A stretch of DNA of 48,296 nt from a virus (Duplodnaviria; Caudoviricetes). Positions 1 through 48,296 of the stretch are shown here, in pieces. Position 1 is the first letter of the stretch; the number at the start of each line of letters is the position of its first letter. The DNA lies in the IMG/VR virus record IMGVR_UViG_3300030708_000704, positions 1 through 48,296 of that record. One strand, 5' to 3'. The translations under genes and the position numbers were made by a program. The notes beneath the pieces are model-generated. The model saw only the letters and a program-made list of their open reading frames with translations. It ran no database searches and had not been told where the DNA came from.

Positions 1-60
1 AAGTATGCTGCTAGTTCCCGCAATAACAAGAAGAAGCGTTATCGTGGGCAAGGCAAGTAA
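1..60 (+). CDS. 3' end of a small Lys/Arg-rich protein (partial)
   Basis: Frame 1 reads KYAASSRNNKKKRYRGQGK* with TAA at 58-60. It resembles the small basic hypothetical found upstream of gp25 in T4-like cyanophages (recalled, not searched). Confidence 0.7.
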   Translation, partial: KYAASSRNNKKKRYRGQGK

Positions 61-432
61 TTGTACTCTTTAACGCTGTACACCTATCTCGCTCCCAGTA
101 AAGTCTGTGAGGGGGTAGGTGTTTTTTCTTTAGTAGAGATTCCGAAGGACACTTGTATATTCACTCCTGCAAAGCAGCAGTATGTACTGTGGACTGATGT
201 TGATGAAAGTTTAAGACCACGATTAGAAACCCTGACTTATTGCGACGAGGATGGGTTTTGGATTGATAGTGACTTGGACAAACTAGGTCCACAGTATTAT
301 ATCAATCACTCACATAGTCCAAATGTCGCATATAATAAAGACACTGGTAAACTCTATGCTATTAAGGATATTCCTGCTGGTGTAGAACTCACTGATTATT
401 ATTTCCCAGGAGAAAGAGATTGGCATACCTAA
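61..432 (+). CDS. Stand-alone SET-domain protein (putative protein lysine methyltransferase)
   Basis: All three SET signature motifs appear in order: GVGVFSLVEIPK (GxG/SAM), YINHSHSPNV (NHSxxPN) and AIKDIPAGVELTDYY (ELxxxY). TTG start; no post-SET Cys cluster. Confidence 0.85.
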   Translation: MYSLTLYTYLAPSKVCEGVGVFSLVEIPKDTCIFTPAKQQYVLWTDVDESLRPRLETLTYCDEDGFWIDSDLDKLGPQYYINHSHSPNVAYNKDTGKLYAIKDIPAGVELTDYYFPGERDWHT

Positions 433-1049
433 ACCATAGTCTCCCTGATTGGTCTTGTTACATGCGTAATGAGTTCTTGTACAATCACAAGAAAGGTCAT
501 GGAGAAGTAACAAAATGCGATGTACATACTGTTGCTAGTATCGAGAAACGAGTGCCTTTGTTTGAGGCATTCCTAGAGAATGGTGTCAACTGGACCAGGA
601 GACCTCTCCATGCCTTCTGCTGGCGTCCTGATGCAGAGATAGAACCTCTGGAGACCATTATGTACTGGGACTGCTTCTCGCCCTATGTGGATGTACAGAG
701 GCGTCATCGTCTTGCAGGACTACAAGCAGAACTAATTCGTCCTGATAACAAGAAAGTCTTGGGTGAATACATGTTTACCCTAGATTGGTCATGGGAGAAC
801 AAGGGAGTTCCTGACTTAAACTTCTCTGAGACACCTGAGCATAAGTGTGCTCACTTGTTTAAGGTGGAGACAGGTAACTACTATGCCTATCCAAACAATC
901 GTATCATTTGGTATGATGATGCATGGGTGTTTGATAGGATTGACAAGAACCCAGGCTACGAGATCGATCTCACGGTATACTCAGTAGAGAACAAGCGTAA
1001 ACTGCAAACTTCTGATCATTACATGTATGAGGTTAAAAACCTAGAATGA
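420..1049 (+). CDS. Conserved hypothetical phage protein
   Basis: 209-aa ORF, TTG start preceded by GGAGAAAGAG. Has Trp/Cys/His motifs (WDCFS, EHKCAH, YPNNRIIW). No function recognised. Confidence 0.75.
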   Translation: MAYLNHSLPDWSCYMRNEFLYNHKKGHGEVTKCDVHTVASIEKRVPLFEAFLENGVNWTRRPLHAFCWRPDAEIEPLETIMYWDCFSPYVDVQRRHRLAGLQAELIRPDNKKVLGEYMFTLDWSWENKGVPDLNFSETPEHKCAHLFKVETGNYYAYPNNRIIWYDDAWVFDRIDKNPGYEIDLTVYSVENKRKLQTSDHYMYEVKNLE

Positions 1050-1591
1050 AAAAGAAACCTACAATAACAGTAATTGATGATTGTATCTCCAAGGGATATC
1101 AGAACTTTGTTGAGTCAACCCTAGAGAATCCTGAGTTCCCTTGGTATTTCAATTCTCAGATCTCAGTTCCTGGATCCAGTGACCCTAACACTGGGTTCTC
1201 TCACACTGCATTCAGGAACTATGAGAATGACAAGGGTCAAAGTCGATACTTCGAGATCTTGCTTCCAGTTCTATTTGAAGCAATTGATAGATATAAGAAG
1301 GGACATGAAGTTCAGGATGTATACAGGATTCGTCCTGCGATGTTTGTGAAGAACCAGAATGATGGTAATCATGTAGCACACATTGATCAACAATACAAAC
1401 ATCATGTAATGTTGTACTATGTGAAGGATAGTGATGGTCCTACACTATTCTTTGATGATGATAAAGTTATCAAACAGATTCATCCGAAGAAGGGTAGGTG
1501 TGTTATATTTCCTGGAGAGATTTACCACGCATCATCATGTCCTAGGGAACATGGTAACAGAGTCGTAATCAATTACAATTTTCTATTATAA
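1046..1591 (+). CDS. 2OG-Fe(II) oxygenase superfamily protein
   Basis: HID (HxD) iron motif, LYYVKDSDGPT, then PKKGRCVIFPG..YHASSCP...R.VINYN supplying the distal His and the 2OG-binding Arg. ATGA overlap with the previous gene. Confidence 0.8.
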   Translation: MKKKPTITVIDDCISKGYQNFVESTLENPEFPWYFNSQISVPGSSDPNTGFSHTAFRNYENDKGQSRYFEILLPVLFEAIDRYKKGHEVQDVYRIRPAMFVKNQNDGNHVAHIDQQYKHHVMLYYVKDSDGPTLFFDDDKVIKQIHPKKGRCVIFPGEIYHASSCPREHGNRVVINYNFLL

Positions 1592-1594
1592 GTA
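1587..1594 (+). promoter_or_regulatory. Possible T4-like late promoter variant TATAAGTA
   Basis: One mismatch to TATAAATA; overlaps the stop of the oxygenase gene. Confidence 0.3.
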
Positions 1595-1630
1595 ATAATG
1601 CTGAACGAAAACTACGGACGGAGACCACTA

Positions 1631-1801
1631 ATGGACAAGCGAGTAGACAAAGGTGAAGACTTTAAGAATTCAGGAATGACTCTTATCACCGAAGTTGACA
1701 GCGAGCGTCATTTGAGGAGAGCGAAAAAGTTGAAAGATGTCAAAGAGGGAGAGATCTTTGACAACCAGGAAGAATGGGCAGATGGGTTCTGTGGCAAGTG
1801 A
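1631..1801 (+). CDS. Small hypothetical protein
   Basis: The ORF track gives 1598-1801, but the ATG at 1631 (MDKRVDKG...) is preceded by GGAG and is the likelier start. Confidence 0.65.
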   Translation: MDKRVDKGEDFKNSGMTLITEVDSERHLRRAKKLKDVKEGEIFDNQEEWADGFCGK

Positions 1802-1807
1802 TAAATA
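1800..1807 (+). promoter_or_regulatory. T4-like late promoter variant GATAAATA upstream of gp25
   Basis: 7/8 match to the gp55 consensus TATAAATA, about 26 nt before the gp25 ATG. Confidence 0.6.
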
Positions 1808-1833
1808 GAATTAGCTAAGTCTAGTTCTGTGCC

Positions 1834-2226
1834 ATGCCTACTGTTCAGACATTCAAAGATTTGAGTGTCACTTTTAAGAAACACCCTGTCAACGATGATC
1901 TCATTGTTGTCAAGGATAAGGCAGCTATTGCACAGTCTCTCAAGAATCTTTTGTTAACAAACAAAGGTGAAAGACCATTTCAACCTGAATTAGGGTGCGA
2001 TATTGCTAAGATGCTGTTTGAACCATTGGATTATGGTTCAGCAGCAATCTTAAAAGGTGAGATTACCAATACTATTGGTCGTTTTGAACCACGCATTACT
2101 ATTGACAATATTATCTGTCTTCCTGATGAAGGAAACAACGGTTACGAAGTGGAACTCTCTTATAGCATCATTGGCAGAGAGGATAGACCAGTCACTGTTG
2201 AATTTTTCCTAGAGAGAACACGATAA
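1834..2226 (+). CDS. gp25: Baseplate wedge subunit gp25
   Basis: FKDL...AIAQSLKNLLLTNKGERPFQPELG...FEPRI is the gp25/GPW signature; directly precedes gp6. Confidence 0.93.
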   Translation: MPTVQTFKDLSVTFKKHPVNDDLIVVKDKAAIAQSLKNLLLTNKGERPFQPELGCDIAKMLFEPLDYGSAAILKGEITNTIGRFEPRITIDNIICLPDEGNNGYEVELSYSIIGREDRPVTVEFFLERTR

Positions 2227-4029
2227 ATGCCATACGCACAGGTAGCTAATCTAGATTTTGAGGATATCAAGTCAAGTATTAAGGAGTATCTGAGATCAAC
2301 CTCAGACTTTACTGACTATGACTTTGAAGGTTCTGCTTTTGCAACCCTCATTGATGTGTTGGCATACAACACATATTACACAGCATTTAACACCAACATG
2401 GTGGCGAATGAACTGTTCCTCAGTTCTGCTACCCTGAGGGATAATGTTGTCTCTATTGCAAAGCAGTTGGGATATAGACCCAAGTCTATTACCTCACCTG
2501 TAGCATATGTAACTTTCGATGTTGCTTATGCCGCAACTACTACTGACACTGAGTTAATTCTAAAAGCAGGTACAGGATTTGTTACCTCTTATGATAACAC
2601 TCTATATCAGTATGTTGCAGTCAAGGATGTTAAGGCACAAGTTGTAAACAATGTCGCGACATTCACTAATGTACCTGTCAGAGAAGGTAGTTACATTACT
2701 AACACTAGTATTGTCAATACTGCACTTAAGAATCAGCGTTATGTTATTGACAACCCTGGTGTAGACACCAATACAATTACCGTTAAGGTATATGAGGATG
2801 TAAACTCTACTGTGTTTGAAGAGTTTCTTCTTATTGACAATATTTTAAATGCTACTCCTACCTCTAAGATTTTTCACCTAGAAGAGATTGAAGACGAGAG
2901 ATATGAACTCGTCTTTGGTGATGGTGTTATTGGTAGAGCACTGCAGAATGCTGAGAAGGTAGAGATCAGTTATCTAATCACCAATGGTCCTGCCTCTAAC
3001 GGCGTCAAATCGTTTTCATTCAACGGTAGGGTAGAGAATGCCAATGGAGTCTCTCCTGCCTCTCCTACGGTCACTATCGACGCTTCTGCAACGGTTGCAT
3101 CTGCAGGTGGCGAGAACATTGAGACTCTTGATAAGATTAAGTACACTGCACCTAGAGCATATGCTGCACAGAACAGGGCAGTGACTTCTAATGACTATGA
3201 TGCACTGATTCGTAACATCTATCCTGCAGTAAGTGACACTATTATCTTTGGTGGTGAGGATCAGGATCCACCTCAGTATGGTCGTGTATACATTGCTATC
3301 AAACCAGAGGATGCTGCATACCTAACGAGTGTTACAAAGGCAGAGATCAAGCGAGAACTGAAGAAGTACAGTGTTGCTTCTGTTATTCCTGAATTGATTG
3401 ACCCATCCATCTTGTATGTTGAGTTGGGTAGTAAGATCTTCTATGACAGAAGTAAGACTAGTGACAAACCTGCTCAGATTCAATCTAAGGTAATTGGTGC
3501 TGTCCAAGCATACATCGATGGATCTGACACAGAGAAGTTCAACGGTAAATTTAGATACAGTAAAGCGATTGCTGTCATTGATAATACAGATGTATCAATT
3601 AACTCAAACTTGACTTCTGTTACAATGAGAAAGGACTTCATTCCTGTTCTCAATAGCACTACATTCTATGAGATTTGTTATCAGAATGCATTCCTGGATG
3701 ATGACGATCCTGTAGTCTCTTCGACGGGTTTTGTTGTTACCGAATATCCCAATTATACTGTCTATTTGGAAGATAGGTTGGGCAAAATCGTCCTATATAG
3801 GATAGACTCTGCTACTGGTCAAAAAGTAGTCTTGAACGACTTTGTGGGCACAGTAGATTATGAAAAAGGCGAAATCAAAATGAATGATCTTACGATCATT
3901 AAAGGGTCTTTCGTTGATAACAGAATTCAGTTGAGAGTTCTGCCTAGACAGAATGATATTATTGCTTCAAGAGAAGTATATCTTGATGTTGATATTGCAA
4001 ACAGTAGTTTTATTGCTTACGCAGAGTAA
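2227..4029 (+). CDS. gp6: Baseplate wedge protein gp6
   Basis: LDFEDIK..., FTDYDFEGS, LAYNTYY, SIAKQLGYRPKS, FGDGVIG and QNRAVTSNDY are typical T4 gp6 motifs; 600 aa. Confidence 0.93.
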   Translation: MPYAQVANLDFEDIKSSIKEYLRSTSDFTDYDFEGSAFATLIDVLAYNTYYTAFNTNMVANELFLSSATLRDNVVSIAKQLGYRPKSITSPVAYVTFDVAYAATTTDTELILKAGTGFVTSYDNTLYQYVAVKDVKAQVVNNVATFTNVPVREGSYITNTSIVNTALKNQRYVIDNPGVDTNTITVKVYEDVNSTVFEEFLLIDNILNATPTSKIFHLEEIEDERYELVFGDGVIGRALQNAEKVEISYLITNGPASNGVKSFSFNGRVENANGVSPASPTVTIDASATVASAGGENIETLDKIKYTAPRAYAAQNRAVTSNDYDALIRNIYPAVSDTIIFGGEDQDPPQYGRVYIAIKPEDAAYLTSVTKAEIKRELKKYSVASVIPELIDPSILYVELGSKIFYDRSKTSDKPAQIQSKVIGAVQAYIDGSDTEKFNGKFRYSKAIAVIDNTDVSINSNLTSVTMRKDFIPVLNSTTFYEICYQNAFLDDDDPVVSSTGFVVTEYPNYTVYLEDRLGKIVLYRIDSATGQKVVLNDFVGTVDYEKGEIKMNDLTIIKGSFVDNRIQLRVLPRQNDIIASREVYLDVDIANSSFIAYAE

Positions 4030-4034
4030 TATAG

Positions 4035-7000
4035 ATGGCGGTAACAAAGAGATCAATTTCAACTCTGATTGAGACTCAACTCCCAGAGTTTATTAATACC
4101 GAGTATGAATTATTTGGTAACTTCCTTACCAGATATTACGAGAGCCTTGAGATTCAAGGTGGTCCGCTTGATATTGCCAATAATTTAGATGTTTATACAA
4201 ACATCGATTACTATGAAAGCAATCTATTAAAACAAAGTACGACTCTAAATGGCAATCACTCTGCGTCTGAGACTACACTAGTCGTAGACGATGCTACTTC
4301 ATTCCCAGAAGAGAATGGATATATCAAAATTGGAAGTGAAATCTGTTTTTATAAAACACGAACTGCCAATTCTTTTGTAGATGTTAGAAGAGGCGTTAGT
4401 GGTAATACTAAACTAGGTGACTTATATTATAGCACCGAATATTCTACTAGTCAAGCATCGACCCACTCTGGTGGAGAACTAGTACAGAATATTAGCAATC
4501 TATTTTTGTATGCGCTCGTCAAGAACTTTGAAGAGCAGTATCTAGCATCCTTCCCTGAGAAGTATCTGAAGAATGCTGTAGATAAGAGAACACTTATCAA
4601 GAATATCGGTCAGTTTTACAGATCGAAAGGCACAGAACAGTCTATTCAGTTCCTGTTCAATACTGTTGTAGAAGGTGGCGTTGAGAATAGACCCACTGTA
4701 TACAATCCATCAGATTTCACATACAAGTCTTCTAATTCTGACTGGACACAGGGATATGCATTGCGTGTCAAAGTCCTTTCTGGTGATGTTACCAGTCTAG
4801 TAGGAAAAGTAATTACCCAAGAAGCAAGTGATACCTATGGATTTGCTTCTGCTACTGTTGATAATGTAAGATTCGATTCTCAAGTTGACGATGAAGATAC
4901 TTATAACCTATTCCTTGCTACAGAAACATTAAACGGCACTTTTGAGATTACTACTAAAACCGAATTGACTCAGCAGATTTCTTCTGCTGCAGTTCCTGGT
5001 GATAGAGTCAATGTAGTATCTACATTAGGATGGAAGAACAATGGTTCCTTACTAATTGGTGGCGAGACATTTACATTTGCTGATAAGAATGTAACGCAGT
5101 TTACTATCGAGACAAGAACTCAAGCAACTACACATGCTGTAGGAACTCCTGTCTATGATCCTATTGTAATTGGTAACTCTGATGTTACCATGCTAGTATT
5201 TGGGTTAGTATACAACCTAACCCCTACAAATCCTCAACCAAACGCTTCTGTTGGTGACAGGATTGAAGTATCAAACCCAGGATTTGAAACTCAAGATAGC
5301 AGAATTGTTTCTTCCACTGGTTTGAGATGGCGTTTATCTCCTACGAATGCACGACCAACATCTCCAACAAATCCCACATATACTAGCGGTCTCTCTAATC
5401 TTTCTACTGATGTGTCTGCTATATTCGCAGATGACCAATTCTATTATATTGCTTCTTCTGGATATCCATCATATACTATTCTTGACAATGTAACTTCTAT
5501 TCCTGGACCTCTTGCCGATCAAAAAATTCTCAAGTTAATTAGAAAGGAATCTATTAATACGACTGAGATTTACAAGACACCAACAAATGATTTTGGTATT
5601 TTCGTTAATGGTGTTAGAGCATATGGATACAAAGATACCGAAGAAGTCAATTTTGGTAGACTAGAAGAAATTAAAGTTCTTTCTCAAGGTGTCAACTACA
5701 GAAATGCTCCATATGTTTTGATTAATGGTGTTTCTGGAAGAGCGATTGCAAAACTGGCAGGACAGTTCGTAGAATCTATTGAGATTTTAGAAGAAGGACT
5801 ATATGGCAAAATTCCTACAGTAGAACTTACTTCTGGTAGAGGTGCTTCTGTGAGAGCAACTGTTACTGGTGGACAAGTAACTGATTTGCAAATTGATAAT
5901 GGCGGTGAGTATTATTCAACTCCTCCATCGGTAATCATTAGAGATAAAGCGGGTCAAGGTAGACTTGCAGAGTGGACAGCAGAAGTAACTAATGGTGTAG
6001 TTACAGGGTTTACTCAAATTAATGGTGGTGCTTTCTACACACAAGAGAATGTAGAAGTTGTTATTGCTCCTATTGGTGCTAATGCAAAAGCAGAAGCAAA
6101 AATTACTACATGGACCAAAGATCGTATTAAGAATCTAGGTTCTAGTTTAGATGATAACAATGGTTATGTTTTCTTGAATCGCAATAATGCATTAGAATAT
6201 GGTTATGCACATATTGCTAATCCAAAGTCTTTAAGAGTTGCATTAAATGATAATCTAGATGCTTTAGGTCAAGAACCTGCAACCAAAACTCACTCTCCTA
6301 TTCTGGGATTTGCATATGATGGCAATCCTATCTATGGTCCTTTTGGATATACAGATCCTCTAGATTCTTCTGGTTCTGTTTCTAGAATGACCAGTAGTTA
6401 TGGTCTTAGAACTGCAAGACAGTTCGGTCCAACTGCTGATCAGTATGCATTAGGAACATTTGTACAAGACTATGAGTACAGACACAAGAGTGGCACACTA
6501 GATGAAAACAATGGTAGATACTGTGTAACTCCAGATTTCCCAGAAGGAACCTATGCCTATTTCCTTACAATTGAGGAAGATCAAACTCCTGTGTTCCCAT
6601 ACATTATTGGAGAGAATTTCTATTCTCTGCCAGTAGATTCTAACTATAACACAAATCTAAATCAAACTAACATCTCTAGAAATGTACAGAGATTGTTTAC
6701 TCCTGGTCTTCCATCCAATGGTGGTGGATTCAATGGTGAAGTACAAGATCTAGAGTCTGGAAGTATCGATAGTGTAGAGGTTGTTGAATCAACATCGACA
6801 TTCTCAGTAGGTTCGGAACTTCTGTTTGATAACAGTGGAACTGAAGGATCTGATGTAGAAGCAACAGTATCTTCTGTTAATGGTCAAACTGTCTCAAGAT
6901 TGGACAGTTTTGAGACAAAAGCAGTAAAACTCACAATCACACTTCCTTCTTATGTGTTTGAGAATGATACTCTCAGACAACCTGGATCTGGTGCTTATGG

Positions 7001-10000
7001 TACTATTGTAGGTACAATCAGAAATGATAATACTATTCTTGTCACAGATGTTCATGGCAAGTTTAATAACAGTGCTGCTTTTGCTACTGATATCAAAGTA
7101 TTGAGACTGACTTTAGATAAACCTTCTAGTTATGCTCAGGGTTCTGTATTGTCTTTGACTGATGGTGTTGTAACTGTCAGTGCAACTGGTGAAGTTCTAG
7201 AAAGTGTTTCTGAAGGAAATACTGTTCTTGTCAAGGTGCTGTCGGGAACATTCCAAGATCAAGATACATTGGATAGTTTCCTAAAGAGTGACAATCTATC
7301 AGATACCTCTGGTTCTAAGATTGATGACATTGATTATCTAAGTGATGGTTTGATTCCATTTGATATTGATGATAATATCGCGTTAGTTACTACTAGCGAA
7401 GATCACAATCTGGGTATTGGTGATATTGTCAATGTATCTGTTAATCCAGATGATAATACAAAAACTGTCACATATTATGTAAGAAAGAGAATTTATCAAG
7501 AAGTAGAACTCAGAACACCTGTGTATGACACTACTGTTGATTACAGTGGTATTGGTAGATTGCTTATCTTTAACGCAGGTCTTCTATATCCAGTTGGAAC
7601 ATACACCAATGTCGAAGTAACTGGTGGTAGTGGAGAAAATGCTACTGTTACTGTTGTTGTAAGTCCTTTAAATTCTGGAGATGCTACTGGATATGTTTCT
7701 AGTGTACAAATCCAAAATGGCGGTACTGGATATAAGAGAGGAGATGTCCTTTCTATTGCAGATGCTGATCTAAATCGAGTATCAGGATCATCTACACAAG
7801 TAGTTAAATTCTATGTTGATCATGTAGGTGTCTCTACTGTGGCGACAACTATTGATGTTGTCAGTGCTGCAGATTATGCTAATAATGATTTACTTCTTAT
7901 TGATGATGAAATTGTCAAGATTATCTCGATTGTTAATAACCAAGTTGGCAATGACACTCTGACTGTAGAAAGGGCACAAGAAGGAACTACTGCGGTAGAC
8001 CACTATGATGGTGCTCCTGTTTCAATCTATAAACCTGGATATAATTTAAGCAGCACATATAGTGTAAATGGCAGTGAGACTATTATCTACGATAGAGATC
8101 AACAGAAACTTCTGGTTATCTATCCATCTACTCAAACTTTAGGTGCTCTGCAACCTATTACAACACAAACTAGTTTCTTCGACGAAAGCACACCTAGAAA
8201 GTTTGTCACTGTAGTTAATGCAACAACACCAGAAAATAGATTTGAATTTAAATTAGATCCATCTCTAAGTATCTTTAGTACAGACGCACCTAACAACTTT
8301 GTATCTGAATGGACAGTTAATCCAATCATTCAGGTTCAGGAAGCATATCGTTATGTGTTTGACACCTCGGATGCTTCTTTGACTGGTTCTCATCTTGACT
8401 TTAGTCCTAGTGGAAACTTCAACCTAATTTCTATCGAGAAAAAAGAATCAACAGTAGCACAAGGAAATGCTGGTTCTTTTGTTGATATGAAATTTGGATT
8501 TGGTTCTAGATTCTCAACAAACACATATACAGAGAGACAACAATCCAATTTCTCTAATTTCTTCTACTTCGATCGCAATGGATCTATTTCTAGCAATGGT
8601 TCTTATCTGAGAATTGTTAGAGATCCTCTTGCTGGAAGAAATACTGTTAATTTTGTTTCTCCAAGATCTTTCTCATACTCTCTATCAGCAGAACCACAAT
8701 GGGATGGATCTGGAACTATCTCTTACACCACAACAGGACAATTTGCTGTTGGAAGTATTGACGCAGTATCTGTACAAAATATTGGTGCCAATTATAAAAA
8801 GGTTCCAATTGTTCTTGGTGTCTATCCAAACACTAAGAAGACAGCAACTGCTACAGTTGATTTTGATTCAACATTTAAAACAATCACTGGAGTAACCGTA
8901 ACCAATACTGGAAGTGATTATGTTAATCCAAAAGTAATTATTTTGGATGGTGATGGGAAGAATGCAGAGTTCAAAATTACTTCCAGAGATGGAAAAGTAT
9001 TGGACATTGTTGTTGTTTCTCCTGGAACTGGATATACTAAAGCGCCCACTATTGCAATAGTCGAATCTTCCATAAAACTATTTGCACAGGGTAGTAGAGT
9101 TGGTCTACCTAAGAATATTAAAATTATTAAAAATGGAAGTTCTTTCCACAATGATAAAACAATTCTTCCTGAGTATACTGGAAGTTATGTTTTGGTTGTT
9201 AAAGGATATACTGGAAACTTCCTCAGAGGTGAAAATGTATCACAAACTGTAAATGGTCAAGAAGTATTCTCTGCTGTTGTTAGAGAATGGAGAGATGGAT
9301 CTAATTTACTTAAACTTTCTAACATCAAAGGAAAATTAAGAAATGGTGTTTCTCTGCAAAGTAAGATTTCAAAACAAAGTGTTACTTTCCATAGAACTTT
9401 CGTAACTCCATTTACAATTGACCTAAAACCATATGCAGATAATACTGGAAGATTTACTTCCGATAAGGGCAGAATTGGTAATGCAAACCAAAGAATTACA
9501 GATTCGTTCTTCTATCAAGATTATTCTTATGTTGTAAAGTCTAGATCTTCAATTGATTCTTGGAGAGAACTAGTAAAAGAAACAACACACCCCGCAGGAT
9601 TTAAACTGTTTGGTGAAGTAATTATTGATCCTAAGATTGAAGCGCCAAATGGTATTGAAATGCCAGAGGCATTACCAAAGGCAGATCATTTTTCTATCAT
9701 TGAACTTTGGGATCCACAGAAAAACAAAATTACTGTAGAGAGCACAAAGAGAACTTTAACTCAGACTATTATTTCTACAGAGGACTATCGTTCTATTAGA
9801 GGTTCTGGTTCTGTTGATGTAAATGAATTTGATTTACAAACTTTACGAGCAAGAGAACTATCACTCGTTCAGAATGCAAATGATCCAAGTCCATTTGATG
9901 GTACTTTTAATGCTGATGGTCAATTAGTAGGAACCAAGACATTTACATTATATAATGGAGGAACACCATATTCTCCATATAGCACAGAGAATGTAATTGT

Positions 10001-13000
10001 AACACTAGATGGTGTTATTCAAGAACCAAAAGTTTCCTATACTATTTCTGGTAATCAAATTACTTTTGCAGCACCTCCACTAGGAGCAGATGTTGTTGAG
10101 GGTCAAGATGTACCTGCACAGAAAGTTGTAATCAGAAATGTAGAATTTAAAGATAATGTATATAATGAGAAGCATTTCAGAAAAATCAGAAACTTCTATC
10201 AGAGAGAAGGAACCTGGATTGATGCTGCCAACCAAATTGATTTGAATACTGACTTTATGGTTGCTGAAACTATCGGTTGGTTTGAAAACAAGTATGGTTA
10301 TCAAATTACCGATGGCACTATTCCATGGACTGCAATTGAACAAAAGTTCACTGCAGATATGAGAAGATATTGTGATGCTCTACAACATGACTTGAGATTT
10401 GGTGGTAATATCAAATCTAAAGAATATGCAGACTTGTTTGCTACAAAGTATAGCAGACAGAACATTCAATTTAACGATGCTTTACAGTATCTTGTAAGAC
10501 TATCAAAACTAGCAACTAGAAATTGGGATTGGGTTGCTGTTGATGCATCTTATACCGCTGGTAGTAATGTCATTACAGTTCAAACTACAGATAGCATTCC
10601 ACTTGGTGCTTATGTAAGTTCTGGTGGTGCATTTCCATCCGATGCTGGTATTAGAGTAACAGAAATTATTAGTGATACTCAGGTAAGAGTTTCTGCTCAG
10701 GCATTAGCATCTAGTGCTACTCCACCTGCAGGTGCTGCTGGTCCTGGTATCACTTATCTGAATGGAACTCAATCTGGTTCACAAATACTACCAACAGCAA
10801 CTGGTGCTGTCACACCTCCAAACTCCTATAACATTCCACCTGGATCTACCTTAACCATTCCACCTATCTTTAGTGGTCTTAATCAGGTAACATTCTCCTT
10901 TAGTGGAATTAACAATGGAACATATTACGATGCATCAAATTTAATCGATAAAAACAAAGATTATATTGTCGATTATGTTACTGGATGGGCTGCTGTAAAT
11001 TACCCATCCTATACTGTCTTCCCTGGAAGTCTTAATCGCGTTTTAGACAGCATTGTTTTCCATCTTCGTTTCGGTGGTAATCAAAAACTAGTAGAGTATG
11101 CAGAAAGTATATTTGATACTGCAACATTCTTTGCTGCTGCTCAAGCAGAATTAATTCTGACTGATCTGTGTGTCAAGGCAATGCGTCAAACCTTGCCTGG
11201 AACAACACCTTTCACAAATCTTGTGCCATTTACAGATTCTGAAGTTATTACTGATGCTCAAACTCCACTATGTGCAGAAGTAGAATCTACGCTGAATACT
11301 TATTGGGAAATTGTAGAAGAAATTCTTGAAATTGGTCCTAATGTTATTGATCCTACTCAAGTAAATGCTCCAAAGAATGGTTACTATGCCACTAATCTAA
11401 GTGTCTACACCAACTATAATATTCTACCAGATCCAGAACTCGTCAATAGAGAATGTGAGGATGTAGTTTCTGCACTCACAACTTATGCTAGCATCATGCA
11501 AGATGCAATGCTTGACGGTTTAGAAGCAACTGCTACTCTACCAGACTTTATTGATGGTGAGACAAAAGACTTTGAATTATATTGGGACGATGATGGTTCT
11601 GCTGTGTCTCTAACTGAGACTGATGAGAATTTGTTAGTTGCTTTGAATGGTGTTATTCAAAGAACGAAACACACAATCGATGAACCAGCATTTGATGCAT
11701 ATTTCATTGATAAGTCGGTTGTACCAAATATCATTAGATTTAGTGCTCCTCCTATTTGGGATCAAGACCTCTCTGCGAGAACTATTGGAGAACCAACTCA
11801 GGTAGAGAAGTTCTTTGCAACTGGTGTTGGTAATCAAAAAAGATATACAATTGACGATGCTAATATTGATGGAGAAACAACTGGTCCACACCAGATTGTA
11901 AGTATTGCAGAAGATACTATTCTCAACATCGATGACGAGAGATTCTTGCTTGTTATTTTGAATGGCGTCATTCAAAAGAGGGGATTGTCTGATGGTGGTG
12001 CTTACGATATTATTGGTTCTACCATTAACTTTGCAACTCCAATTGTTGCAGAAGATGTTGTTGACATTCGTCTTTTCTATGGTAGAGATATTGAACCAAC
12101 CGTAACAATCCATAACTACGACATTAACGGATATCTCTATCCAAAAGAACTGACAGTAACTGGAACTAATGCTGGTTCTCTGTTTAATAACTTTGTTGTT
12201 ACTAGCGATTATGCGTTAACAACTTATGAAAACTTCTATTTCTATCAACAGGACTCAAATGGAGTTTATCCATTAGGTAAAGCATATGACTGGAGAATTG
12301 TAGGATCAAACACTTTAAAAGTTAAGTTATTTACCAATAACATTGACTTTGATGCTAACAGAGACTTATATGCAAGAACTTTAGGTGCATATGAGACTGT
12401 CGAATATTCATTCGGTCCAACTGTCACTGTCAGTATTGCATCTCTAGACAGTCAATTAGTAAAAACTGAAAGATCTTACTTCAATGGTGATGTAAGAAAA
12501 TCAAATGATCTACTACAAAGAAAAGGATTCTTTAGTCTAAATCCTGGCGACAAGATTAAAGTTGACGGTGAAGCAGACTACAGAACTATTAAGTCTTCTC
12601 CTGGAAAAGCAAATTCTAAAGATTTCAGAGTAGGTTCTGATGGTGCAAACTCTATCTACGGTTCTTTTGGAATTACAAGATATAATGGCACTACTTTTGG
12701 CGAAGGTCTTAGCATCCAAGCAGAAATTGAAAATGGTTCTGTTACAAAACTCATTTGGAATGAAAGACAAGTAAGAGAAGAAGTTCAAAATATTTCATCT
12801 CATACTATTACAGATGCATCTTATGATCCAGTAACAGGAGTTTTTGTAGGAACTATTCCAAATCATGGTTTTTCTGCACAGCAGTATGTAAGATTTAAGA
12901 ATAATTCTGTAGTGTTCACTTGTGCATTAGACAACGATGCTACTGAACATAGTTATCCCAGAGCAGGACAAGATCCATATGCAGATAAGTGGATTCTTAT

Positions 13001-15026
13001 TGACTCCGTAACTACAAATACATTTACAATTAATGTCGGAACATCTTCCGATACTAGTGCTCATACATTCGTTACATCTACTCCTGGTGGACTACTAAGA
13101 GGAACTGACATTTTCTATAGATTCTATAGACCCACAGCATTTAATTACTATATTCCACCAAATATCGAGTTCATTCCTAAGAACTCAAATGGTGGTGGTG
13201 CAAGAGCACGAGTTGTTACCGTCAAGGGTGAAATTATTGGTGTAGAATTGGTATCTGGTGGATCTGGATATACAGAAGCACCTATAGTTGTAGCAACACG
13301 CAAGTATAACATTATTAAGCAAGATGATATCAAGGTATCTCTTGTAAAACTTAATGTTCAGTCTGTTGTAAGTCAGTCACTCACAATTAGTTCTCAAATT
13401 AGTGCAATTGAACTACCACCACCAGAGCAAGCACTTATCTCTACTATTTCTCTGGTATCTCCTGCTAACTCCTCTGATATTCTTGAGATTGATATTACAC
13501 CAGAACCTCTTACTGGAGAGGAAGCTGGTGGATCGATCCCAGGTGGTCAGTCACAACCTGGCATGGGTAATATCGTATACATCGAACCAGATCCTATCCC
13601 AGATCCTGTTGTAATTGATGGAAGCGGAGGTATTTTAAGAATACAAGAAGCAGACAGAGAAGTTTCTAGAATTGTATCTGTAAGAGCAGAAGATATTGTA
13701 ACATTTAGTGCTCTACAGACTAGTAGAGTTGCAACAGCAATTGTACAAGTTGAGGTTGATAACTCTAGAATTACAACAACCAATTCTTCTACTGCTCCTG
13801 GTGGATATCTACAAGCACCTCTTTCTATTGGTGATGAGATTGTCTACATCAGCAATACTGGTAGATTCTCCAGTAATGGAAAACTACTTATCGGTAACGA
13901 AGTTGTTCGTTATCTCAGAAAAGGAGAGGATAGATTCCTCAGTGTCACAAGAGGTATTGACAACACAATTGAGCAAAACTGGAATGCAGGAACATTTATT
14001 CGTGAAATCGATGATTATGTAAGCGTTGCATTCGGTGGTGTTCAGTCCTTCGTCAGTGAAACCAGTGTTCTATCTGGTGTTACTGAAGGTAGATCTGAGA
14101 GACTATCGCAATATCAAGTTGATGGTGCTGTAGTTGCTTCTTCTTCTACCGTATCTCTACAGAAGACACAAGTTCTTCAACTTGAAAGAGATATCATTTC
14201 TATCTCTGATGTCAAATTTGACAGAAGAAGACAGACATCTTCTGAGAGTGCAGATGCGAACACAATCCAGTCTACAACTACTGTTGCTCTAAGTCAAGTA
14301 CAAGTAGAAACTTCTTCTGTAATTCTTGGCAGTGCATTGAGAGAACTGACATTCTTTGCACCTCCTGGTGGTGTTGTAGATTACTTCCAAGAGACAATCT
14401 TCTTTACTAATCCTATCACAACTAGATTGAATGGTGATGTCACTCTAGTAACTAGAAATGTTACTCAAAGAGATGGAACTGTCATTGAGATTAGGAATAT
14501 TCAAGAAGAAGAGCAAGCAGATTATATTGGAAATTACACTATTGGTAACCTAGGTGCAAACATTAATAGTTGGAATTATGTTTCTAAAGACGAAGGTACA
14601 ATCCCTTCCAGTGGAGTAAGTCTCGCAGAATTTGGAAGACTTTTTGCTAGTATAACTTTACGAGATTTTGAATTGAGAGGAGATTCTAACTATACTTTGG
14701 CAGGTGACAAGTTTAATCTTGGCATTCCAACCTTCAATAACCCAGTTGCAATTTATCGTCAAACGACAGATAATTTTGGAACACATGGATATCTAGATTT
14801 TGCTCCTATTCAAGGACCACTGACAATTGAGGTTTACAGTAATATTTCCTACTTCCCTAATACTGGTTATCTATTATTCGTGGGTCCTTCTAATACATAT
14901 TCCATCTGTCAGTATGGATCTAAAGATAATAATGCCAAGACATTTACCAATATCACATATGTGAGAGGTAATGCCGTAACACTCCCACCAGACACCACTA
15001 CTGTAATCCCATATTCAATTAACTAA
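4035..15026 (+). CDS. gp7: Giant baseplate wedge initiator (gp7-like), multidomain
   Basis: Lies between gp6 and gp8. Has QLPEFI...IKNIGQFYRSKGT...FLF and ITDSFFYQDYSYVVKS...HPAGFKLFG, plus a YHYH-like segment (HSPILGFAYDGNPIYGPFGY...LDENNGRYCVTPDFPEGTYAYF, about 6291-6630) and many beta-repeat modules. Confidence 0.85.
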   Translation: MAVTKRSISTLIETQLPEFINTEYELFGNFLTRYYESLEIQGGPLDIANNLDVYTNIDYYESNLLKQSTTLNGNHSASETTLVVDDATSFPEENGYIKIGSEICFYKTRTANSFVDVRRGVSGNTKLGDLYYSTEYSTSQASTHSGGELVQNISNLFLYALVKNFEEQYLASFPEKYLKNAVDKRTLIKNIGQFYRSKGTEQSIQFLFNTVVEGGVENRPTVYNPSDFTYKSSNSDWTQGYALRVKVLSGDVTSLVGKVITQEASDTYGFASATVDNVRFDSQVDDEDTYNLFLATETLNGTFEITTKTELTQQISSAAVPGDRVNVVSTLGWKNNGSLLIGGETFTFADKNVTQFTIETRTQATTHAVGTPVYDPIVIGNSDVTMLVFGLVYNLTPTNPQPNASVGDRIEVSNPGFETQDSRIVSSTGLRWRLSPTNARPTSPTNPTYTSGLSNLSTDVSAIFADDQFYYIASSGYPSYTILDNVTSIPGPLADQKILKLIRKESINTTEIYKTPTNDFGIFVNGVRAYGYKDTEEVNFGRLEEIKVLSQGVNYRNAPYVLINGVSGRAIAKLAGQFVESIEILEEGLYGKIPTVELTSGRGASVRATVTGGQVTDLQIDNGGEYYSTPPSVIIRDKAGQGRLAEWTAEVTNGVVTGFTQINGGAFYTQENVEVVIAPIGANAKAEAKITTWTKDRIKNLGSSLDDNNGYVFLNRNNALEYGYAHIANPKSLRVALNDNLDALGQEPATKTHSPILGFAYDGNPIYGPFGYTDPLDSSGSVSRMTSSYGLRTARQFGPTADQYALGTFVQDYEYRHKSGTLDENNGRYCVTPDFPEGTYAYFLTIEEDQTPVFPYIIGENFYSLPVDSNYNTNLNQTNISRNVQRLFTPGLPSNGGGFNGEVQDLESGSIDSVEVVESTSTFSVGSELLFDNSGTEGSDVEATVSSVNGQTVSRLDSFETKAVKLTITLPSYVFENDTLRQPGSGAYGTIVGTIRNDNTILVTDVHGKFNNSAAFATDIKVLRLTLDKPSSYAQGSVLSLTDGVVTVSATGEVLESVSEGNTVLVKVLSGTFQDQDTLDSFLKSDNLSDTSGSKIDDIDYLSDGLIPFDIDDNIALVTTSEDHNLGIGDIVNVSVNPDDNTKTVTYYVRKRIYQEVELRTPVYDTTVDYSGIGRLLIFNAGLLYPVGTYTNVEVTGGSGENATVTVVVSPLNSGDATGYVSSVQIQNGGTGYKRGDVLSIADADLNRVSGSSTQVVKFYVDHVGVSTVATTIDVVSAADYANNDLLLIDDEIVKIISIVNNQVGNDTLTVERAQEGTTAVDHYDGAPVSIYKPGYNLSSTYSVNGSETIIYDRDQQKLLVIYPSTQTLGALQPITTQTSFFDESTPRKFVTVVNATTPENRFEFKLDPSLSIFSTDAPNNFVSEWTVNPIIQVQEAYRYVFDTSDASLTGSHLDFSPSGNFNLISIEKKESTVAQGNAGSFVDMKFGFGSRFSTNTYTERQQSNFSNFFYFDRNGSISSNGSYLRIVRDPLAGRNTVNFVSPRSFSYSLSAEPQWDGSGTISYTTTGQFAVGSIDAVSVQNIGANYKKVPIVLGVYPNTKKTATATVDFDSTFKTITGVTVTNTGSDYVNPKVIILDGDGKNAEFKITSRDGKVLDIVVVSPGTGYTKAPTIAIVESSIKLFAQGSRVGLPKNIKIIKNGSSFHNDKTILPEYTGSYVLVVKGYTGNFLRGENVSQTVNGQEVFSAVVREWRDGSNLLKLSNIKGKLRNGVSLQSKISKQSVTFHRTFVTPFTIDLKPYADNTGRFTSDKGRIGNANQRITDSFFYQDYSYVVKSRSSIDSWRELVKETTHPAGFKLFGEVIIDPKIEAPNGIEMPEALPKADHFSIIELWDPQKNKITVESTKRTLTQTIISTEDYRSIRGSGSVDVNEFDLQTLRARELSLVQNANDPSPFDGTFNADGQLVGTKTFTLYNGGTPYSPYSTENVIVTLDGVIQEPKVSYTISGNQITFAAPPLGADVVEGQDVPAQKVVIRNVEFKDNVYNEKHFRKIRNFYQREGTWIDAANQIDLNTDFMVAETIGWFENKYGYQITDGTIPWTAIEQKFTADMRRYCDALQHDLRFGGNIKSKEYADLFATKYSRQNIQFNDALQYLVRLSKLATRNWDWVAVDASYTAGSNVITVQTTDSIPLGAYVSSGGAFPSDAGIRVTEIISDTQVRVSAQALASSATPPAGAAGPGITYLNGTQSGSQILPTATGAVTPPNSYNIPPGSTLTIPPIFSGLNQVTFSFSGINNGTYYDASNLIDKNKDYIVDYVTGWAAVNYPSYTVFPGSLNRVLDSIVFHLRFGGNQKLVEYAESIFDTATFFAAAQAELILTDLCVKAMRQTLPGTTPFTNLVPFTDSEVITDAQTPLCAEVESTLNTYWEIVEEILEIGPNVIDPTQVNAPKNGYYATNLSVYTNYNILPDPELVNRECEDVVSALTTYASIMQDAMLDGLEATATLPDFIDGETKDFELYWDDDGSAVSLTETDENLLVALNGVIQRTKHTIDEPAFDAYFIDKSVVPNIIRFSAPPIWDQDLSARTIGEPTQVEKFFATGVGNQKRYTIDDANIDGETTGPHQIVSIAEDTILNIDDERFLLVILNGVIQKRGLSDGGAYDIIGSTINFATPIVAEDVVDIRLFYGRDIEPTVTIHNYDINGYLYPKELTVTGTNAGSLFNNFVVTSDYALTTYENFYFYQQDSNGVYPLGKAYDWRIVGSNTLKVKLFTNNIDFDANRDLYARTLGAYETVEYSFGPTVTVSIASLDSQLVKTERSYFNGDVRKSNDLLQRKGFFSLNPGDKIKVDGEADYRTIKSSPGKANSKDFRVGSDGANSIYGSFGITRYNGTTFGEGLSIQAEIENGSVTKLIWNERQVREEVQNISSHTITDASYDPVTGVFVGTIPNHGFSAQQYVRFKNNSVVFTCALDNDATEHSYPRAGQDPYADKWILIDSVTTNTFTINVGTSSDTSAHTFVTSTPGGLLRGTDIFYRFYRPTAFNYYIPPNIEFIPKNSNGGGARARVVTVKGEIIGVELVSGGSGYTEAPIVVATRKYNIIKQDDIKVSLVKLNVQSVVSQSLTISSQISAIELPPPEQALISTISLVSPANSSDILEIDITPEPLTGEEAGGSIPGGQSQPGMGNIVYIEPDPIPDPVVIDGSGGILRIQEADREVSRIVSVRAEDIVTFSALQTSRVATAIVQVEVDNSRITTTNSSTAPGGYLQAPLSIGDEIVYISNTGRFSSNGKLLIGNEVVRYLRKGEDRFLSVTRGIDNTIEQNWNAGTFIREIDDYVSVAFGGVQSFVSETSVLSGVTEGRSERLSQYQVDGAVVASSSTVSLQKTQVLQLERDIISISDVKFDRRRQTSSESADANTIQSTTTVALSQVQVETSSVILGSALRELTFFAPPGGVVDYFQETIFFTNPITTRLNGDVTLVTRNVTQRDGTVIEIRNIQEEEQADYIGNYTIGNLGANINSWNYVSKDEGTIPSSGVSLAEFGRLFASITLRDFELRGDSNYTLAGDKFNLGIPTFNNPVAIYRQTTDNFGTHGYLDFAPIQGPLTIEVYSNISYFPNTGYLLFVGPSNTYSICQYGSKDNNAKTFTNITYVRGNAVTLPPDTTTVIPYSIN

Positions 15027-15039
15027 ATAACTGCATAAA

Positions 15040-15047
15040 TATAAATA
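15040..15047 (+). promoter_or_regulatory. T4-like late promoter TATAAATA upstream of gp8
   Basis: Perfect consensus, with overlapping CATAAATA (15034-15041) and CTAAATA (15023-15029). Confidence 0.8.
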
Positions 15048-15081
15048 ACTTTGGCACAATACACGTCGGAAAAAGAAACCA

Positions 15082-16890
15082 ATGGCTGCTATCATCTCTG
15101 ATAAATTTAGAATTTTTAATGCGAAGCAATTCCTGGAATCGCTTAGTGAAGGCGCAAGCGATGCTAGCGCCGACCGCACACGACTCTACTTCTTCGTAGG
15201 TCGTCCTCAAGCATGGAATGTCTATGTCGAAATCATTCCTACTACGACTGGAACTCTAACAGTCGGTAACGAACTCTATGCTGGTGCTAACTATGGCGCT
15301 GCAACATGGAGAGGAACAATCGAAGCGGTTTACTCCAACTCCGTTCTATTGAGCGGAATCTTTGGATCAAACGGAACTGCTTCTGCCCCTGCTCTAGGTG
15401 CCACTCTAAGTGAGTGGGACGGCACTGCAAATACTGGTGTTGCTGTTCAATCTGGTGTATATCGCTACGCTACAGAAGATGCACCTCCACTTCCTCTAGA
15501 CAACCAAACAGAAAAGTATTCTGTATACGACGATATTATTGCTGCCAAGAGAGTTACTTCCGCAAATGCTCGTGCTGTTGTCCGTCGCTATAACTGGGAC
15601 ACAGTTGCTAACCCTAAGTTCGACATGTGGAAACCTGACTATTCTGCTACCCCAGGTGGCGGTGGTCAAGTAGGTAAGCAAACCGCTCTAGGTTTTGATT
15701 CTATTGGAGATGCTAAGTTCTATGTAATGAACTCCAACTATGAGGTATTTAAGTGCCTCTACAATGGACAAAACATCGCAAACCCATCGGGACAAAACGC
15801 TACTGAAGAACCTAGCACATCTGCTGCTGGTTATGCAAGTTCTACTGGAATCTTTACCGAAGGATCTGGTGCTGGTTACATCTGGAAGTACATGTTCACA
15901 CTTCCTACTGACGATGTTCTGAAGTTCCTTTCTTCGGACTTCATGCCAATCACTCTACCAACTGAGACAACTAGAACTGCTACTGCTGGTCTTGCTGTTG
16001 CAGGTGCTATCGATGTTGCTCTAGTAGAAAATGCTGGAACAAACCTCCCTGCTTCCCAGACTCTATTCACAGCAATCAAGGGTGATGGAACAGGCGGTGT
16101 TCTTCAAATTAACACCACTGCAGGTGGTGCAATCGATACTGTATCTGTTGCAGTTCGTGGATCTGGTTACACTTACGCTAATGTTAGCGTAGCAAACGGT
16201 AATCTATTCAGTGATCAAGGTCTAACTTCCGCAGTTGCTTCCACTAACGCACTTGCTGGAATTGAAGTTGTTCTTCCTCCTAAGGGTGGTCATGGTGCTG
16301 ATGCTGACCTAGAACTTAATGCAAAGCGTGTTATGACGAACATTCGTCTAACCTACGCTGAAGGTTCTGGAGACTTCCCTGTAGATAACGACTTCCGTAG
16401 AATCGGTCTAGTAACTGATCCATATGATTATGGAACTACTACTGAGGCAACCGCATCTACTCTAAACGGTCTATTTGCTGTTAAGATCACTGGAACAACT
16501 GCTGATTACATTGCTGACGAATTAATCACTCAAACTCGTGCTGATGGTAACATCGCAAAAGGAACTGTTGTATCCTGGACACTAGATAACGGATCTACCA
16601 CTGATGGTATCCTCAAGTATTATCAGTCTCCTGATCAACACCTCCATGATGGTCAAGTATATCCATTTGAAGCAAACGGTGCTGTAGATGTTACTGGTGC
16701 TGCTTCTGCTGCTGATGGTAATGTAGATACTACAAACAACGGTACTCTAGAAGGCATTACACTAACCAATGGACTTGGTACTCCAGAAATTGCTAATAAT
16801 TCTGGTGACATTATTTACATTGAAAACCGTCGTCTAATTACTCGTGCTCCTGACCAGATTGAAGATATCAAACTTGTCATCGAATTCTGA
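15082..16890 (+). CDS. gp8: Baseplate wedge protein gp8
   Basis: MAAIISDKFRIFNA, LYFFVGRPQAW, FYVMNSNYEVFKCLYN, GYIWKYMF, NDFRRIGLV and SGDIIYIENR...QIEDIKLVIEF. Confidence 0.92.
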   Translation: MAAIISDKFRIFNAKQFLESLSEGASDASADRTRLYFFVGRPQAWNVYVEIIPTTTGTLTVGNELYAGANYGAATWRGTIEAVYSNSVLLSGIFGSNGTASAPALGATLSEWDGTANTGVAVQSGVYRYATEDAPPLPLDNQTEKYSVYDDIIAAKRVTSANARAVVRRYNWDTVANPKFDMWKPDYSATPGGGGQVGKQTALGFDSIGDAKFYVMNSNYEVFKCLYNGQNIANPSGQNATEEPSTSAAGYASSTGIFTEGSGAGYIWKYMFTLPTDDVLKFLSSDFMPITLPTETTRTATAGLAVAGAIDVALVENAGTNLPASQTLFTAIKGDGTGGVLQINTTAGGAIDTVSVAVRGSGYTYANVSVANGNLFSDQGLTSAVASTNALAGIEVVLPPKGGHGADADLELNAKRVMTNIRLTYAEGSGDFPVDNDFRRIGLVTDPYDYGTTTEATASTLNGLFAVKITGTTADYIADELITQTRADGNIAKGTVVSWTLDNGSTTDGILKYYQSPDQHLHDGQVYPFEANGAVDVTGAASAADGNVDTTNNGTLEGITLTNGLGTPEIANNSGDIIYIENRRLITRAPDQIEDIKLVIEF

Positions 16891-16910
16891 TTTAAATACA
16901 TATCTAAAAG

Positions 16911-16938
16911 TCCCCCGAGAGATCGGGGGATTTTTTTT
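16911..16938 (+). terminator. Rho-independent terminator after gp8
   Basis: Perfect 8-bp stem TCCCCCGA-gaga-TCGGGGGA followed by T8. Confidence 0.92.
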
Positions 16939-16943
16939 AACTC

Positions 16944-16951
16944 TATAAATA
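16944..16951 (+). promoter_or_regulatory. T4-like late promoter TATAAATA
   Basis: Perfect consensus immediately after the terminator; a GGAG ribosome-binding site precedes the ATG at 16986. Confidence 0.85.
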
Positions 16952-16985
16952 CTAGGGACTAGATACTAGTATTCGGCGGAGTACG

Positions 16986-19900
16986 ATGCCACAAAAGACG
17001 AACCTAAATGTAAATCCTTATTATGAGGACTTTGACGCGAGTAAGAATTTTTATAAGATTCTATTCCGTCCTGGATACTCTATCCAAGGAAGAGAACTAA
17101 CCCAAGTTCAATCAATCTTACAGAACCAAATTGAAAGTTTCGGTAAAAATACTTTCAAGCAAGGTGAGTTGGTTGTTCCTGGTGAGGTTGGTCTTAATAA
17201 TAGATTAGACTATGTAAAACTATCCTCTGTTTCCGAAGTAGCGGTAAATGAGGATGGTTCTATTGTATTCAGAAAGTATGACATTTCTCAGATTGTCGGA
17301 AGACAATTGAGAGGTTTAACTTCTGGTGTTCTTGCTAACTTAGTAGCAGTACAAAAGTCAACAGAAACTAGCGCAGATACTCTGTTTGTCAATTACCTGT
17401 CTAGTGGCAATGCAGGTAATGAAAATACTTTCAGACAGGGTGAGACTCTAGAAGTTGTAAATGGTGTCAATACTCCGTTATTGGTAGTTGGAACTGATGG
17501 AAGTGTCCTACCAACTACTGTTACTGTAGTCGATCCAGATACACAAGCAGAAACTGTCTTATCGAGTCCAGCAATGGGATTTGCTTCTGCCGTCAAGGTA
17601 GAAGAAGGTGTATATTTTGTTAATGGTTACTTTGTAAGAAATGATGAAGAACTATTCGTCATTGATCCATATTACAATGCACCATCCGCAAAGATTGGAT
17701 TTAAGATTGAAGAGAAGATTGTAACTCCAGAAGAAGATCCAACTCTATATGATAATGCAGCAGGTTCTTCTAATTTCTCTGCTCCTGGTGCTCACAGACT
17801 CAATATCTCTCTAACACTAGAGAAATATAGTTTAGAAGAAACTACTGATAAGAACTTCATTAAGATTCTTACCGTCAAGAGCGGTGTAATTCAAAAACAA
17901 ATTAAACCAGTAGAGTATTCTCTGATTGAAAATACTCTAGCCAAGAGAACTTATGATGAGTCTGGCGATTATGTTGTAGATCGCTTTGACACAGAAGTAA
18001 GAGAGTATTATCAAAAAGATGGCAACAACGGAATTTATGCTGCCGATGATAACAATCTTGTAAATGGACTAAGCATCCAAGACGCATCTCAAAAGATGGT
18101 TGTTGATGTTGGTCCTGGTAAAGCATACATCAAAGGATATGAGATTGTCAATAAAGAGACAAAGAGTATTGTAATTAATAAAGCAAGAGAGACTGTAGAC
18201 GCTGAAAACATTACTCTCAAAACTTCTGGTCTACCTACTTATCCAATTACTAATGTATTTGGATCCGTTCCATTCAACGCAGACGGTGCTGATCTAACAG
18301 CATATCCAGATCTGAATCTATACAGAACATATAATGATGGAACTATCGGACAAAATATTGACTTTACTGGTGCTTCTGTAGCAGATCCTACTAGAACTGG
18401 TGTAGAAACCAAGTCTACTGTTAATAGAAGAGGAACTCTTTTCACAGATGGTCAAGCAATTAAGACTATTACTGTTGATATTACAAAGAGTAACTTAATT
18501 GACAAAATTAATACTACTAACAATCTAGCATTCTCTGATTGTTGTGATTCTAATGGCAATCTTCATGTAGTATTCACTTATGATGGTGGATCTCCAGAAA
18601 CATTCAAAACATTTAAACTAATTGGTTTCTCTGTTAAGTATAGACCTGATATCTTAGCAGCAAAAAGATATGCTGAACTAACTGTTCTTGGAAACAAGGA
18701 TGAAGTAATTGGTTTACTTAAAGAATATGACGAGGTTGATGGAGCACAAACCAGAAAACTATATCTAAGTACAGATACTTCTAATGCAAATCTAGATCCA
18801 GATGAAGTTCTTGGATATGTTGTTGATTATAGTGAGCATGTTACACCTTTGATTGGTGTAGCAAAACCATCTAACTACACATTCAAAGAGAATGGATTTG
18901 GGTTTAATCCAGACACCGATACTGTCATCTCTAAAGGAAAACTATCTGGAGGACAGTCTGCATATAACGCTATCTTTGGACTGGGATACTTTGGTCCTAC
19001 ATTCTATACAAAGATCGTTCTGGACGCTCCTATAGCGACTGGACAGTTCTCTAAGGGTAAGTATATCTTCGGTGTCAATAGCGGCGCTTACGGCGTCATT
19101 GAGGGTGCTACTGGATCTGCTTTCACTACAGGTAATGAGTTGATGGTTACAACTCTATCTGGAAAGTTCCAACCTGGGGAAGTAATTAGAGAAGAGGCAG
19201 ATGCTCAAGGTGGAACAAACTCCGCAAGAATTGCTATCAACAATACGATTTCTCACTTTATTGTTAAGTTTAGAAGTCAAGGTTATGCTCAAGGATCTGG
19301 TATTACCATTAACGGTGTAGCATTTGATACTTCTAAAGTAGATGTAGAGTTGAACATTGATGGTAAGGTTATCTACATCGATATCAAGAACAGAAATGCA
19401 TTCACACAAACATATTCTGAACCACCAAATGTTCTAGTTGATGTTGGTTCTGCTAATGTTACAGCAACTGCAAAGATTGAAGCGGTCCTCTTTAGAGACA
19501 CTGTTACAACTTACACACCTGAAGATGTTAAGTCTTTTGGTTGTGCATTTGGTTCTGGTGGAAGCAATACATTTACTGCTGACATCGAGTCTGCAAAGAG
19601 TCCATATGCAAAACTAACTCCTGTTACTGATTTCACATTTACTGGAACTGAAGGTTATAAGTTCCTTTCCTGCAATGGATTTAATGGTGATACAACCACT
19701 TTCCTTAAAGCAGGTGACTATGTTCAGTTTACTGGTGATGATGGTTTCACAGAGAAAGCAATGGTTCTCTATGCAACCAAACCAGAAGGAACTCTCAAGT
19801 CTAGAATTTACTTAGATACTGTATTGCCTTCTGATGTATCTAATGGTTCCGTTGTTAAAGTTGGTTCCATTATTGAGAACGGAAGCAAAGGTTCTCTAAT

Positions 19901-22900
19901 TTACCCTACTGGTGGAAGTCAAGTATCGTCTATCTCTCAGGGAACTGACGATTCTAAGATTACATTCTTCTATAGAAAAGACTTCATTACAGAATCCTCT
20001 GGTAGTGGTGGCAATATTACCTTTACTGCTCAGTTACCATTTGGCACACAAAGATTTGCCAAGTTTACACCAGAAAACTTTGTAATGACTGTATTGGATG
20101 CAGGATCTGCTACCAATGTTGCAAAAGGTGATATTATCTACTTGACTGAAGATGACATTATTACCGATAACACCACAGATGTTACTAGTGGTTTAAATGC
20201 AGGTAGTGTACAAGTTTCTCTACCAACAGAGTTCTTTGGTACATCTACAACTCCATTCCCTAAACTAAAACTAAGTGCAACTCTAGAACTAAGTAAAGCA
20301 AGACCTAGAATTAAGACTTCTGTTACAAATAAGAGAGTTCTAATTAAGTCTGTTGGAGATAGAGTTGTTCCTATTAGAGGAGAAGATTTCGACACCGAGG
20401 ATACTTCAGTAGCAACATATTCCGATATCTACAAGTTGAGATATGTTTATGAAGGAACATCTTCTGCTCCTCCAGTCATTGATACTGCGGGCAACCTAGT
20501 TACTGGTATTGATGTAACTGAAAGATTTACATTTGATGATGGTCAAAGAGACACTTTCTATGATGTTTCTAGAATTGTTCTAAGACCAGGATTTGATGCA
20601 CCAGTAGGTCAACTAGTAGTTGCATTTGATTACTTCGAGCATTCACAAGGTGATTTCTGCACGGTTGATAGTTATTTACATGAAGCAGGTGTAACACTGG
20701 ATGAAATCCCATCGTTTAACTCTGCAGTACATGGTATTGTATCACTCAAAAATGTATTTGACTTTAGACCTAAAGTAGACTCTACTTCTACGATTACTGG
20801 TTTCCAAGATCAATCTTCCAGAGAGATTATTATCAGAAACTTTATTGGTAGTGGCGGTGTTGCATCTGTTATCCCTGCCCCAGATAAAGGTCTTGAGTAT
20901 ACATTCAAGTTCACTCAAACTGAATTCTTGAATAGAATTGACGGCATCTATCTAAACAAAAAAGGTGAGTTTGTTCTCAAGGAAGGTAATTCCTCCCAGA
21001 ACCCAACAAAACCAGAATTGATTGACGATGCAATTCCTCTCTACTACTATTACATTCCTGCATTCACTACTAGCAGCAGAGATGTAAGAATTACTCCAGT
21101 TGACAACCGTCGTTACACAATGCGTGACATCGGTAAACTAGAGAAGCGTATTGAGCGTCTTGAGTATTATACTACACTTAGCATCCTAGAGCAACAAGCT
21201 CTAAACATGCAAATCAAGGACTCTATTGGTTTAGACAGATTCAAGACTGGATTTGTTGTTGATAACTTTGAAACTCATCGCATCGGTCAAATTTCTTCCG
21301 AAGATTACAAGTGTTCGATTGACACACAGCAGTCTGTAATGAGAGCACCTAATAAGGAAGATTCTTTCTTGCTCAAAGAAATCAACAAAACGGATGATCA
21401 AAGATTTGTTGATGGATATGTAAGAAATGGTGACATGGTAACTCTACCATTCACAGAACTAAAAGTTCTTGGAAATGATTTTGCAACCAAGACTATCAAT
21501 CCAAACCCATTTGTAGCACTGCAGTATGTTGGTGATGGATCACTTTCTCCAGAGATTGATTCGTGGTACGATCAGTCTGTTGAACCTCTAATTGTTGATA
21601 ACAATACTGGATTATATTCTATCTTTATTGCAAAAGAAGATACAACCGAGACATTCTCTAGTATCTTTAATTCTTTTGTAATTAACTGGGTTGGCACATC
21701 TGGCACTTTTGGAAGTATTACTTCTCTTGGAACTACAAACACCGAGCAGTCCAATGCTCAGGTTACTGTAGCAGCAACAGCAAGTAGTTCTAATGTAAGT
21801 CCTGACAACAATGAAATTGGTAAAGGAATCTCTAGCGACTCTGATGAGAAGAGTTCTGTTGCAACTTCACTGAAGTTCTATGCAAGATCTACCGCAGTTA
21901 AGTTTACAATCAAGAGACTAAAACCATTTACTAGAGTATATCCTTTCTTGGATGGTATTGATGTTTCTAGATGGACTAATGCCGATTCTAGATATAGTGG
22001 AGTTGCAGGAAACTCATTAATCGGTTTCAATTCTCCAATCAATACTGATGAAAATGGAAATGCTAGCGGTATTATTCTAATTCCTGCTGGTTATCCACCA
22101 ACGGAGAATGCAACTTGGACTGGTGATGTACAAACACTATCCTATGATTTCACTCAACCAATTGTAAGAATTCCAACAGGAATTAAGACAATTAGATTTA
22201 CTTCTAGTGCTTCTAATGCTGCTAAGGATACCGTAGATACCTACACAGATCTTAAGTTCTATGCTACTGGCAAACTACCACAGAACCCAGCAAGCATCAC
22301 ATCTACCTCCCCTGCATTCTTCAAAGCAAATGAAGGTATTCAGAAGATTGATAGCGTCACGGATGTAGAAGTTAAACCAAATCCACTTGCACAAACATTC
22401 AGTATTGATTCGTTTGAAGGTGGTTTGTTTGTAACCAGTGTCGATCTATACTTTAACTCCAAGAGTGACAGTATTCCTGTAAGAGCATATCTTACAAATA
22501 CTGAGGCAGACAAACCTGCGAAGCACATTCTTCCTGGTGCAGAAGCAACTGTCAATCCAGAGACTAAGATTCGTGTATTTACAAACGGAACTACAACACT
22601 GAAGATTGGTGAATCTATCACTGGTGCTCAGTCTGCTTGTAGTGGACCTTTACTAAAAGTATTGGATACCACAAATATCGAAGTCTCTGCTTCTGCTAAT
22701 GGAAATGTTATTCTTTCTAATGATCAGGTTTATACCCTGGTCCTTTCTAACCACAACGGAAGAGAGTTTAGACAGAACGAGACTTTGATTATTGAATCTG
22801 TAACTTCTTATAATAACGAAAACAATACTCAGTTAGCATTAACTATTGCTAAAGATTCTGGAACTGTTTCTAGTCTATCTGTTACTAGCACTGGTGCTGG

Positions 22901-25157
22901 TTATGAGTCTGCTTTCTTGACATTTGAAAGTCCACAACTACCTGGCGGAAGTCAAGCAAGTGGAGCTGTTAAGATTTCGGGTGGCAGAATCTATTCTGCT
23001 AATGTAGCACTAGGTGGTTCTGGATATACTTCTCCACCTGCAATTGTTGTTAAAGGTGTTGGACAGTCTGCAGCAGGTGCTGTTATTACTGCAAATATCA
23101 CTATCGATAATCCTGCGGTTAAGATGGGTGTTGCTGTTGACACAGGAGAAGTAACTAATTCCACAACTCCAACTAAATTTAAGTTTAAGAATCCTGTCTA
23201 TTTGCAGAATGATGTATCTTATGCACTAGTTGTTGAGACAGATTCCACTGAGTACAAACTCTGGGCATCTAGACTAGGTGAAACAGAGATTGTCACTAGT
23301 TCTCCTGTAACCACACAACCTCTACTAGGTTCTGTATACAAAGCACAGAATACAGATAACTGGACTGAAGATCTATTTGAAGATCTCAAGTTCAATCTGT
23401 ATCGTGCAGAATTTGATATCACCAGACCTGCAAATCTCAAACTTTCCAATGAAGTTCTTGGTTTAGAGAATCTCAAATTGAATCCAATTGAGACTAGTGG
23501 TGTTTCTGATCAGAATGCAACTGCTGAACTATTCAAACTCAATAATAAGTATGTAAAAGTATATCATAAGAATCATGGTTTTGAAGACCGTGGAAATTCT
23601 TATGTCTTCATGACAGGAGCAGATGGTGTAGGTGGTGTTTCAAGCACCCAGTTAAACACAACTCTATTCCAAGTTAAGAATGCTGGTATTGATACTTATA
23701 ATATTATCAATGCAACAACTGCTGCATCTAGTGTTAAGGGTGGTGGTAGTTTAGTTCTTGCTTCTTACAATAGAAAATTTGAAAGACTATATCCACGAGT
23801 TAGTTACCTGTCTTTTAGTGGAACAACTATTGACTCTACTGTAAGAACCACAAACATCGTTCCTGTTGATTCCGATACTAATGTTTATACATCATATTCG
23901 CAAACAGGATATGAGAAGACTTTCTTGAATGAAATTCAATACTTCACAAATCAGAAAGTTATTGCTTCCAACATTAACCAAGTCATGAATAATCTAGATA
24001 ATTCTCTAGAGTATAAGATTGACTTCCGTTCTGATGTTTCATATCTGTCTCCTGCTTTTGATCTTTCTTCTTCCTCTGTAATCACTTCTACAAATAGAAT
24101 TGAAAAAGCAGCAGGTAGTGAGACAAGATTTGGCAGAAGAGATCAAGTGTTGAAACTCAAAGAAGTTTATGAGTTTGGAACAGGATCCTTGACTGGTGGT
24201 GACATTGAGGTAGGAGATTCTATTGAAGGATCTAACTCTAAGGCGAAAGGAATTGTTGTTGCTAGAGCAACAGTTAGTGGTACGCCAATTGTAACAGTAA
24301 GAATTTCTACTGTAAATCCTTTTGTTAAAGGTGATACCCTGTCAATTTCTGGAGAAACAATTACTCCATCGATCACTACCGACCCAGTTAAGATTGAGTT
24401 TGGTGGTACTGATGGTCCTGCAATTATTGCCAATGGTGCAACCATCAAGGCAAGAGATGTCGGTCTAACAAATACATTCGATGCCAAGATTGAAGGTAAA
24501 GTTACATTCTTTGATATCAAGAATCAGACAATTACTGTCAAGAATGACAAGAAACCATTTGGTTCTACAACATTCACTCAAAGCGTTTCCGAAGCTGCAA
24601 TTGTAGAACCTTCAATCGCTAGATCTGGCACTGGTGTTGAAGATATCTTCCGTGTAGGAGACATTATTCAGTACACTGGTCAAGATGAAGATGAAAAGGC
24701 ATATTGGGAAGTTAAGGAATTGACATATACCGATGGTATTGACTATTCTCCAGAAAATAATTTCTCAAATAGTTCTTCTCTTGCTAAGTATGTAACCAAA
24801 GAAATTTCTATTGGAAACCCAGGAACTTCTATCAATGTCAAGTTGACTGCAAATGTCAAAGACATCGAAGACATTCAAGTATTGTTTAGATATAAAGAGT
24901 CTTCTAGTCAAGAATCTTTTGATGTTATTGAATATCAATACTTCAATGGAACTGGATTACCAGATGTTCCAACAGTTGCAACTTCTACCAACACTATTTC
25001 TAGTGTTGTTGAGAAGCAAGAATCTTATCAAGAACTAGAGTACAGTGTAGCAGATCTACCTGAATTCTCATCTTTCGGAATTAAGATTGTCATGAAGTCT
25101 GATAATCCTTCTTATGTTCCTAAGATTCAGGATATGAGAGCTGTTGCTTCTTATTGA
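16986..25157 (+). CDS. Large virion structural protein, VrlC/DUF4815-like
   Basis: N-terminus PYYEDFDASKNFYKILFRPGYSIQGRELTQVQSILQNQIE, plus APGAHRL, LAKRTYDESGDY, RRYTMRDIGKLEKRIERLEYYT, DRFKTGFVVDNF and NPLAQTF. Confidence 0.85.
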   Translation: MPQKTNLNVNPYYEDFDASKNFYKILFRPGYSIQGRELTQVQSILQNQIESFGKNTFKQGELVVPGEVGLNNRLDYVKLSSVSEVAVNEDGSIVFRKYDISQIVGRQLRGLTSGVLANLVAVQKSTETSADTLFVNYLSSGNAGNENTFRQGETLEVVNGVNTPLLVVGTDGSVLPTTVTVVDPDTQAETVLSSPAMGFASAVKVEEGVYFVNGYFVRNDEELFVIDPYYNAPSAKIGFKIEEKIVTPEEDPTLYDNAAGSSNFSAPGAHRLNISLTLEKYSLEETTDKNFIKILTVKSGVIQKQIKPVEYSLIENTLAKRTYDESGDYVVDRFDTEVREYYQKDGNNGIYAADDNNLVNGLSIQDASQKMVVDVGPGKAYIKGYEIVNKETKSIVINKARETVDAENITLKTSGLPTYPITNVFGSVPFNADGADLTAYPDLNLYRTYNDGTIGQNIDFTGASVADPTRTGVETKSTVNRRGTLFTDGQAIKTITVDITKSNLIDKINTTNNLAFSDCCDSNGNLHVVFTYDGGSPETFKTFKLIGFSVKYRPDILAAKRYAELTVLGNKDEVIGLLKEYDEVDGAQTRKLYLSTDTSNANLDPDEVLGYVVDYSEHVTPLIGVAKPSNYTFKENGFGFNPDTDTVISKGKLSGGQSAYNAIFGLGYFGPTFYTKIVLDAPIATGQFSKGKYIFGVNSGAYGVIEGATGSAFTTGNELMVTTLSGKFQPGEVIREEADAQGGTNSARIAINNTISHFIVKFRSQGYAQGSGITINGVAFDTSKVDVELNIDGKVIYIDIKNRNAFTQTYSEPPNVLVDVGSANVTATAKIEAVLFRDTVTTYTPEDVKSFGCAFGSGGSNTFTADIESAKSPYAKLTPVTDFTFTGTEGYKFLSCNGFNGDTTTFLKAGDYVQFTGDDGFTEKAMVLYATKPEGTLKSRIYLDTVLPSDVSNGSVVKVGSIIENGSKGSLIYPTGGSQVSSISQGTDDSKITFFYRKDFITESSGSGGNITFTAQLPFGTQRFAKFTPENFVMTVLDAGSATNVAKGDIIYLTEDDIITDNTTDVTSGLNAGSVQVSLPTEFFGTSTTPFPKLKLSATLELSKARPRIKTSVTNKRVLIKSVGDRVVPIRGEDFDTEDTSVATYSDIYKLRYVYEGTSSAPPVIDTAGNLVTGIDVTERFTFDDGQRDTFYDVSRIVLRPGFDAPVGQLVVAFDYFEHSQGDFCTVDSYLHEAGVTLDEIPSFNSAVHGIVSLKNVFDFRPKVDSTSTITGFQDQSSREIIIRNFIGSGGVASVIPAPDKGLEYTFKFTQTEFLNRIDGIYLNKKGEFVLKEGNSSQNPTKPELIDDAIPLYYYYIPAFTTSSRDVRITPVDNRRYTMRDIGKLEKRIERLEYYTTLSILEQQALNMQIKDSIGLDRFKTGFVVDNFETHRIGQISSEDYKCSIDTQQSVMRAPNKEDSFLLKEINKTDDQRFVDGYVRNGDMVTLPFTELKVLGNDFATKTINPNPFVALQYVGDGSLSPEIDSWYDQSVEPLIVDNNTGLYSIFIAKEDTTETFSSIFNSFVINWVGTSGTFGSITSLGTTNTEQSNAQVTVAATASSSNVSPDNNEIGKGISSDSDEKSSVATSLKFYARSTAVKFTIKRLKPFTRVYPFLDGIDVSRWTNADSRYSGVAGNSLIGFNSPINTDENGNASGIILIPAGYPPTENATWTGDVQTLSYDFTQPIVRIPTGIKTIRFTSSASNAAKDTVDTYTDLKFYATGKLPQNPASITSTSPAFFKANEGIQKIDSVTDVEVKPNPLAQTFSIDSFEGGLFVTSVDLYFNSKSDSIPVRAYLTNTEADKPAKHILPGAEATVNPETKIRVFTNGTTTLKIGESITGAQSACSGPLLKVLDTTNIEVSASANGNVILSNDQVYTLVLSNHNGREFRQNETLIIESVTSYNNENNTQLALTIAKDSGTVSSLSVTSTGAGYESAFLTFESPQLPGGSQASGAVKISGGRIYSANVALGGSGYTSPPAIVVKGVGQSAAGAVITANITIDNPAVKMGVAVDTGEVTNSTTPTKFKFKNPVYLQNDVSYALVVETDSTEYKLWASRLGETEIVTSSPVTTQPLLGSVYKAQNTDNWTEDLFEDLKFNLYRAEFDITRPANLKLSNEVLGLENLKLNPIETSGVSDQNATAELFKLNNKYVKVYHKNHGFEDRGNSYVFMTGADGVGGVSSTQLNTTLFQVKNAGIDTYNIINATTAASSVKGGGSLVLASYNRKFERLYPRVSYLSFSGTTIDSTVRTTNIVPVDSDTNVYTSYSQTGYEKTFLNEIQYFTNQKVIASNINQVMNNLDNSLEYKIDFRSDVSYLSPAFDLSSSSVITSTNRIEKAAGSETRFGRRDQVLKLKEVYEFGTGSLTGGDIEVGDSIEGSNSKAKGIVVARATVSGTPIVTVRISTVNPFVKGDTLSISGETITPSITTDPVKIEFGGTDGPAIIANGATIKARDVGLTNTFDAKIEGKVTFFDIKNQTITVKNDKKPFGSTTFTQSVSEAAIVEPSIARSGTGVEDIFRVGDIIQYTGQDEDEKAYWEVKELTYTDGIDYSPENNFSNSSSLAKYVTKEISIGNPGTSINVKLTANVKDIEDIQVLFRYKESSSQESFDVIEYQYFNGTGLPDVPTVATSTNTISSVVEKQESYQELEYSVADLPEFSSFGIKIVMKSDNPSYVPKIQDMRAVASY

Positions 25158-25166
25158 TTTCCGCGC

Positions 25167-25382
25167 ATGGGTTATATCAAAGTCGAAGGACATGACGGTC
25201 TCGTAAGAGACGAAAACACAGGTGCCATCATCATTCGAGACAATTCTGCCATAGAAGGCAGAAGGAAATCGAAGCAGCTAAGTTCCGCGTTGGAAGACAT
25301 AAATACATTGAAGAATGAAGTCTCTGAAATCAAGTCCCTTCTGCGCGAGTTAATAAAAAATGCCAGCAATTCAAGTAGCTAG
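25167..25382 (+). CDS. Small conserved hypothetical protein with C-terminal coiled coil
   Basis: KVEGHDGLVRDENTGAII followed by heptad-like INTLKNEVSEIKSLLREL; overlaps the next start. Confidence 0.75.
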   Translation: MGYIKVEGHDGLVRDENTGAIIIRDNSAIEGRRKSKQLSSALEDINTLKNEVSEIKSLLRELIKNASNSSS

Positions 25383-28300
25383 AACTGATACCTTTGAACA
25401 GCAAAGGGTCAAAATTAATGAAATTGGAACCAATTTATTCAATGTTACTTCTGGTGGAAGCGATCTCGCCACAGGTAACTTAAAAATTGGTGACGGTACG
25501 CTAGCAGCACCTGCTCTAGCATTTGATAACGAACAAACTCTGGGTCTATACAGACCATCCACAGGTGTCATTGGGTATGTCTCAGCATCGAAACTCTTGT
25601 ATCAATTATCTGATACAGGATTTTTGAGTTATAGAAATTTCATTTTTAGAAAGAATGAAATTAATGACGCTGGTATTGCTATTACTCAAGCAGGACAAAA
25701 CTATGATCCTGGAACATATAATGATATTAGTGTAATTGGTGGCACAGGAACTAGTGCTACTCTAAACATCACTGTAGGTGATTTTATTGGAACCGAGAGT
25801 AGTGGTGCAAACTACACACCTGGAACATATTCTTCTTTGCCTATTGTTGGTGGAAGCACTGCTACTAGAAGTTTTGTTGATTTTACAGTAGATGATATCG
25901 TTGTTGATATCACTAATGCTGGTAGTGGTTATACAGATGGAACTTATCCTGGTGTATCTGTAACTGGTGGTACAGGAACCAGTGCTACCGCAGACATCAC
26001 AGTTACTGGTGGTGTAGCATATGCAGGAAATATTACAGGTGGTTCTGGATATACCGATGGTGTGTATACTCAGGCACTAAGAAATGAAGCGAAGCAAACA
26101 TATGTTGTTACCGTTTCTGGTGGACCTGGAACATATGCATATGTTCTAGATGGTGTTACACAACCAACACTTGCTTTTGAAGCAGCAAGCACTTATAGAT
26201 TTGATGTATCTGATGCTAGTAATGCTGGACATGTTCTTTTCTTACAAGGAACTGGACAGTCAGGAACTCCTCCTGCAGGATTAACACTAACTGCATTTGG
26301 AACTCCTGGTCAACAGGGAGCATATGTTGATGTAATTGTTGAAAGTGGATACTCCTTAACGGGTGCTTCCTACAACTGTGTGAATCACGCTGCTGGTCAA
26401 ATGGGTGGCGACATTACTTTTACTACAGGAACTCCTGGGGTATTTGGTAGTGGTGCTGTAGCAGAAATAACAATTAGTGGTGGAGCATTGACTGCAGTCA
26501 ACTTCACTTCTACAGGAACTGATTACAAAGCAACTGATGTATTAGAAGTACCTCCATTTACTGTTGGTGCTGGAACTGGGGCAGAGTTTGAAATTACAGC
26601 AGTAAATCCAAATGGAACTATTACTGGAGTAACATTTACATCTCCTGGACAAAACTATGTAATTAACGACACTCTATCTGTTAATGCTGCTGATGTTGGG
26701 GGAACAGGTGCAGGTGCTATCTTTACAATCACCAGTGACCCTGGACAAGTAAAGAACTTTGCATTTACTGCTGCTGCCACTGATTACGCTGCTAATGATG
26801 TTCTCACACTAGCAACAGAGCAAACTGGAGTTGCCGCCACTCTTGTAGGTGAAGATGGTGGTAATACAGTACCAGAACTCTCTTTTACTGTTGCAGATGT
26901 ATCAAATATTGTTCCTGGTTCTACGGTCACCGTTACTTCTGGATCTGGAGCACTAGGTGCAGGAACTACCTTAGTACAAGGTATTGATTATGACACTAAT
27001 ATCGTAACTATCGATAACAATCCTGCAACATCTGGTGCAGTGGTATTGACATTCACTCCGCCATATGGAAATCCAACTACGCCATTTACATACACAGTTA
27101 CTAGTGTTGGACCAATTGAATCTGTTACTGTAGGAAATGGTGGTGTTGGATATTTTGATGGAGATACATTATCGGTATCTGCTACAGATTTAGTTCAACC
27201 AATTACATATCCTGTTACAGCAATTGGTTTACAGCAATTAGATTTCGCATCGAATGCAGTTACCGCTGGTACATTTACAACATCTCAATCCGTTACAGGA
27301 AAAGATGGAACACCAACTGCATTATCTACAACTGCTTCTACGCAATTGTCTGCTAATGTTGTTGGTCCATTAGCAACAACATTAACTACTACCGTAGCAC
27401 AAGTTACAGTTTCTAGCACCGCTGGTATTTCTGTTGGATATATTGTAACTGCTACAGGAACTGGAGCATTAGGAGCAAATGTAACTGTTGCTTCTGTTGA
27501 TAGTGGTACAGAAGTAACATTATCTGCAAATCCAATTGCATCTGGTGCTGCAGACTTAACATTTACAGAAGATCTCGCACAAACTTATTCTTCAGTAGCA
27601 ACTAGCACTAATAGTGCTAATGGTAATTCGGAAACTGTAACAGTTACTAGAGATTCTTCTGGTAATGTTAGTAGTGCCATTTCAGATCAGGCAGGATTTT
27701 TCTATGCAATTGGGGACACATTAACTGTTGCTGGAAACTTAGTTGGTGGAGCAACTCCTGCAGATGATATTACATTAACAATCGATGCAGTAACAGACCT
27801 CAGTCCAACACAAATCAGAGAAGTTAATGAGTCTGGTGGATTCACAACTTCGATTCTTGTCGATGATGGTTCTTATGCCGACAATCAACAAATTGTTATT
27901 GAAGGATCCACATCTCCACAATACACTATTGCTACTGCTAGCGCATCTGGAGGTAAGTTTGGTTATCTAATCGATAGTGGTTCTGGACCAGTATTTAATC
28001 CAGATCTGACACTATATGTTGGAAACACATATAGATTTGATGTGTCGGACTCTTCAATGTCTGCACATAGTTTCAGGTTCTCTCAATTCCCAGGCGGTAT
28101 TCATGATAATGGTGTTGTTGATAATGTAACATCTACATTGACTGCAGGTAGTGTAAATGTAACTGTTGCTAGCAGCACGGGTATTTTAGTTGGTATGGCA
28201 GTCAGTCTTGATAGCGGTGCTGGCACATTACAAAGCGATACTAAAGTTGCCTCTATTGTTGATGCAACTACAATTACTGTAGATAAAGCACCAACAGTAG

Positions 28301-30510
28301 GCGGTGCTGCAGTTCTTGATTTTAGAGGATATGCATACGAAGAAGGTGTTTCAGAAAACCCTGGAGAGATCAGTCTAAAAATTCTAACTACAACTCCAAC
28401 TCTATATTATTACTCAAATAATTCTGATCCTGCATATGCAGGTGCTAGCGGTTCTCCTGGAAACGAAGCAACATTAACAATGGATGCCAACAATCCAAAA
28501 GTATTTGGATCTGGGTTTGAGTTAGATGTAATTACAGTTGGTTCTGTTGATATCATTCAGAATGATATTGCATCTGGACAATTATCAGCAACTACATTCG
28601 CAGGAACTACTGTTAATGTTGCGGATGTTACTGCTACAAATAGTGTAAATGCAACTACAGTCAACACGACTACTGTAAACGCAACTGTATTTGGAACTGG
28701 AACTGGTCTTGCGGTTTCTGGTGGTCCTATTACAATCACTGGTCCAAATCTCAATATTGGACCTAATTTAACTGTAGAAAATTCCACAGGAAATATTACA
28801 TCTTCTGGTGTTATTAAGAGTACCCAAGAGTTTAATTCTAATAATGTATTAACCATTAGCAATTCGACAATTGCTACTCTTGGATCCAATGATATTCTTT
28901 TACAACCAGCTGCTAACAGAGTTGCTAAGACAGTTGGTGACACTGCATTTGTTATTCCATCTGGTGATACTAGTCAGAGACCTGCTGCTCCTATTGCACA
29001 AGATGGTGCAATTAGATTCAATACACAGACTAATCAATATGAAGGATATAGTGCATCGTCTGCTTCTTGGTCTTCACTTGGTGGTGTTCGTGACCTAGAT
29101 GGTAACACATTTATCTTAGCAGAAGCAACTATTGGTGCAAATGACAACACATTGTACTTCTACAATGATGGTGTTAATACTGCAAAGATAACTCCAACAT
29201 ATCTAGACTTCTTCAGCGTTAAGAAGATTCGTTCTAGTAATACACTTGCTCCTGCATCCACAGAATGGAATGCAAATACTGCTGTTGCAGAAGGAGATTA
29301 CATTAAGCATAAGGAAAATATCTATGTTGTTCCTGTGGGTGGTGCTGGTACTCTTGGAACCAGTGGTAGTGAACCAGTACACACATCGGGAACTCTACCC
29401 AACGGAACTGCTCAACTTCAATATAGCACATCTGCAGTTGGAACACTCACATTTGAGGAATGCGAAGAAGTCAGAATTGGACCTACCGATTCTACTCCTC
29501 TTGTAGTTAACCAAAAACTAAGATTCTCTGGAAACACTATTTCTACAGATTCTGATGATTTGGTTATTCAACCAAACTCTGGACAGAAGACAGTTGTTAA
29601 TTCTACTAGTTCACTTGTACTACCTGTTGGTGATGTCAACCAAAAAGGTGCTGCTGTACAAGGTTCTGTTCGCTTCAATACTACTGACGGACAGTTTGAG
29701 GGATATGATGGAGCGCAATGGGGTTCTCTTGGTGGAGTAAAAGATGCTGACCAAGATACATTAATTAAAGCAGAAGTTGCTCCTGGTTCTGATGAAGATA
29801 CATTATTCTTCTTCAATGCAAATACAGAGACAGTAAGATTAACAGTCAACGGACTAGAATTTACTGGTATCGATACAATCGATGTTTCTGCTGCTGGTGT
29901 TGCTGGTGGAGAAACTCTTGCAATCAATGCAGATACAATCACTCTAGATAATAATGCAACCACAATTGATAACACAGATAGCACCAGATCCTTCTTCTTT
30001 ACATCTAGACAATACTTAGATCTTGGAGTTTCCTCTGGTATTAATAATGATCCTATTCTAAGATTAGATGATCAAGGTGATGTGTTCTTAAACACTACTT
30101 TTGGAACAGGAACATTCACAGGTGTTAAGATCTTTGATGGAGAACTAAAAGAGTTTGAACTTGCCGATTATAAGATTACTACTGGAGACCTTACATTTAC
30201 TAAGGGAACAGTAGATACAGGAGCAGTTGTTCTCTATGATCCTGCTACTGCAATTGGATGTAAAGTCACTGTTGCTGCATTAAATACTACAACAGGCGAC
30301 AAAGAATTGGTTGAGTATACCGTTATCGACGACGGTACAGATATTTCATTTACAGATTTTGGTAATGTAAAAACAGGTGCAGATTTGTTCTCTTCTTCGT
30401 TTGATTTCAATGCATCAAACAATGTAAGAGTAACAATTACTGCAGACAGCGGATTAACTGCTGGTGACAATATTATTATCAACACAACCGTAAACATCTA
30501 TAAGAGATAA
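25360..30510 (+). CDS. Large Thr/Gly-rich virion fibre/structural protein
   Basis: N-terminal RTDTFEQQRVKINEI, many GxGY beta repeats, cupredoxin-like modules and a duplicated G(A/S)(I/V)RFNT..Q(Y/F)EGY..W.SLGGV.D.D fibre motif. Confidence 0.8.
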   Translation: MPAIQVARTDTFEQQRVKINEIGTNLFNVTSGGSDLATGNLKIGDGTLAAPALAFDNEQTLGLYRPSTGVIGYVSASKLLYQLSDTGFLSYRNFIFRKNEINDAGIAITQAGQNYDPGTYNDISVIGGTGTSATLNITVGDFIGTESSGANYTPGTYSSLPIVGGSTATRSFVDFTVDDIVVDITNAGSGYTDGTYPGVSVTGGTGTSATADITVTGGVAYAGNITGGSGYTDGVYTQALRNEAKQTYVVTVSGGPGTYAYVLDGVTQPTLAFEAASTYRFDVSDASNAGHVLFLQGTGQSGTPPAGLTLTAFGTPGQQGAYVDVIVESGYSLTGASYNCVNHAAGQMGGDITFTTGTPGVFGSGAVAEITISGGALTAVNFTSTGTDYKATDVLEVPPFTVGAGTGAEFEITAVNPNGTITGVTFTSPGQNYVINDTLSVNAADVGGTGAGAIFTITSDPGQVKNFAFTAAATDYAANDVLTLATEQTGVAATLVGEDGGNTVPELSFTVADVSNIVPGSTVTVTSGSGALGAGTTLVQGIDYDTNIVTIDNNPATSGAVVLTFTPPYGNPTTPFTYTVTSVGPIESVTVGNGGVGYFDGDTLSVSATDLVQPITYPVTAIGLQQLDFASNAVTAGTFTTSQSVTGKDGTPTALSTTASTQLSANVVGPLATTLTTTVAQVTVSSTAGISVGYIVTATGTGALGANVTVASVDSGTEVTLSANPIASGAADLTFTEDLAQTYSSVATSTNSANGNSETVTVTRDSSGNVSSAISDQAGFFYAIGDTLTVAGNLVGGATPADDITLTIDAVTDLSPTQIREVNESGGFTTSILVDDGSYADNQQIVIEGSTSPQYTIATASASGGKFGYLIDSGSGPVFNPDLTLYVGNTYRFDVSDSSMSAHSFRFSQFPGGIHDNGVVDNVTSTLTAGSVNVTVASSTGILVGMAVSLDSGAGTLQSDTKVASIVDATTITVDKAPTVGGAAVLDFRGYAYEEGVSENPGEISLKILTTTPTLYYYSNNSDPAYAGASGSPGNEATLTMDANNPKVFGSGFELDVITVGSVDIIQNDIASGQLSATTFAGTTVNVADVTATNSVNATTVNTTTVNATVFGTGTGLAVSGGPITITGPNLNIGPNLTVENSTGNITSSGVIKSTQEFNSNNVLTISNSTIATLGSNDILLQPAANRVAKTVGDTAFVIPSGDTSQRPAAPIAQDGAIRFNTQTNQYEGYSASSASWSSLGGVRDLDGNTFILAEATIGANDNTLYFYNDGVNTAKITPTYLDFFSVKKIRSSNTLAPASTEWNANTAVAEGDYIKHKENIYVVPVGGAGTLGTSGSEPVHTSGTLPNGTAQLQYSTSAVGTLTFEECEEVRIGPTDSTPLVVNQKLRFSGNTISTDSDDLVIQPNSGQKTVVNSTSSLVLPVGDVNQKGAAVQGSVRFNTTDGQFEGYDGAQWGSLGGVKDADQDTLIKAEVAPGSDEDTLFFFNANTETVRLTVNGLEFTGIDTIDVSAAGVAGGETLAINADTITLDNNATTIDNTDSTRSFFFTSRQYLDLGVSSGINNDPILRLDDQGDVFLNTTFGTGTFTGVKIFDGELKEFELADYKITTGDLTFTKGTVDTGAVVLYDPATAIGCKVTVAALNTTTGDKELVEYTVIDDGTDISFTDFGNVKTGADLFSSSFDFNASNNVRVTITADSGLTAGDNIIINTTVNIYKR
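28945..29860 (+). repeat. Two diverged protein-level copies of a fibre module (about 28945-29200 and 29615-29860)
   Basis: IPSGDTSQRP..GAIRFNTQTNQYEGY..WSSLGGVRDLDGNTFILAE versus LPVGDVNQK..GSVRFNTTDGQFEGY..WGSLGGVKDADQDTLIKAE. Confidence 0.85.
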
Positions 30511-30512
30511 AA

Positions 30513-31013
30513 ATGGCAAGCATTAATAAGAATTTTGATTCTGTTGGTGGATTTTCTGTATCAGATAAAACTCTGATTAATGAAACATTTGATGTAAAAA
30601 ATGCTAACTCGTTAGAAATTAAAAATAATTTCTACACTGACAGCAATACCTCCAATTATATTCTAAGAGGTATCAATACAGGAATTTTACAACTAGATAA
30701 TGTTGGAACTCAAATTCCATTAAGAAATAGCACTGTTAGTTTTGTTACTGGACATATTCTAGGAGTCAACCCAGCAGGAACTGTTTTCAGTGGAAAATTA
30801 GAAACCTCCGTATATTGTAATGGCGTAGGAACCACGACGATTTTATCGTCTATGCTAACTATCATTAAAGATGATATTCCAGAGGGAGAGACATGGGGAA
30901 TTGAACCATTTGGAGGAACCAATCAATTTAGTTATTCTACTACCAGAGCAGGTACTACACAGAACATTAAATGGGCAGTATCCACTCAAGTTGTAAGTAT
31001 TGATTGGGCTTAA
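30513..31013 (+). CDS. Hypothetical (likely structural) protein
   Basis: 166-aa beta-rich ORF tightly packed between two fibre genes; begins NFDSVGGFSV. Confidence 0.75.
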   Translation: MASINKNFDSVGGFSVSDKTLINETFDVKNANSLEIKNNFYTDSNTSNYILRGINTGILQLDNVGTQIPLRNSTVSFVTGHILGVNPAGTVFSGKLETSVYCNGVGTTTILSSMLTIIKDDIPEGETWGIEPFGGTNQFSYSTTRAGTTQNIKWAVSTQVVSIDWA

Positions 31014-31014
31014 T

Positions 31015-31022
31015 GCTAAATA
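31015..31022 (+). promoter_or_regulatory. Late promoter variant GCTAAATA
   Basis: CTAAATA core in the intergenic gap about 35 nt before the 3565-aa gene. Confidence 0.55.
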
Positions 31023-31057
31023 TAAGATAGGAAAAAAGTCAAGGATACGCGAACACC

Positions 31058-34000
31058 ATGAGTTTTCATATTAATTCCGACAAAGAGAAAATTAGGGGCG
31101 CAAACCCTAAACTCATCGGTGATAATGAAGTAACAATTAGGGTCGGTACGGGGTCTAATGAAAGAGAAATTCTTAGATCTCAACTAGATGGTGCTACCCA
31201 GTTACCTCGTGTTGGTATTAACAGAACTGGACAAAGAGTCAATAATATTAATATATTGACAGGCGGTTCTGGATATACATCCGCTCCAAATGTTGTCATT
31301 GATCCACCACCAGCTGGTGGTGTTCAGGCAACTGGTTCTGCTTTTATTTTCAATGGCAGAGTTGTTTCTATTGCTGTCAACAATCCTGGTAATGGATATT
31401 CAGTTGCTCCAACTGTAACAATCACTGATGGCGGTGGTCAAGGTGCATCTGCAGAAGCATTCCTTGATACTGTTGACTTTGAACTTGATATTAATGGTGC
31501 TATTAGAACTTCCACCTCTATCATTTCTGATACGGCGAGAATTCTAAACCTGGATATTGATAATTTTATCACACCAGACGCTAATTTTAGAGCACCCAAC
31601 TTAAAAACATTTGCTAACAACACAGGAACCCCATGGGCTGCTAGTGTTATTGTCCAAAAAGATGCTTACAGATACTTTGGTAATAATATTTACCAGGCAA
31701 TTAATGCTGGACAAACTGGACCTAATGGTCCAGAACACCTAGATGGCATTGAACTAAACGGAGAAGTTCAATTTAAGCATATTGGTTTCAGAGTAGTTGA
31801 CTCTAATAATTACAAATATAATGAAACTGGAGAGTCTGGCGTATTTCCAAGATCTATCACACCTCTACTAGGTGATAGATCCGATAAGATTGCTACTACT
31901 GAGTATGTTCTAAACCTAGCAACCAATGATGTTGGTGGCAGAATCTATGTTTCTTCTCAGATTGGTAGTGACCTAAACGATGGTCGTTCTGCTGTAAACC
32001 CTGTCCGTACCATTAAGAAAGCGGCACAGTTAGCATGGGCAACTCCTGGTGTTAAAGAAACTCTGATTGTTTCTGGTGGAGACTATGTAGAAGATAACCC
32101 AATCTCTCTACCACCTGATGCATCGGTTGTTGGTGATAACCTTCGTCTTGTAATCATCAGACCTGCTAATCCTAAGAAGCACATCTTTAAGTTTGGTGAT
32201 AAGAACTATGTAACTGGTGTTACATATAGAGACCAAATTGACTCCAATGGCGATCCCGTTGCTACATGGGACTTCGCAATGGTGTTCGATGATAAGCAAA
32301 GAATTCTCATCGACTATGAGGCAAACGGAGACTTTGGTGTTAACTTCCCAATTGGTCACCAAATTTTTGGTCCTGATGAATTCAATGTTGTATTCCAACA
32401 GAACACAGGTTTACAGCAGTTAGTAAGTGGTAGACTGGTAAAAGGTCTAAACACGGGTGCTAGAGCAAGAGTTCTTGGAGTTGAGTTTGATGCAACAACA
32501 GGTAATAGCGCATTTATTAATGGTAAAGCAGATGTAAGACTAATCAGTGGTTCTTTCTTACAAGGTGAGCAATTTGAATATCTAACAAGTGCTAGTACCA
32601 CGGGAACAACTTATTCTTCATTAACTTCAGCAACAACAACTTCTGGTGAAAACCAATTACTTTTCACTACCAATCCCACGAATGATTTCAATGCTGGTGC
32701 ATATGTTAGACTAACTGCTTCTTCCGCAACTGCTAGTGGACAAATTATCTCTGGTGACTATGAAGTTGTTAGCATTGGTGCTACCTCTCCATATGAAGTA
32801 ACATTTGCTCCTATTTTAGGAACAACTGGATGGAATTCCGATGGAGAAACGGTAACTATCACTCAGGGTGAAGAGATTACTGTTCAGGCAGAAACATTCG
32901 ACTCTTCAGAAATCAATTCTATTAGAGCAGAAGGAGAAGTTGTATCTGTTGATGAAGATGTTACAACAACTTTACCAATTTCCAGAATTGACTTCTCTCT
33001 ACAGGGAGATCCATCTATTGCAACTGGAGGTTTCCAGAGCGCACAGTTTGGCAACGCAGAAGATCTAGGTGGTATTGTTTTCTACACAAGTGCTCTTGTA
33101 GGTAGACAGAATACTCATGACTTTAAAGAAGGTCAAGAAATTTTAATTGAAGGTCTTCCAACTTCTGGTCCTGACCTATCTTATCTAAACGGCAAGCAAA
33201 GAATTTACAAAGTTCTAGAAGACGCTGATGGTCGTTCTAGAAGATTTGTTATTCCTAAGAAAGTACCTGGAACAAATGACGCTAATTTCCAACCAGGATC
33301 TACTGCTGTTGTTAAGTCTTTCACAAGGTCAGTAACACTTTCTCTACTTAACTCACCAAACACCTTCCCAATTGCTACTGCTGTAGACAGAAGATTTCAG
33401 GATGCTTGCACATTCTTACGCAACAACAGAGAGTTTATTGCGGATGAAGTAGTCGGAAGAATTAATGACGAATTTAAGACAGATTACTATTCTGTTTACA
33501 ACATTGGTGGTCAAGCAACCGCGCAGTATACTCCTACTAATGTAACATACGATCCTGCTACTGGTGATGCAGTATTTACTGTTAACAATCATGGATTGTC
33601 GGTAGGTGATGGTGTAAGAATTGCAGATCAGTCTATCGTATTTACATGTACGATGGATGGTAACAAAACTGAGCACGCTCTTCCTGATACAGATCAGTAT
33701 GCTAGCGGCAAGTCTTTACCAATTACAGCAGCAACTACAAATACATTTACTTTGAATGTAGGTGCTTCTGGTCCCGATCAAGTATTTACTCCTTCTGGTG
33801 CTGATTATAATCCTGCTACAGGAGCTTTAGAACTAACAATTGGTGCTCACACTCTATCTGTTGGCGAAGGAATTATAATTGCTGATAATTCATTGTCCTT
33901 CACTTGCACGATGGACAATAATCAGTCTGTCAAGCAATATCCTCGTCCTGGTATTGATCCTTATGCAGGTAGGTCTATGCCTATTACTGCAGTCAGTGCA

Positions 34001-37000
34001 ACCACAATTACAGTCAATGCAGGAATCTCTGGTCCCAACAAACAGTTTACTCCAACCAATGCTACATATGACCCTGTAACAGGTGATATGACTGTCACTG
34101 TTGGGCAGCATGGTTTAGGTGTTGGACGCGGTGTTACTCTTGCGGACAATTCATTCACATTTACTTGTGCTTTAGATAACAACCAGACTACACACACATA
34201 TCCTCGTCCTGGTGTTGACCCATATAATGGTCAACAATCTATCGCAATTACTGCTGTTGGAAGCACACAGCACACAGCAACAGATGCTCCATACGATGCA
34301 GCAACTGGTATTGTAACCTTAACTGTTGCAAACCATGGATTCAGCAATGGCGATTATGTCAAGATTGCCGATGGTTCTTTGACATATACTTGCGACCTAG
34401 ATGGCAATGTTGCACAAAAATCATATCCACGCGCTGGATATGATTATCCAAGTGGTCGCTGGTTGGAAATTAGTAATGTAACTACAAATACCTTTGATAT
34501 CAATGTAGGACCTTCCTCTTACACTGGTACTCATACATTTGTAAGTGCTGCTGCAAATGGTATTGATCGTCAAGATGGTACATTTACCATTAATGTTGGT
34601 ACTTCTTCGGATACATCCGCTCACACATTTGTAAGTGCTACCGCAAATGCTATTTCTCATTCTCCACAGTCTACACATACTTTTGTAGGAGCAACTGGTG
34701 GTGCGGTACAACATCTACCTCAGTCTGCACATACATTTGTAAGATCTGACGCAAATTCCCTATCCGTTGGTGGTTCTAGTTTTGACATTTATCTAGGACC
34801 ACTAGATCATGCAAACACTTATGTTAGTGGCGGTACAGTAAAATATGATGGAACAACTGTTAATGTTACTAACTTTGTTTATGATACAGCAGTTACTGGT
34901 GTTGCAACTGTAACTACAGATGTTGCACTTCCTGGTTTAGCAGAAGACAATACTGTACAACTTGCAGACTTGTTAATTTCCTGTGATTCTGGACAGAAGA
35001 AATATCCTGCATACAGTTCTCCAACTGTAACAAATACTGGTACAAATGGAGACGAACAATGCCGTCAAGATGTTACTCACTTTATTAATGCAGTAATTAG
35101 AGACCTTGAATTTGGTTCAAACTACAATGTCATTGATGCTGCTAAAAAGTATATTGTTGATGGAAAAATTGCATATGTAGAAGATGAAATTATTCAAATC
35201 ACTCGTGCAATTGAATATGCTAGAGAAATTTGTACTTATGCTATCAGAAACTGGAGGACAGGATTAGGAACTCCTGGAGAACCAATTTATGCTCCACAAT
35301 ATTCTAGTATTACCAGATACTTTGATGACACAGTAATTACATCTACTGCTGGATCTCCAGCATGTGCTAATGTTGTTGCTGCTTTGGATACTTTAGCATT
35401 CTTGTGGATTGATGTTCTCACAAACAATGCTTCAGGAACATATCTTGATGCAGCATATCTAATTGCAAGAAACGCAGATTTGATTGCTGATCAGGCATAT
35501 CTCAATACTAAAACTCAGTATCCTTCTCTCGGTCTCGATGATATTAATGAGAGAAAGTGCCGTAGAGACATTAAGTATATCCTCGAAGGTTTAATTAGAG
35601 ACTTGGTTCTTGGTGGAAACCATGGCATTGTTTCTAATGCAGAATTCTACTTCACTGGAACTGCTTTAACTGGAATTCCAGAGGCACAAAGAGACGAAAC
35701 CATTTATGCATATCAGCAAGTAAAAGATCTTGCTATTCAAGCAATGCGTAACTGGACTGATGGTACTGCAATTGATGTAACTCCATCTGGAGCAACTTAC
35801 AATGCATCCAGTGGTCAAGTAACTGTAACTTTCCCTGATCCATCAACTCCATTAACAACATCTGATAGAATTGCATTTACAGAAGATGCACTAACATTTA
35901 GTTGCAACACTGGCAGTGGAGCACAAAATCATGCAAGTCCAAATAGATTTGACTCTAACTTCGGACAGAGTTATGCAATTACTAATGTAGTTTCTTCTGG
36001 CGGTAACACAACTGTTACATGTACTGTTCCAGACGCAGGATCTGCATCTGGTGTGGCACATACATTTGTAAGTGCTAAGACTGATGGAACTATTTTAATC
36101 TATGATCCAGTAACACTTACATCTCCAATTCCTAAGTTTGAAGATTGGAATATTCTTCTCTATAGTCCAACTCCACTCTGTGCTAATGTAGCGTCTTCCA
36201 TCACAACTTCGATGGATCTTCTAGAGGATATTCTAGATGGAACAATTCTCCCTGGTGCTACCACACAGACATATGGAACCCTTTATGATACAAATACTAT
36301 CAGACAGGAAGCAGACAGTGTAATTACTGACTTCAATAATGTCAAGGTAACTGTTCGTGCGGACTATGATGATTATCCAATCATTGAAGCATCTCCATAT
36401 ACCCAGAACGCATCTGTTATCTCCTTCCTAGGTGGTGGCGGTGCGGAAATTGATGGTAATAAGGTTAAGCAACCCAACTGTCCTTTCCCTGGTCTAGAAC
36501 TAGACGGAACAGCATCGTTCCCGAACCAAGGTAAGTCGATGGTTGCTGCGGCATTCACTATCGTTTCCTTTGGTGGTACAGGTTATAAGGTTATCAACGA
36601 TGGATATACTCAGTTGGTTTCTGTCTTTGTTATCTTCTGTCAAGATGGTGTTCTTTGTGAATCTGGTGGTTACGCATCTATCACCAACTCTGCTACAAAC
36701 TTCGGTACATATGCACTAAGAGGAACTGGTTTCCGTAAGGACGCATATACATTTGATGCTGGTACTGGAGATCCTGTTGCGGGAACTTATACCAGAGCAA
36801 CTGTTTCTCAGGTAACTTCTACTCCAACTGGTAGAACAAAACTAAGAATTACCAATCTAGGTAGAGAACCACTAGAGCACTATATCATCAAGTTTGACGA
36901 TTTTGAAAATACAAATCCTGACATTGAATACTTCATCGATGCTATTGAAGAAGTAACAGTTGGTCCTCCTTTCAGTGCTCTACTAACCCTAGATGATGGC

Positions 37001-40000
37001 ACTGGATCACCAATGGACTTGACTGATAAGTCTACTGGTCAAGCAGTTGCAACTAGCGTTCTTCTAGGAGAAGAAATTGCACTACACAGACCATCTATTG
37101 TTAACTCTTCTTCCCACACTTGGGAATTTGCAGGATCTGGTAACGACTACAACTCTCTACCAGAAAACGGTGGTGTTAAGATTGAGGCAAACGAGCAAGT
37201 TTCCGAAAACTATGGTCGTGTATATGTCTCTGGTACTGACGAACTAGGCGACTTCAAGGTTGGTACATTCGCTAGAATTGAGAACAGAACTGGTAATATT
37301 ACCTTCACGGGTACGGTTACCATCTCTGAAGTTGAATTCTTGAAACTGAAAGGTGGCGATGTTGTTGTTACTGGTTTCGATAACTCTAACACACTTGGTG
37401 GTGCTAACGCAACTGACTCTAAACTACCTACTCAAAAGGCAGTTAGAGATTATATCACCAACAACCTTGGACCATACATCAACAAACCATACTCTACGAA
37501 CGCTGTTCCTAGAGCACTGGTTGAACTAACTGACTCTGGTAAGATTTCGGTCGATCAGATTCCAGCACTAAGACCATTCAGTGTCTTCACTGTTGCTGAT
37601 GAAAATGAAAGATTAGCATTAGAAGGAGCACTTGCTGGTGATATTGCTATTCAACAGGGACTCGCCCCACTTGGATTTACTTCTAGCAACATTAACACAA
37701 CTACAGATCAGATTACAATCTTAAATCATGGTCTTACTACTTCTAAGTTAATTACTTATAAGCAAGGAAATGGAGCAACAGCACCAACACCTCTCAACGA
37801 TTCACAAGATTACTATGCAATTGTTGTTGATTCTAATACTATCAAGTTAGCAGCATCTGTTGTTGACGCAAATGCAAATACTGCAATTGATATTACCAAT
37901 GCTGGTTCTGGAAGTCATACTTTAGAACCAGAAGGATCTACACAGACATTTATTCTTAACAATGATGTAGATAGTCTATTCCTTGGATTTGCGGTAGATC
38001 CAAATCTATCGTTTACTATCGGTGATGTATTCGCTGGTAGTATCACAACAGGTCGTATTCAAGCAACTGAATATAGAACAGGCGTCGTTTATCAAATCAA
38101 TCTCACTGATGGAGGTAGTGGATATACTTCCGCACCAACAGTAACTATTACAGGTGGTAATCCTGGTGCTGGTTATGTAGAAGCAAAAGCAACTTGTACT
38201 ATTGCTAATGGAGAGGTTGTTACTGTCACAATCATTGACTTTAACGGATTCAAAGGTGGTAAAGGATACACCACACAACCATCTGTTCAATTCTCTGCTC
38301 CTCCTGGATCGGGAACTACCGCACAAGGTAATGCTTTACTTGAGAGCAGACTATATGGTGATATTGTAAACAATATCAAGATTGAAGATACTGATACTAT
38401 TGATGACAGCAATGCTGCTCCTAACACAAATACTGTTAACCTCACGAGAGTTGTTAACACTTCATCATTTGACGCTGCCAACTGGGTATCTCTATCCTCT
38501 AACCAGATTGCAGCGTCTGATATTACATCAGGTGTTATCGAAACCGACAGACTTGCCCTTGGCGGATCTGCAAACTCCTTCACATTCTTGAGAGGAGACT
38601 CTAACTTTGCTCTTGCAGTACAGTCACTTAAAGGTGCTGAAACAAGATACTTCGCTAAACTCAATAGTCAGGCAGCACAAGGCGCAAGTCAATTTGTATT
38701 CCAATCAAATTCTGATGCTCTAATTGGTCATGAAGTTGTTGCTAGTGTAACAGGAATTCAGGCAAATACAAATATCACTGGTGTTCTTACTGTTGGTGGT
38801 TTAACTACGGTTTCTTTCAACAACCCACTAACTGCCACAATTCCAATTGGAACAATCATTGAGTTTGAGCGTGGAGCATCTCCTCTATCGTTTGAATCTA
38901 CTTACACACAAGGCAACTTTGTTGATGAAGTTATCATCGCAAATGCTGGTACTGGATTTACTAACGGTCAATATTTTGATGTTGCTCTACTAGGTGGTGC
39001 AGGAACAGGACTAAAGGCAAACATTGTTGTTTCTGGAAACGCAGTTACAGAAATTACTGTTACTGATGGTGGTACTGGATACAATACAGACTTTACTGTA
39101 TCATCTGCTCCTGCGGCAATTGGTTCTGGATCTAACTTAGTTCTCGAAGCAAAGATCTCTACTGTTAATAGACAGTACGCGAATGTCTCTATGGATGTTC
39201 AGCGTGTAACTGATCTAACAATTTCTGCTGATCTATTTGGAACAGTTGGTGTTGCGAGATTTAGAAAATCACAATTCAATGTTGGACAGGAAGGAAATGG
39301 TTCTGTCACACTCAAAACTGGTCCTGATAGCGGACTCGATGCTGACTTACTAGATGGTCAGCAGGGTGCTTACTATACCAGTGCTACTAACCTATTCAGT
39401 GGAACTGTTCCATCTGATAGATTGGCAGGTAGTTACAACATTAGTATTTCTGGTTCTTCTACTAACACAATCAGACTTGCTTCTGGTACTAACAACCCAA
39501 CTTCAAACCCAACTCCAGATACATTTGTTACTGGTGTTGTTTCTAACACGGTATTCAATACCGCTATTGGTCTCAATGATGGTGGAACCAAAACTATGGT
39601 TCTCACCTTCAGACCTGCAGGAAGTGGATTTACATTCGACGGTGGTGTCAAGCAGTTGGCATTTACCGACAATGATAACATGTATCTCCGTGGTTCGGGT
39701 AGTGGAGTTCTAACATTTGGATCATGGGCAAAAGTTTGGACATCTCTAAATGATGGTGTTGGTTCTGGATTAGACGCAGATAGATTTGATAACAGACAAG
39801 GACTCTGGTATCAAAATGCACTGAACATTAACTACGGAACTTTATCTGCTACCAGACTACCTGGATATCTAGAAGAAACTGCAATTAGAGATACTATTAC
39901 ACTGAAGTCCTTCAACGGAGATCCAAAATATAGAGTATATGTTTCTGGTCTTGTTCTTGATACATCGCCAACTGGAACATTTGCTCCTAGTAATGCAGTC

Positions 40001-41755
40001 AAACTATATGATGTTAATGACCAGGCAGTTGGTGATTTCACAATCGATAATGAAATCACTAATGATGATACCAATGATAACTTCAATGACTACACTATTC
40101 TAATTGGTAGACTAACATCTGGTAACTTTAACACAGCAGTAAGAATTGGTACGGCAACAATTAATGTTCCTTTCCAAGACTTCACGATTGAAGATAGCAA
40201 TACGATTGATGTTGCTAATTTGAATAGCAATGGCGCGAACGCAGAATTGACACTTGGAAGAGGAGACAATGTTGCATCTACTCCTGCTATCTTCTTCAAA
40301 TCTTCTGCACTTTCTGCAACAAATTATAATGTTGCCATGTTTGCATCTGGTGGTGATGCAACTGATGGTTCTGGTACTTTAGAGGTTACTGTTGCAAACT
40401 TTGATGGTGTTACTATCAACGGCAGTAAGATTTGGAACGCTGGTAATATTACATTCCAGACCACAAGCATTGGAAATACTGCGGTTCTCCGTGATGCATC
40501 TGGCAATTTCTCTGCTGGAACAATCACTGCTGACTTAACTGGTGCTGCATCGCTTAATGTCCTGAAGTCAGGCGATACCATGACTGGTTCGCTAAACCTA
40601 ACAGGAACTGGTTCAAATCTAACCGTTGCTGGTATTGGTAACTTCAACCAGTCCTTGAATGTAGTCGATGATCTAACAGTTGATTCTGCTAACAGTCTAT
40701 TCAAGGTAGACACAACGAACCTAAGAGTTGGTATCAAGAATACTTCCCCAGTATCTACATTCCATGTAGACGGTGACGGTAAAGTAACATTAGAGGGAAC
40801 CAATCCAGAAATTCAATTCTGGAGATCTTCTGATGATGAAAATATTATTCACCTAGAATATGATGTTGCTGCATCTACATTCTATACATGGGCAAGAAAC
40901 AAAGACATCAACTTCTCCACAACTGATACAGGTGGAAAGACAGAGAATCATCTACACATCAATGCTAGTGATGGTAAAGTTGGTATTCGCACGCAGTCTG
41001 CAAATGTTAGTGCATTAGGTCAAGTTCCAGATTTACAGGTTGCAGGATTGTTCCATGCTACTGGATCTCTTGTTACTGGTCCTGTTGCTAATAATGTAAA
41101 TGCTCCTGCTTCAGTTACATTCCTTGGTGGTGCAACTGGTGGATCTGGTGGTAGAAACTTTAGAATTGGTGCTGGTCTAGCAGAGGGACCTGGAATTTTT
41201 GAAATTACTCCTTCTTATAGCAATGGTTCTTCTAACTGGAAGAATGCTCTAGTTTCTCCACCACCTGAAGCACCTGCACTTGTTATCAGAGGTACAGATA
41301 ATGCTGTTGCAATCAACACCAGTGATTTTGGTGGAACAGATACAACAGTAACACCAAATGTCAACAGAACATATGCACTGAATCTACAAGGCGATTTCAA
41401 CATCAATGGTCTTGTATTCCAGAACAATGCTGAGTTCGTTACTTCCAGATGGACTGAATCTCCTAACCAGACTGATATTTACAGAGATACTAAAGTTGGT
41501 ATCAACTTCCAGACTGATAGAGATCCAGCATATGAACTAGAAGTCGAAGGTGGAATTGGAATGACGGGTCTGTTGTATGTCAACAATGACCCACTGTGGT
41601 TGGATACATATGGCATCATCAAAGTCAACAGACAGTTGCTCGATGAGGATGTTACTATCCCAGCAAACACCAACGCATCTAGTGCTGGTCCACTGGAGAT
41701 AAATACGAATAGGACAATCACAATTACTGCAGGATCTACCTGGACAATTTCTTAA
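31058..41755 (+). CDS. Giant tail fibre-like protein with beta-helix, helical repeats and nested beta modules
   Basis: KIATTEYV; beta-helix cap GRIYVS..GSDLNDG..PVRTIKKA; two GLDADxxD fibre motifs (about 39330 and 39765); (R/K)VGI fibre repeats; C-terminal SAGPLEI...GSTWTIS. Confidence 0.82.
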   Translation: MSFHINSDKEKIRGANPKLIGDNEVTIRVGTGSNEREILRSQLDGATQLPRVGINRTGQRVNNINILTGGSGYTSAPNVVIDPPPAGGVQATGSAFIFNGRVVSIAVNNPGNGYSVAPTVTITDGGGQGASAEAFLDTVDFELDINGAIRTSTSIISDTARILNLDIDNFITPDANFRAPNLKTFANNTGTPWAASVIVQKDAYRYFGNNIYQAINAGQTGPNGPEHLDGIELNGEVQFKHIGFRVVDSNNYKYNETGESGVFPRSITPLLGDRSDKIATTEYVLNLATNDVGGRIYVSSQIGSDLNDGRSAVNPVRTIKKAAQLAWATPGVKETLIVSGGDYVEDNPISLPPDASVVGDNLRLVIIRPANPKKHIFKFGDKNYVTGVTYRDQIDSNGDPVATWDFAMVFDDKQRILIDYEANGDFGVNFPIGHQIFGPDEFNVVFQQNTGLQQLVSGRLVKGLNTGARARVLGVEFDATTGNSAFINGKADVRLISGSFLQGEQFEYLTSASTTGTTYSSLTSATTTSGENQLLFTTNPTNDFNAGAYVRLTASSATASGQIISGDYEVVSIGATSPYEVTFAPILGTTGWNSDGETVTITQGEEITVQAETFDSSEINSIRAEGEVVSVDEDVTTTLPISRIDFSLQGDPSIATGGFQSAQFGNAEDLGGIVFYTSALVGRQNTHDFKEGQEILIEGLPTSGPDLSYLNGKQRIYKVLEDADGRSRRFVIPKKVPGTNDANFQPGSTAVVKSFTRSVTLSLLNSPNTFPIATAVDRRFQDACTFLRNNREFIADEVVGRINDEFKTDYYSVYNIGGQATAQYTPTNVTYDPATGDAVFTVNNHGLSVGDGVRIADQSIVFTCTMDGNKTEHALPDTDQYASGKSLPITAATTNTFTLNVGASGPDQVFTPSGADYNPATGALELTIGAHTLSVGEGIIIADNSLSFTCTMDNNQSVKQYPRPGIDPYAGRSMPITAVSATTITVNAGISGPNKQFTPTNATYDPVTGDMTVTVGQHGLGVGRGVTLADNSFTFTCALDNNQTTHTYPRPGVDPYNGQQSIAITAVGSTQHTATDAPYDAATGIVTLTVANHGFSNGDYVKIADGSLTYTCDLDGNVAQKSYPRAGYDYPSGRWLEISNVTTNTFDINVGPSSYTGTHTFVSAAANGIDRQDGTFTINVGTSSDTSAHTFVSATANAISHSPQSTHTFVGATGGAVQHLPQSAHTFVRSDANSLSVGGSSFDIYLGPLDHANTYVSGGTVKYDGTTVNVTNFVYDTAVTGVATVTTDVALPGLAEDNTVQLADLLISCDSGQKKYPAYSSPTVTNTGTNGDEQCRQDVTHFINAVIRDLEFGSNYNVIDAAKKYIVDGKIAYVEDEIIQITRAIEYAREICTYAIRNWRTGLGTPGEPIYAPQYSSITRYFDDTVITSTAGSPACANVVAALDTLAFLWIDVLTNNASGTYLDAAYLIARNADLIADQAYLNTKTQYPSLGLDDINERKCRRDIKYILEGLIRDLVLGGNHGIVSNAEFYFTGTALTGIPEAQRDETIYAYQQVKDLAIQAMRNWTDGTAIDVTPSGATYNASSGQVTVTFPDPSTPLTTSDRIAFTEDALTFSCNTGSGAQNHASPNRFDSNFGQSYAITNVVSSGGNTTVTCTVPDAGSASGVAHTFVSAKTDGTILIYDPVTLTSPIPKFEDWNILLYSPTPLCANVASSITTSMDLLEDILDGTILPGATTQTYGTLYDTNTIRQEADSVITDFNNVKVTVRADYDDYPIIEASPYTQNASVISFLGGGGAEIDGNKVKQPNCPFPGLELDGTASFPNQGKSMVAAAFTIVSFGGTGYKVINDGYTQLVSVFVIFCQDGVLCESGGYASITNSATNFGTYALRGTGFRKDAYTFDAGTGDPVAGTYTRATVSQVTSTPTGRTKLRITNLGREPLEHYIIKFDDFENTNPDIEYFIDAIEEVTVGPPFSALLTLDDGTGSPMDLTDKSTGQAVATSVLLGEEIALHRPSIVNSSSHTWEFAGSGNDYNSLPENGGVKIEANEQVSENYGRVYVSGTDELGDFKVGTFARIENRTGNITFTGTVTISEVEFLKLKGGDVVVTGFDNSNTLGGANATDSKLPTQKAVRDYITNNLGPYINKPYSTNAVPRALVELTDSGKISVDQIPALRPFSVFTVADENERLALEGALAGDIAIQQGLAPLGFTSSNINTTTDQITILNHGLTTSKLITYKQGNGATAPTPLNDSQDYYAIVVDSNTIKLAASVVDANANTAIDITNAGSGSHTLEPEGSTQTFILNNDVDSLFLGFAVDPNLSFTIGDVFAGSITTGRIQATEYRTGVVYQINLTDGGSGYTSAPTVTITGGNPGAGYVEAKATCTIANGEVVTVTIIDFNGFKGGKGYTTQPSVQFSAPPGSGTTAQGNALLESRLYGDIVNNIKIEDTDTIDDSNAAPNTNTVNLTRVVNTSSFDAANWVSLSSNQIAASDITSGVIETDRLALGGSANSFTFLRGDSNFALAVQSLKGAETRYFAKLNSQAAQGASQFVFQSNSDALIGHEVVASVTGIQANTNITGVLTVGGLTTVSFNNPLTATIPIGTIIEFERGASPLSFESTYTQGNFVDEVIIANAGTGFTNGQYFDVALLGGAGTGLKANIVVSGNAVTEITVTDGGTGYNTDFTVSSAPAAIGSGSNLVLEAKISTVNRQYANVSMDVQRVTDLTISADLFGTVGVARFRKSQFNVGQEGNGSVTLKTGPDSGLDADLLDGQQGAYYTSATNLFSGTVPSDRLAGSYNISISGSSTNTIRLASGTNNPTSNPTPDTFVTGVVSNTVFNTAIGLNDGGTKTMVLTFRPAGSGFTFDGGVKQLAFTDNDNMYLRGSGSGVLTFGSWAKVWTSLNDGVGSGLDADRFDNRQGLWYQNALNINYGTLSATRLPGYLEETAIRDTITLKSFNGDPKYRVYVSGLVLDTSPTGTFAPSNAVKLYDVNDQAVGDFTIDNEITNDDTNDNFNDYTILIGRLTSGNFNTAVRIGTATINVPFQDFTIEDSNTIDVANLNSNGANAELTLGRGDNVASTPAIFFKSSALSATNYNVAMFASGGDATDGSGTLEVTVANFDGVTINGSKIWNAGNITFQTTSIGNTAVLRDASGNFSAGTITADLTGAASLNVLKSGDTMTGSLNLTGTGSNLTVAGIGNFNQSLNVVDDLTVDSANSLFKVDTTNLRVGIKNTSPVSTFHVDGDGKVTLEGTNPEIQFWRSSDDENIIHLEYDVAASTFYTWARNKDINFSTTDTGGKTENHLHINASDGKVGIRTQSANVSALGQVPDLQVAGLFHATGSLVTGPVANNVNAPASVTFLGGATGGSGGRNFRIGAGLAEGPGIFEITPSYSNGSSNWKNALVSPPPEAPALVIRGTDNAVAINTSDFGGTDTTVTPNVNRTYALNLQGDFNINGLVFQNNAEFVTSRWTESPNQTDIYRDTKVGINFQTDRDPAYELEVEGGIGMTGLLYVNNDPLWLDTYGIIKVNRQLLDEDVTIPANTNASSAGPLEINTNRTITITAGSTWTIS

Positions 41756-41756
41756 A

Positions 41757-42614
41757 ATGGCAGACACTTCTAAACTGACCGTGGGAACGGTCCAAGCTCT
41801 ATCTGGTAATCAGTTAGCAGTTAAAATTCCAGTAGTTACAGGAGGAGACCCAGACCCATCATTGGGTGCTGGGCAACTCGCTTATGTTGATGGTGCTATT
41901 AGAGTTTACACTGGAAATGCATGGCAAGGTATTGACGAGGGTGTAAAACCAGTTACTAATGGATTGCTATTTTGGGTTGATGCTAGTAATACCTCTTCAT
42001 ACCCTGGAAGTGGTACTTCTTGGTTTAACTTAGCATCTTCAGAACCTTCTTCAATTGGTGATTTAAGTCTTCCATCTGGATATACATTTCTTCCAGATGG
42101 TGGTGGTTGTTTCCAATTTAATGGCAACCAAGCATCCAGTGCAAACTATAGTGCGGGATCAAATGGCATGACGATGGAAGTTGTTATGTATAACACCAAT
42201 AGTGATTCTACATCATCATATGGTCGTATTATTGACTGGAATGATACTACCATGAGTTTAGGATCTTATGCTAGCAAGCAATTTAGGTGTTGGGTAAATG
42301 CTGGTGGTGGTAGAATGTCTGGTGAATTCTCTGTAAACTCTTCTGCAACGGGATTCTTTGATAAGTGGAATCACGCTGTTATGACTTATAATGGATCGGA
42401 AGTTGTAGGATATTGGAATGGTGGTCAACAATTCCAAGTTGGTAAAACAGGCAACATGGAATCTGGAAATTCTTCATTTACTATTGGTAATGGTGATAGT
42501 AATCCTTGGTATGGAAAAATTGCAGTTGTTCGTGTTTACAACAGAGGACTAACACAAGCAGAAGTGTCCCAGAACTACAATTCACTCAAGACTAAGTATA
42601 ATCTAGGTCTATAA
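41757..42614 (+). CDS. LamG/concanavalin A-like lectin domain protein (putative fibre accessory)
   Basis: GLLFWVDASNTSSYPGSGTSWFNL...WNHAVMTYNG..GYWNG...GKIAVVRVYNRGLTQAEVSQNYN is the typical phage LamG pattern. Confidence 0.85.
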   Translation: MADTSKLTVGTVQALSGNQLAVKIPVVTGGDPDPSLGAGQLAYVDGAIRVYTGNAWQGIDEGVKPVTNGLLFWVDASNTSSYPGSGTSWFNLASSEPSSIGDLSLPSGYTFLPDGGGCFQFNGNQASSANYSAGSNGMTMEVVMYNTNSDSTSSYGRIIDWNDTTMSLGSYASKQFRCWVNAGGGRMSGEFSVNSSATGFFDKWNHAVMTYNGSEVVGYWNGGQQFQVGKTGNMESGNSSFTIGNGDSNPWYGKIAVVRVYNRGLTQAEVSQNYNSLKTKYNLGL

Positions 42615-42617
42615 ATA
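42610..42617 (+). promoter_or_regulatory. T4-like late promoter TATAAATA
   Basis: Perfect consensus overlapping the TAA stop of the LamG gene. Confidence 0.75.
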
Positions 42618-42649
42618 AATACTAATAGGAACATCCATCATTTATTGAT

Positions 42650-43753
42650 ATGTCAACACTTAATGTAAATGCATTAAACATTACTGAGAAGTTAAAACTT
42701 CCCAACTATACTACAACTCAGAGAGATGCATTGACTCCAGAGGTTGGTTTGTTGATTTACAACACCACTGAAGAAACTGTAGAGATTTACAATGGAACTG
42801 AGTGGGGTGCTGCAACAGGTAAACCGTTGCAACAGTTTAGTAAAACATTTAACTATACTGGACAAGTACAAACATTTGTTTTACCACAAGAAACTGTAGA
42901 AGTAACCGCATATGTTTGGGGTCCTGGTGGTGGTTCTGAAGGAGATACCAATACTAGAGGTGGTGCAGGAGGATTTACTGCTGGAACTATCAACACTAGT
43001 AATGGCGGCACTTTAAAGATTGTTGTTGGTGGTGGAGGTGCTCCTGGTACTCAGAACAATGGTTCTGGTGGTGGATACTCTGGCATATTTACCAATTCTT
43101 GGGGCGGTACTAATGCTGGTACTGACCATGCTGCAGCAATTTTAGTTGCTGGTGGTGGCGGTGGTGCTGGTAACTCTTCCACTGGTAGCAACCACGGTGG
43201 TGGTGCTGGTGGTGGTCTCAGTGGACAGAAAGGCAATCCATCTGGTTCTGGTGGAAACCCTGGAACACAAACAGGTGGTGGTTCATATTCTCAAACAGGT
43301 GGTGGATCTTGCACAGGTGGTACACAGTGCAGTGGTAACACTTTACGCGGTGGCGTTGCATGTGGTGGTGCTCAGACTGGTGCAGGTGTTGGTTGGCCAG
43401 GAAGAATTTATGGTGGAAACTGGGGATCTGCTGCTGGTGGTAACGGATGTAATGCTGGTGGCGGTGGCGCTGGTTACTACGGTGGTGCTGGTGGCGGTGG
43501 AAGTCCCAACGGCGGAAATGGTGGTGGAGGATCAGGTTATGTAGGAGGTCACCCATCATATCCAGTATCCAATGCAAACTCTTATACTGGAAACGGACAG
43601 ACTCCACCATCAGAAGCAACAGGTAATAGTTTTTATTCCTCTGGTGTTAGTCAAGGTGGTACATATAACCAGAATGTAGGTAATAATGGAAACCATGTTG
43701 GTGGACATGGAATGGTTGTAATCGTATACGAAGCAGAACAAGCAGTGAACTAA
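42650..43753 (+). CDS. Glycine-rich (polyglycine) protein, putative adhesin/receptor-binding protein
   Basis: FNYTGQVQTF..VWGPGGG, ILVAGGGGG, GGGGAGYYGG and GGGGSGY are characteristic of ALK/LTK-type glycine-rich domains. N-terminal fibre-like YTTTQRDAL...GLLIYNTT..YNGTEW. Confidence 0.78.
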   Translation: MSTLNVNALNITEKLKLPNYTTTQRDALTPEVGLLIYNTTEETVEIYNGTEWGAATGKPLQQFSKTFNYTGQVQTFVLPQETVEVTAYVWGPGGGSEGDTNTRGGAGGFTAGTINTSNGGTLKIVVGGGGAPGTQNNGSGGGYSGIFTNSWGGTNAGTDHAAAILVAGGGGGAGNSSTGSNHGGGAGGGLSGQKGNPSGSGGNPGTQTGGGSYSQTGGGSCTGGTQCSGNTLRGGVACGGAQTGAGVGWPGRIYGGNWGSAAGGNGCNAGGGGAGYYGGAGGGGSPNGGNGGGGSGYVGGHPSYPVSNANSYTGNGQTPPSEATGNSFYSSGVSQGGTYNQNVGNNGNHVGGHGMVVIVYEAEQAVN

Positions 43754-43763
43754 GGAGATTATT

Positions 43764-44090
43764 ATGCCTAATGATGGCGACCGTGAGGTCATTGACGGTG
43801 AAGAAACTGGTCTAGTATGGTCATCGAAAGATGAGGAATATCAGTATCCAGATCTATACGAAAACCCAGAAAAATACCACAATCTAGAAACTCTCTATCC
43901 AGAGAGGTTTAGAGAACTTAGTGCAGATCCACCAGTAGATGGAGAGCCTGAGTATATTGATGGTATTGAGACTGGATTAGTATGGTCATCTAGAGATCAA
44001 GAATACCAGTATCCAGATCTTGACAATAACTTAGAAAAGTATCATAATGATGAAGAACTGGAGCGTATCGTAAATGAGAAAAGAGGGTGA
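43764..44090 (+). CDS. Acidic hypothetical protein with two internal repeats
   Basis: Strong RBS AAGGAG; two copies of DG..E.IDG.ETGLVWSS.D.EYQYPDL...EKYHN. Confidence 0.75.
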   Translation: MPNDGDREVIDGEETGLVWSSKDEEYQYPDLYENPEKYHNLETLYPERFRELSADPPVDGEPEYIDGIETGLVWSSRDQEYQYPDLDNNLEKYHNDEELERIVNEKRG

Positions 44091-44169
44091 TCCAGAATAT
44101 ATCAATGGTAAAAAAACTGGTTTAGTGTGGTCGGAAAAATATCAAGATTTTATCTATCCAAATCTTGAT
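43773..44169 (+). repeat. Three diverged tandem repeats spanning two ORFs
   Basis: Copies at 43773-43883, 43938-44048 and about 44083-44169, sharing actggt(c/t)tagt(a/g)tggtc-like cores and tatcca(g/a)atct at DNA level. Confidence 0.85.
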
Positions 44170-44367
44170 CAAATTAAAATTGATCTAGAACCACAGGCAG
44201 TAAAGAATATACAAATTTGCTATACATGCGAACACTGGATTAAGAACCAGAGAAGGTGTGATGTTTGTGGATGTTTTATGGATGTAAAACATGTTGTAAA
44301 TAGAATGCTAAATGAGATTAGAGGTGTTAAAGATGAAGTAAACACTTGCCCTCTAGGTAAATGGTAA
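44074..44367 (+). CDS. Cys-rich small protein (CxxC...CxxCGC...CPLGKW) with one N-terminal repeat
   Basis: CYTC, CDVCGCF and CPLGKW suggest metal binding; the N-terminus EGDPEYINGKKTGLVWSE matches the repeat of the upstream ORF. Confidence 0.75.
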   Translation: MRKEGDPEYINGKKTGLVWSEKYQDFIYPNLDQIKIDLEPQAVKNIQICYTCEHWIKNQRRCDVCGCFMDVKHVVNRMLNEIRGVKDEVNTCPLGKW

Positions 44368-44933
44368 TGGAAATACTACCATTTTTTACTACACCTGTTT
44401 GGGTTGGTAGTCTCGGATTAGACTTGAAAAAAATAACAAAATCATGTAGAGAGTTTTCATCTAAAGTAGAAACATTAAAAGTTTCAAATGTTGGTGGATA
44501 TCAGGGGCATGACTTTGATAATCAGGATTTTATTAATGCTGTGGTGTCCAATATCCCAAGACTAGAAAATAAACCTCTGAGTAACGAGAGAGTTTATTCT
44601 TGGGTAAACATTAACAAGAAAGGAGATTATAATAATAGGCATACACATTTAGACACAGAGATATTTTTGTCTGGAATTTACTATGTGAAAGTTCCCGAAA
44701 ATCCTGGCAATGTTAGATTCTATGATCCACGAGGTTGTTTAATACAATCAATGCGTGAGCATGATTACTATAATAATGGTTATGCATATCATTTCTTAGA
44801 ACCTCAAGAAGATATGATTGTGTTCTTTCCGTCATGGTTAGAACACGATGTAGAACCAAATGAAAGTAATCAAGATAGAATTAGTATTGCTTTCAATGTC
44901 TATGCAGATTTTGAAAAGAAGAACCCAATATAA
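44361..44933 (+). CDS. 2OG-Fe(II) oxygenase (TIGR02466-like)
   Basis: SNVGGYQ, SWVNIN, HTH, LSGIYYV, DPR and FFPSWLEHDVEPN..RISIAFN. The start may be the ATG at 44367. Confidence 0.87.
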   Translation: MVMEILPFFTTPVWVGSLGLDLKKITKSCREFSSKVETLKVSNVGGYQGHDFDNQDFINAVVSNIPRLENKPLSNERVYSWVNINKKGDYNNRHTHLDTEIFLSGIYYVKVPENPGNVRFYDPRGCLIQSMREHDYYNNGYAYHFLEPQEDMIVFFPSWLEHDVEPNESNQDRISIAFNVYADFEKKNPI

Positions 44934-44936
44934 ATA
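44929..44936 (+). promoter_or_regulatory. T4-like late promoter TATAAATA
   Basis: Perfect consensus overlapping the oxygenase stop codon. Confidence 0.75.
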
Positions 44937-44954
44937 CAGTACACATCATTTTAT

Positions 44955-45155
44955 TTGATAACCATGGATGCAGAAACTCTAAAGAAAAACTTTGAGGAGC
45001 AAATTGCTAATACCGTTAAGCAAATCACGGAACTGGAAGAGAACCTCGTCAAAGCAAAAGAATACAGAATTAAACTAGAAGGTGGTCTAGAGACTCTTAG
45101 ACTCCTAGAAGATCCTGAAGGACCAGCACCTACCCCAGAAACTCCAGCTGAATAA
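44955..45155 (+). CDS. Small coiled-coil hypothetical protein
   Basis: Heptad pattern ending KLEGGLETL. The real start is probably the ATG at 44964 (MDAETLKKNF). Confidence 0.7.
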   Translation: MITMDAETLKKNFEEQIANTVKQITELEENLVKAKEYRIKLEGGLETLRLLEDPEGPAPTPETPAE

Positions 45156-45160
45156 ATACT

Positions 45161-45198
45161 AAATCCCTTCTTACTAAATAGGTATGAAGGGATTTTTT
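45161..45198 (+). terminator. Hairpin terminator with a late-promoter-like motif in its loop
   Basis: AAATCCCTTC (45161-70) pairs with GAAGGGATTT (45186-95) and runs into a T tract. The loop contains ACTAAATA (45173-80). Confidence 0.7.
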
Positions 45199-45205
45199 GT
45201 GTGTA

Positions 45206-46006
45206 ATGGCATCTCCAAGTTCAAGAGCTGAACTCATCACTTATTGCAAGAGGCAACTTGGTGAACCTGTCTTGCAAGTTAACATTGACGATGAGCAAGT
45301 TAACAATGTTATTGATGACACTTTCCAGTTCTTTCAAGAGAACTGTTACAACGGTATGGAGCGTGCCTATCTGTTCCACGAAATCACTGCTGACGATAAG
45401 ACAAGGTTTGCTGCTAGTGTAACAACTACAGAAGGAACAACAGACTGGAAAGAAACTACTAACTACATTCCAATCCCTGATCATGTAGTTGGTATTACTA
45501 GAGTCTTTGGTCTTGTTAGCAATTCAATCCGTTCCAATCTCTTTGGTGTTGAATATCAATTGTATCTAAATGATCTTTATGCGTTTGGATCACTTGATAT
45601 CCTCAACTATTATATGAACAAGCAATATCTAGAAACTCTAGATATGGTTCTTAATAATGGTTCATTCCAGCAGTTTAGATTTACTGCACGCCGCGACCGT
45701 TTGTACTTAGATATCGATAAAGACTTCCTCAAAGAAGGAACCAATATTCTTATTGAATGTCATCGTCTTGTCGATCCTACAGACGCTACAGAAATGAACA
45801 ATGATATGTTTGTCAAGAAGTATGCTACTGCTTTGATGAAAAGGCAGTGGGGTCAAAACTTGATTAAGTATAACAATGTTCAATTACCTGGCGGTATCAC
45901 TCTCAATGGTAGAGAAATCTACACAGACGCACTAGCAGAAATTGAGAAAATCGAAAGCGAAATTCTCAGCAAGTATGCTATCCCACCAATGGATATGATC
46001 GGATAA
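45206..46006 (+). CDS. gp13: Neck protein gp13
   Basis: ELITYCKRQLGEPVLQVNID..Q, YATALMKRQWGQNLIKY, QLPGGITLNG and PPMDMIG. Start placed at ATG 45206 (MASPSS). Confidence 0.93.
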   Translation: MASPSSRAELITYCKRQLGEPVLQVNIDDEQVNNVIDDTFQFFQENCYNGMERAYLFHEITADDKTRFAASVTTTEGTTDWKETTNYIPIPDHVVGITRVFGLVSNSIRSNLFGVEYQLYLNDLYAFGSLDILNYYMNKQYLETLDMVLNNGSFQQFRFTARRDRLYLDIDKDFLKEGTNILIECHRLVDPTDATEMNNDMFVKKYATALMKRQWGQNLIKYNNVQLPGGITLNGREIYTDALAEIEKIESEILSKYAIPPMDMIG

Positions 46007-46007
46007 G

Positions 46008-47132
46008 ATGCCTACTAGTCCCTATTTTCCAACTTACTACGCAGGTCATAGTGGCGAGCAAGGTCTCGTTCAGGATCTGGTAGACGAGCAAATTAAACTA
46101 TTTGGATCTGATGTATATTACATCCCTAAGATAGTTCTGCAAGATAGCACTCTGGATGAAGTTAGATACACAAAGTATCAAGAACAATTCCAAATCGAAA
46201 TGCTGCTACAGAATGTCACAGGTTTTGGTGACAACGCAGAATTCATCAGTAAGTTTGGTTTAAAAATCACAGATGAAATTATCTTCCGTGTTTCTAGTAG
46301 GAGATGGGATGAGGAAGTAGCAGAGCATAGTCCTAACCTAACAGTAGACAGCAGACCCAATGAAGGTGATCTACTGTACTTCCCACTAACAAAAGATATC
46401 TACGAAATCAAATTTGTTGGTAAGGAAGAACCTTTCTTCCAGTTTGGCAAGATTCAATTCTATGCCATCACTGCTGAAATCTATGAGGTTGGTAGTGACG
46501 ACTTTGATACTGGTATTGCAGAGATTGATGCAGTCGAACAACTCTTTGATAATGCTATCAAACTCTTCATGGATCCTGGTGGTACAGGAGACTTCTCTGT
46601 AGGTGAAGAGGTTGTTGGTGATGAATTCCTAGCAAAAGCAACTGCTGCTATTACTGGTGATGCTGTTACAGGTATAACTATTACTGACGGTGGATCGCAT
46701 TATAAACAAGCGACTCCGCCAACCGTTACTATTACAGGAGGTGGAGGAAATGGGGCAACCGCAACCGCTACGGTTAGTAGCACAGGCATTGTTAATGGTA
46801 TTACTGTCACTAGCCCTGGGTCAGGTTATACTTCTGCACCTACTATCGTCATTGATTATTCACCAAAAGACAACAGAGCAGAAGTCAAGTCCTGGGATAG
46901 CGCAACCAGAACTCTCCAAGTCATCAACAGAACAGGAACCTTCACTACTGCTGAAGTAATTACTGGTCTAACTTCAGGTGCTAAGTGGAGTCCTGAAACA
47001 TTTGACACTCTAAATAACTCCAACAGTGACTACGATCAGAATAGACAGATCGAAGATAGTGGAGATGAAATTATTGACTGGACTGAGGGCAACCCATTCG
47101 GTGAGTATGGCAATTTTACAGGTAGTATCTAA
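46008..47132 (+). CDS. gp14: Neck protein gp14 (with an inserted GxGY beta module)
   Basis: EQGLVQDLVDEQIKLFGSDVYYIP, SKFGL, RPNEGDLLYFP, PFFQFGK and DWTEGNPFG. Confidence 0.93.
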   Translation: MPTSPYFPTYYAGHSGEQGLVQDLVDEQIKLFGSDVYYIPKIVLQDSTLDEVRYTKYQEQFQIEMLLQNVTGFGDNAEFISKFGLKITDEIIFRVSSRRWDEEVAEHSPNLTVDSRPNEGDLLYFPLTKDIYEIKFVGKEEPFFQFGKIQFYAITAEIYEVGSDDFDTGIAEIDAVEQLFDNAIKLFMDPGGTGDFSVGEEVVGDEFLAKATAAITGDAVTGITITDGGSHYKQATPPTVTITGGGGNGATATATVSSTGIVNGITVTSPGSGYTSAPTIVIDYSPKDNRAEVKSWDSATRTLQVINRTGTFTTAEVITGLTSGAKWSPETFDTLNNSNSDYDQNRQIEDSGDEIIDWTEGNPFGEYGNFTGSI

Positions 47133-47932
47133 TGTTAGGATCACATTTTTATAATCAAATTGTTCGTAAGAACATTATTGCGTTTGGTACGCTCTTCAAT
47201 AATATTGAAATGAAGAGCACGGATCCTAGCGACGGCACTGTTTTAGAGACTACTAAAGTGCCACTGGCATATGGTCCAAAGCAAAAGTTTCTTGTTAGAT
47301 TAGAAGAGAACAATTCTAACAGAAAAGTATCGATTACTTTACCCCGTCTCTATTTTGAGATGACAGGCATTGATTACGATCCTTCCCGTAAAACATCACC
47401 AATTCAAAAATACAAAACAGTCATTGATGATAATGGTGATGAAGTCCGAGTTCAATATGTTCCTGTTCCTTATAATCTAAGTTTTGAACTAGGAGTTATT
47501 GCTAAGTCTCAGGACGATGCATTACAAATTACAGAACAAATCTTACCATATTTTCAACCATCATTTTCAGTTACTCTGAATATGATTCCAGATATGAATG
47601 AGAAGAAAGACATCGCCATTGTCTTAAACAATGTAAGTTATGAAGATCAATGGGATGATAGTTTTTATGAGCGTAGATATATCATCTATACACTAAGCTT
47701 CACTATGAAGTCTTATCTCTACGGTCCATATAACAAGTCTGACATCATTAAGAAAGCAATCATCCACGAAACAATGGGTGATCTTAATGTCAACCGCAGA
47801 ACAGTTACAAGAACATATACACCAAAAGCAACAACAGATATTAACTCTGACGGTAACATCGATGCAGCAGATGATGCATTGCTAACGGCAGATGATGATT
47901 TCGGATTTAATGAAGGAATTGAATTCTTATGA
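47132..47932 (+). CDS. gp15: Tail sheath stabiliser/terminator gp15
   Basis: FYNQIVRK..FGTLFNNI, KVPLAYGPKQKF, TLPRL and QITEQILPYFQP. Confidence 0.93.
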   Translation: MLGSHFYNQIVRKNIIAFGTLFNNIEMKSTDPSDGTVLETTKVPLAYGPKQKFLVRLEENNSNRKVSITLPRLYFEMTGIDYDPSRKTSPIQKYKTVIDDNGDEVRVQYVPVPYNLSFELGVIAKSQDDALQITEQILPYFQPSFSVTLNMIPDMNEKKDIAIVLNNVSYEDQWDDSFYERRYIIYTLSFTMKSYLYGPYNKSDIIKKAIIHETMGDLNVNRRTVTRTYTPKATTDINSDGNIDAADDALLTADDDFGFNEGIEFL

Positions 47933-48296
47933 GTAACCTAGAAGAAAACATGGAGGAAATCCTCAACATTGATGTGGAAGTTAGTGAACCAACTAAACCA
48001 GTTCCACCCAAGGTTGATAAGGATGACAGGACAAAAGACTATGAGTATACTCGTGGAGAATTATACTCACTCATAGATCAGGGTCAGGAGGCGGTCAGAG
48101 GCGCTTTAGAGGTCGCTCAGGAGTCAGGGCATCCAAGAGCGTATGAAGTCGCTGTAGCGGCGATGAAGCATGTTGCAGACATGACTGAGAAACTACAAGC
48201 TCTTCATAAGAATATGAAGGATCTTGACGAAGAAAAGAAAGGTCCATCCAAGGTCACCAACAATGCTATGTTTGTTGGTAGCACTGCTGAGCTACA
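47929..48296 (+). CDS. gp16: Terminase small subunit gp16 (truncated by window end)
   Basis: Not in the ORF track. The ATG at 47929 overlaps the gp15 stop and reads MSNLEENMEE...DYEYTRGELYSLIDQGQEA...ESGHPRAYEV...TNNAMFVGSTAEL. Confidence 0.9.
   Translation, partial: MSNLEENMEEILNIDVEVSEPTKPVPPKVDKDDRTKDYEYTRGELYSLIDQGQEAVRGALEVAQESGHPRAYEVAVAAMKHVADMTEKLQALHKNMKDLDEEKKGPSKVTNNAMFVGSTAEL

Follow-up and report, generated by a model that had tools for sequence, protein, structure and literature searches.

A self-nested beta module that probably forms a projecting arm on a cyanophage virion structural protein

A virion structural protein of 1716 residues, encoded in a 48,296-nucleotide stretch of viral DNA (hereafter the window), carries four first halves of a small beta module followed by the four matching second halves. 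We consider it likely (probability about 0.8) that these are four barrel modules of about 80 residues, each inserted in the hairpin turn of the one before it, which together form a projecting stacked arm. This reading starts from observations: the order of the halves, the presence of an intact module elsewhere, nested covariation, and the matched gain or loss of innermost layers. Hereafter, A and B denote the first and second halves of a module, and a layer is an A+B pair. The chain would run outward via A1-A4 to a tip and come back via B1-B4, and the arm would project sideways from what is likely a trimeric virion fibre.

The window belongs to a T4-like marine cyanophage and spans its baseplate and tail genes, which encode gp25, gp6, gp7, gp8, a DUF4815 protein, the 1716-aa protein, a 166-aa protein, a 3565-aa tail-fibre protein and gp13-gp15. 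The gene of interest is flanked by the DUF4815 gene and the 166-aa gene, and cultured phages share these neighbours. Its product matches the phrog_6005 profile with 1727 bits. The closest relative, at 97.6% identity, is a 'virion structural protein' of Synechococcus phage Sf-CH1b, and nearly all of the 57 matching phage records are cyanophages. Pfam gave no match for the protein, and a sequence search of solved structures returned chance-level rows only, none related to the family or to the module. Residues 1-100 likely form a baseplate anchor and the beginning of the fibre shaft, given what we take to be fibre motifs in this part. As for the conserved C-terminal part, it is likely a trimeric fibre shaft: the Atlas leads are PTL_trimer, CBM_5_12 and Mtd_N clusters, with scores of 0.82-0.84, all under 0.9. 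Annotation, gene position, these weak leads and the fibre motifs are what point to a trimer and to its location in the virion. There is no similarity between the N-terminus of the protein and its 3565-aa neighbour, and the accessible portions of PMC2984593 and PMC10665884 do not name the protein.

Several features of the neighbourhood deserve mention. The gap of approximately 200 bp upstream of the gene (25160-25357) matches the position of a 60-67-aa 'virion structural protein' in several relatives; an ORF there would fall under the ORF cut-off used. In phage S-B43 (L019, MN018232.1), the orthologue is annotated as a 1092-aa protein without the part matching residues 1-541, with a gene in the opposite orientation just upstream, which may reflect a rearrangement or an assembly artefact. 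At the start of the window (61-432), upstream of gp25, a SET-domain protein (PF00856, E 7e-11) is encoded beside 2OG-Fe(II) oxygenase-like genes.

The eight GxxY-type motifs that an earlier note on this DNA had listed between 25690 and 27142 are all present at those positions in the ORF at 25360-30510. In the protein, the motifs of the A halves start at residues 111, 148, 187 and 227, and those of the B halves at residues 386, 430, 473 and 595, which gives the order AAAA-BBBB (Table 1). The note had placed the eight halves in 25681..27195. Their order stands, but the run is broken by two inserts, a cupredoxin-like domain in A4 and a small barrel in B3, and B4 is not complete at 27195. No recent DNA repeat accounts for the nest, the best one being between A1 and A3 (76% identity over 66 nt).

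Table 1. Positions in the window of the nest, its host protein and related modules.
Feature	Residues	Positions	Strand	Partner	Basis
Host protein (1716 aa), phrog_6005 'virion structural protein'		25360..30510	+		ORF, profile match, synteny
Conserved N-terminal part	1-100	25360..25659	+		many near-invariant alignment columns
A1, first half of layer 1	104-141	25669..25782	+	B4	covariation, shuffle scores
A2, first half of layer 2	142-179	25783..25896	+	B3	covariation; two-layer orthologues
A3, first half of layer 3	180-219	25897..26016	+	B2	covariation; three-layer orthologues
A4, first half of layer 4	220-243 + 360-375	26017..26484	+	B1	covariation; split by the tip domain
Cupredoxin-like tip domain, splits A4	244-359	26089..26436	+		fold match, ligand conservation
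B1, second half of layer 4	376-416	26485..26607	+	A4	motif, covariation
B2, second half of layer 3	417-461	26608..26742	+	A3	motif, covariation
B3, second half of layer 2, small barrel inside	462-487 + 569-584	26743..27111	+	A2	motif, covariation
Small beta-barrel insert, splits B3	488-568	26821..27063	+		VIA fold match
B4 main part, second half of layer 1	585-612	27112..27195	+	A1	covariation
Side branch in B4 loop	613-1047	27196..28500	+		order read from sequence
B4 last strand, likely closes layer 1 and the whole insertion	1048-1062	28501..28545	+		covariation, motif
Conserved C-terminal part	1063-1716	28546..30507	+		
Intact reference module in gp7	1178-1255	7566..7799	+		HMM; AlphaFold2
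Intact module in 3565-aa tail-fibre protein	2626-2696	38933..39145	+		HMM iE 5.9e-15
Proline-containing module relatives, gp7		~5660-6130, ~8750-9170			
Proline-containing module relative, gp8		16024-16200			
Proline-containing module relative, DUF4815 protein		~22860-23130			
Proline-containing module relatives, 3565-aa protein		31250-31453, ~38100-38340			
Proline-containing module relative, gp14		46677-46850			

The intact module that had been proposed in gp7 is real: an HMM trained solely on contiguous innermost A-B modules, taken from 80 orthologue clusters, matches it with an iE of 1.9e-16, over HMM positions 5-74 of 81. The A half of this module scores against A1, A2, A3 and A4 with shuffle z values of 10.0, 5.2, 9.1 and 1.8, the last one being low because the insert cuts A4, and its B half scores against B1, B2, B3 and B4 with values of 7.5, 4.7, 4.7 and 11.2. 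When A halves are compared with B halves, z remains under 4 in most cells, with the exception of A1-B2 (about 6), and the mutual resemblance is weak, with cross-scores of 4-13 bits. The comparison with gp7 that the earlier note had called for thus ties all eight halves to the intact module, and the half scores together with the gp7 match indicate that A plus B make up one domain of about 80 residues. AlphaFold2 folds the gp7 module alone with a pLDDT of 94.4 and a pTM of 0.83. Pfam gave no match above the cut-off for it; PF22639, a T4 gp18 domain I-like barrel, scored below the cut-off (E 0.14 and 6e-4). Foldseek found no match of the module in the PDB at E<=0.001, and VIA fold searches gave best Z values of 3.8 (EF-Tu domain III) and 4.6 (T4 gp18), with none reaching 5. 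Matches this weak do not prove the fold new, nor do they identify a relative. Runs of two to five units of a proline-containing relative of the module are found in most structural genes of the window.

An alignment of 188 four-layer sequences, with an effective number of 119 and 316 module columns, was analysed for covariation by mean-field DCA. Nested pairing accounts for 42 of the top 100 covarying pairs versus 12.9 expected (13 for A3-B2, 11 for A4-B1 and nine each for A2-B3 and A1-B4), tandem-neighbour pairing for seven versus 12.8, and parallel-order pairing for 11 versus 12.9; as covarying pairs are not independent, binomial p-values for such counts are overstated. The nested order ranks first among the 24 possible A-B assignments, with 30 pairs for the runner-up. 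Module-relative contacts show nine exact recurrences between layers (null mean 0.63, maximum 6 in 20,000 draws), and other A-B combinations gave one such recurrence. Counted from the tyrosine of each half, the contacts (+11,+7) and (+14,+1), for example, are found in three layers. The two strongest covarying pairs join non-partners, G140-A472 (A1-B3) and N151-N432 (A2-B2), which we read as stacking contacts between neighbouring layers. The pairing A1-B4, A2-B3, A3-B2, A4-B1, already predicted in the earlier note, is supported by covariation and by matched depth changes, and we regard it as very probable; the contacts are not confined to sequence neighbours, as they would be in an ordinary tandem array. 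AlphaFold2 modelling of residues 97-622 (79 sequences) gave a nearly all-beta structure with a pLDDT of 94.2 and a pTM of 0.78, which supports one confident single-chain fold rather than a particular strand pairing or register. The top viral structure match of this region is a predicted ACG-2014e orthologue (TM 0.53, rmsd 8.6).

Orthologues provide an independent series of nesting depths. We collected 371 protein sequences, including 140 ORFs from 168 loci; the 358 with a complete stalk correspond to 305 distinct sequences and 240 clusters at 90%. The unadjusted A/B strings are balanced in 210 of these clusters. With rules that discount split tail strands, devised after the exceptions were known, 232 are balanced, namely 157 with 4+4, 68 with 3+3 and seven with 2+2 halves. 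Among the eight others, the small barrel of six holds one more intact module (as seen by eye in P0169 and L050, with the same positions in the other four), one has four B cores by motif and one has an insertion in A2. Four of the 4+4 clusters balance through offsetting misses, and by eye two of them are 4+4 plus an inner intact module. Depth thus varies among relatives between two, three and four layers with matched halves, and the differences lie at the centre. If only one run of halves changed, one half would be left without a partner; in keeping with this, no orthologue is clearly unbalanced.

Shallow orthologues retain the outer halves, with the last A fused directly to the first B. Three-layer clusters keep B2-B3-B4 in 57/65 cases and B1-B3-B4 in 8/65, and two-layer clusters keep B3-B4 in 6/6. 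Because of these direct joins, A3-B2 and A2-B3 exist naturally as contiguous modules, in agreement with nesting. The innermost A-B is contiguous in 15 four-layer clusters (A4-B1 without insert), 65 three-layer clusters and six two-layer clusters, and in the 1716-aa protein, the cupredoxin-like insert is the sole interruption of the innermost copy. Among cultured phages, S-PM2 and S-RSM4 have three layers, and S-WAM2 and Sf-FR1 have two. The initial search favoured four-layer forms, so the proportions of the various depths are not a survey. A FastTree phylogeny, computed from the C-terminal part of 110 of the 226 full-length sequences, implies about 18 depth changes, a number that allele swaps instead of fresh insertions may have inflated. 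Length classes of about 1610, 1700 and 1780 residues were also considered as a measure of depth and rejected; passenger domains account for them.

The domain that splits A4 would lie at the tip of the arm. Its best fold match is 6tfd_A (VIA Z 8.5, rmsd 3.5, 104 aligned), cupredoxins fill most of its top 50 VIA rows, and Foldseek rows to rusticyanin have a probability of 1.00 with E values of 0.008 or weaker. Type-1 copper cupredoxins have a His, Cys, His, Met ligand pattern. The equivalent residues are kept in most of the 135 clusters with a tip domain (H291 and C340 in 128, H343 in 127 and M348 in 132), in a His...Cys-x2-His-x4-Met motif; of the 127 clusters that have this motif, 123 show the x2 spacing. 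H291, C340, H343 and M348 are therefore predicted by this likeness to form a type-1 copper site. No two- or three-layer form has the tip domain, some four-layer forms lack it as well, and in 11 sampled clusters, the cupredoxin-like domain is located in B1 rather than in A4. Orthologues of about 1800-1830 residues (P0135, P0169, L050 and relatives) combine a cupredoxin-like domain in B1 with an extra intact module in the small barrel of layer 2. Matches of about 120 residues resembling the tip domain recur in many marine phage structural proteins of the viral fold library. Our literature search found no paper on a cupredoxin-like domain of phage structural proteins.

The small barrel that splits B3 matches phage Bridgette 8eci_2 (VIA Z 7.1, rmsd 2.0, 65 aligned) and 9n71_B (Z 7.1), and among orthologues, it is frequently present in two copies. 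Two more copies in the 1716-aa protein, at residues 674-740 and 922-989, belong to the side branch, and the three copies score 93-102 against one another. Read from sequence, the branch would comprise a second cupredoxin-like domain in pieces, a fifth A-B module and these two small barrels. The second cupredoxin-like domain, in which Ser replaces the Cys of the ligand set, itself appears to host another barrel. The putative fifth module spans residues ~652-812 and is matched by the module HMM at residues 741-798 (iE 3.2e-6).

The outer layer likely closes only at residues ~1048-1062, after this branch. A few top-ranked covarying pairs, computed on 238 of the 305 sequences, link that region back to the beginning of the nest or to B4 (D116-K1047, z 8.8; T109-D1056, 8.3; T603-E1054, 7.3; K98-I1065, 7.3), and the motif preceding the last strand of B4 is present in 201/240 clusters. 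The covarying pairs K98-I1065 and R97-D1064 indicate that the ends of the insert meet. Since the top 60 hold no more A1-tail pairs than expected (2 versus 2.0) and a strong pair, Y91-P572, is unexplained, we hold closure at residues 1048-1062 to be likely and not certain. If right, it makes residues 104-1062 a single insert, with a nest of about 960 residues of which residues 613-1047 are a branch.

How might such an arm grow? With an insert of residues ~104-1062 whose ends are held together on the shaft, lengthening would be possible by self-insertion only and not by tandem duplication. The module would have two insertion sites, namely the A-B hairpin, which accepts another module, and a glycine-rich loop, which accepts passengers: the cupredoxin-like domain at the tip, small barrels on layer 2 and the large branch on layer 1. 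Every added layer would extend the reach by one barrel, and we estimate that four layers span roughly 10 nm. The arm would serve as a spacer that presents its passengers, most likely for surface binding.

Alternatively, the nest might be real but have no spacer role, a promiscuous and tolerated insertion domain having piled up in itself with neutral depth. The module indeed occurs in many unrelated hosts and arrangements, and depth and passengers differ among close relatives, including the patchy occurrence of the tip domain. However, all 240 clusters retain two or more layers, and 127 or more of the 135 tip domains keep the copper ligands, which makes neutrality an unlikely explanation. Somewhat less probable still is pairing between chains, in which the A halves of one trimer subunit would complete the B halves of its neighbour to yield an intertwined stalk instead of three arms. 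Covariation is blind to the difference between contacts within and between chains, and the host protein is likely oligomeric. Nevertheless, the nest is predicted to fold as a single chain, the gp7 module is predicted to fold alone, and shallow orthologues have an unbroken innermost module. Finally, an ordinary tandem array, in which local duplications produced the A run and the B run separately and sequence neighbours form the domains (A1-A2, A3-A4, B1-B2 and B3-B4), is very improbable and already largely refuted by covariation, the joins in shallow forms and the census of depths: although the A and B halves are weakly alike, A1 and A3 resemble each other in DNA and plain tandem arrays of the intact module are known (P0241), neighbour pairs covary less often than expected, forms with an odd count of three layers are common (68/240), A and B numbers shift together, and arrays elsewhere alternate as ABAB and not as AABB.

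The earlier note had surmised that nested insertion is general in this phage; the self-nesting of the module appears to go further and to extend beyond it. A profile search gave 8,554 representatives at E<=0.001, and the half order in 146 of the best matches suggests single, plain ABAB tandem, nested and branched arrangements. P0241, a head-closure protein, has a plain ABAB tandem of the intact module. A gp6-like baseplate wedge protein (P0249) would contain a seven-deep nest, P0265, whose N-terminus resembles a signal peptide, a four-deep one, and P0228 a balanced branched tree of modules. Branched trees were also noticed in further phrog_6005 members (P0227, P0236). Two proteins with many module copies, P0224 and P0225, have a flagellar FlgEFG (rod/hook) C-terminus in one case and a type IX secretion signal in the other, which suggests a use of the module at bacterial surfaces. 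An automatic balance test classified the 146 distant proteins as 25 balanced nested, 15 balanced flat, 70 unbalanced at the threshold applied and 36 with too few halves, but as short profiles miss halves, this test is uninformative alone. In the 3565-aa neighbour, opening motifs of another domain at residues 825, 911 and 998 are followed by four clustered closing motifs at residues 1159-1225. Judging from these motifs, residues ~825-1235 (~33530-34760) are probably a second nest, and probably the 'architecture I' of the earlier note.

A broader, tentative possibility is that the module is an undescribed and widely mobile, self-inserting telescoping device with which phages, and apparently bacteria, tune the reach and branching of surface arms by nests two to seven deep and balanced trees, and with which marine cyanophages hold a blue-copper site off the virion. 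If so, the particle could touch its host through a metal-binding or redox site. The analysis points to a conserved set of copper ligands at what is likely the end of an arm on the virion. The matched steps of two, three and four layers in one gene and of seven in another offer a natural series for tests of lengthening and folding, and bear on how a chain that is obliged to return to its origin gets longer. With its two insertion sites, the module also offers a scaffold of tunable length, and nesting helps account for the poor annotation of giant cyanophage tail proteins.

Some of these features have counterparts in known systems. The phrog_6005 members S-PM2p089, SRSM4_148 and the Sf-CH1b protein are encoded by orthologous genes at the same position and are annotated solely as virion structural proteins. 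The tip domain shares the predicted fold and the His/Cys/His/Met set of plastocyanin, rusticyanin and amicyanin; the cyanophage copy differs in its location, as a tip insert of a phage structural protein, and its copper binding is a prediction. Contractile tail sheath proteins (T4 gp18, diffocin CD1363) have a 'Russian doll' domain-in-domain order, according to the accessible part of PMC6088184, and like the cyanophage protein, they are phage structural proteins with domains one inside another. In that account, however, the sheath nests different domains, whereas the cyanophage nest consists of copies of one. In fold, the module comes closest to residues 99-186 of T4 gp18, but this match is weak (Z 4.6, rmsd 2.9, 73 aligned); as EF-Tu domain III also scores, it may reflect a common barrel arrangement.

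The closest architectural parallel is Si3 of the cyanobacterial RNA polymerase beta' subunit (RpoC2). As described in the accessible text of PMC10895346, Si3 is 150 A long and comprises eight SBHMs that are not in simple tandem, four of them assembled from distant sequence. It is the showcase of a 2026 survey, with a six-level recursive insertion; in the available sections of that survey, deep self-nesting is treated as rare and inserted domains are said to require close termini (PMC13114784, section 2.2 for the latter). The 1716-aa protein has the hallmarks of recursive self-insertion, namely homologous copies, outer copies that are split and completed in reverse order, and a continuous innermost copy. 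As far as these sources describe Si3, both systems involve a small beta domain inserted recursively in its own copies, to give an elongated insert with its ends together. Foldseek rows to 8emb (Si3) have E values of 0.007 or weaker and probabilities under 0.1, and the comparison is one of analogy in architecture, not of homology. Our literature search, which covered openly available papers without supplements, found no description of the module or of nesting in cyanophage proteins. Recursive self-insertion was thus already known from Si3. The cyanophage nest differs from it by its domain and host, by a second loop of the module that carries passengers, and by its variation in matched depth steps across close orthologues.

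Follow-up and report, generated by a model that had tools for sequence, protein, structure and literature searches.

Introduction

Si3 (SI3) of cyanobacterial RNA polymerase beta' (RpoC2) is built of recursively inserted sandwich-barrel hybrid motifs and forms an elongated appendage, with a 6-level recursive insertion and bifurcating nodes (PMC10895346; PMC13114784). Among 2.7 million domains surveyed in 2026, this six-level nesting was presented as the extreme case, and the folding order of nested domains was named as an open question (PMC13114784). A literature search found no phage description of such a nested architecture.

Here we analysed a window of 48,296 nt from a T4-like marine cyanophage, in which a 3,565-residue tail-fibre-type protein carries a nested block; Si3 is its architectural precedent. 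In both, homologous small beta-domains follow each other in a non-tandem manner, and several are assembled from distant chain segments. The proteins are different, and so, judging by the fold matches listed, are the units; the cyanophage protein is a virion protein of the tail module, whereas Si3 lies in the trigger loop of RNA polymerase. Unlike Si3, the cyanophage block is not always present and can move between sites; clusters in its relatives contain 1 to 18 units and show circular permutants and four insertion loops.

The closest fold match of the single unit was the beta-barrel of phage endosialidases (phi92 4HIZ, K1F; PF12195; Z 7.7, 2.0 Å over 74 residues), which is also small and lies within a phage adsorption protein. 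The endosialidase barrel is single, whereas the cyanophage unit is ~20 residues longer, shares 18% identity with it, contains an invariant Cys and His, and inserts into itself. PF12195 matched 17 of 138 units at E<=1, and weakly (best 0.0015).

The host protein and its family

The two proteins of the window that contain the unit are as follows.

31058..41755, plus strand: tail-fibre-type structural protein, 3565 aa, PHROG 5342 (profile match E=0, residues 1-3564)
12798..13106, plus strand: intact reference barrel in a 3663-aa gp7-like baseplate protein (ORF 4035-15026; AF2 pLDDT 97.3)

The 31058..41755 product is an orthologue of S-PM2p088 and Sf-CH1b_92. Its full-length profile match and its kept gene position, which is syntenic with Sf-CH1b, place it in PHROG 5342 (T4-GC 830), whose large cyanomyovirus structural proteins (S-PM2p088, ACG-2014j gp88 and Sf-CH1b_92) are full-length orthologues at an equivalent gene position. 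The databases label these three as 'tail fiber' or 'structural protein' and nothing more, and a Pfam search gave no family name for the 3565-aa protein or for the gp7 unit. According to PMC9910659, the S-PM2 orthologue acquires mutations in a coevolution experiment; these are uninformative on the nest because S-PM2p088, unlike the present protein, does not contain it.

Motif order in the nested block

The block and its parts, with the barrels as predicted, are as follows.

33506..34768, plus strand: four-barrel cassette of 421 aa (residues 817-1237), which orthologues have or lack as a whole (orthologue gaps)
33524..33775, plus strand: barrel 1, outward part, residues 823-906, Cys864 (unit alignment; model range 49..467)
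33782..34036, plus strand: barrel 2, outward part, residues 909-993, Cys950, in the loop preceding the last strand of barrel 1 (model range 136..450)
34043..34264, plus strand: barrel 3, outward part, residues 996-1069, Cys1037, in the equivalent loop of barrel 2 (alignment; complex contacts)
34268..34573, plus strand: barrel 4, innermost and unbroken, residues 1071-1172, Cys1112 and His1159, in the barrel 3 hairpin preceding TFTINVG (alignment, model)
34574..34660, plus strand: barrel 3 return piece, residues 1173-1201, DGTFTINVG...HTFV, His1189 (model residues 405-408 and 428 touch 226-295)
34661..34714, plus strand: barrel 2 return strand, residues 1202-1219, His1207 (model range ending at 450)
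34715..34768, plus strand: barrel 1 return strand, residues 1220-1237, His1225 (model residues 457, 458 and 464 touch 90 and 53)

A sequence-only reading had reported four openers (the outward parts), four HTFV motifs and an intact copy in gp7, and all of these were recovered. The opener motifs YDP/YNP/YDA were at 33548, 33806, 34067 and 34292, and HTFV was at 34532, 34622, 34676 and 34730, the last three spaced by 54 nt. In the intact gp7 copy, YDPVTG was at 12822, FTCALD at 12915, YPR at 12954, FTINVG at 13023 and HTFV at 13062. Motif profiles, each of which matched a shuffled set of 240,889 residues 0-3 times at score >=12, gave the token string ABCF ABCDF ABCD ABCDFG FG G G for the nest. 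This string required 0 edits under the nested order that had been proposed, 1(2(3(4)3)2)1, versus 8 under a beads-on-string tandem array, and 0 of 60 shuffles equalled it.

We spliced each opener to its matching closer, and the resulting units were 102, 103, 103 and 102 aa long, compared with 103 aa for the intact gp7 unit. Their alignments to that unit were nearly gap-free, with identities of 48/99, 40/101, 53/101 and 50/102 (40-52%). The segment from 34577, where GTFTINVG begins, had been suggested to complete copy 3; the 103-aa spliced unit and the contacts of this closer with barrel 3 in the complex model (below) agree with that. At the DNA level, exact matches between the nest and the gp7 unit extended to 18 nt at most, and the stretch encoding their identical closer peptide matched at 47 of 67 nt; thus, there was no sign of recent gene conversion between them.

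Order and types of units in homologues

Opener and closer counts were equal in 106 of 132 homologous clusters (r 0.98), so the balance anticipated by the sequence-only reading was found overall. The counts were dropped as a stand-alone test and replaced by a test of order, because tandem arrays also give equal counts. Over 99 multi-unit clusters (47 distinct strings), the nested grammar required 87 edits, or 61 when two permutants were allowed; the tandem grammar required 399, and shuffles required 598 and 429. The nested grammar fitted 52 of the 99 clusters without any edit and the tandem grammar none (0/99). The counts were unequal in 26 of 132 clusters; 19 such strings were viewed by eye and 3 stayed unexplained, and one cluster (L160) appears to contain a true orphan opener.

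Unit types were specific to position: in a leave-one-out assignment, 140 of 144 openers and 127 of 144 closers were placed correctly. In rearranged nests, the closer type tracked the opener type in last-in-first-out order (L018, 6/7; L034, 6/7; L022, 8/11). L176 (3/11) and the 2-unit nests did not pass this test, which is circular for canonical nests and skipped 21 of 58 clusters. In intact units, the last strand covaried with the N-terminal motifs, including a Cys-His pair. Covariation gave a weak and inconsistent signal for closer order, with last-in-first-out best in 20, 16, 10 or 2 of 41 nests depending on the couplings used (chance ~7). Motif order, unit lengths, the balance in homologues and the all-or-none behaviour of the block can be read directly from these sequences.

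Predicted structure of the nest

We modelled residues 772-1381 (610 residues) with AF2 (pLDDT 86.3, pTM 0.70). The return strands were predicted at pLDDT 84-95, and the strand pattern matched that of the intact unit. Single solved barrels of ~80 residues aligned to wide model ranges, 4p22_B to 49..467 (Z 8.4, 2.5 Å, 77 aligned), 4wqm_A to 136..450 (Z 6.3, 3.4 Å, 78 aligned) and 8vjh_D to 37..543 (Z 6.7, 3.1 Å, 73 aligned); phycobiliproteins aligned to 5..599. Nesting of at least three levels, as in Si3, is thus predicted here, with five barrels in a helical host (5..599, 37..543, 49..467 and 136..450). Si3-like bifurcating hosts with two inserts were absent from the present nest and were seen in relatives (L018, L034, L022 and L062).

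A complex prediction of openers 1-3 with the distal strands scored 0.70, and the best control scored 0.00. The mark used is reached by 116 of 157 solved pairs and 2 of 215 mismatched pairs, and applies only roughly here, as our own alignment was used. The runs shared at least 97% of contacts, with partner pLDDT of at least 88, and among the contacts listed, the first closer met barrel 3 and the last closer met barrel 1, which is the last-in-first-out order. The pass may partly mirror fold likeness, because the partners are halves of one chain that resemble solved barrels; the AF2 model and the complex prediction also share one alignment, and all nest structure is predicted and monomeric. Within these limits, the two predictions between them placed the distal strands in copies 1, 2 and 3, and together with the grammar test and the spliced units they support the recursive insertion and last-in-first-out closure proposed earlier.

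The same models bear on the alternative that shortened repeats stand in an ordinary tandem array and that the HTFV repeats after them make up a domain of their own. The last three HTFV repeats, with their 54-nt spacing and 28-29 of 54 nt identical, do resemble a short tandem repeat. However, the HTFV strand belongs to the intact barrel, model ranges and contacts assign each closer to a different barrel, the extra strand missing from barrel 3 is exactly what its closer brings, and no homologous cluster fitted the tandem order exactly. We regard this explanation as extremely improbable; neither a separate HTFV domain nor an overall uncoupling of openers and closers was found.

Tail fibres are usually trimers, and the two halves docked as separate chains in the model, so in an oligomeric fibre the return strands of one chain might close the barrels of the chain next to it; the bracket order would then be real and the closure intermolecular. 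The single-chain model, in contrast, closes all barrels with high confidence, and the occurrence of intact single units and empty sites within one family is explained most simply by self-closing chains. Such strand swapping is very unlikely in our assessment.

Among the fold matches listed for the unit and the nest model, there was no sandwich-barrel hybrid motif; the best were endosialidase, FCCH and reductase barrels. The E1 FCCH domain (PF16190; 4P22, 2V31) and reductase FAD-binding barrels, which we take to be RIFT-type barrels, appear to have a matching topology (Z 7.3 for the unit, 2.5 Å, 75 aligned; 8.4 over split barrel 1). Their functions are unrelated to the phage protein, and we know of no self-nesting in them. 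The nest scored 15.9 bits against PF16190, below its gathering score of 29.5; the best member had E 5e-4, and the gp7 unit was unmatched. Barrel matches of the nest model reached Z 8.4-8.5, and fold matches of Z 7-8.5 are in a range that the tool rates as middling, though they topped both searches. No solved structure related to the nest emerged when the 610-residue model was compared with the PDB by Foldseek or when solved sequences were searched with a profile; the Foldseek PDB matches (TM <=0.11 by query) were rejected as elongated beta-protein noise. Against BFVD, only cyanophage relatives were near the top.

Domains predicted to host the nest

The models and alignments placed the cassette within further split domains.

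33479..33508, plus strand: barrel 0 (circularly permuted cassette host), first strand (model strand 39-46; ranges 37..535 to 37..552)
34772..35005, plus strand: rest of barrel 0, with FDIYLG, the last-strand motif and then the usual N-terminal motifs with Cys (alignment, model)
33380..33475, plus strand: phycobiliprotein-like helical host domain, first helix (8imk_G Z 6.7, range 5..599; 4xxi_A, 5aqd_M)
35048..35260, plus strand: continuation of the helical host domain, CRQD motif, end approximate (model, fold match)
31928..32290, plus strand: likely beta-helix domain, N-terminal part, resuming only at ~36380 (motif spacing; DUF1565 score)

The nest is predicted to be lodged in a hairpin turn of the permuted barrel 0, itself within the phycobiliprotein-like helical domain, an arrangement that is new here. 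In the nest model, the split helical host matched solved phycobiliproteins at Z 6.0-6.7. The outermost host of the whole nest is probably the beta-helix domain, whose identity comes from weak matches: DUF1565 scored 19.8 bits, below the cut-off of 20.3, and the motif spacing was 127 aa in three unsplit homologues and ~1476 in close kin. The predicted nesting is six domains deep, or seven with this likely host.

Presence and absence of the cassette

In 11 named orthologues, the cassette site was empty in 7 and filled in 3, and S-PM2 had no host barrel either; S-B43, whose gene breaks off at 2,517 nt, was for that reason excluded from this set. The site is filled in Sf-CH1b, and of the two ACG-2014j isolates US23 carries the block and US103 does not, although the two also differ in other parts of the gene. 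An exact gap of 421 residues was found at 816-1237 in S-CAM4, ACG-2014j US103 and S-RSM4, and at 815-1236 in S-H9-1. The cassette is not essential, because cultured relatives lack it. We aligned the two cassette junctions and found no clear direct repeat or target duplication in them.

The present site contained either 0 or 4 units. An earlier suggestion that length changes at the tip did not hold at this site; elsewhere it fitted one relative by eye (L062). Other relatives differed at the base (3-unit nests lacking unit 1 and its closer) or by side branches (L018, L034 and L022). Unit ends probably adjoin and several loops appear to accept inserts, so bracket-complete stretches could be gained, lost, moved or branched in one recombination step; half-bracket changes would be purged.

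Predicted chain path and possible functions

Our main reading, at a probability of about 0.85, is that four homologous units, each of ~100 residues, lie in bracket order in residues 817-1237, are predicted to fold as loop-inserted barrels, and form an optional side arm that is likely an accessory host-surface adhesin. In the models, the chain would pass outward via barrels 1-3 with one strand still missing from each (two from barrel 3), complete barrel 4, and on its return fill these gaps, first in barrel 3, then in 2 and last in 1. Two chain crossings would therefore link adjacent barrels. The 'two-stranded stalk' of the sequence-only reading was not supported; the models instead show a chain of closed barrels, each with ~75-85 residues outward and an 18-29-residue return.

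The arm may add weak multivalent binding of surface glycans. The K1F barrel is described as one of three polysialic-acid binding sites in bioRxiv 10.1101/2025.10.06.680778, and adhesion as the function of the arm is a guess from this analogy.

The nested barrels may instead bind no ligand and be a passive structural accessory, or a near-neutral one, for example a spacer, a shield or a module that hitch-hikes; this differs from the adhesin reading in function only. This is a possibility that we take seriously but consider the less probable one. It would suit the 7 of 11 named phages that lack the block, one of the two ACG-2014j isolates among them, the location of the block at another site in some relatives, and the unrelated roles of the barrel fold in E1, reductases and tail tubes. 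However, the four-unit block is retained intact at ~55-88% identity in diverse proteins, with up to four repeats per locus, and this conservation and the position-specific unit types argue for selection on more than bulk.

Cys43 and His90, along with a Pro, were invariant in 138 of 138 intact units, and all four His and three of the four Cys were invariant in 45 nests. In the models, the Cys of each outward part and the His of its return strand would meet only upon closure. This invariance and the Cys-His covariation would fit a metal or redox site in each barrel, with the arm binding a trace metal or being metal-locked after closure. We found no invariant third or fourth ligand, however; the adjacent H alternates with K, and covariation means proximity only. 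We consider such a site unlikely.

More broadly, marine T4-like cyanophages may use a recursive appendage grammar, in which a Cys/His barrel, native or permuted, inserts into any of its own four loops and bracket-complete cassettes are mobile. Branched arms deeper than the published six levels would then tune host recognition by architecture instead of point mutation, and would fold inside-out. We hold this proposal tentatively, at somewhat less than even odds.

The block is a natural test case for the folding and evolution of deeply nested chains, reaching a depth comparable with Si3 in a small self-contained stretch of 421 residues. Natural 0-, 1-, 2-, 3-, 4- and 7-unit versions and empty sites exist, which makes it possible to test directly whether folding runs inside-out, how well a nest withstands unfolding force and how nests arise. 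Abundant ocean viruses encode very large unexplained proteins; for some of the largest, the assignments also supply a domain layout and account for part of the variation in length. For protein design, the nest offers a natural scaffold with double linkage or branching.

Further copies and sites

Beyond the four copies noted earlier, the protein contains the fifth, circularly permuted copy that surrounds them and one further single copy.

35771..36112, plus strand: single diverged intact barrel copy after a second helical domain, lacking in some orthologues (HTFV at 36059)

The second helical domain matched phycoerythrin alpha at E 0.006, and Pfam PF00502 at 14.7 bits, under the cut-off of 22.2. 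Across 21 orthologues, three sites were filled or empty independently of one another.

Motif order and unit lengths

Residues 817-1237 of the 3565-aa fibre protein (ORF 31058-41755) form a four-unit block, the nest, in which the sequence-only reading had placed four copies of a ~100-aa domain inside one another. We refer to the outward part of a unit as its opener and to its distal HTFV return strand as its closer. Position profiles were used for six unit motifs (A, YDPxTG; B, HG; C, FTC; D, YPR; F, TFTxNVG; G, HTFV); a shuffled control of 240,889 residues gave 0-3 matches per motif at score 12. All the motif positions in the earlier reading were confirmed as placed, and the profiles read the region as ABCF ABCDF ABCD ABCDFG FG G G. 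When each opener was joined to its last-in-first-out closer, units 1-4 measured 102, 103, 103 and 102 residues and aligned almost gap-free with the intact 103-residue unit of a baseplate protein (ORF 4035-15026) that we take to be gp7, with 48/99, 40/101, 53/101 and 50/102 identities. The outward part of barrel 3 is two strands short, and its return piece provides exactly two. The motif string and the joined lengths thus bear out the order 1(2(3(4)3)2)1. We put the probability of the nested architecture, as distinct from its function, at about 0.9; the original observation is genuine and has good support, and the arrangement is more elaborate than noted.

Opener and closer order in homologues

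The 228 homologous loci, a sample biased toward the four-unit block of the query, gave 229 distinct motif clusters; 26 cut by locus ends were dropped, and the other 203 were reduced to 132 non-redundant clusters. Opener and closer numbers co-varied, as the sequence-only reading had expected: they were equal in 106/132 clusters and within one of each other in 129/132. Since equal counts are expected of tandem arrays too, order was tested by edit distance to a grammar, with 47 distinct strings representing 99 clusters of at least two units (1055 tokens). Over the 47 strings, nesting cost 87 edits, or 61 with two circular permutants allowed; shuffled tokens cost 598 and 429. Of the 99 clusters, 52 were exact nests and 80 came within one edit of nesting. 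An ordinary tandem array, at 399 edits, fitted none exactly and two within one edit, and was rejected.

From the 26 unbalanced clusters, 19 strings were inspected by eye. Of these, 16 were accounted for by divergent closers that had been missed, by spurious tokens or, in L009, by an in-frame stop that splits a normal nest; the inspection gave no explanation for L171 and L207. The stop, at L009:4804-4808 inside unit 3, reflects either an error of assembly or a broken allele. The one clear unbalanced case, L160, is apparently a genuine orphan opener: its residues 1223-1270 (frame starting at 3) carry opener A, B and C and then unrelated sequence, possibly a recombination or assembly junction.

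Relatives read by hand were balanced at 7/7 (L034), 8/8 (L062) and 11/11 (L022). They contained side branches, used four insertion loops (between B and C, between C and D, before F, and between F and G) and included permuted units starting at the last strand (L077). Three clusters of 11 to 18 units (L214:3-9557, L194:3-7586 and L176:186-10301) could be parsed as branching trees at a cost of 0-2 edits. In giant serine-rich proteins with a different sequence background (L035-L040, L126, L143 and L146), the same four-unit block occurred in two to four copies, side by side or spaced; as a cassette it has therefore spread beyond the fibre family.

Unit types were position-specific, with leave-one-out assignment correct for 140/144 openers and 127/144 closers. 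Among 175 pairs, opener and closer types agreed in 120 under last-in-first-out closure, 34 under first-in-first-out and 46 at random, in a test (37 clusters used, 21 skipped) that is circular for canonical nests and informative only for rearranged ones. In rearranged nests, last-in-first-out agreement was 6/7 (L018), 6/7 (L034) and 8/11 (L022), and L061 and L209, both nests of three units, lacked the type-1 opener as well as a type-1 closer; the test did not hold for L176 (3/11) or for nests of two units. A score for covariation, with 265 intact units as its training set, favoured the right order in 20, 16, 10 or 2 of 41 nests (chance, about 7/41) depending on the couplings used, and because of this swing it is weak evidence on closure order.

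Predicted structure of the unit and the nest

In the AlphaFold2 model of the intact gp7 unit (138 sequences; pLDDT 97.3), HTFV forms one strand of that domain. In intact units, the last strand and tail covaried with the first motifs, including Cys-His, and the first residues with the last. The fold matched best to the barrel of the phi92 endosialidase (Z 7.7, 2.0 Å, 74 aligned), followed by a phage FCWL1 chain (Z 7.5), E1 FCCH (Z 7.3) and reductase FAD-binding barrels, the last two being RIFT-type barrels; all are middling Z values by the aligner's own calibration.

Fibre residues 772-1381 (45 sequences; model number is residue minus 771) were modelled by AlphaFold2 at pLDDT 86.3 and pTM 0.70, and brackets were read from the ranges given by the structural aligner. 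Solved single barrels, about 80 aligned residues each, spanned the predicted brackets: 4p22_B aligned to model 49..467 (barrel 1; Z 8.4, 2.5 Å, 77) and, among many further matches, 4wqm_A to 136..450 (barrel 2; Z 6.3, 3.4 Å, 78). ESMFold2, given openers 1-3 as one chain and the distal strands as another, scored 0.70 versus 0.00 for the best control, a mark reached by 116/157 solved and 2/215 mismatched pairs, which is a rough guide only, since our own alignment was used. At least 97% of contacts were shared between runs, and partner pLDDT was at least 88. In the best-resolved contacts, model residues 405-408 and 428 of the first return piece touched barrel 3 (226-295), and 457, 458 and 464 of the last touched barrel 1 (90, 53). 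The ESMFold2 model supports, but is not proof of, binding of openers 1-3 to the distal strands; the two chains come from a single protein whose unit is similar to solved barrels, and the same alignment went into both predictions. Aligned ranges and predicted contacts together put each closer into a different barrel.

Enclosing domains

The block lies in a hairpin turn of a circularly permuted fifth barrel.

Residues 808-817: one strand of the fifth barrel
Residues 817-1237: four-unit nest (421 aa)
Residues 1239-1316: remainder of the fifth barrel

8vjh_D aligned to this barrel at model 37..535-552 (Z 6.7, 3.1 Å, 73), and in L078, L213 and S-RIM32 a few residues close the same turn. The fifth barrel in turn interrupts a helical domain resembling phycobiliproteins (Z 6-6.7; 8imk_G at model 5..599, Z 6.7, 3.4 Å, 78), and a neighbouring helical domain (window 35432-35770) matches phycoerythrin alpha at E 0.006. 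Both this domain and the interrupted one (33380-35260) have a C-R-x-D motif where the bilin-binding cysteine lies. In three unsplit homologues two flanking motifs are separated by 127 residues, in close kin by about 1476, which suggests one more outer host; across relatives the spacing runs from 127 to 2102 residues. Window 32290-36380 (about 1,350 residues) appears to be one compound insertion in a probable beta-helix domain, the putative outermost host, to which sequence matches are weak. Nesting depth is six domains, or seven counting the beta-helix host.

Proposed mechanism and known systems

Alongside the observed motif order, unit lengths, opener-closer balance and all-or-none presence, the models predict four closed barrels, each completed by a return strand, with two chain crossings at each joint; closure would bring Cys and His together. 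Unit ends probably adjoin, as covariation of first and last residues suggests, and ends close together are among the requirements listed for an inserted domain in PMC13114784. Any bracket-complete stretch could therefore be gained, lost or branched in a single recombination step; half-brackets would leave an open barrel and would be purged. Folding would proceed inside-out.

Fibres are habitually trimeric. Function is the weakest step: we tentatively favour an accessory adhesion arm, by analogy, because the K1F endosialidase barrel is a polysialic-acid binding site (bioRxiv 10.1101/2025.10.06.680778). That the block is a passive module is somewhat less probable, and a metal-binding role is unlikely.

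Open-access PMC and bioRxiv full text, the scope of the search, yielded no account of self-nested domains in structural proteins of phages. The fibre nest varies a rare architecture already known from the Si3 insertion of cyanobacterial RpoC2, which works alike; the nest is not a member of the Si3 family. In Si3, SBHM-2 to -5 include elements from distant chain parts (PMC10895346), and six levels, with nodes that bifurcate, were counted in a survey (PMC13114784).

Genome setting and optional presence of the cassette

The window is a T4-like marine cyanophage tail and baseplate module (gp25-, gp6-, gp7- and gp8-like, neck and sheath-stabiliser families). A profile search matched PHROG 5342, 'tail fiber protein', to the entire fibre ORF. 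The gp7-like protein also has a YHYH domain (PF14240, residues 662-848). The closest named record, Synechococcus phage Sf-CH1b (96.8% identical over window positions 33371-35170), has the same gene order.

Among 11 named orthologues, the cassette site was filled in three (Sf-CH1b, Sf-FR1 and ACG-2014j US23) and empty in seven, with an exact 421-residue gap in S-CAM4, ACG-2014j US103, S-RSM4 and S-H9-1; the S-PM2 orthologue lacked the host barrel as well. Unit numbers at three sites were compared in 21 orthologues: 0 or 4 at the present site, 0 or 1 at a second, and 0, 4 or 8 at a third. Seven combinations of these states occurred, so the block acts as an optional cassette that is present at more than one site. 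Two isolates both named ACG-2014j (L235 and L236) differ by the whole cassette and are about 55-90% identical elsewhere in the fibre gene, a sequence pattern suggesting gene exchange.

Relative to Sf-CH1b, the fibre has a 92-residue insertion at residues about 2201-2292 (window 37658-37933), outside which the two are 95-100% identical over most of the protein. No Pfam family fits the insertion; its NHGL...YYAIVVD...IKLA pattern looks like that of a further small barrel, a domain that may have been gained or lost very recently.
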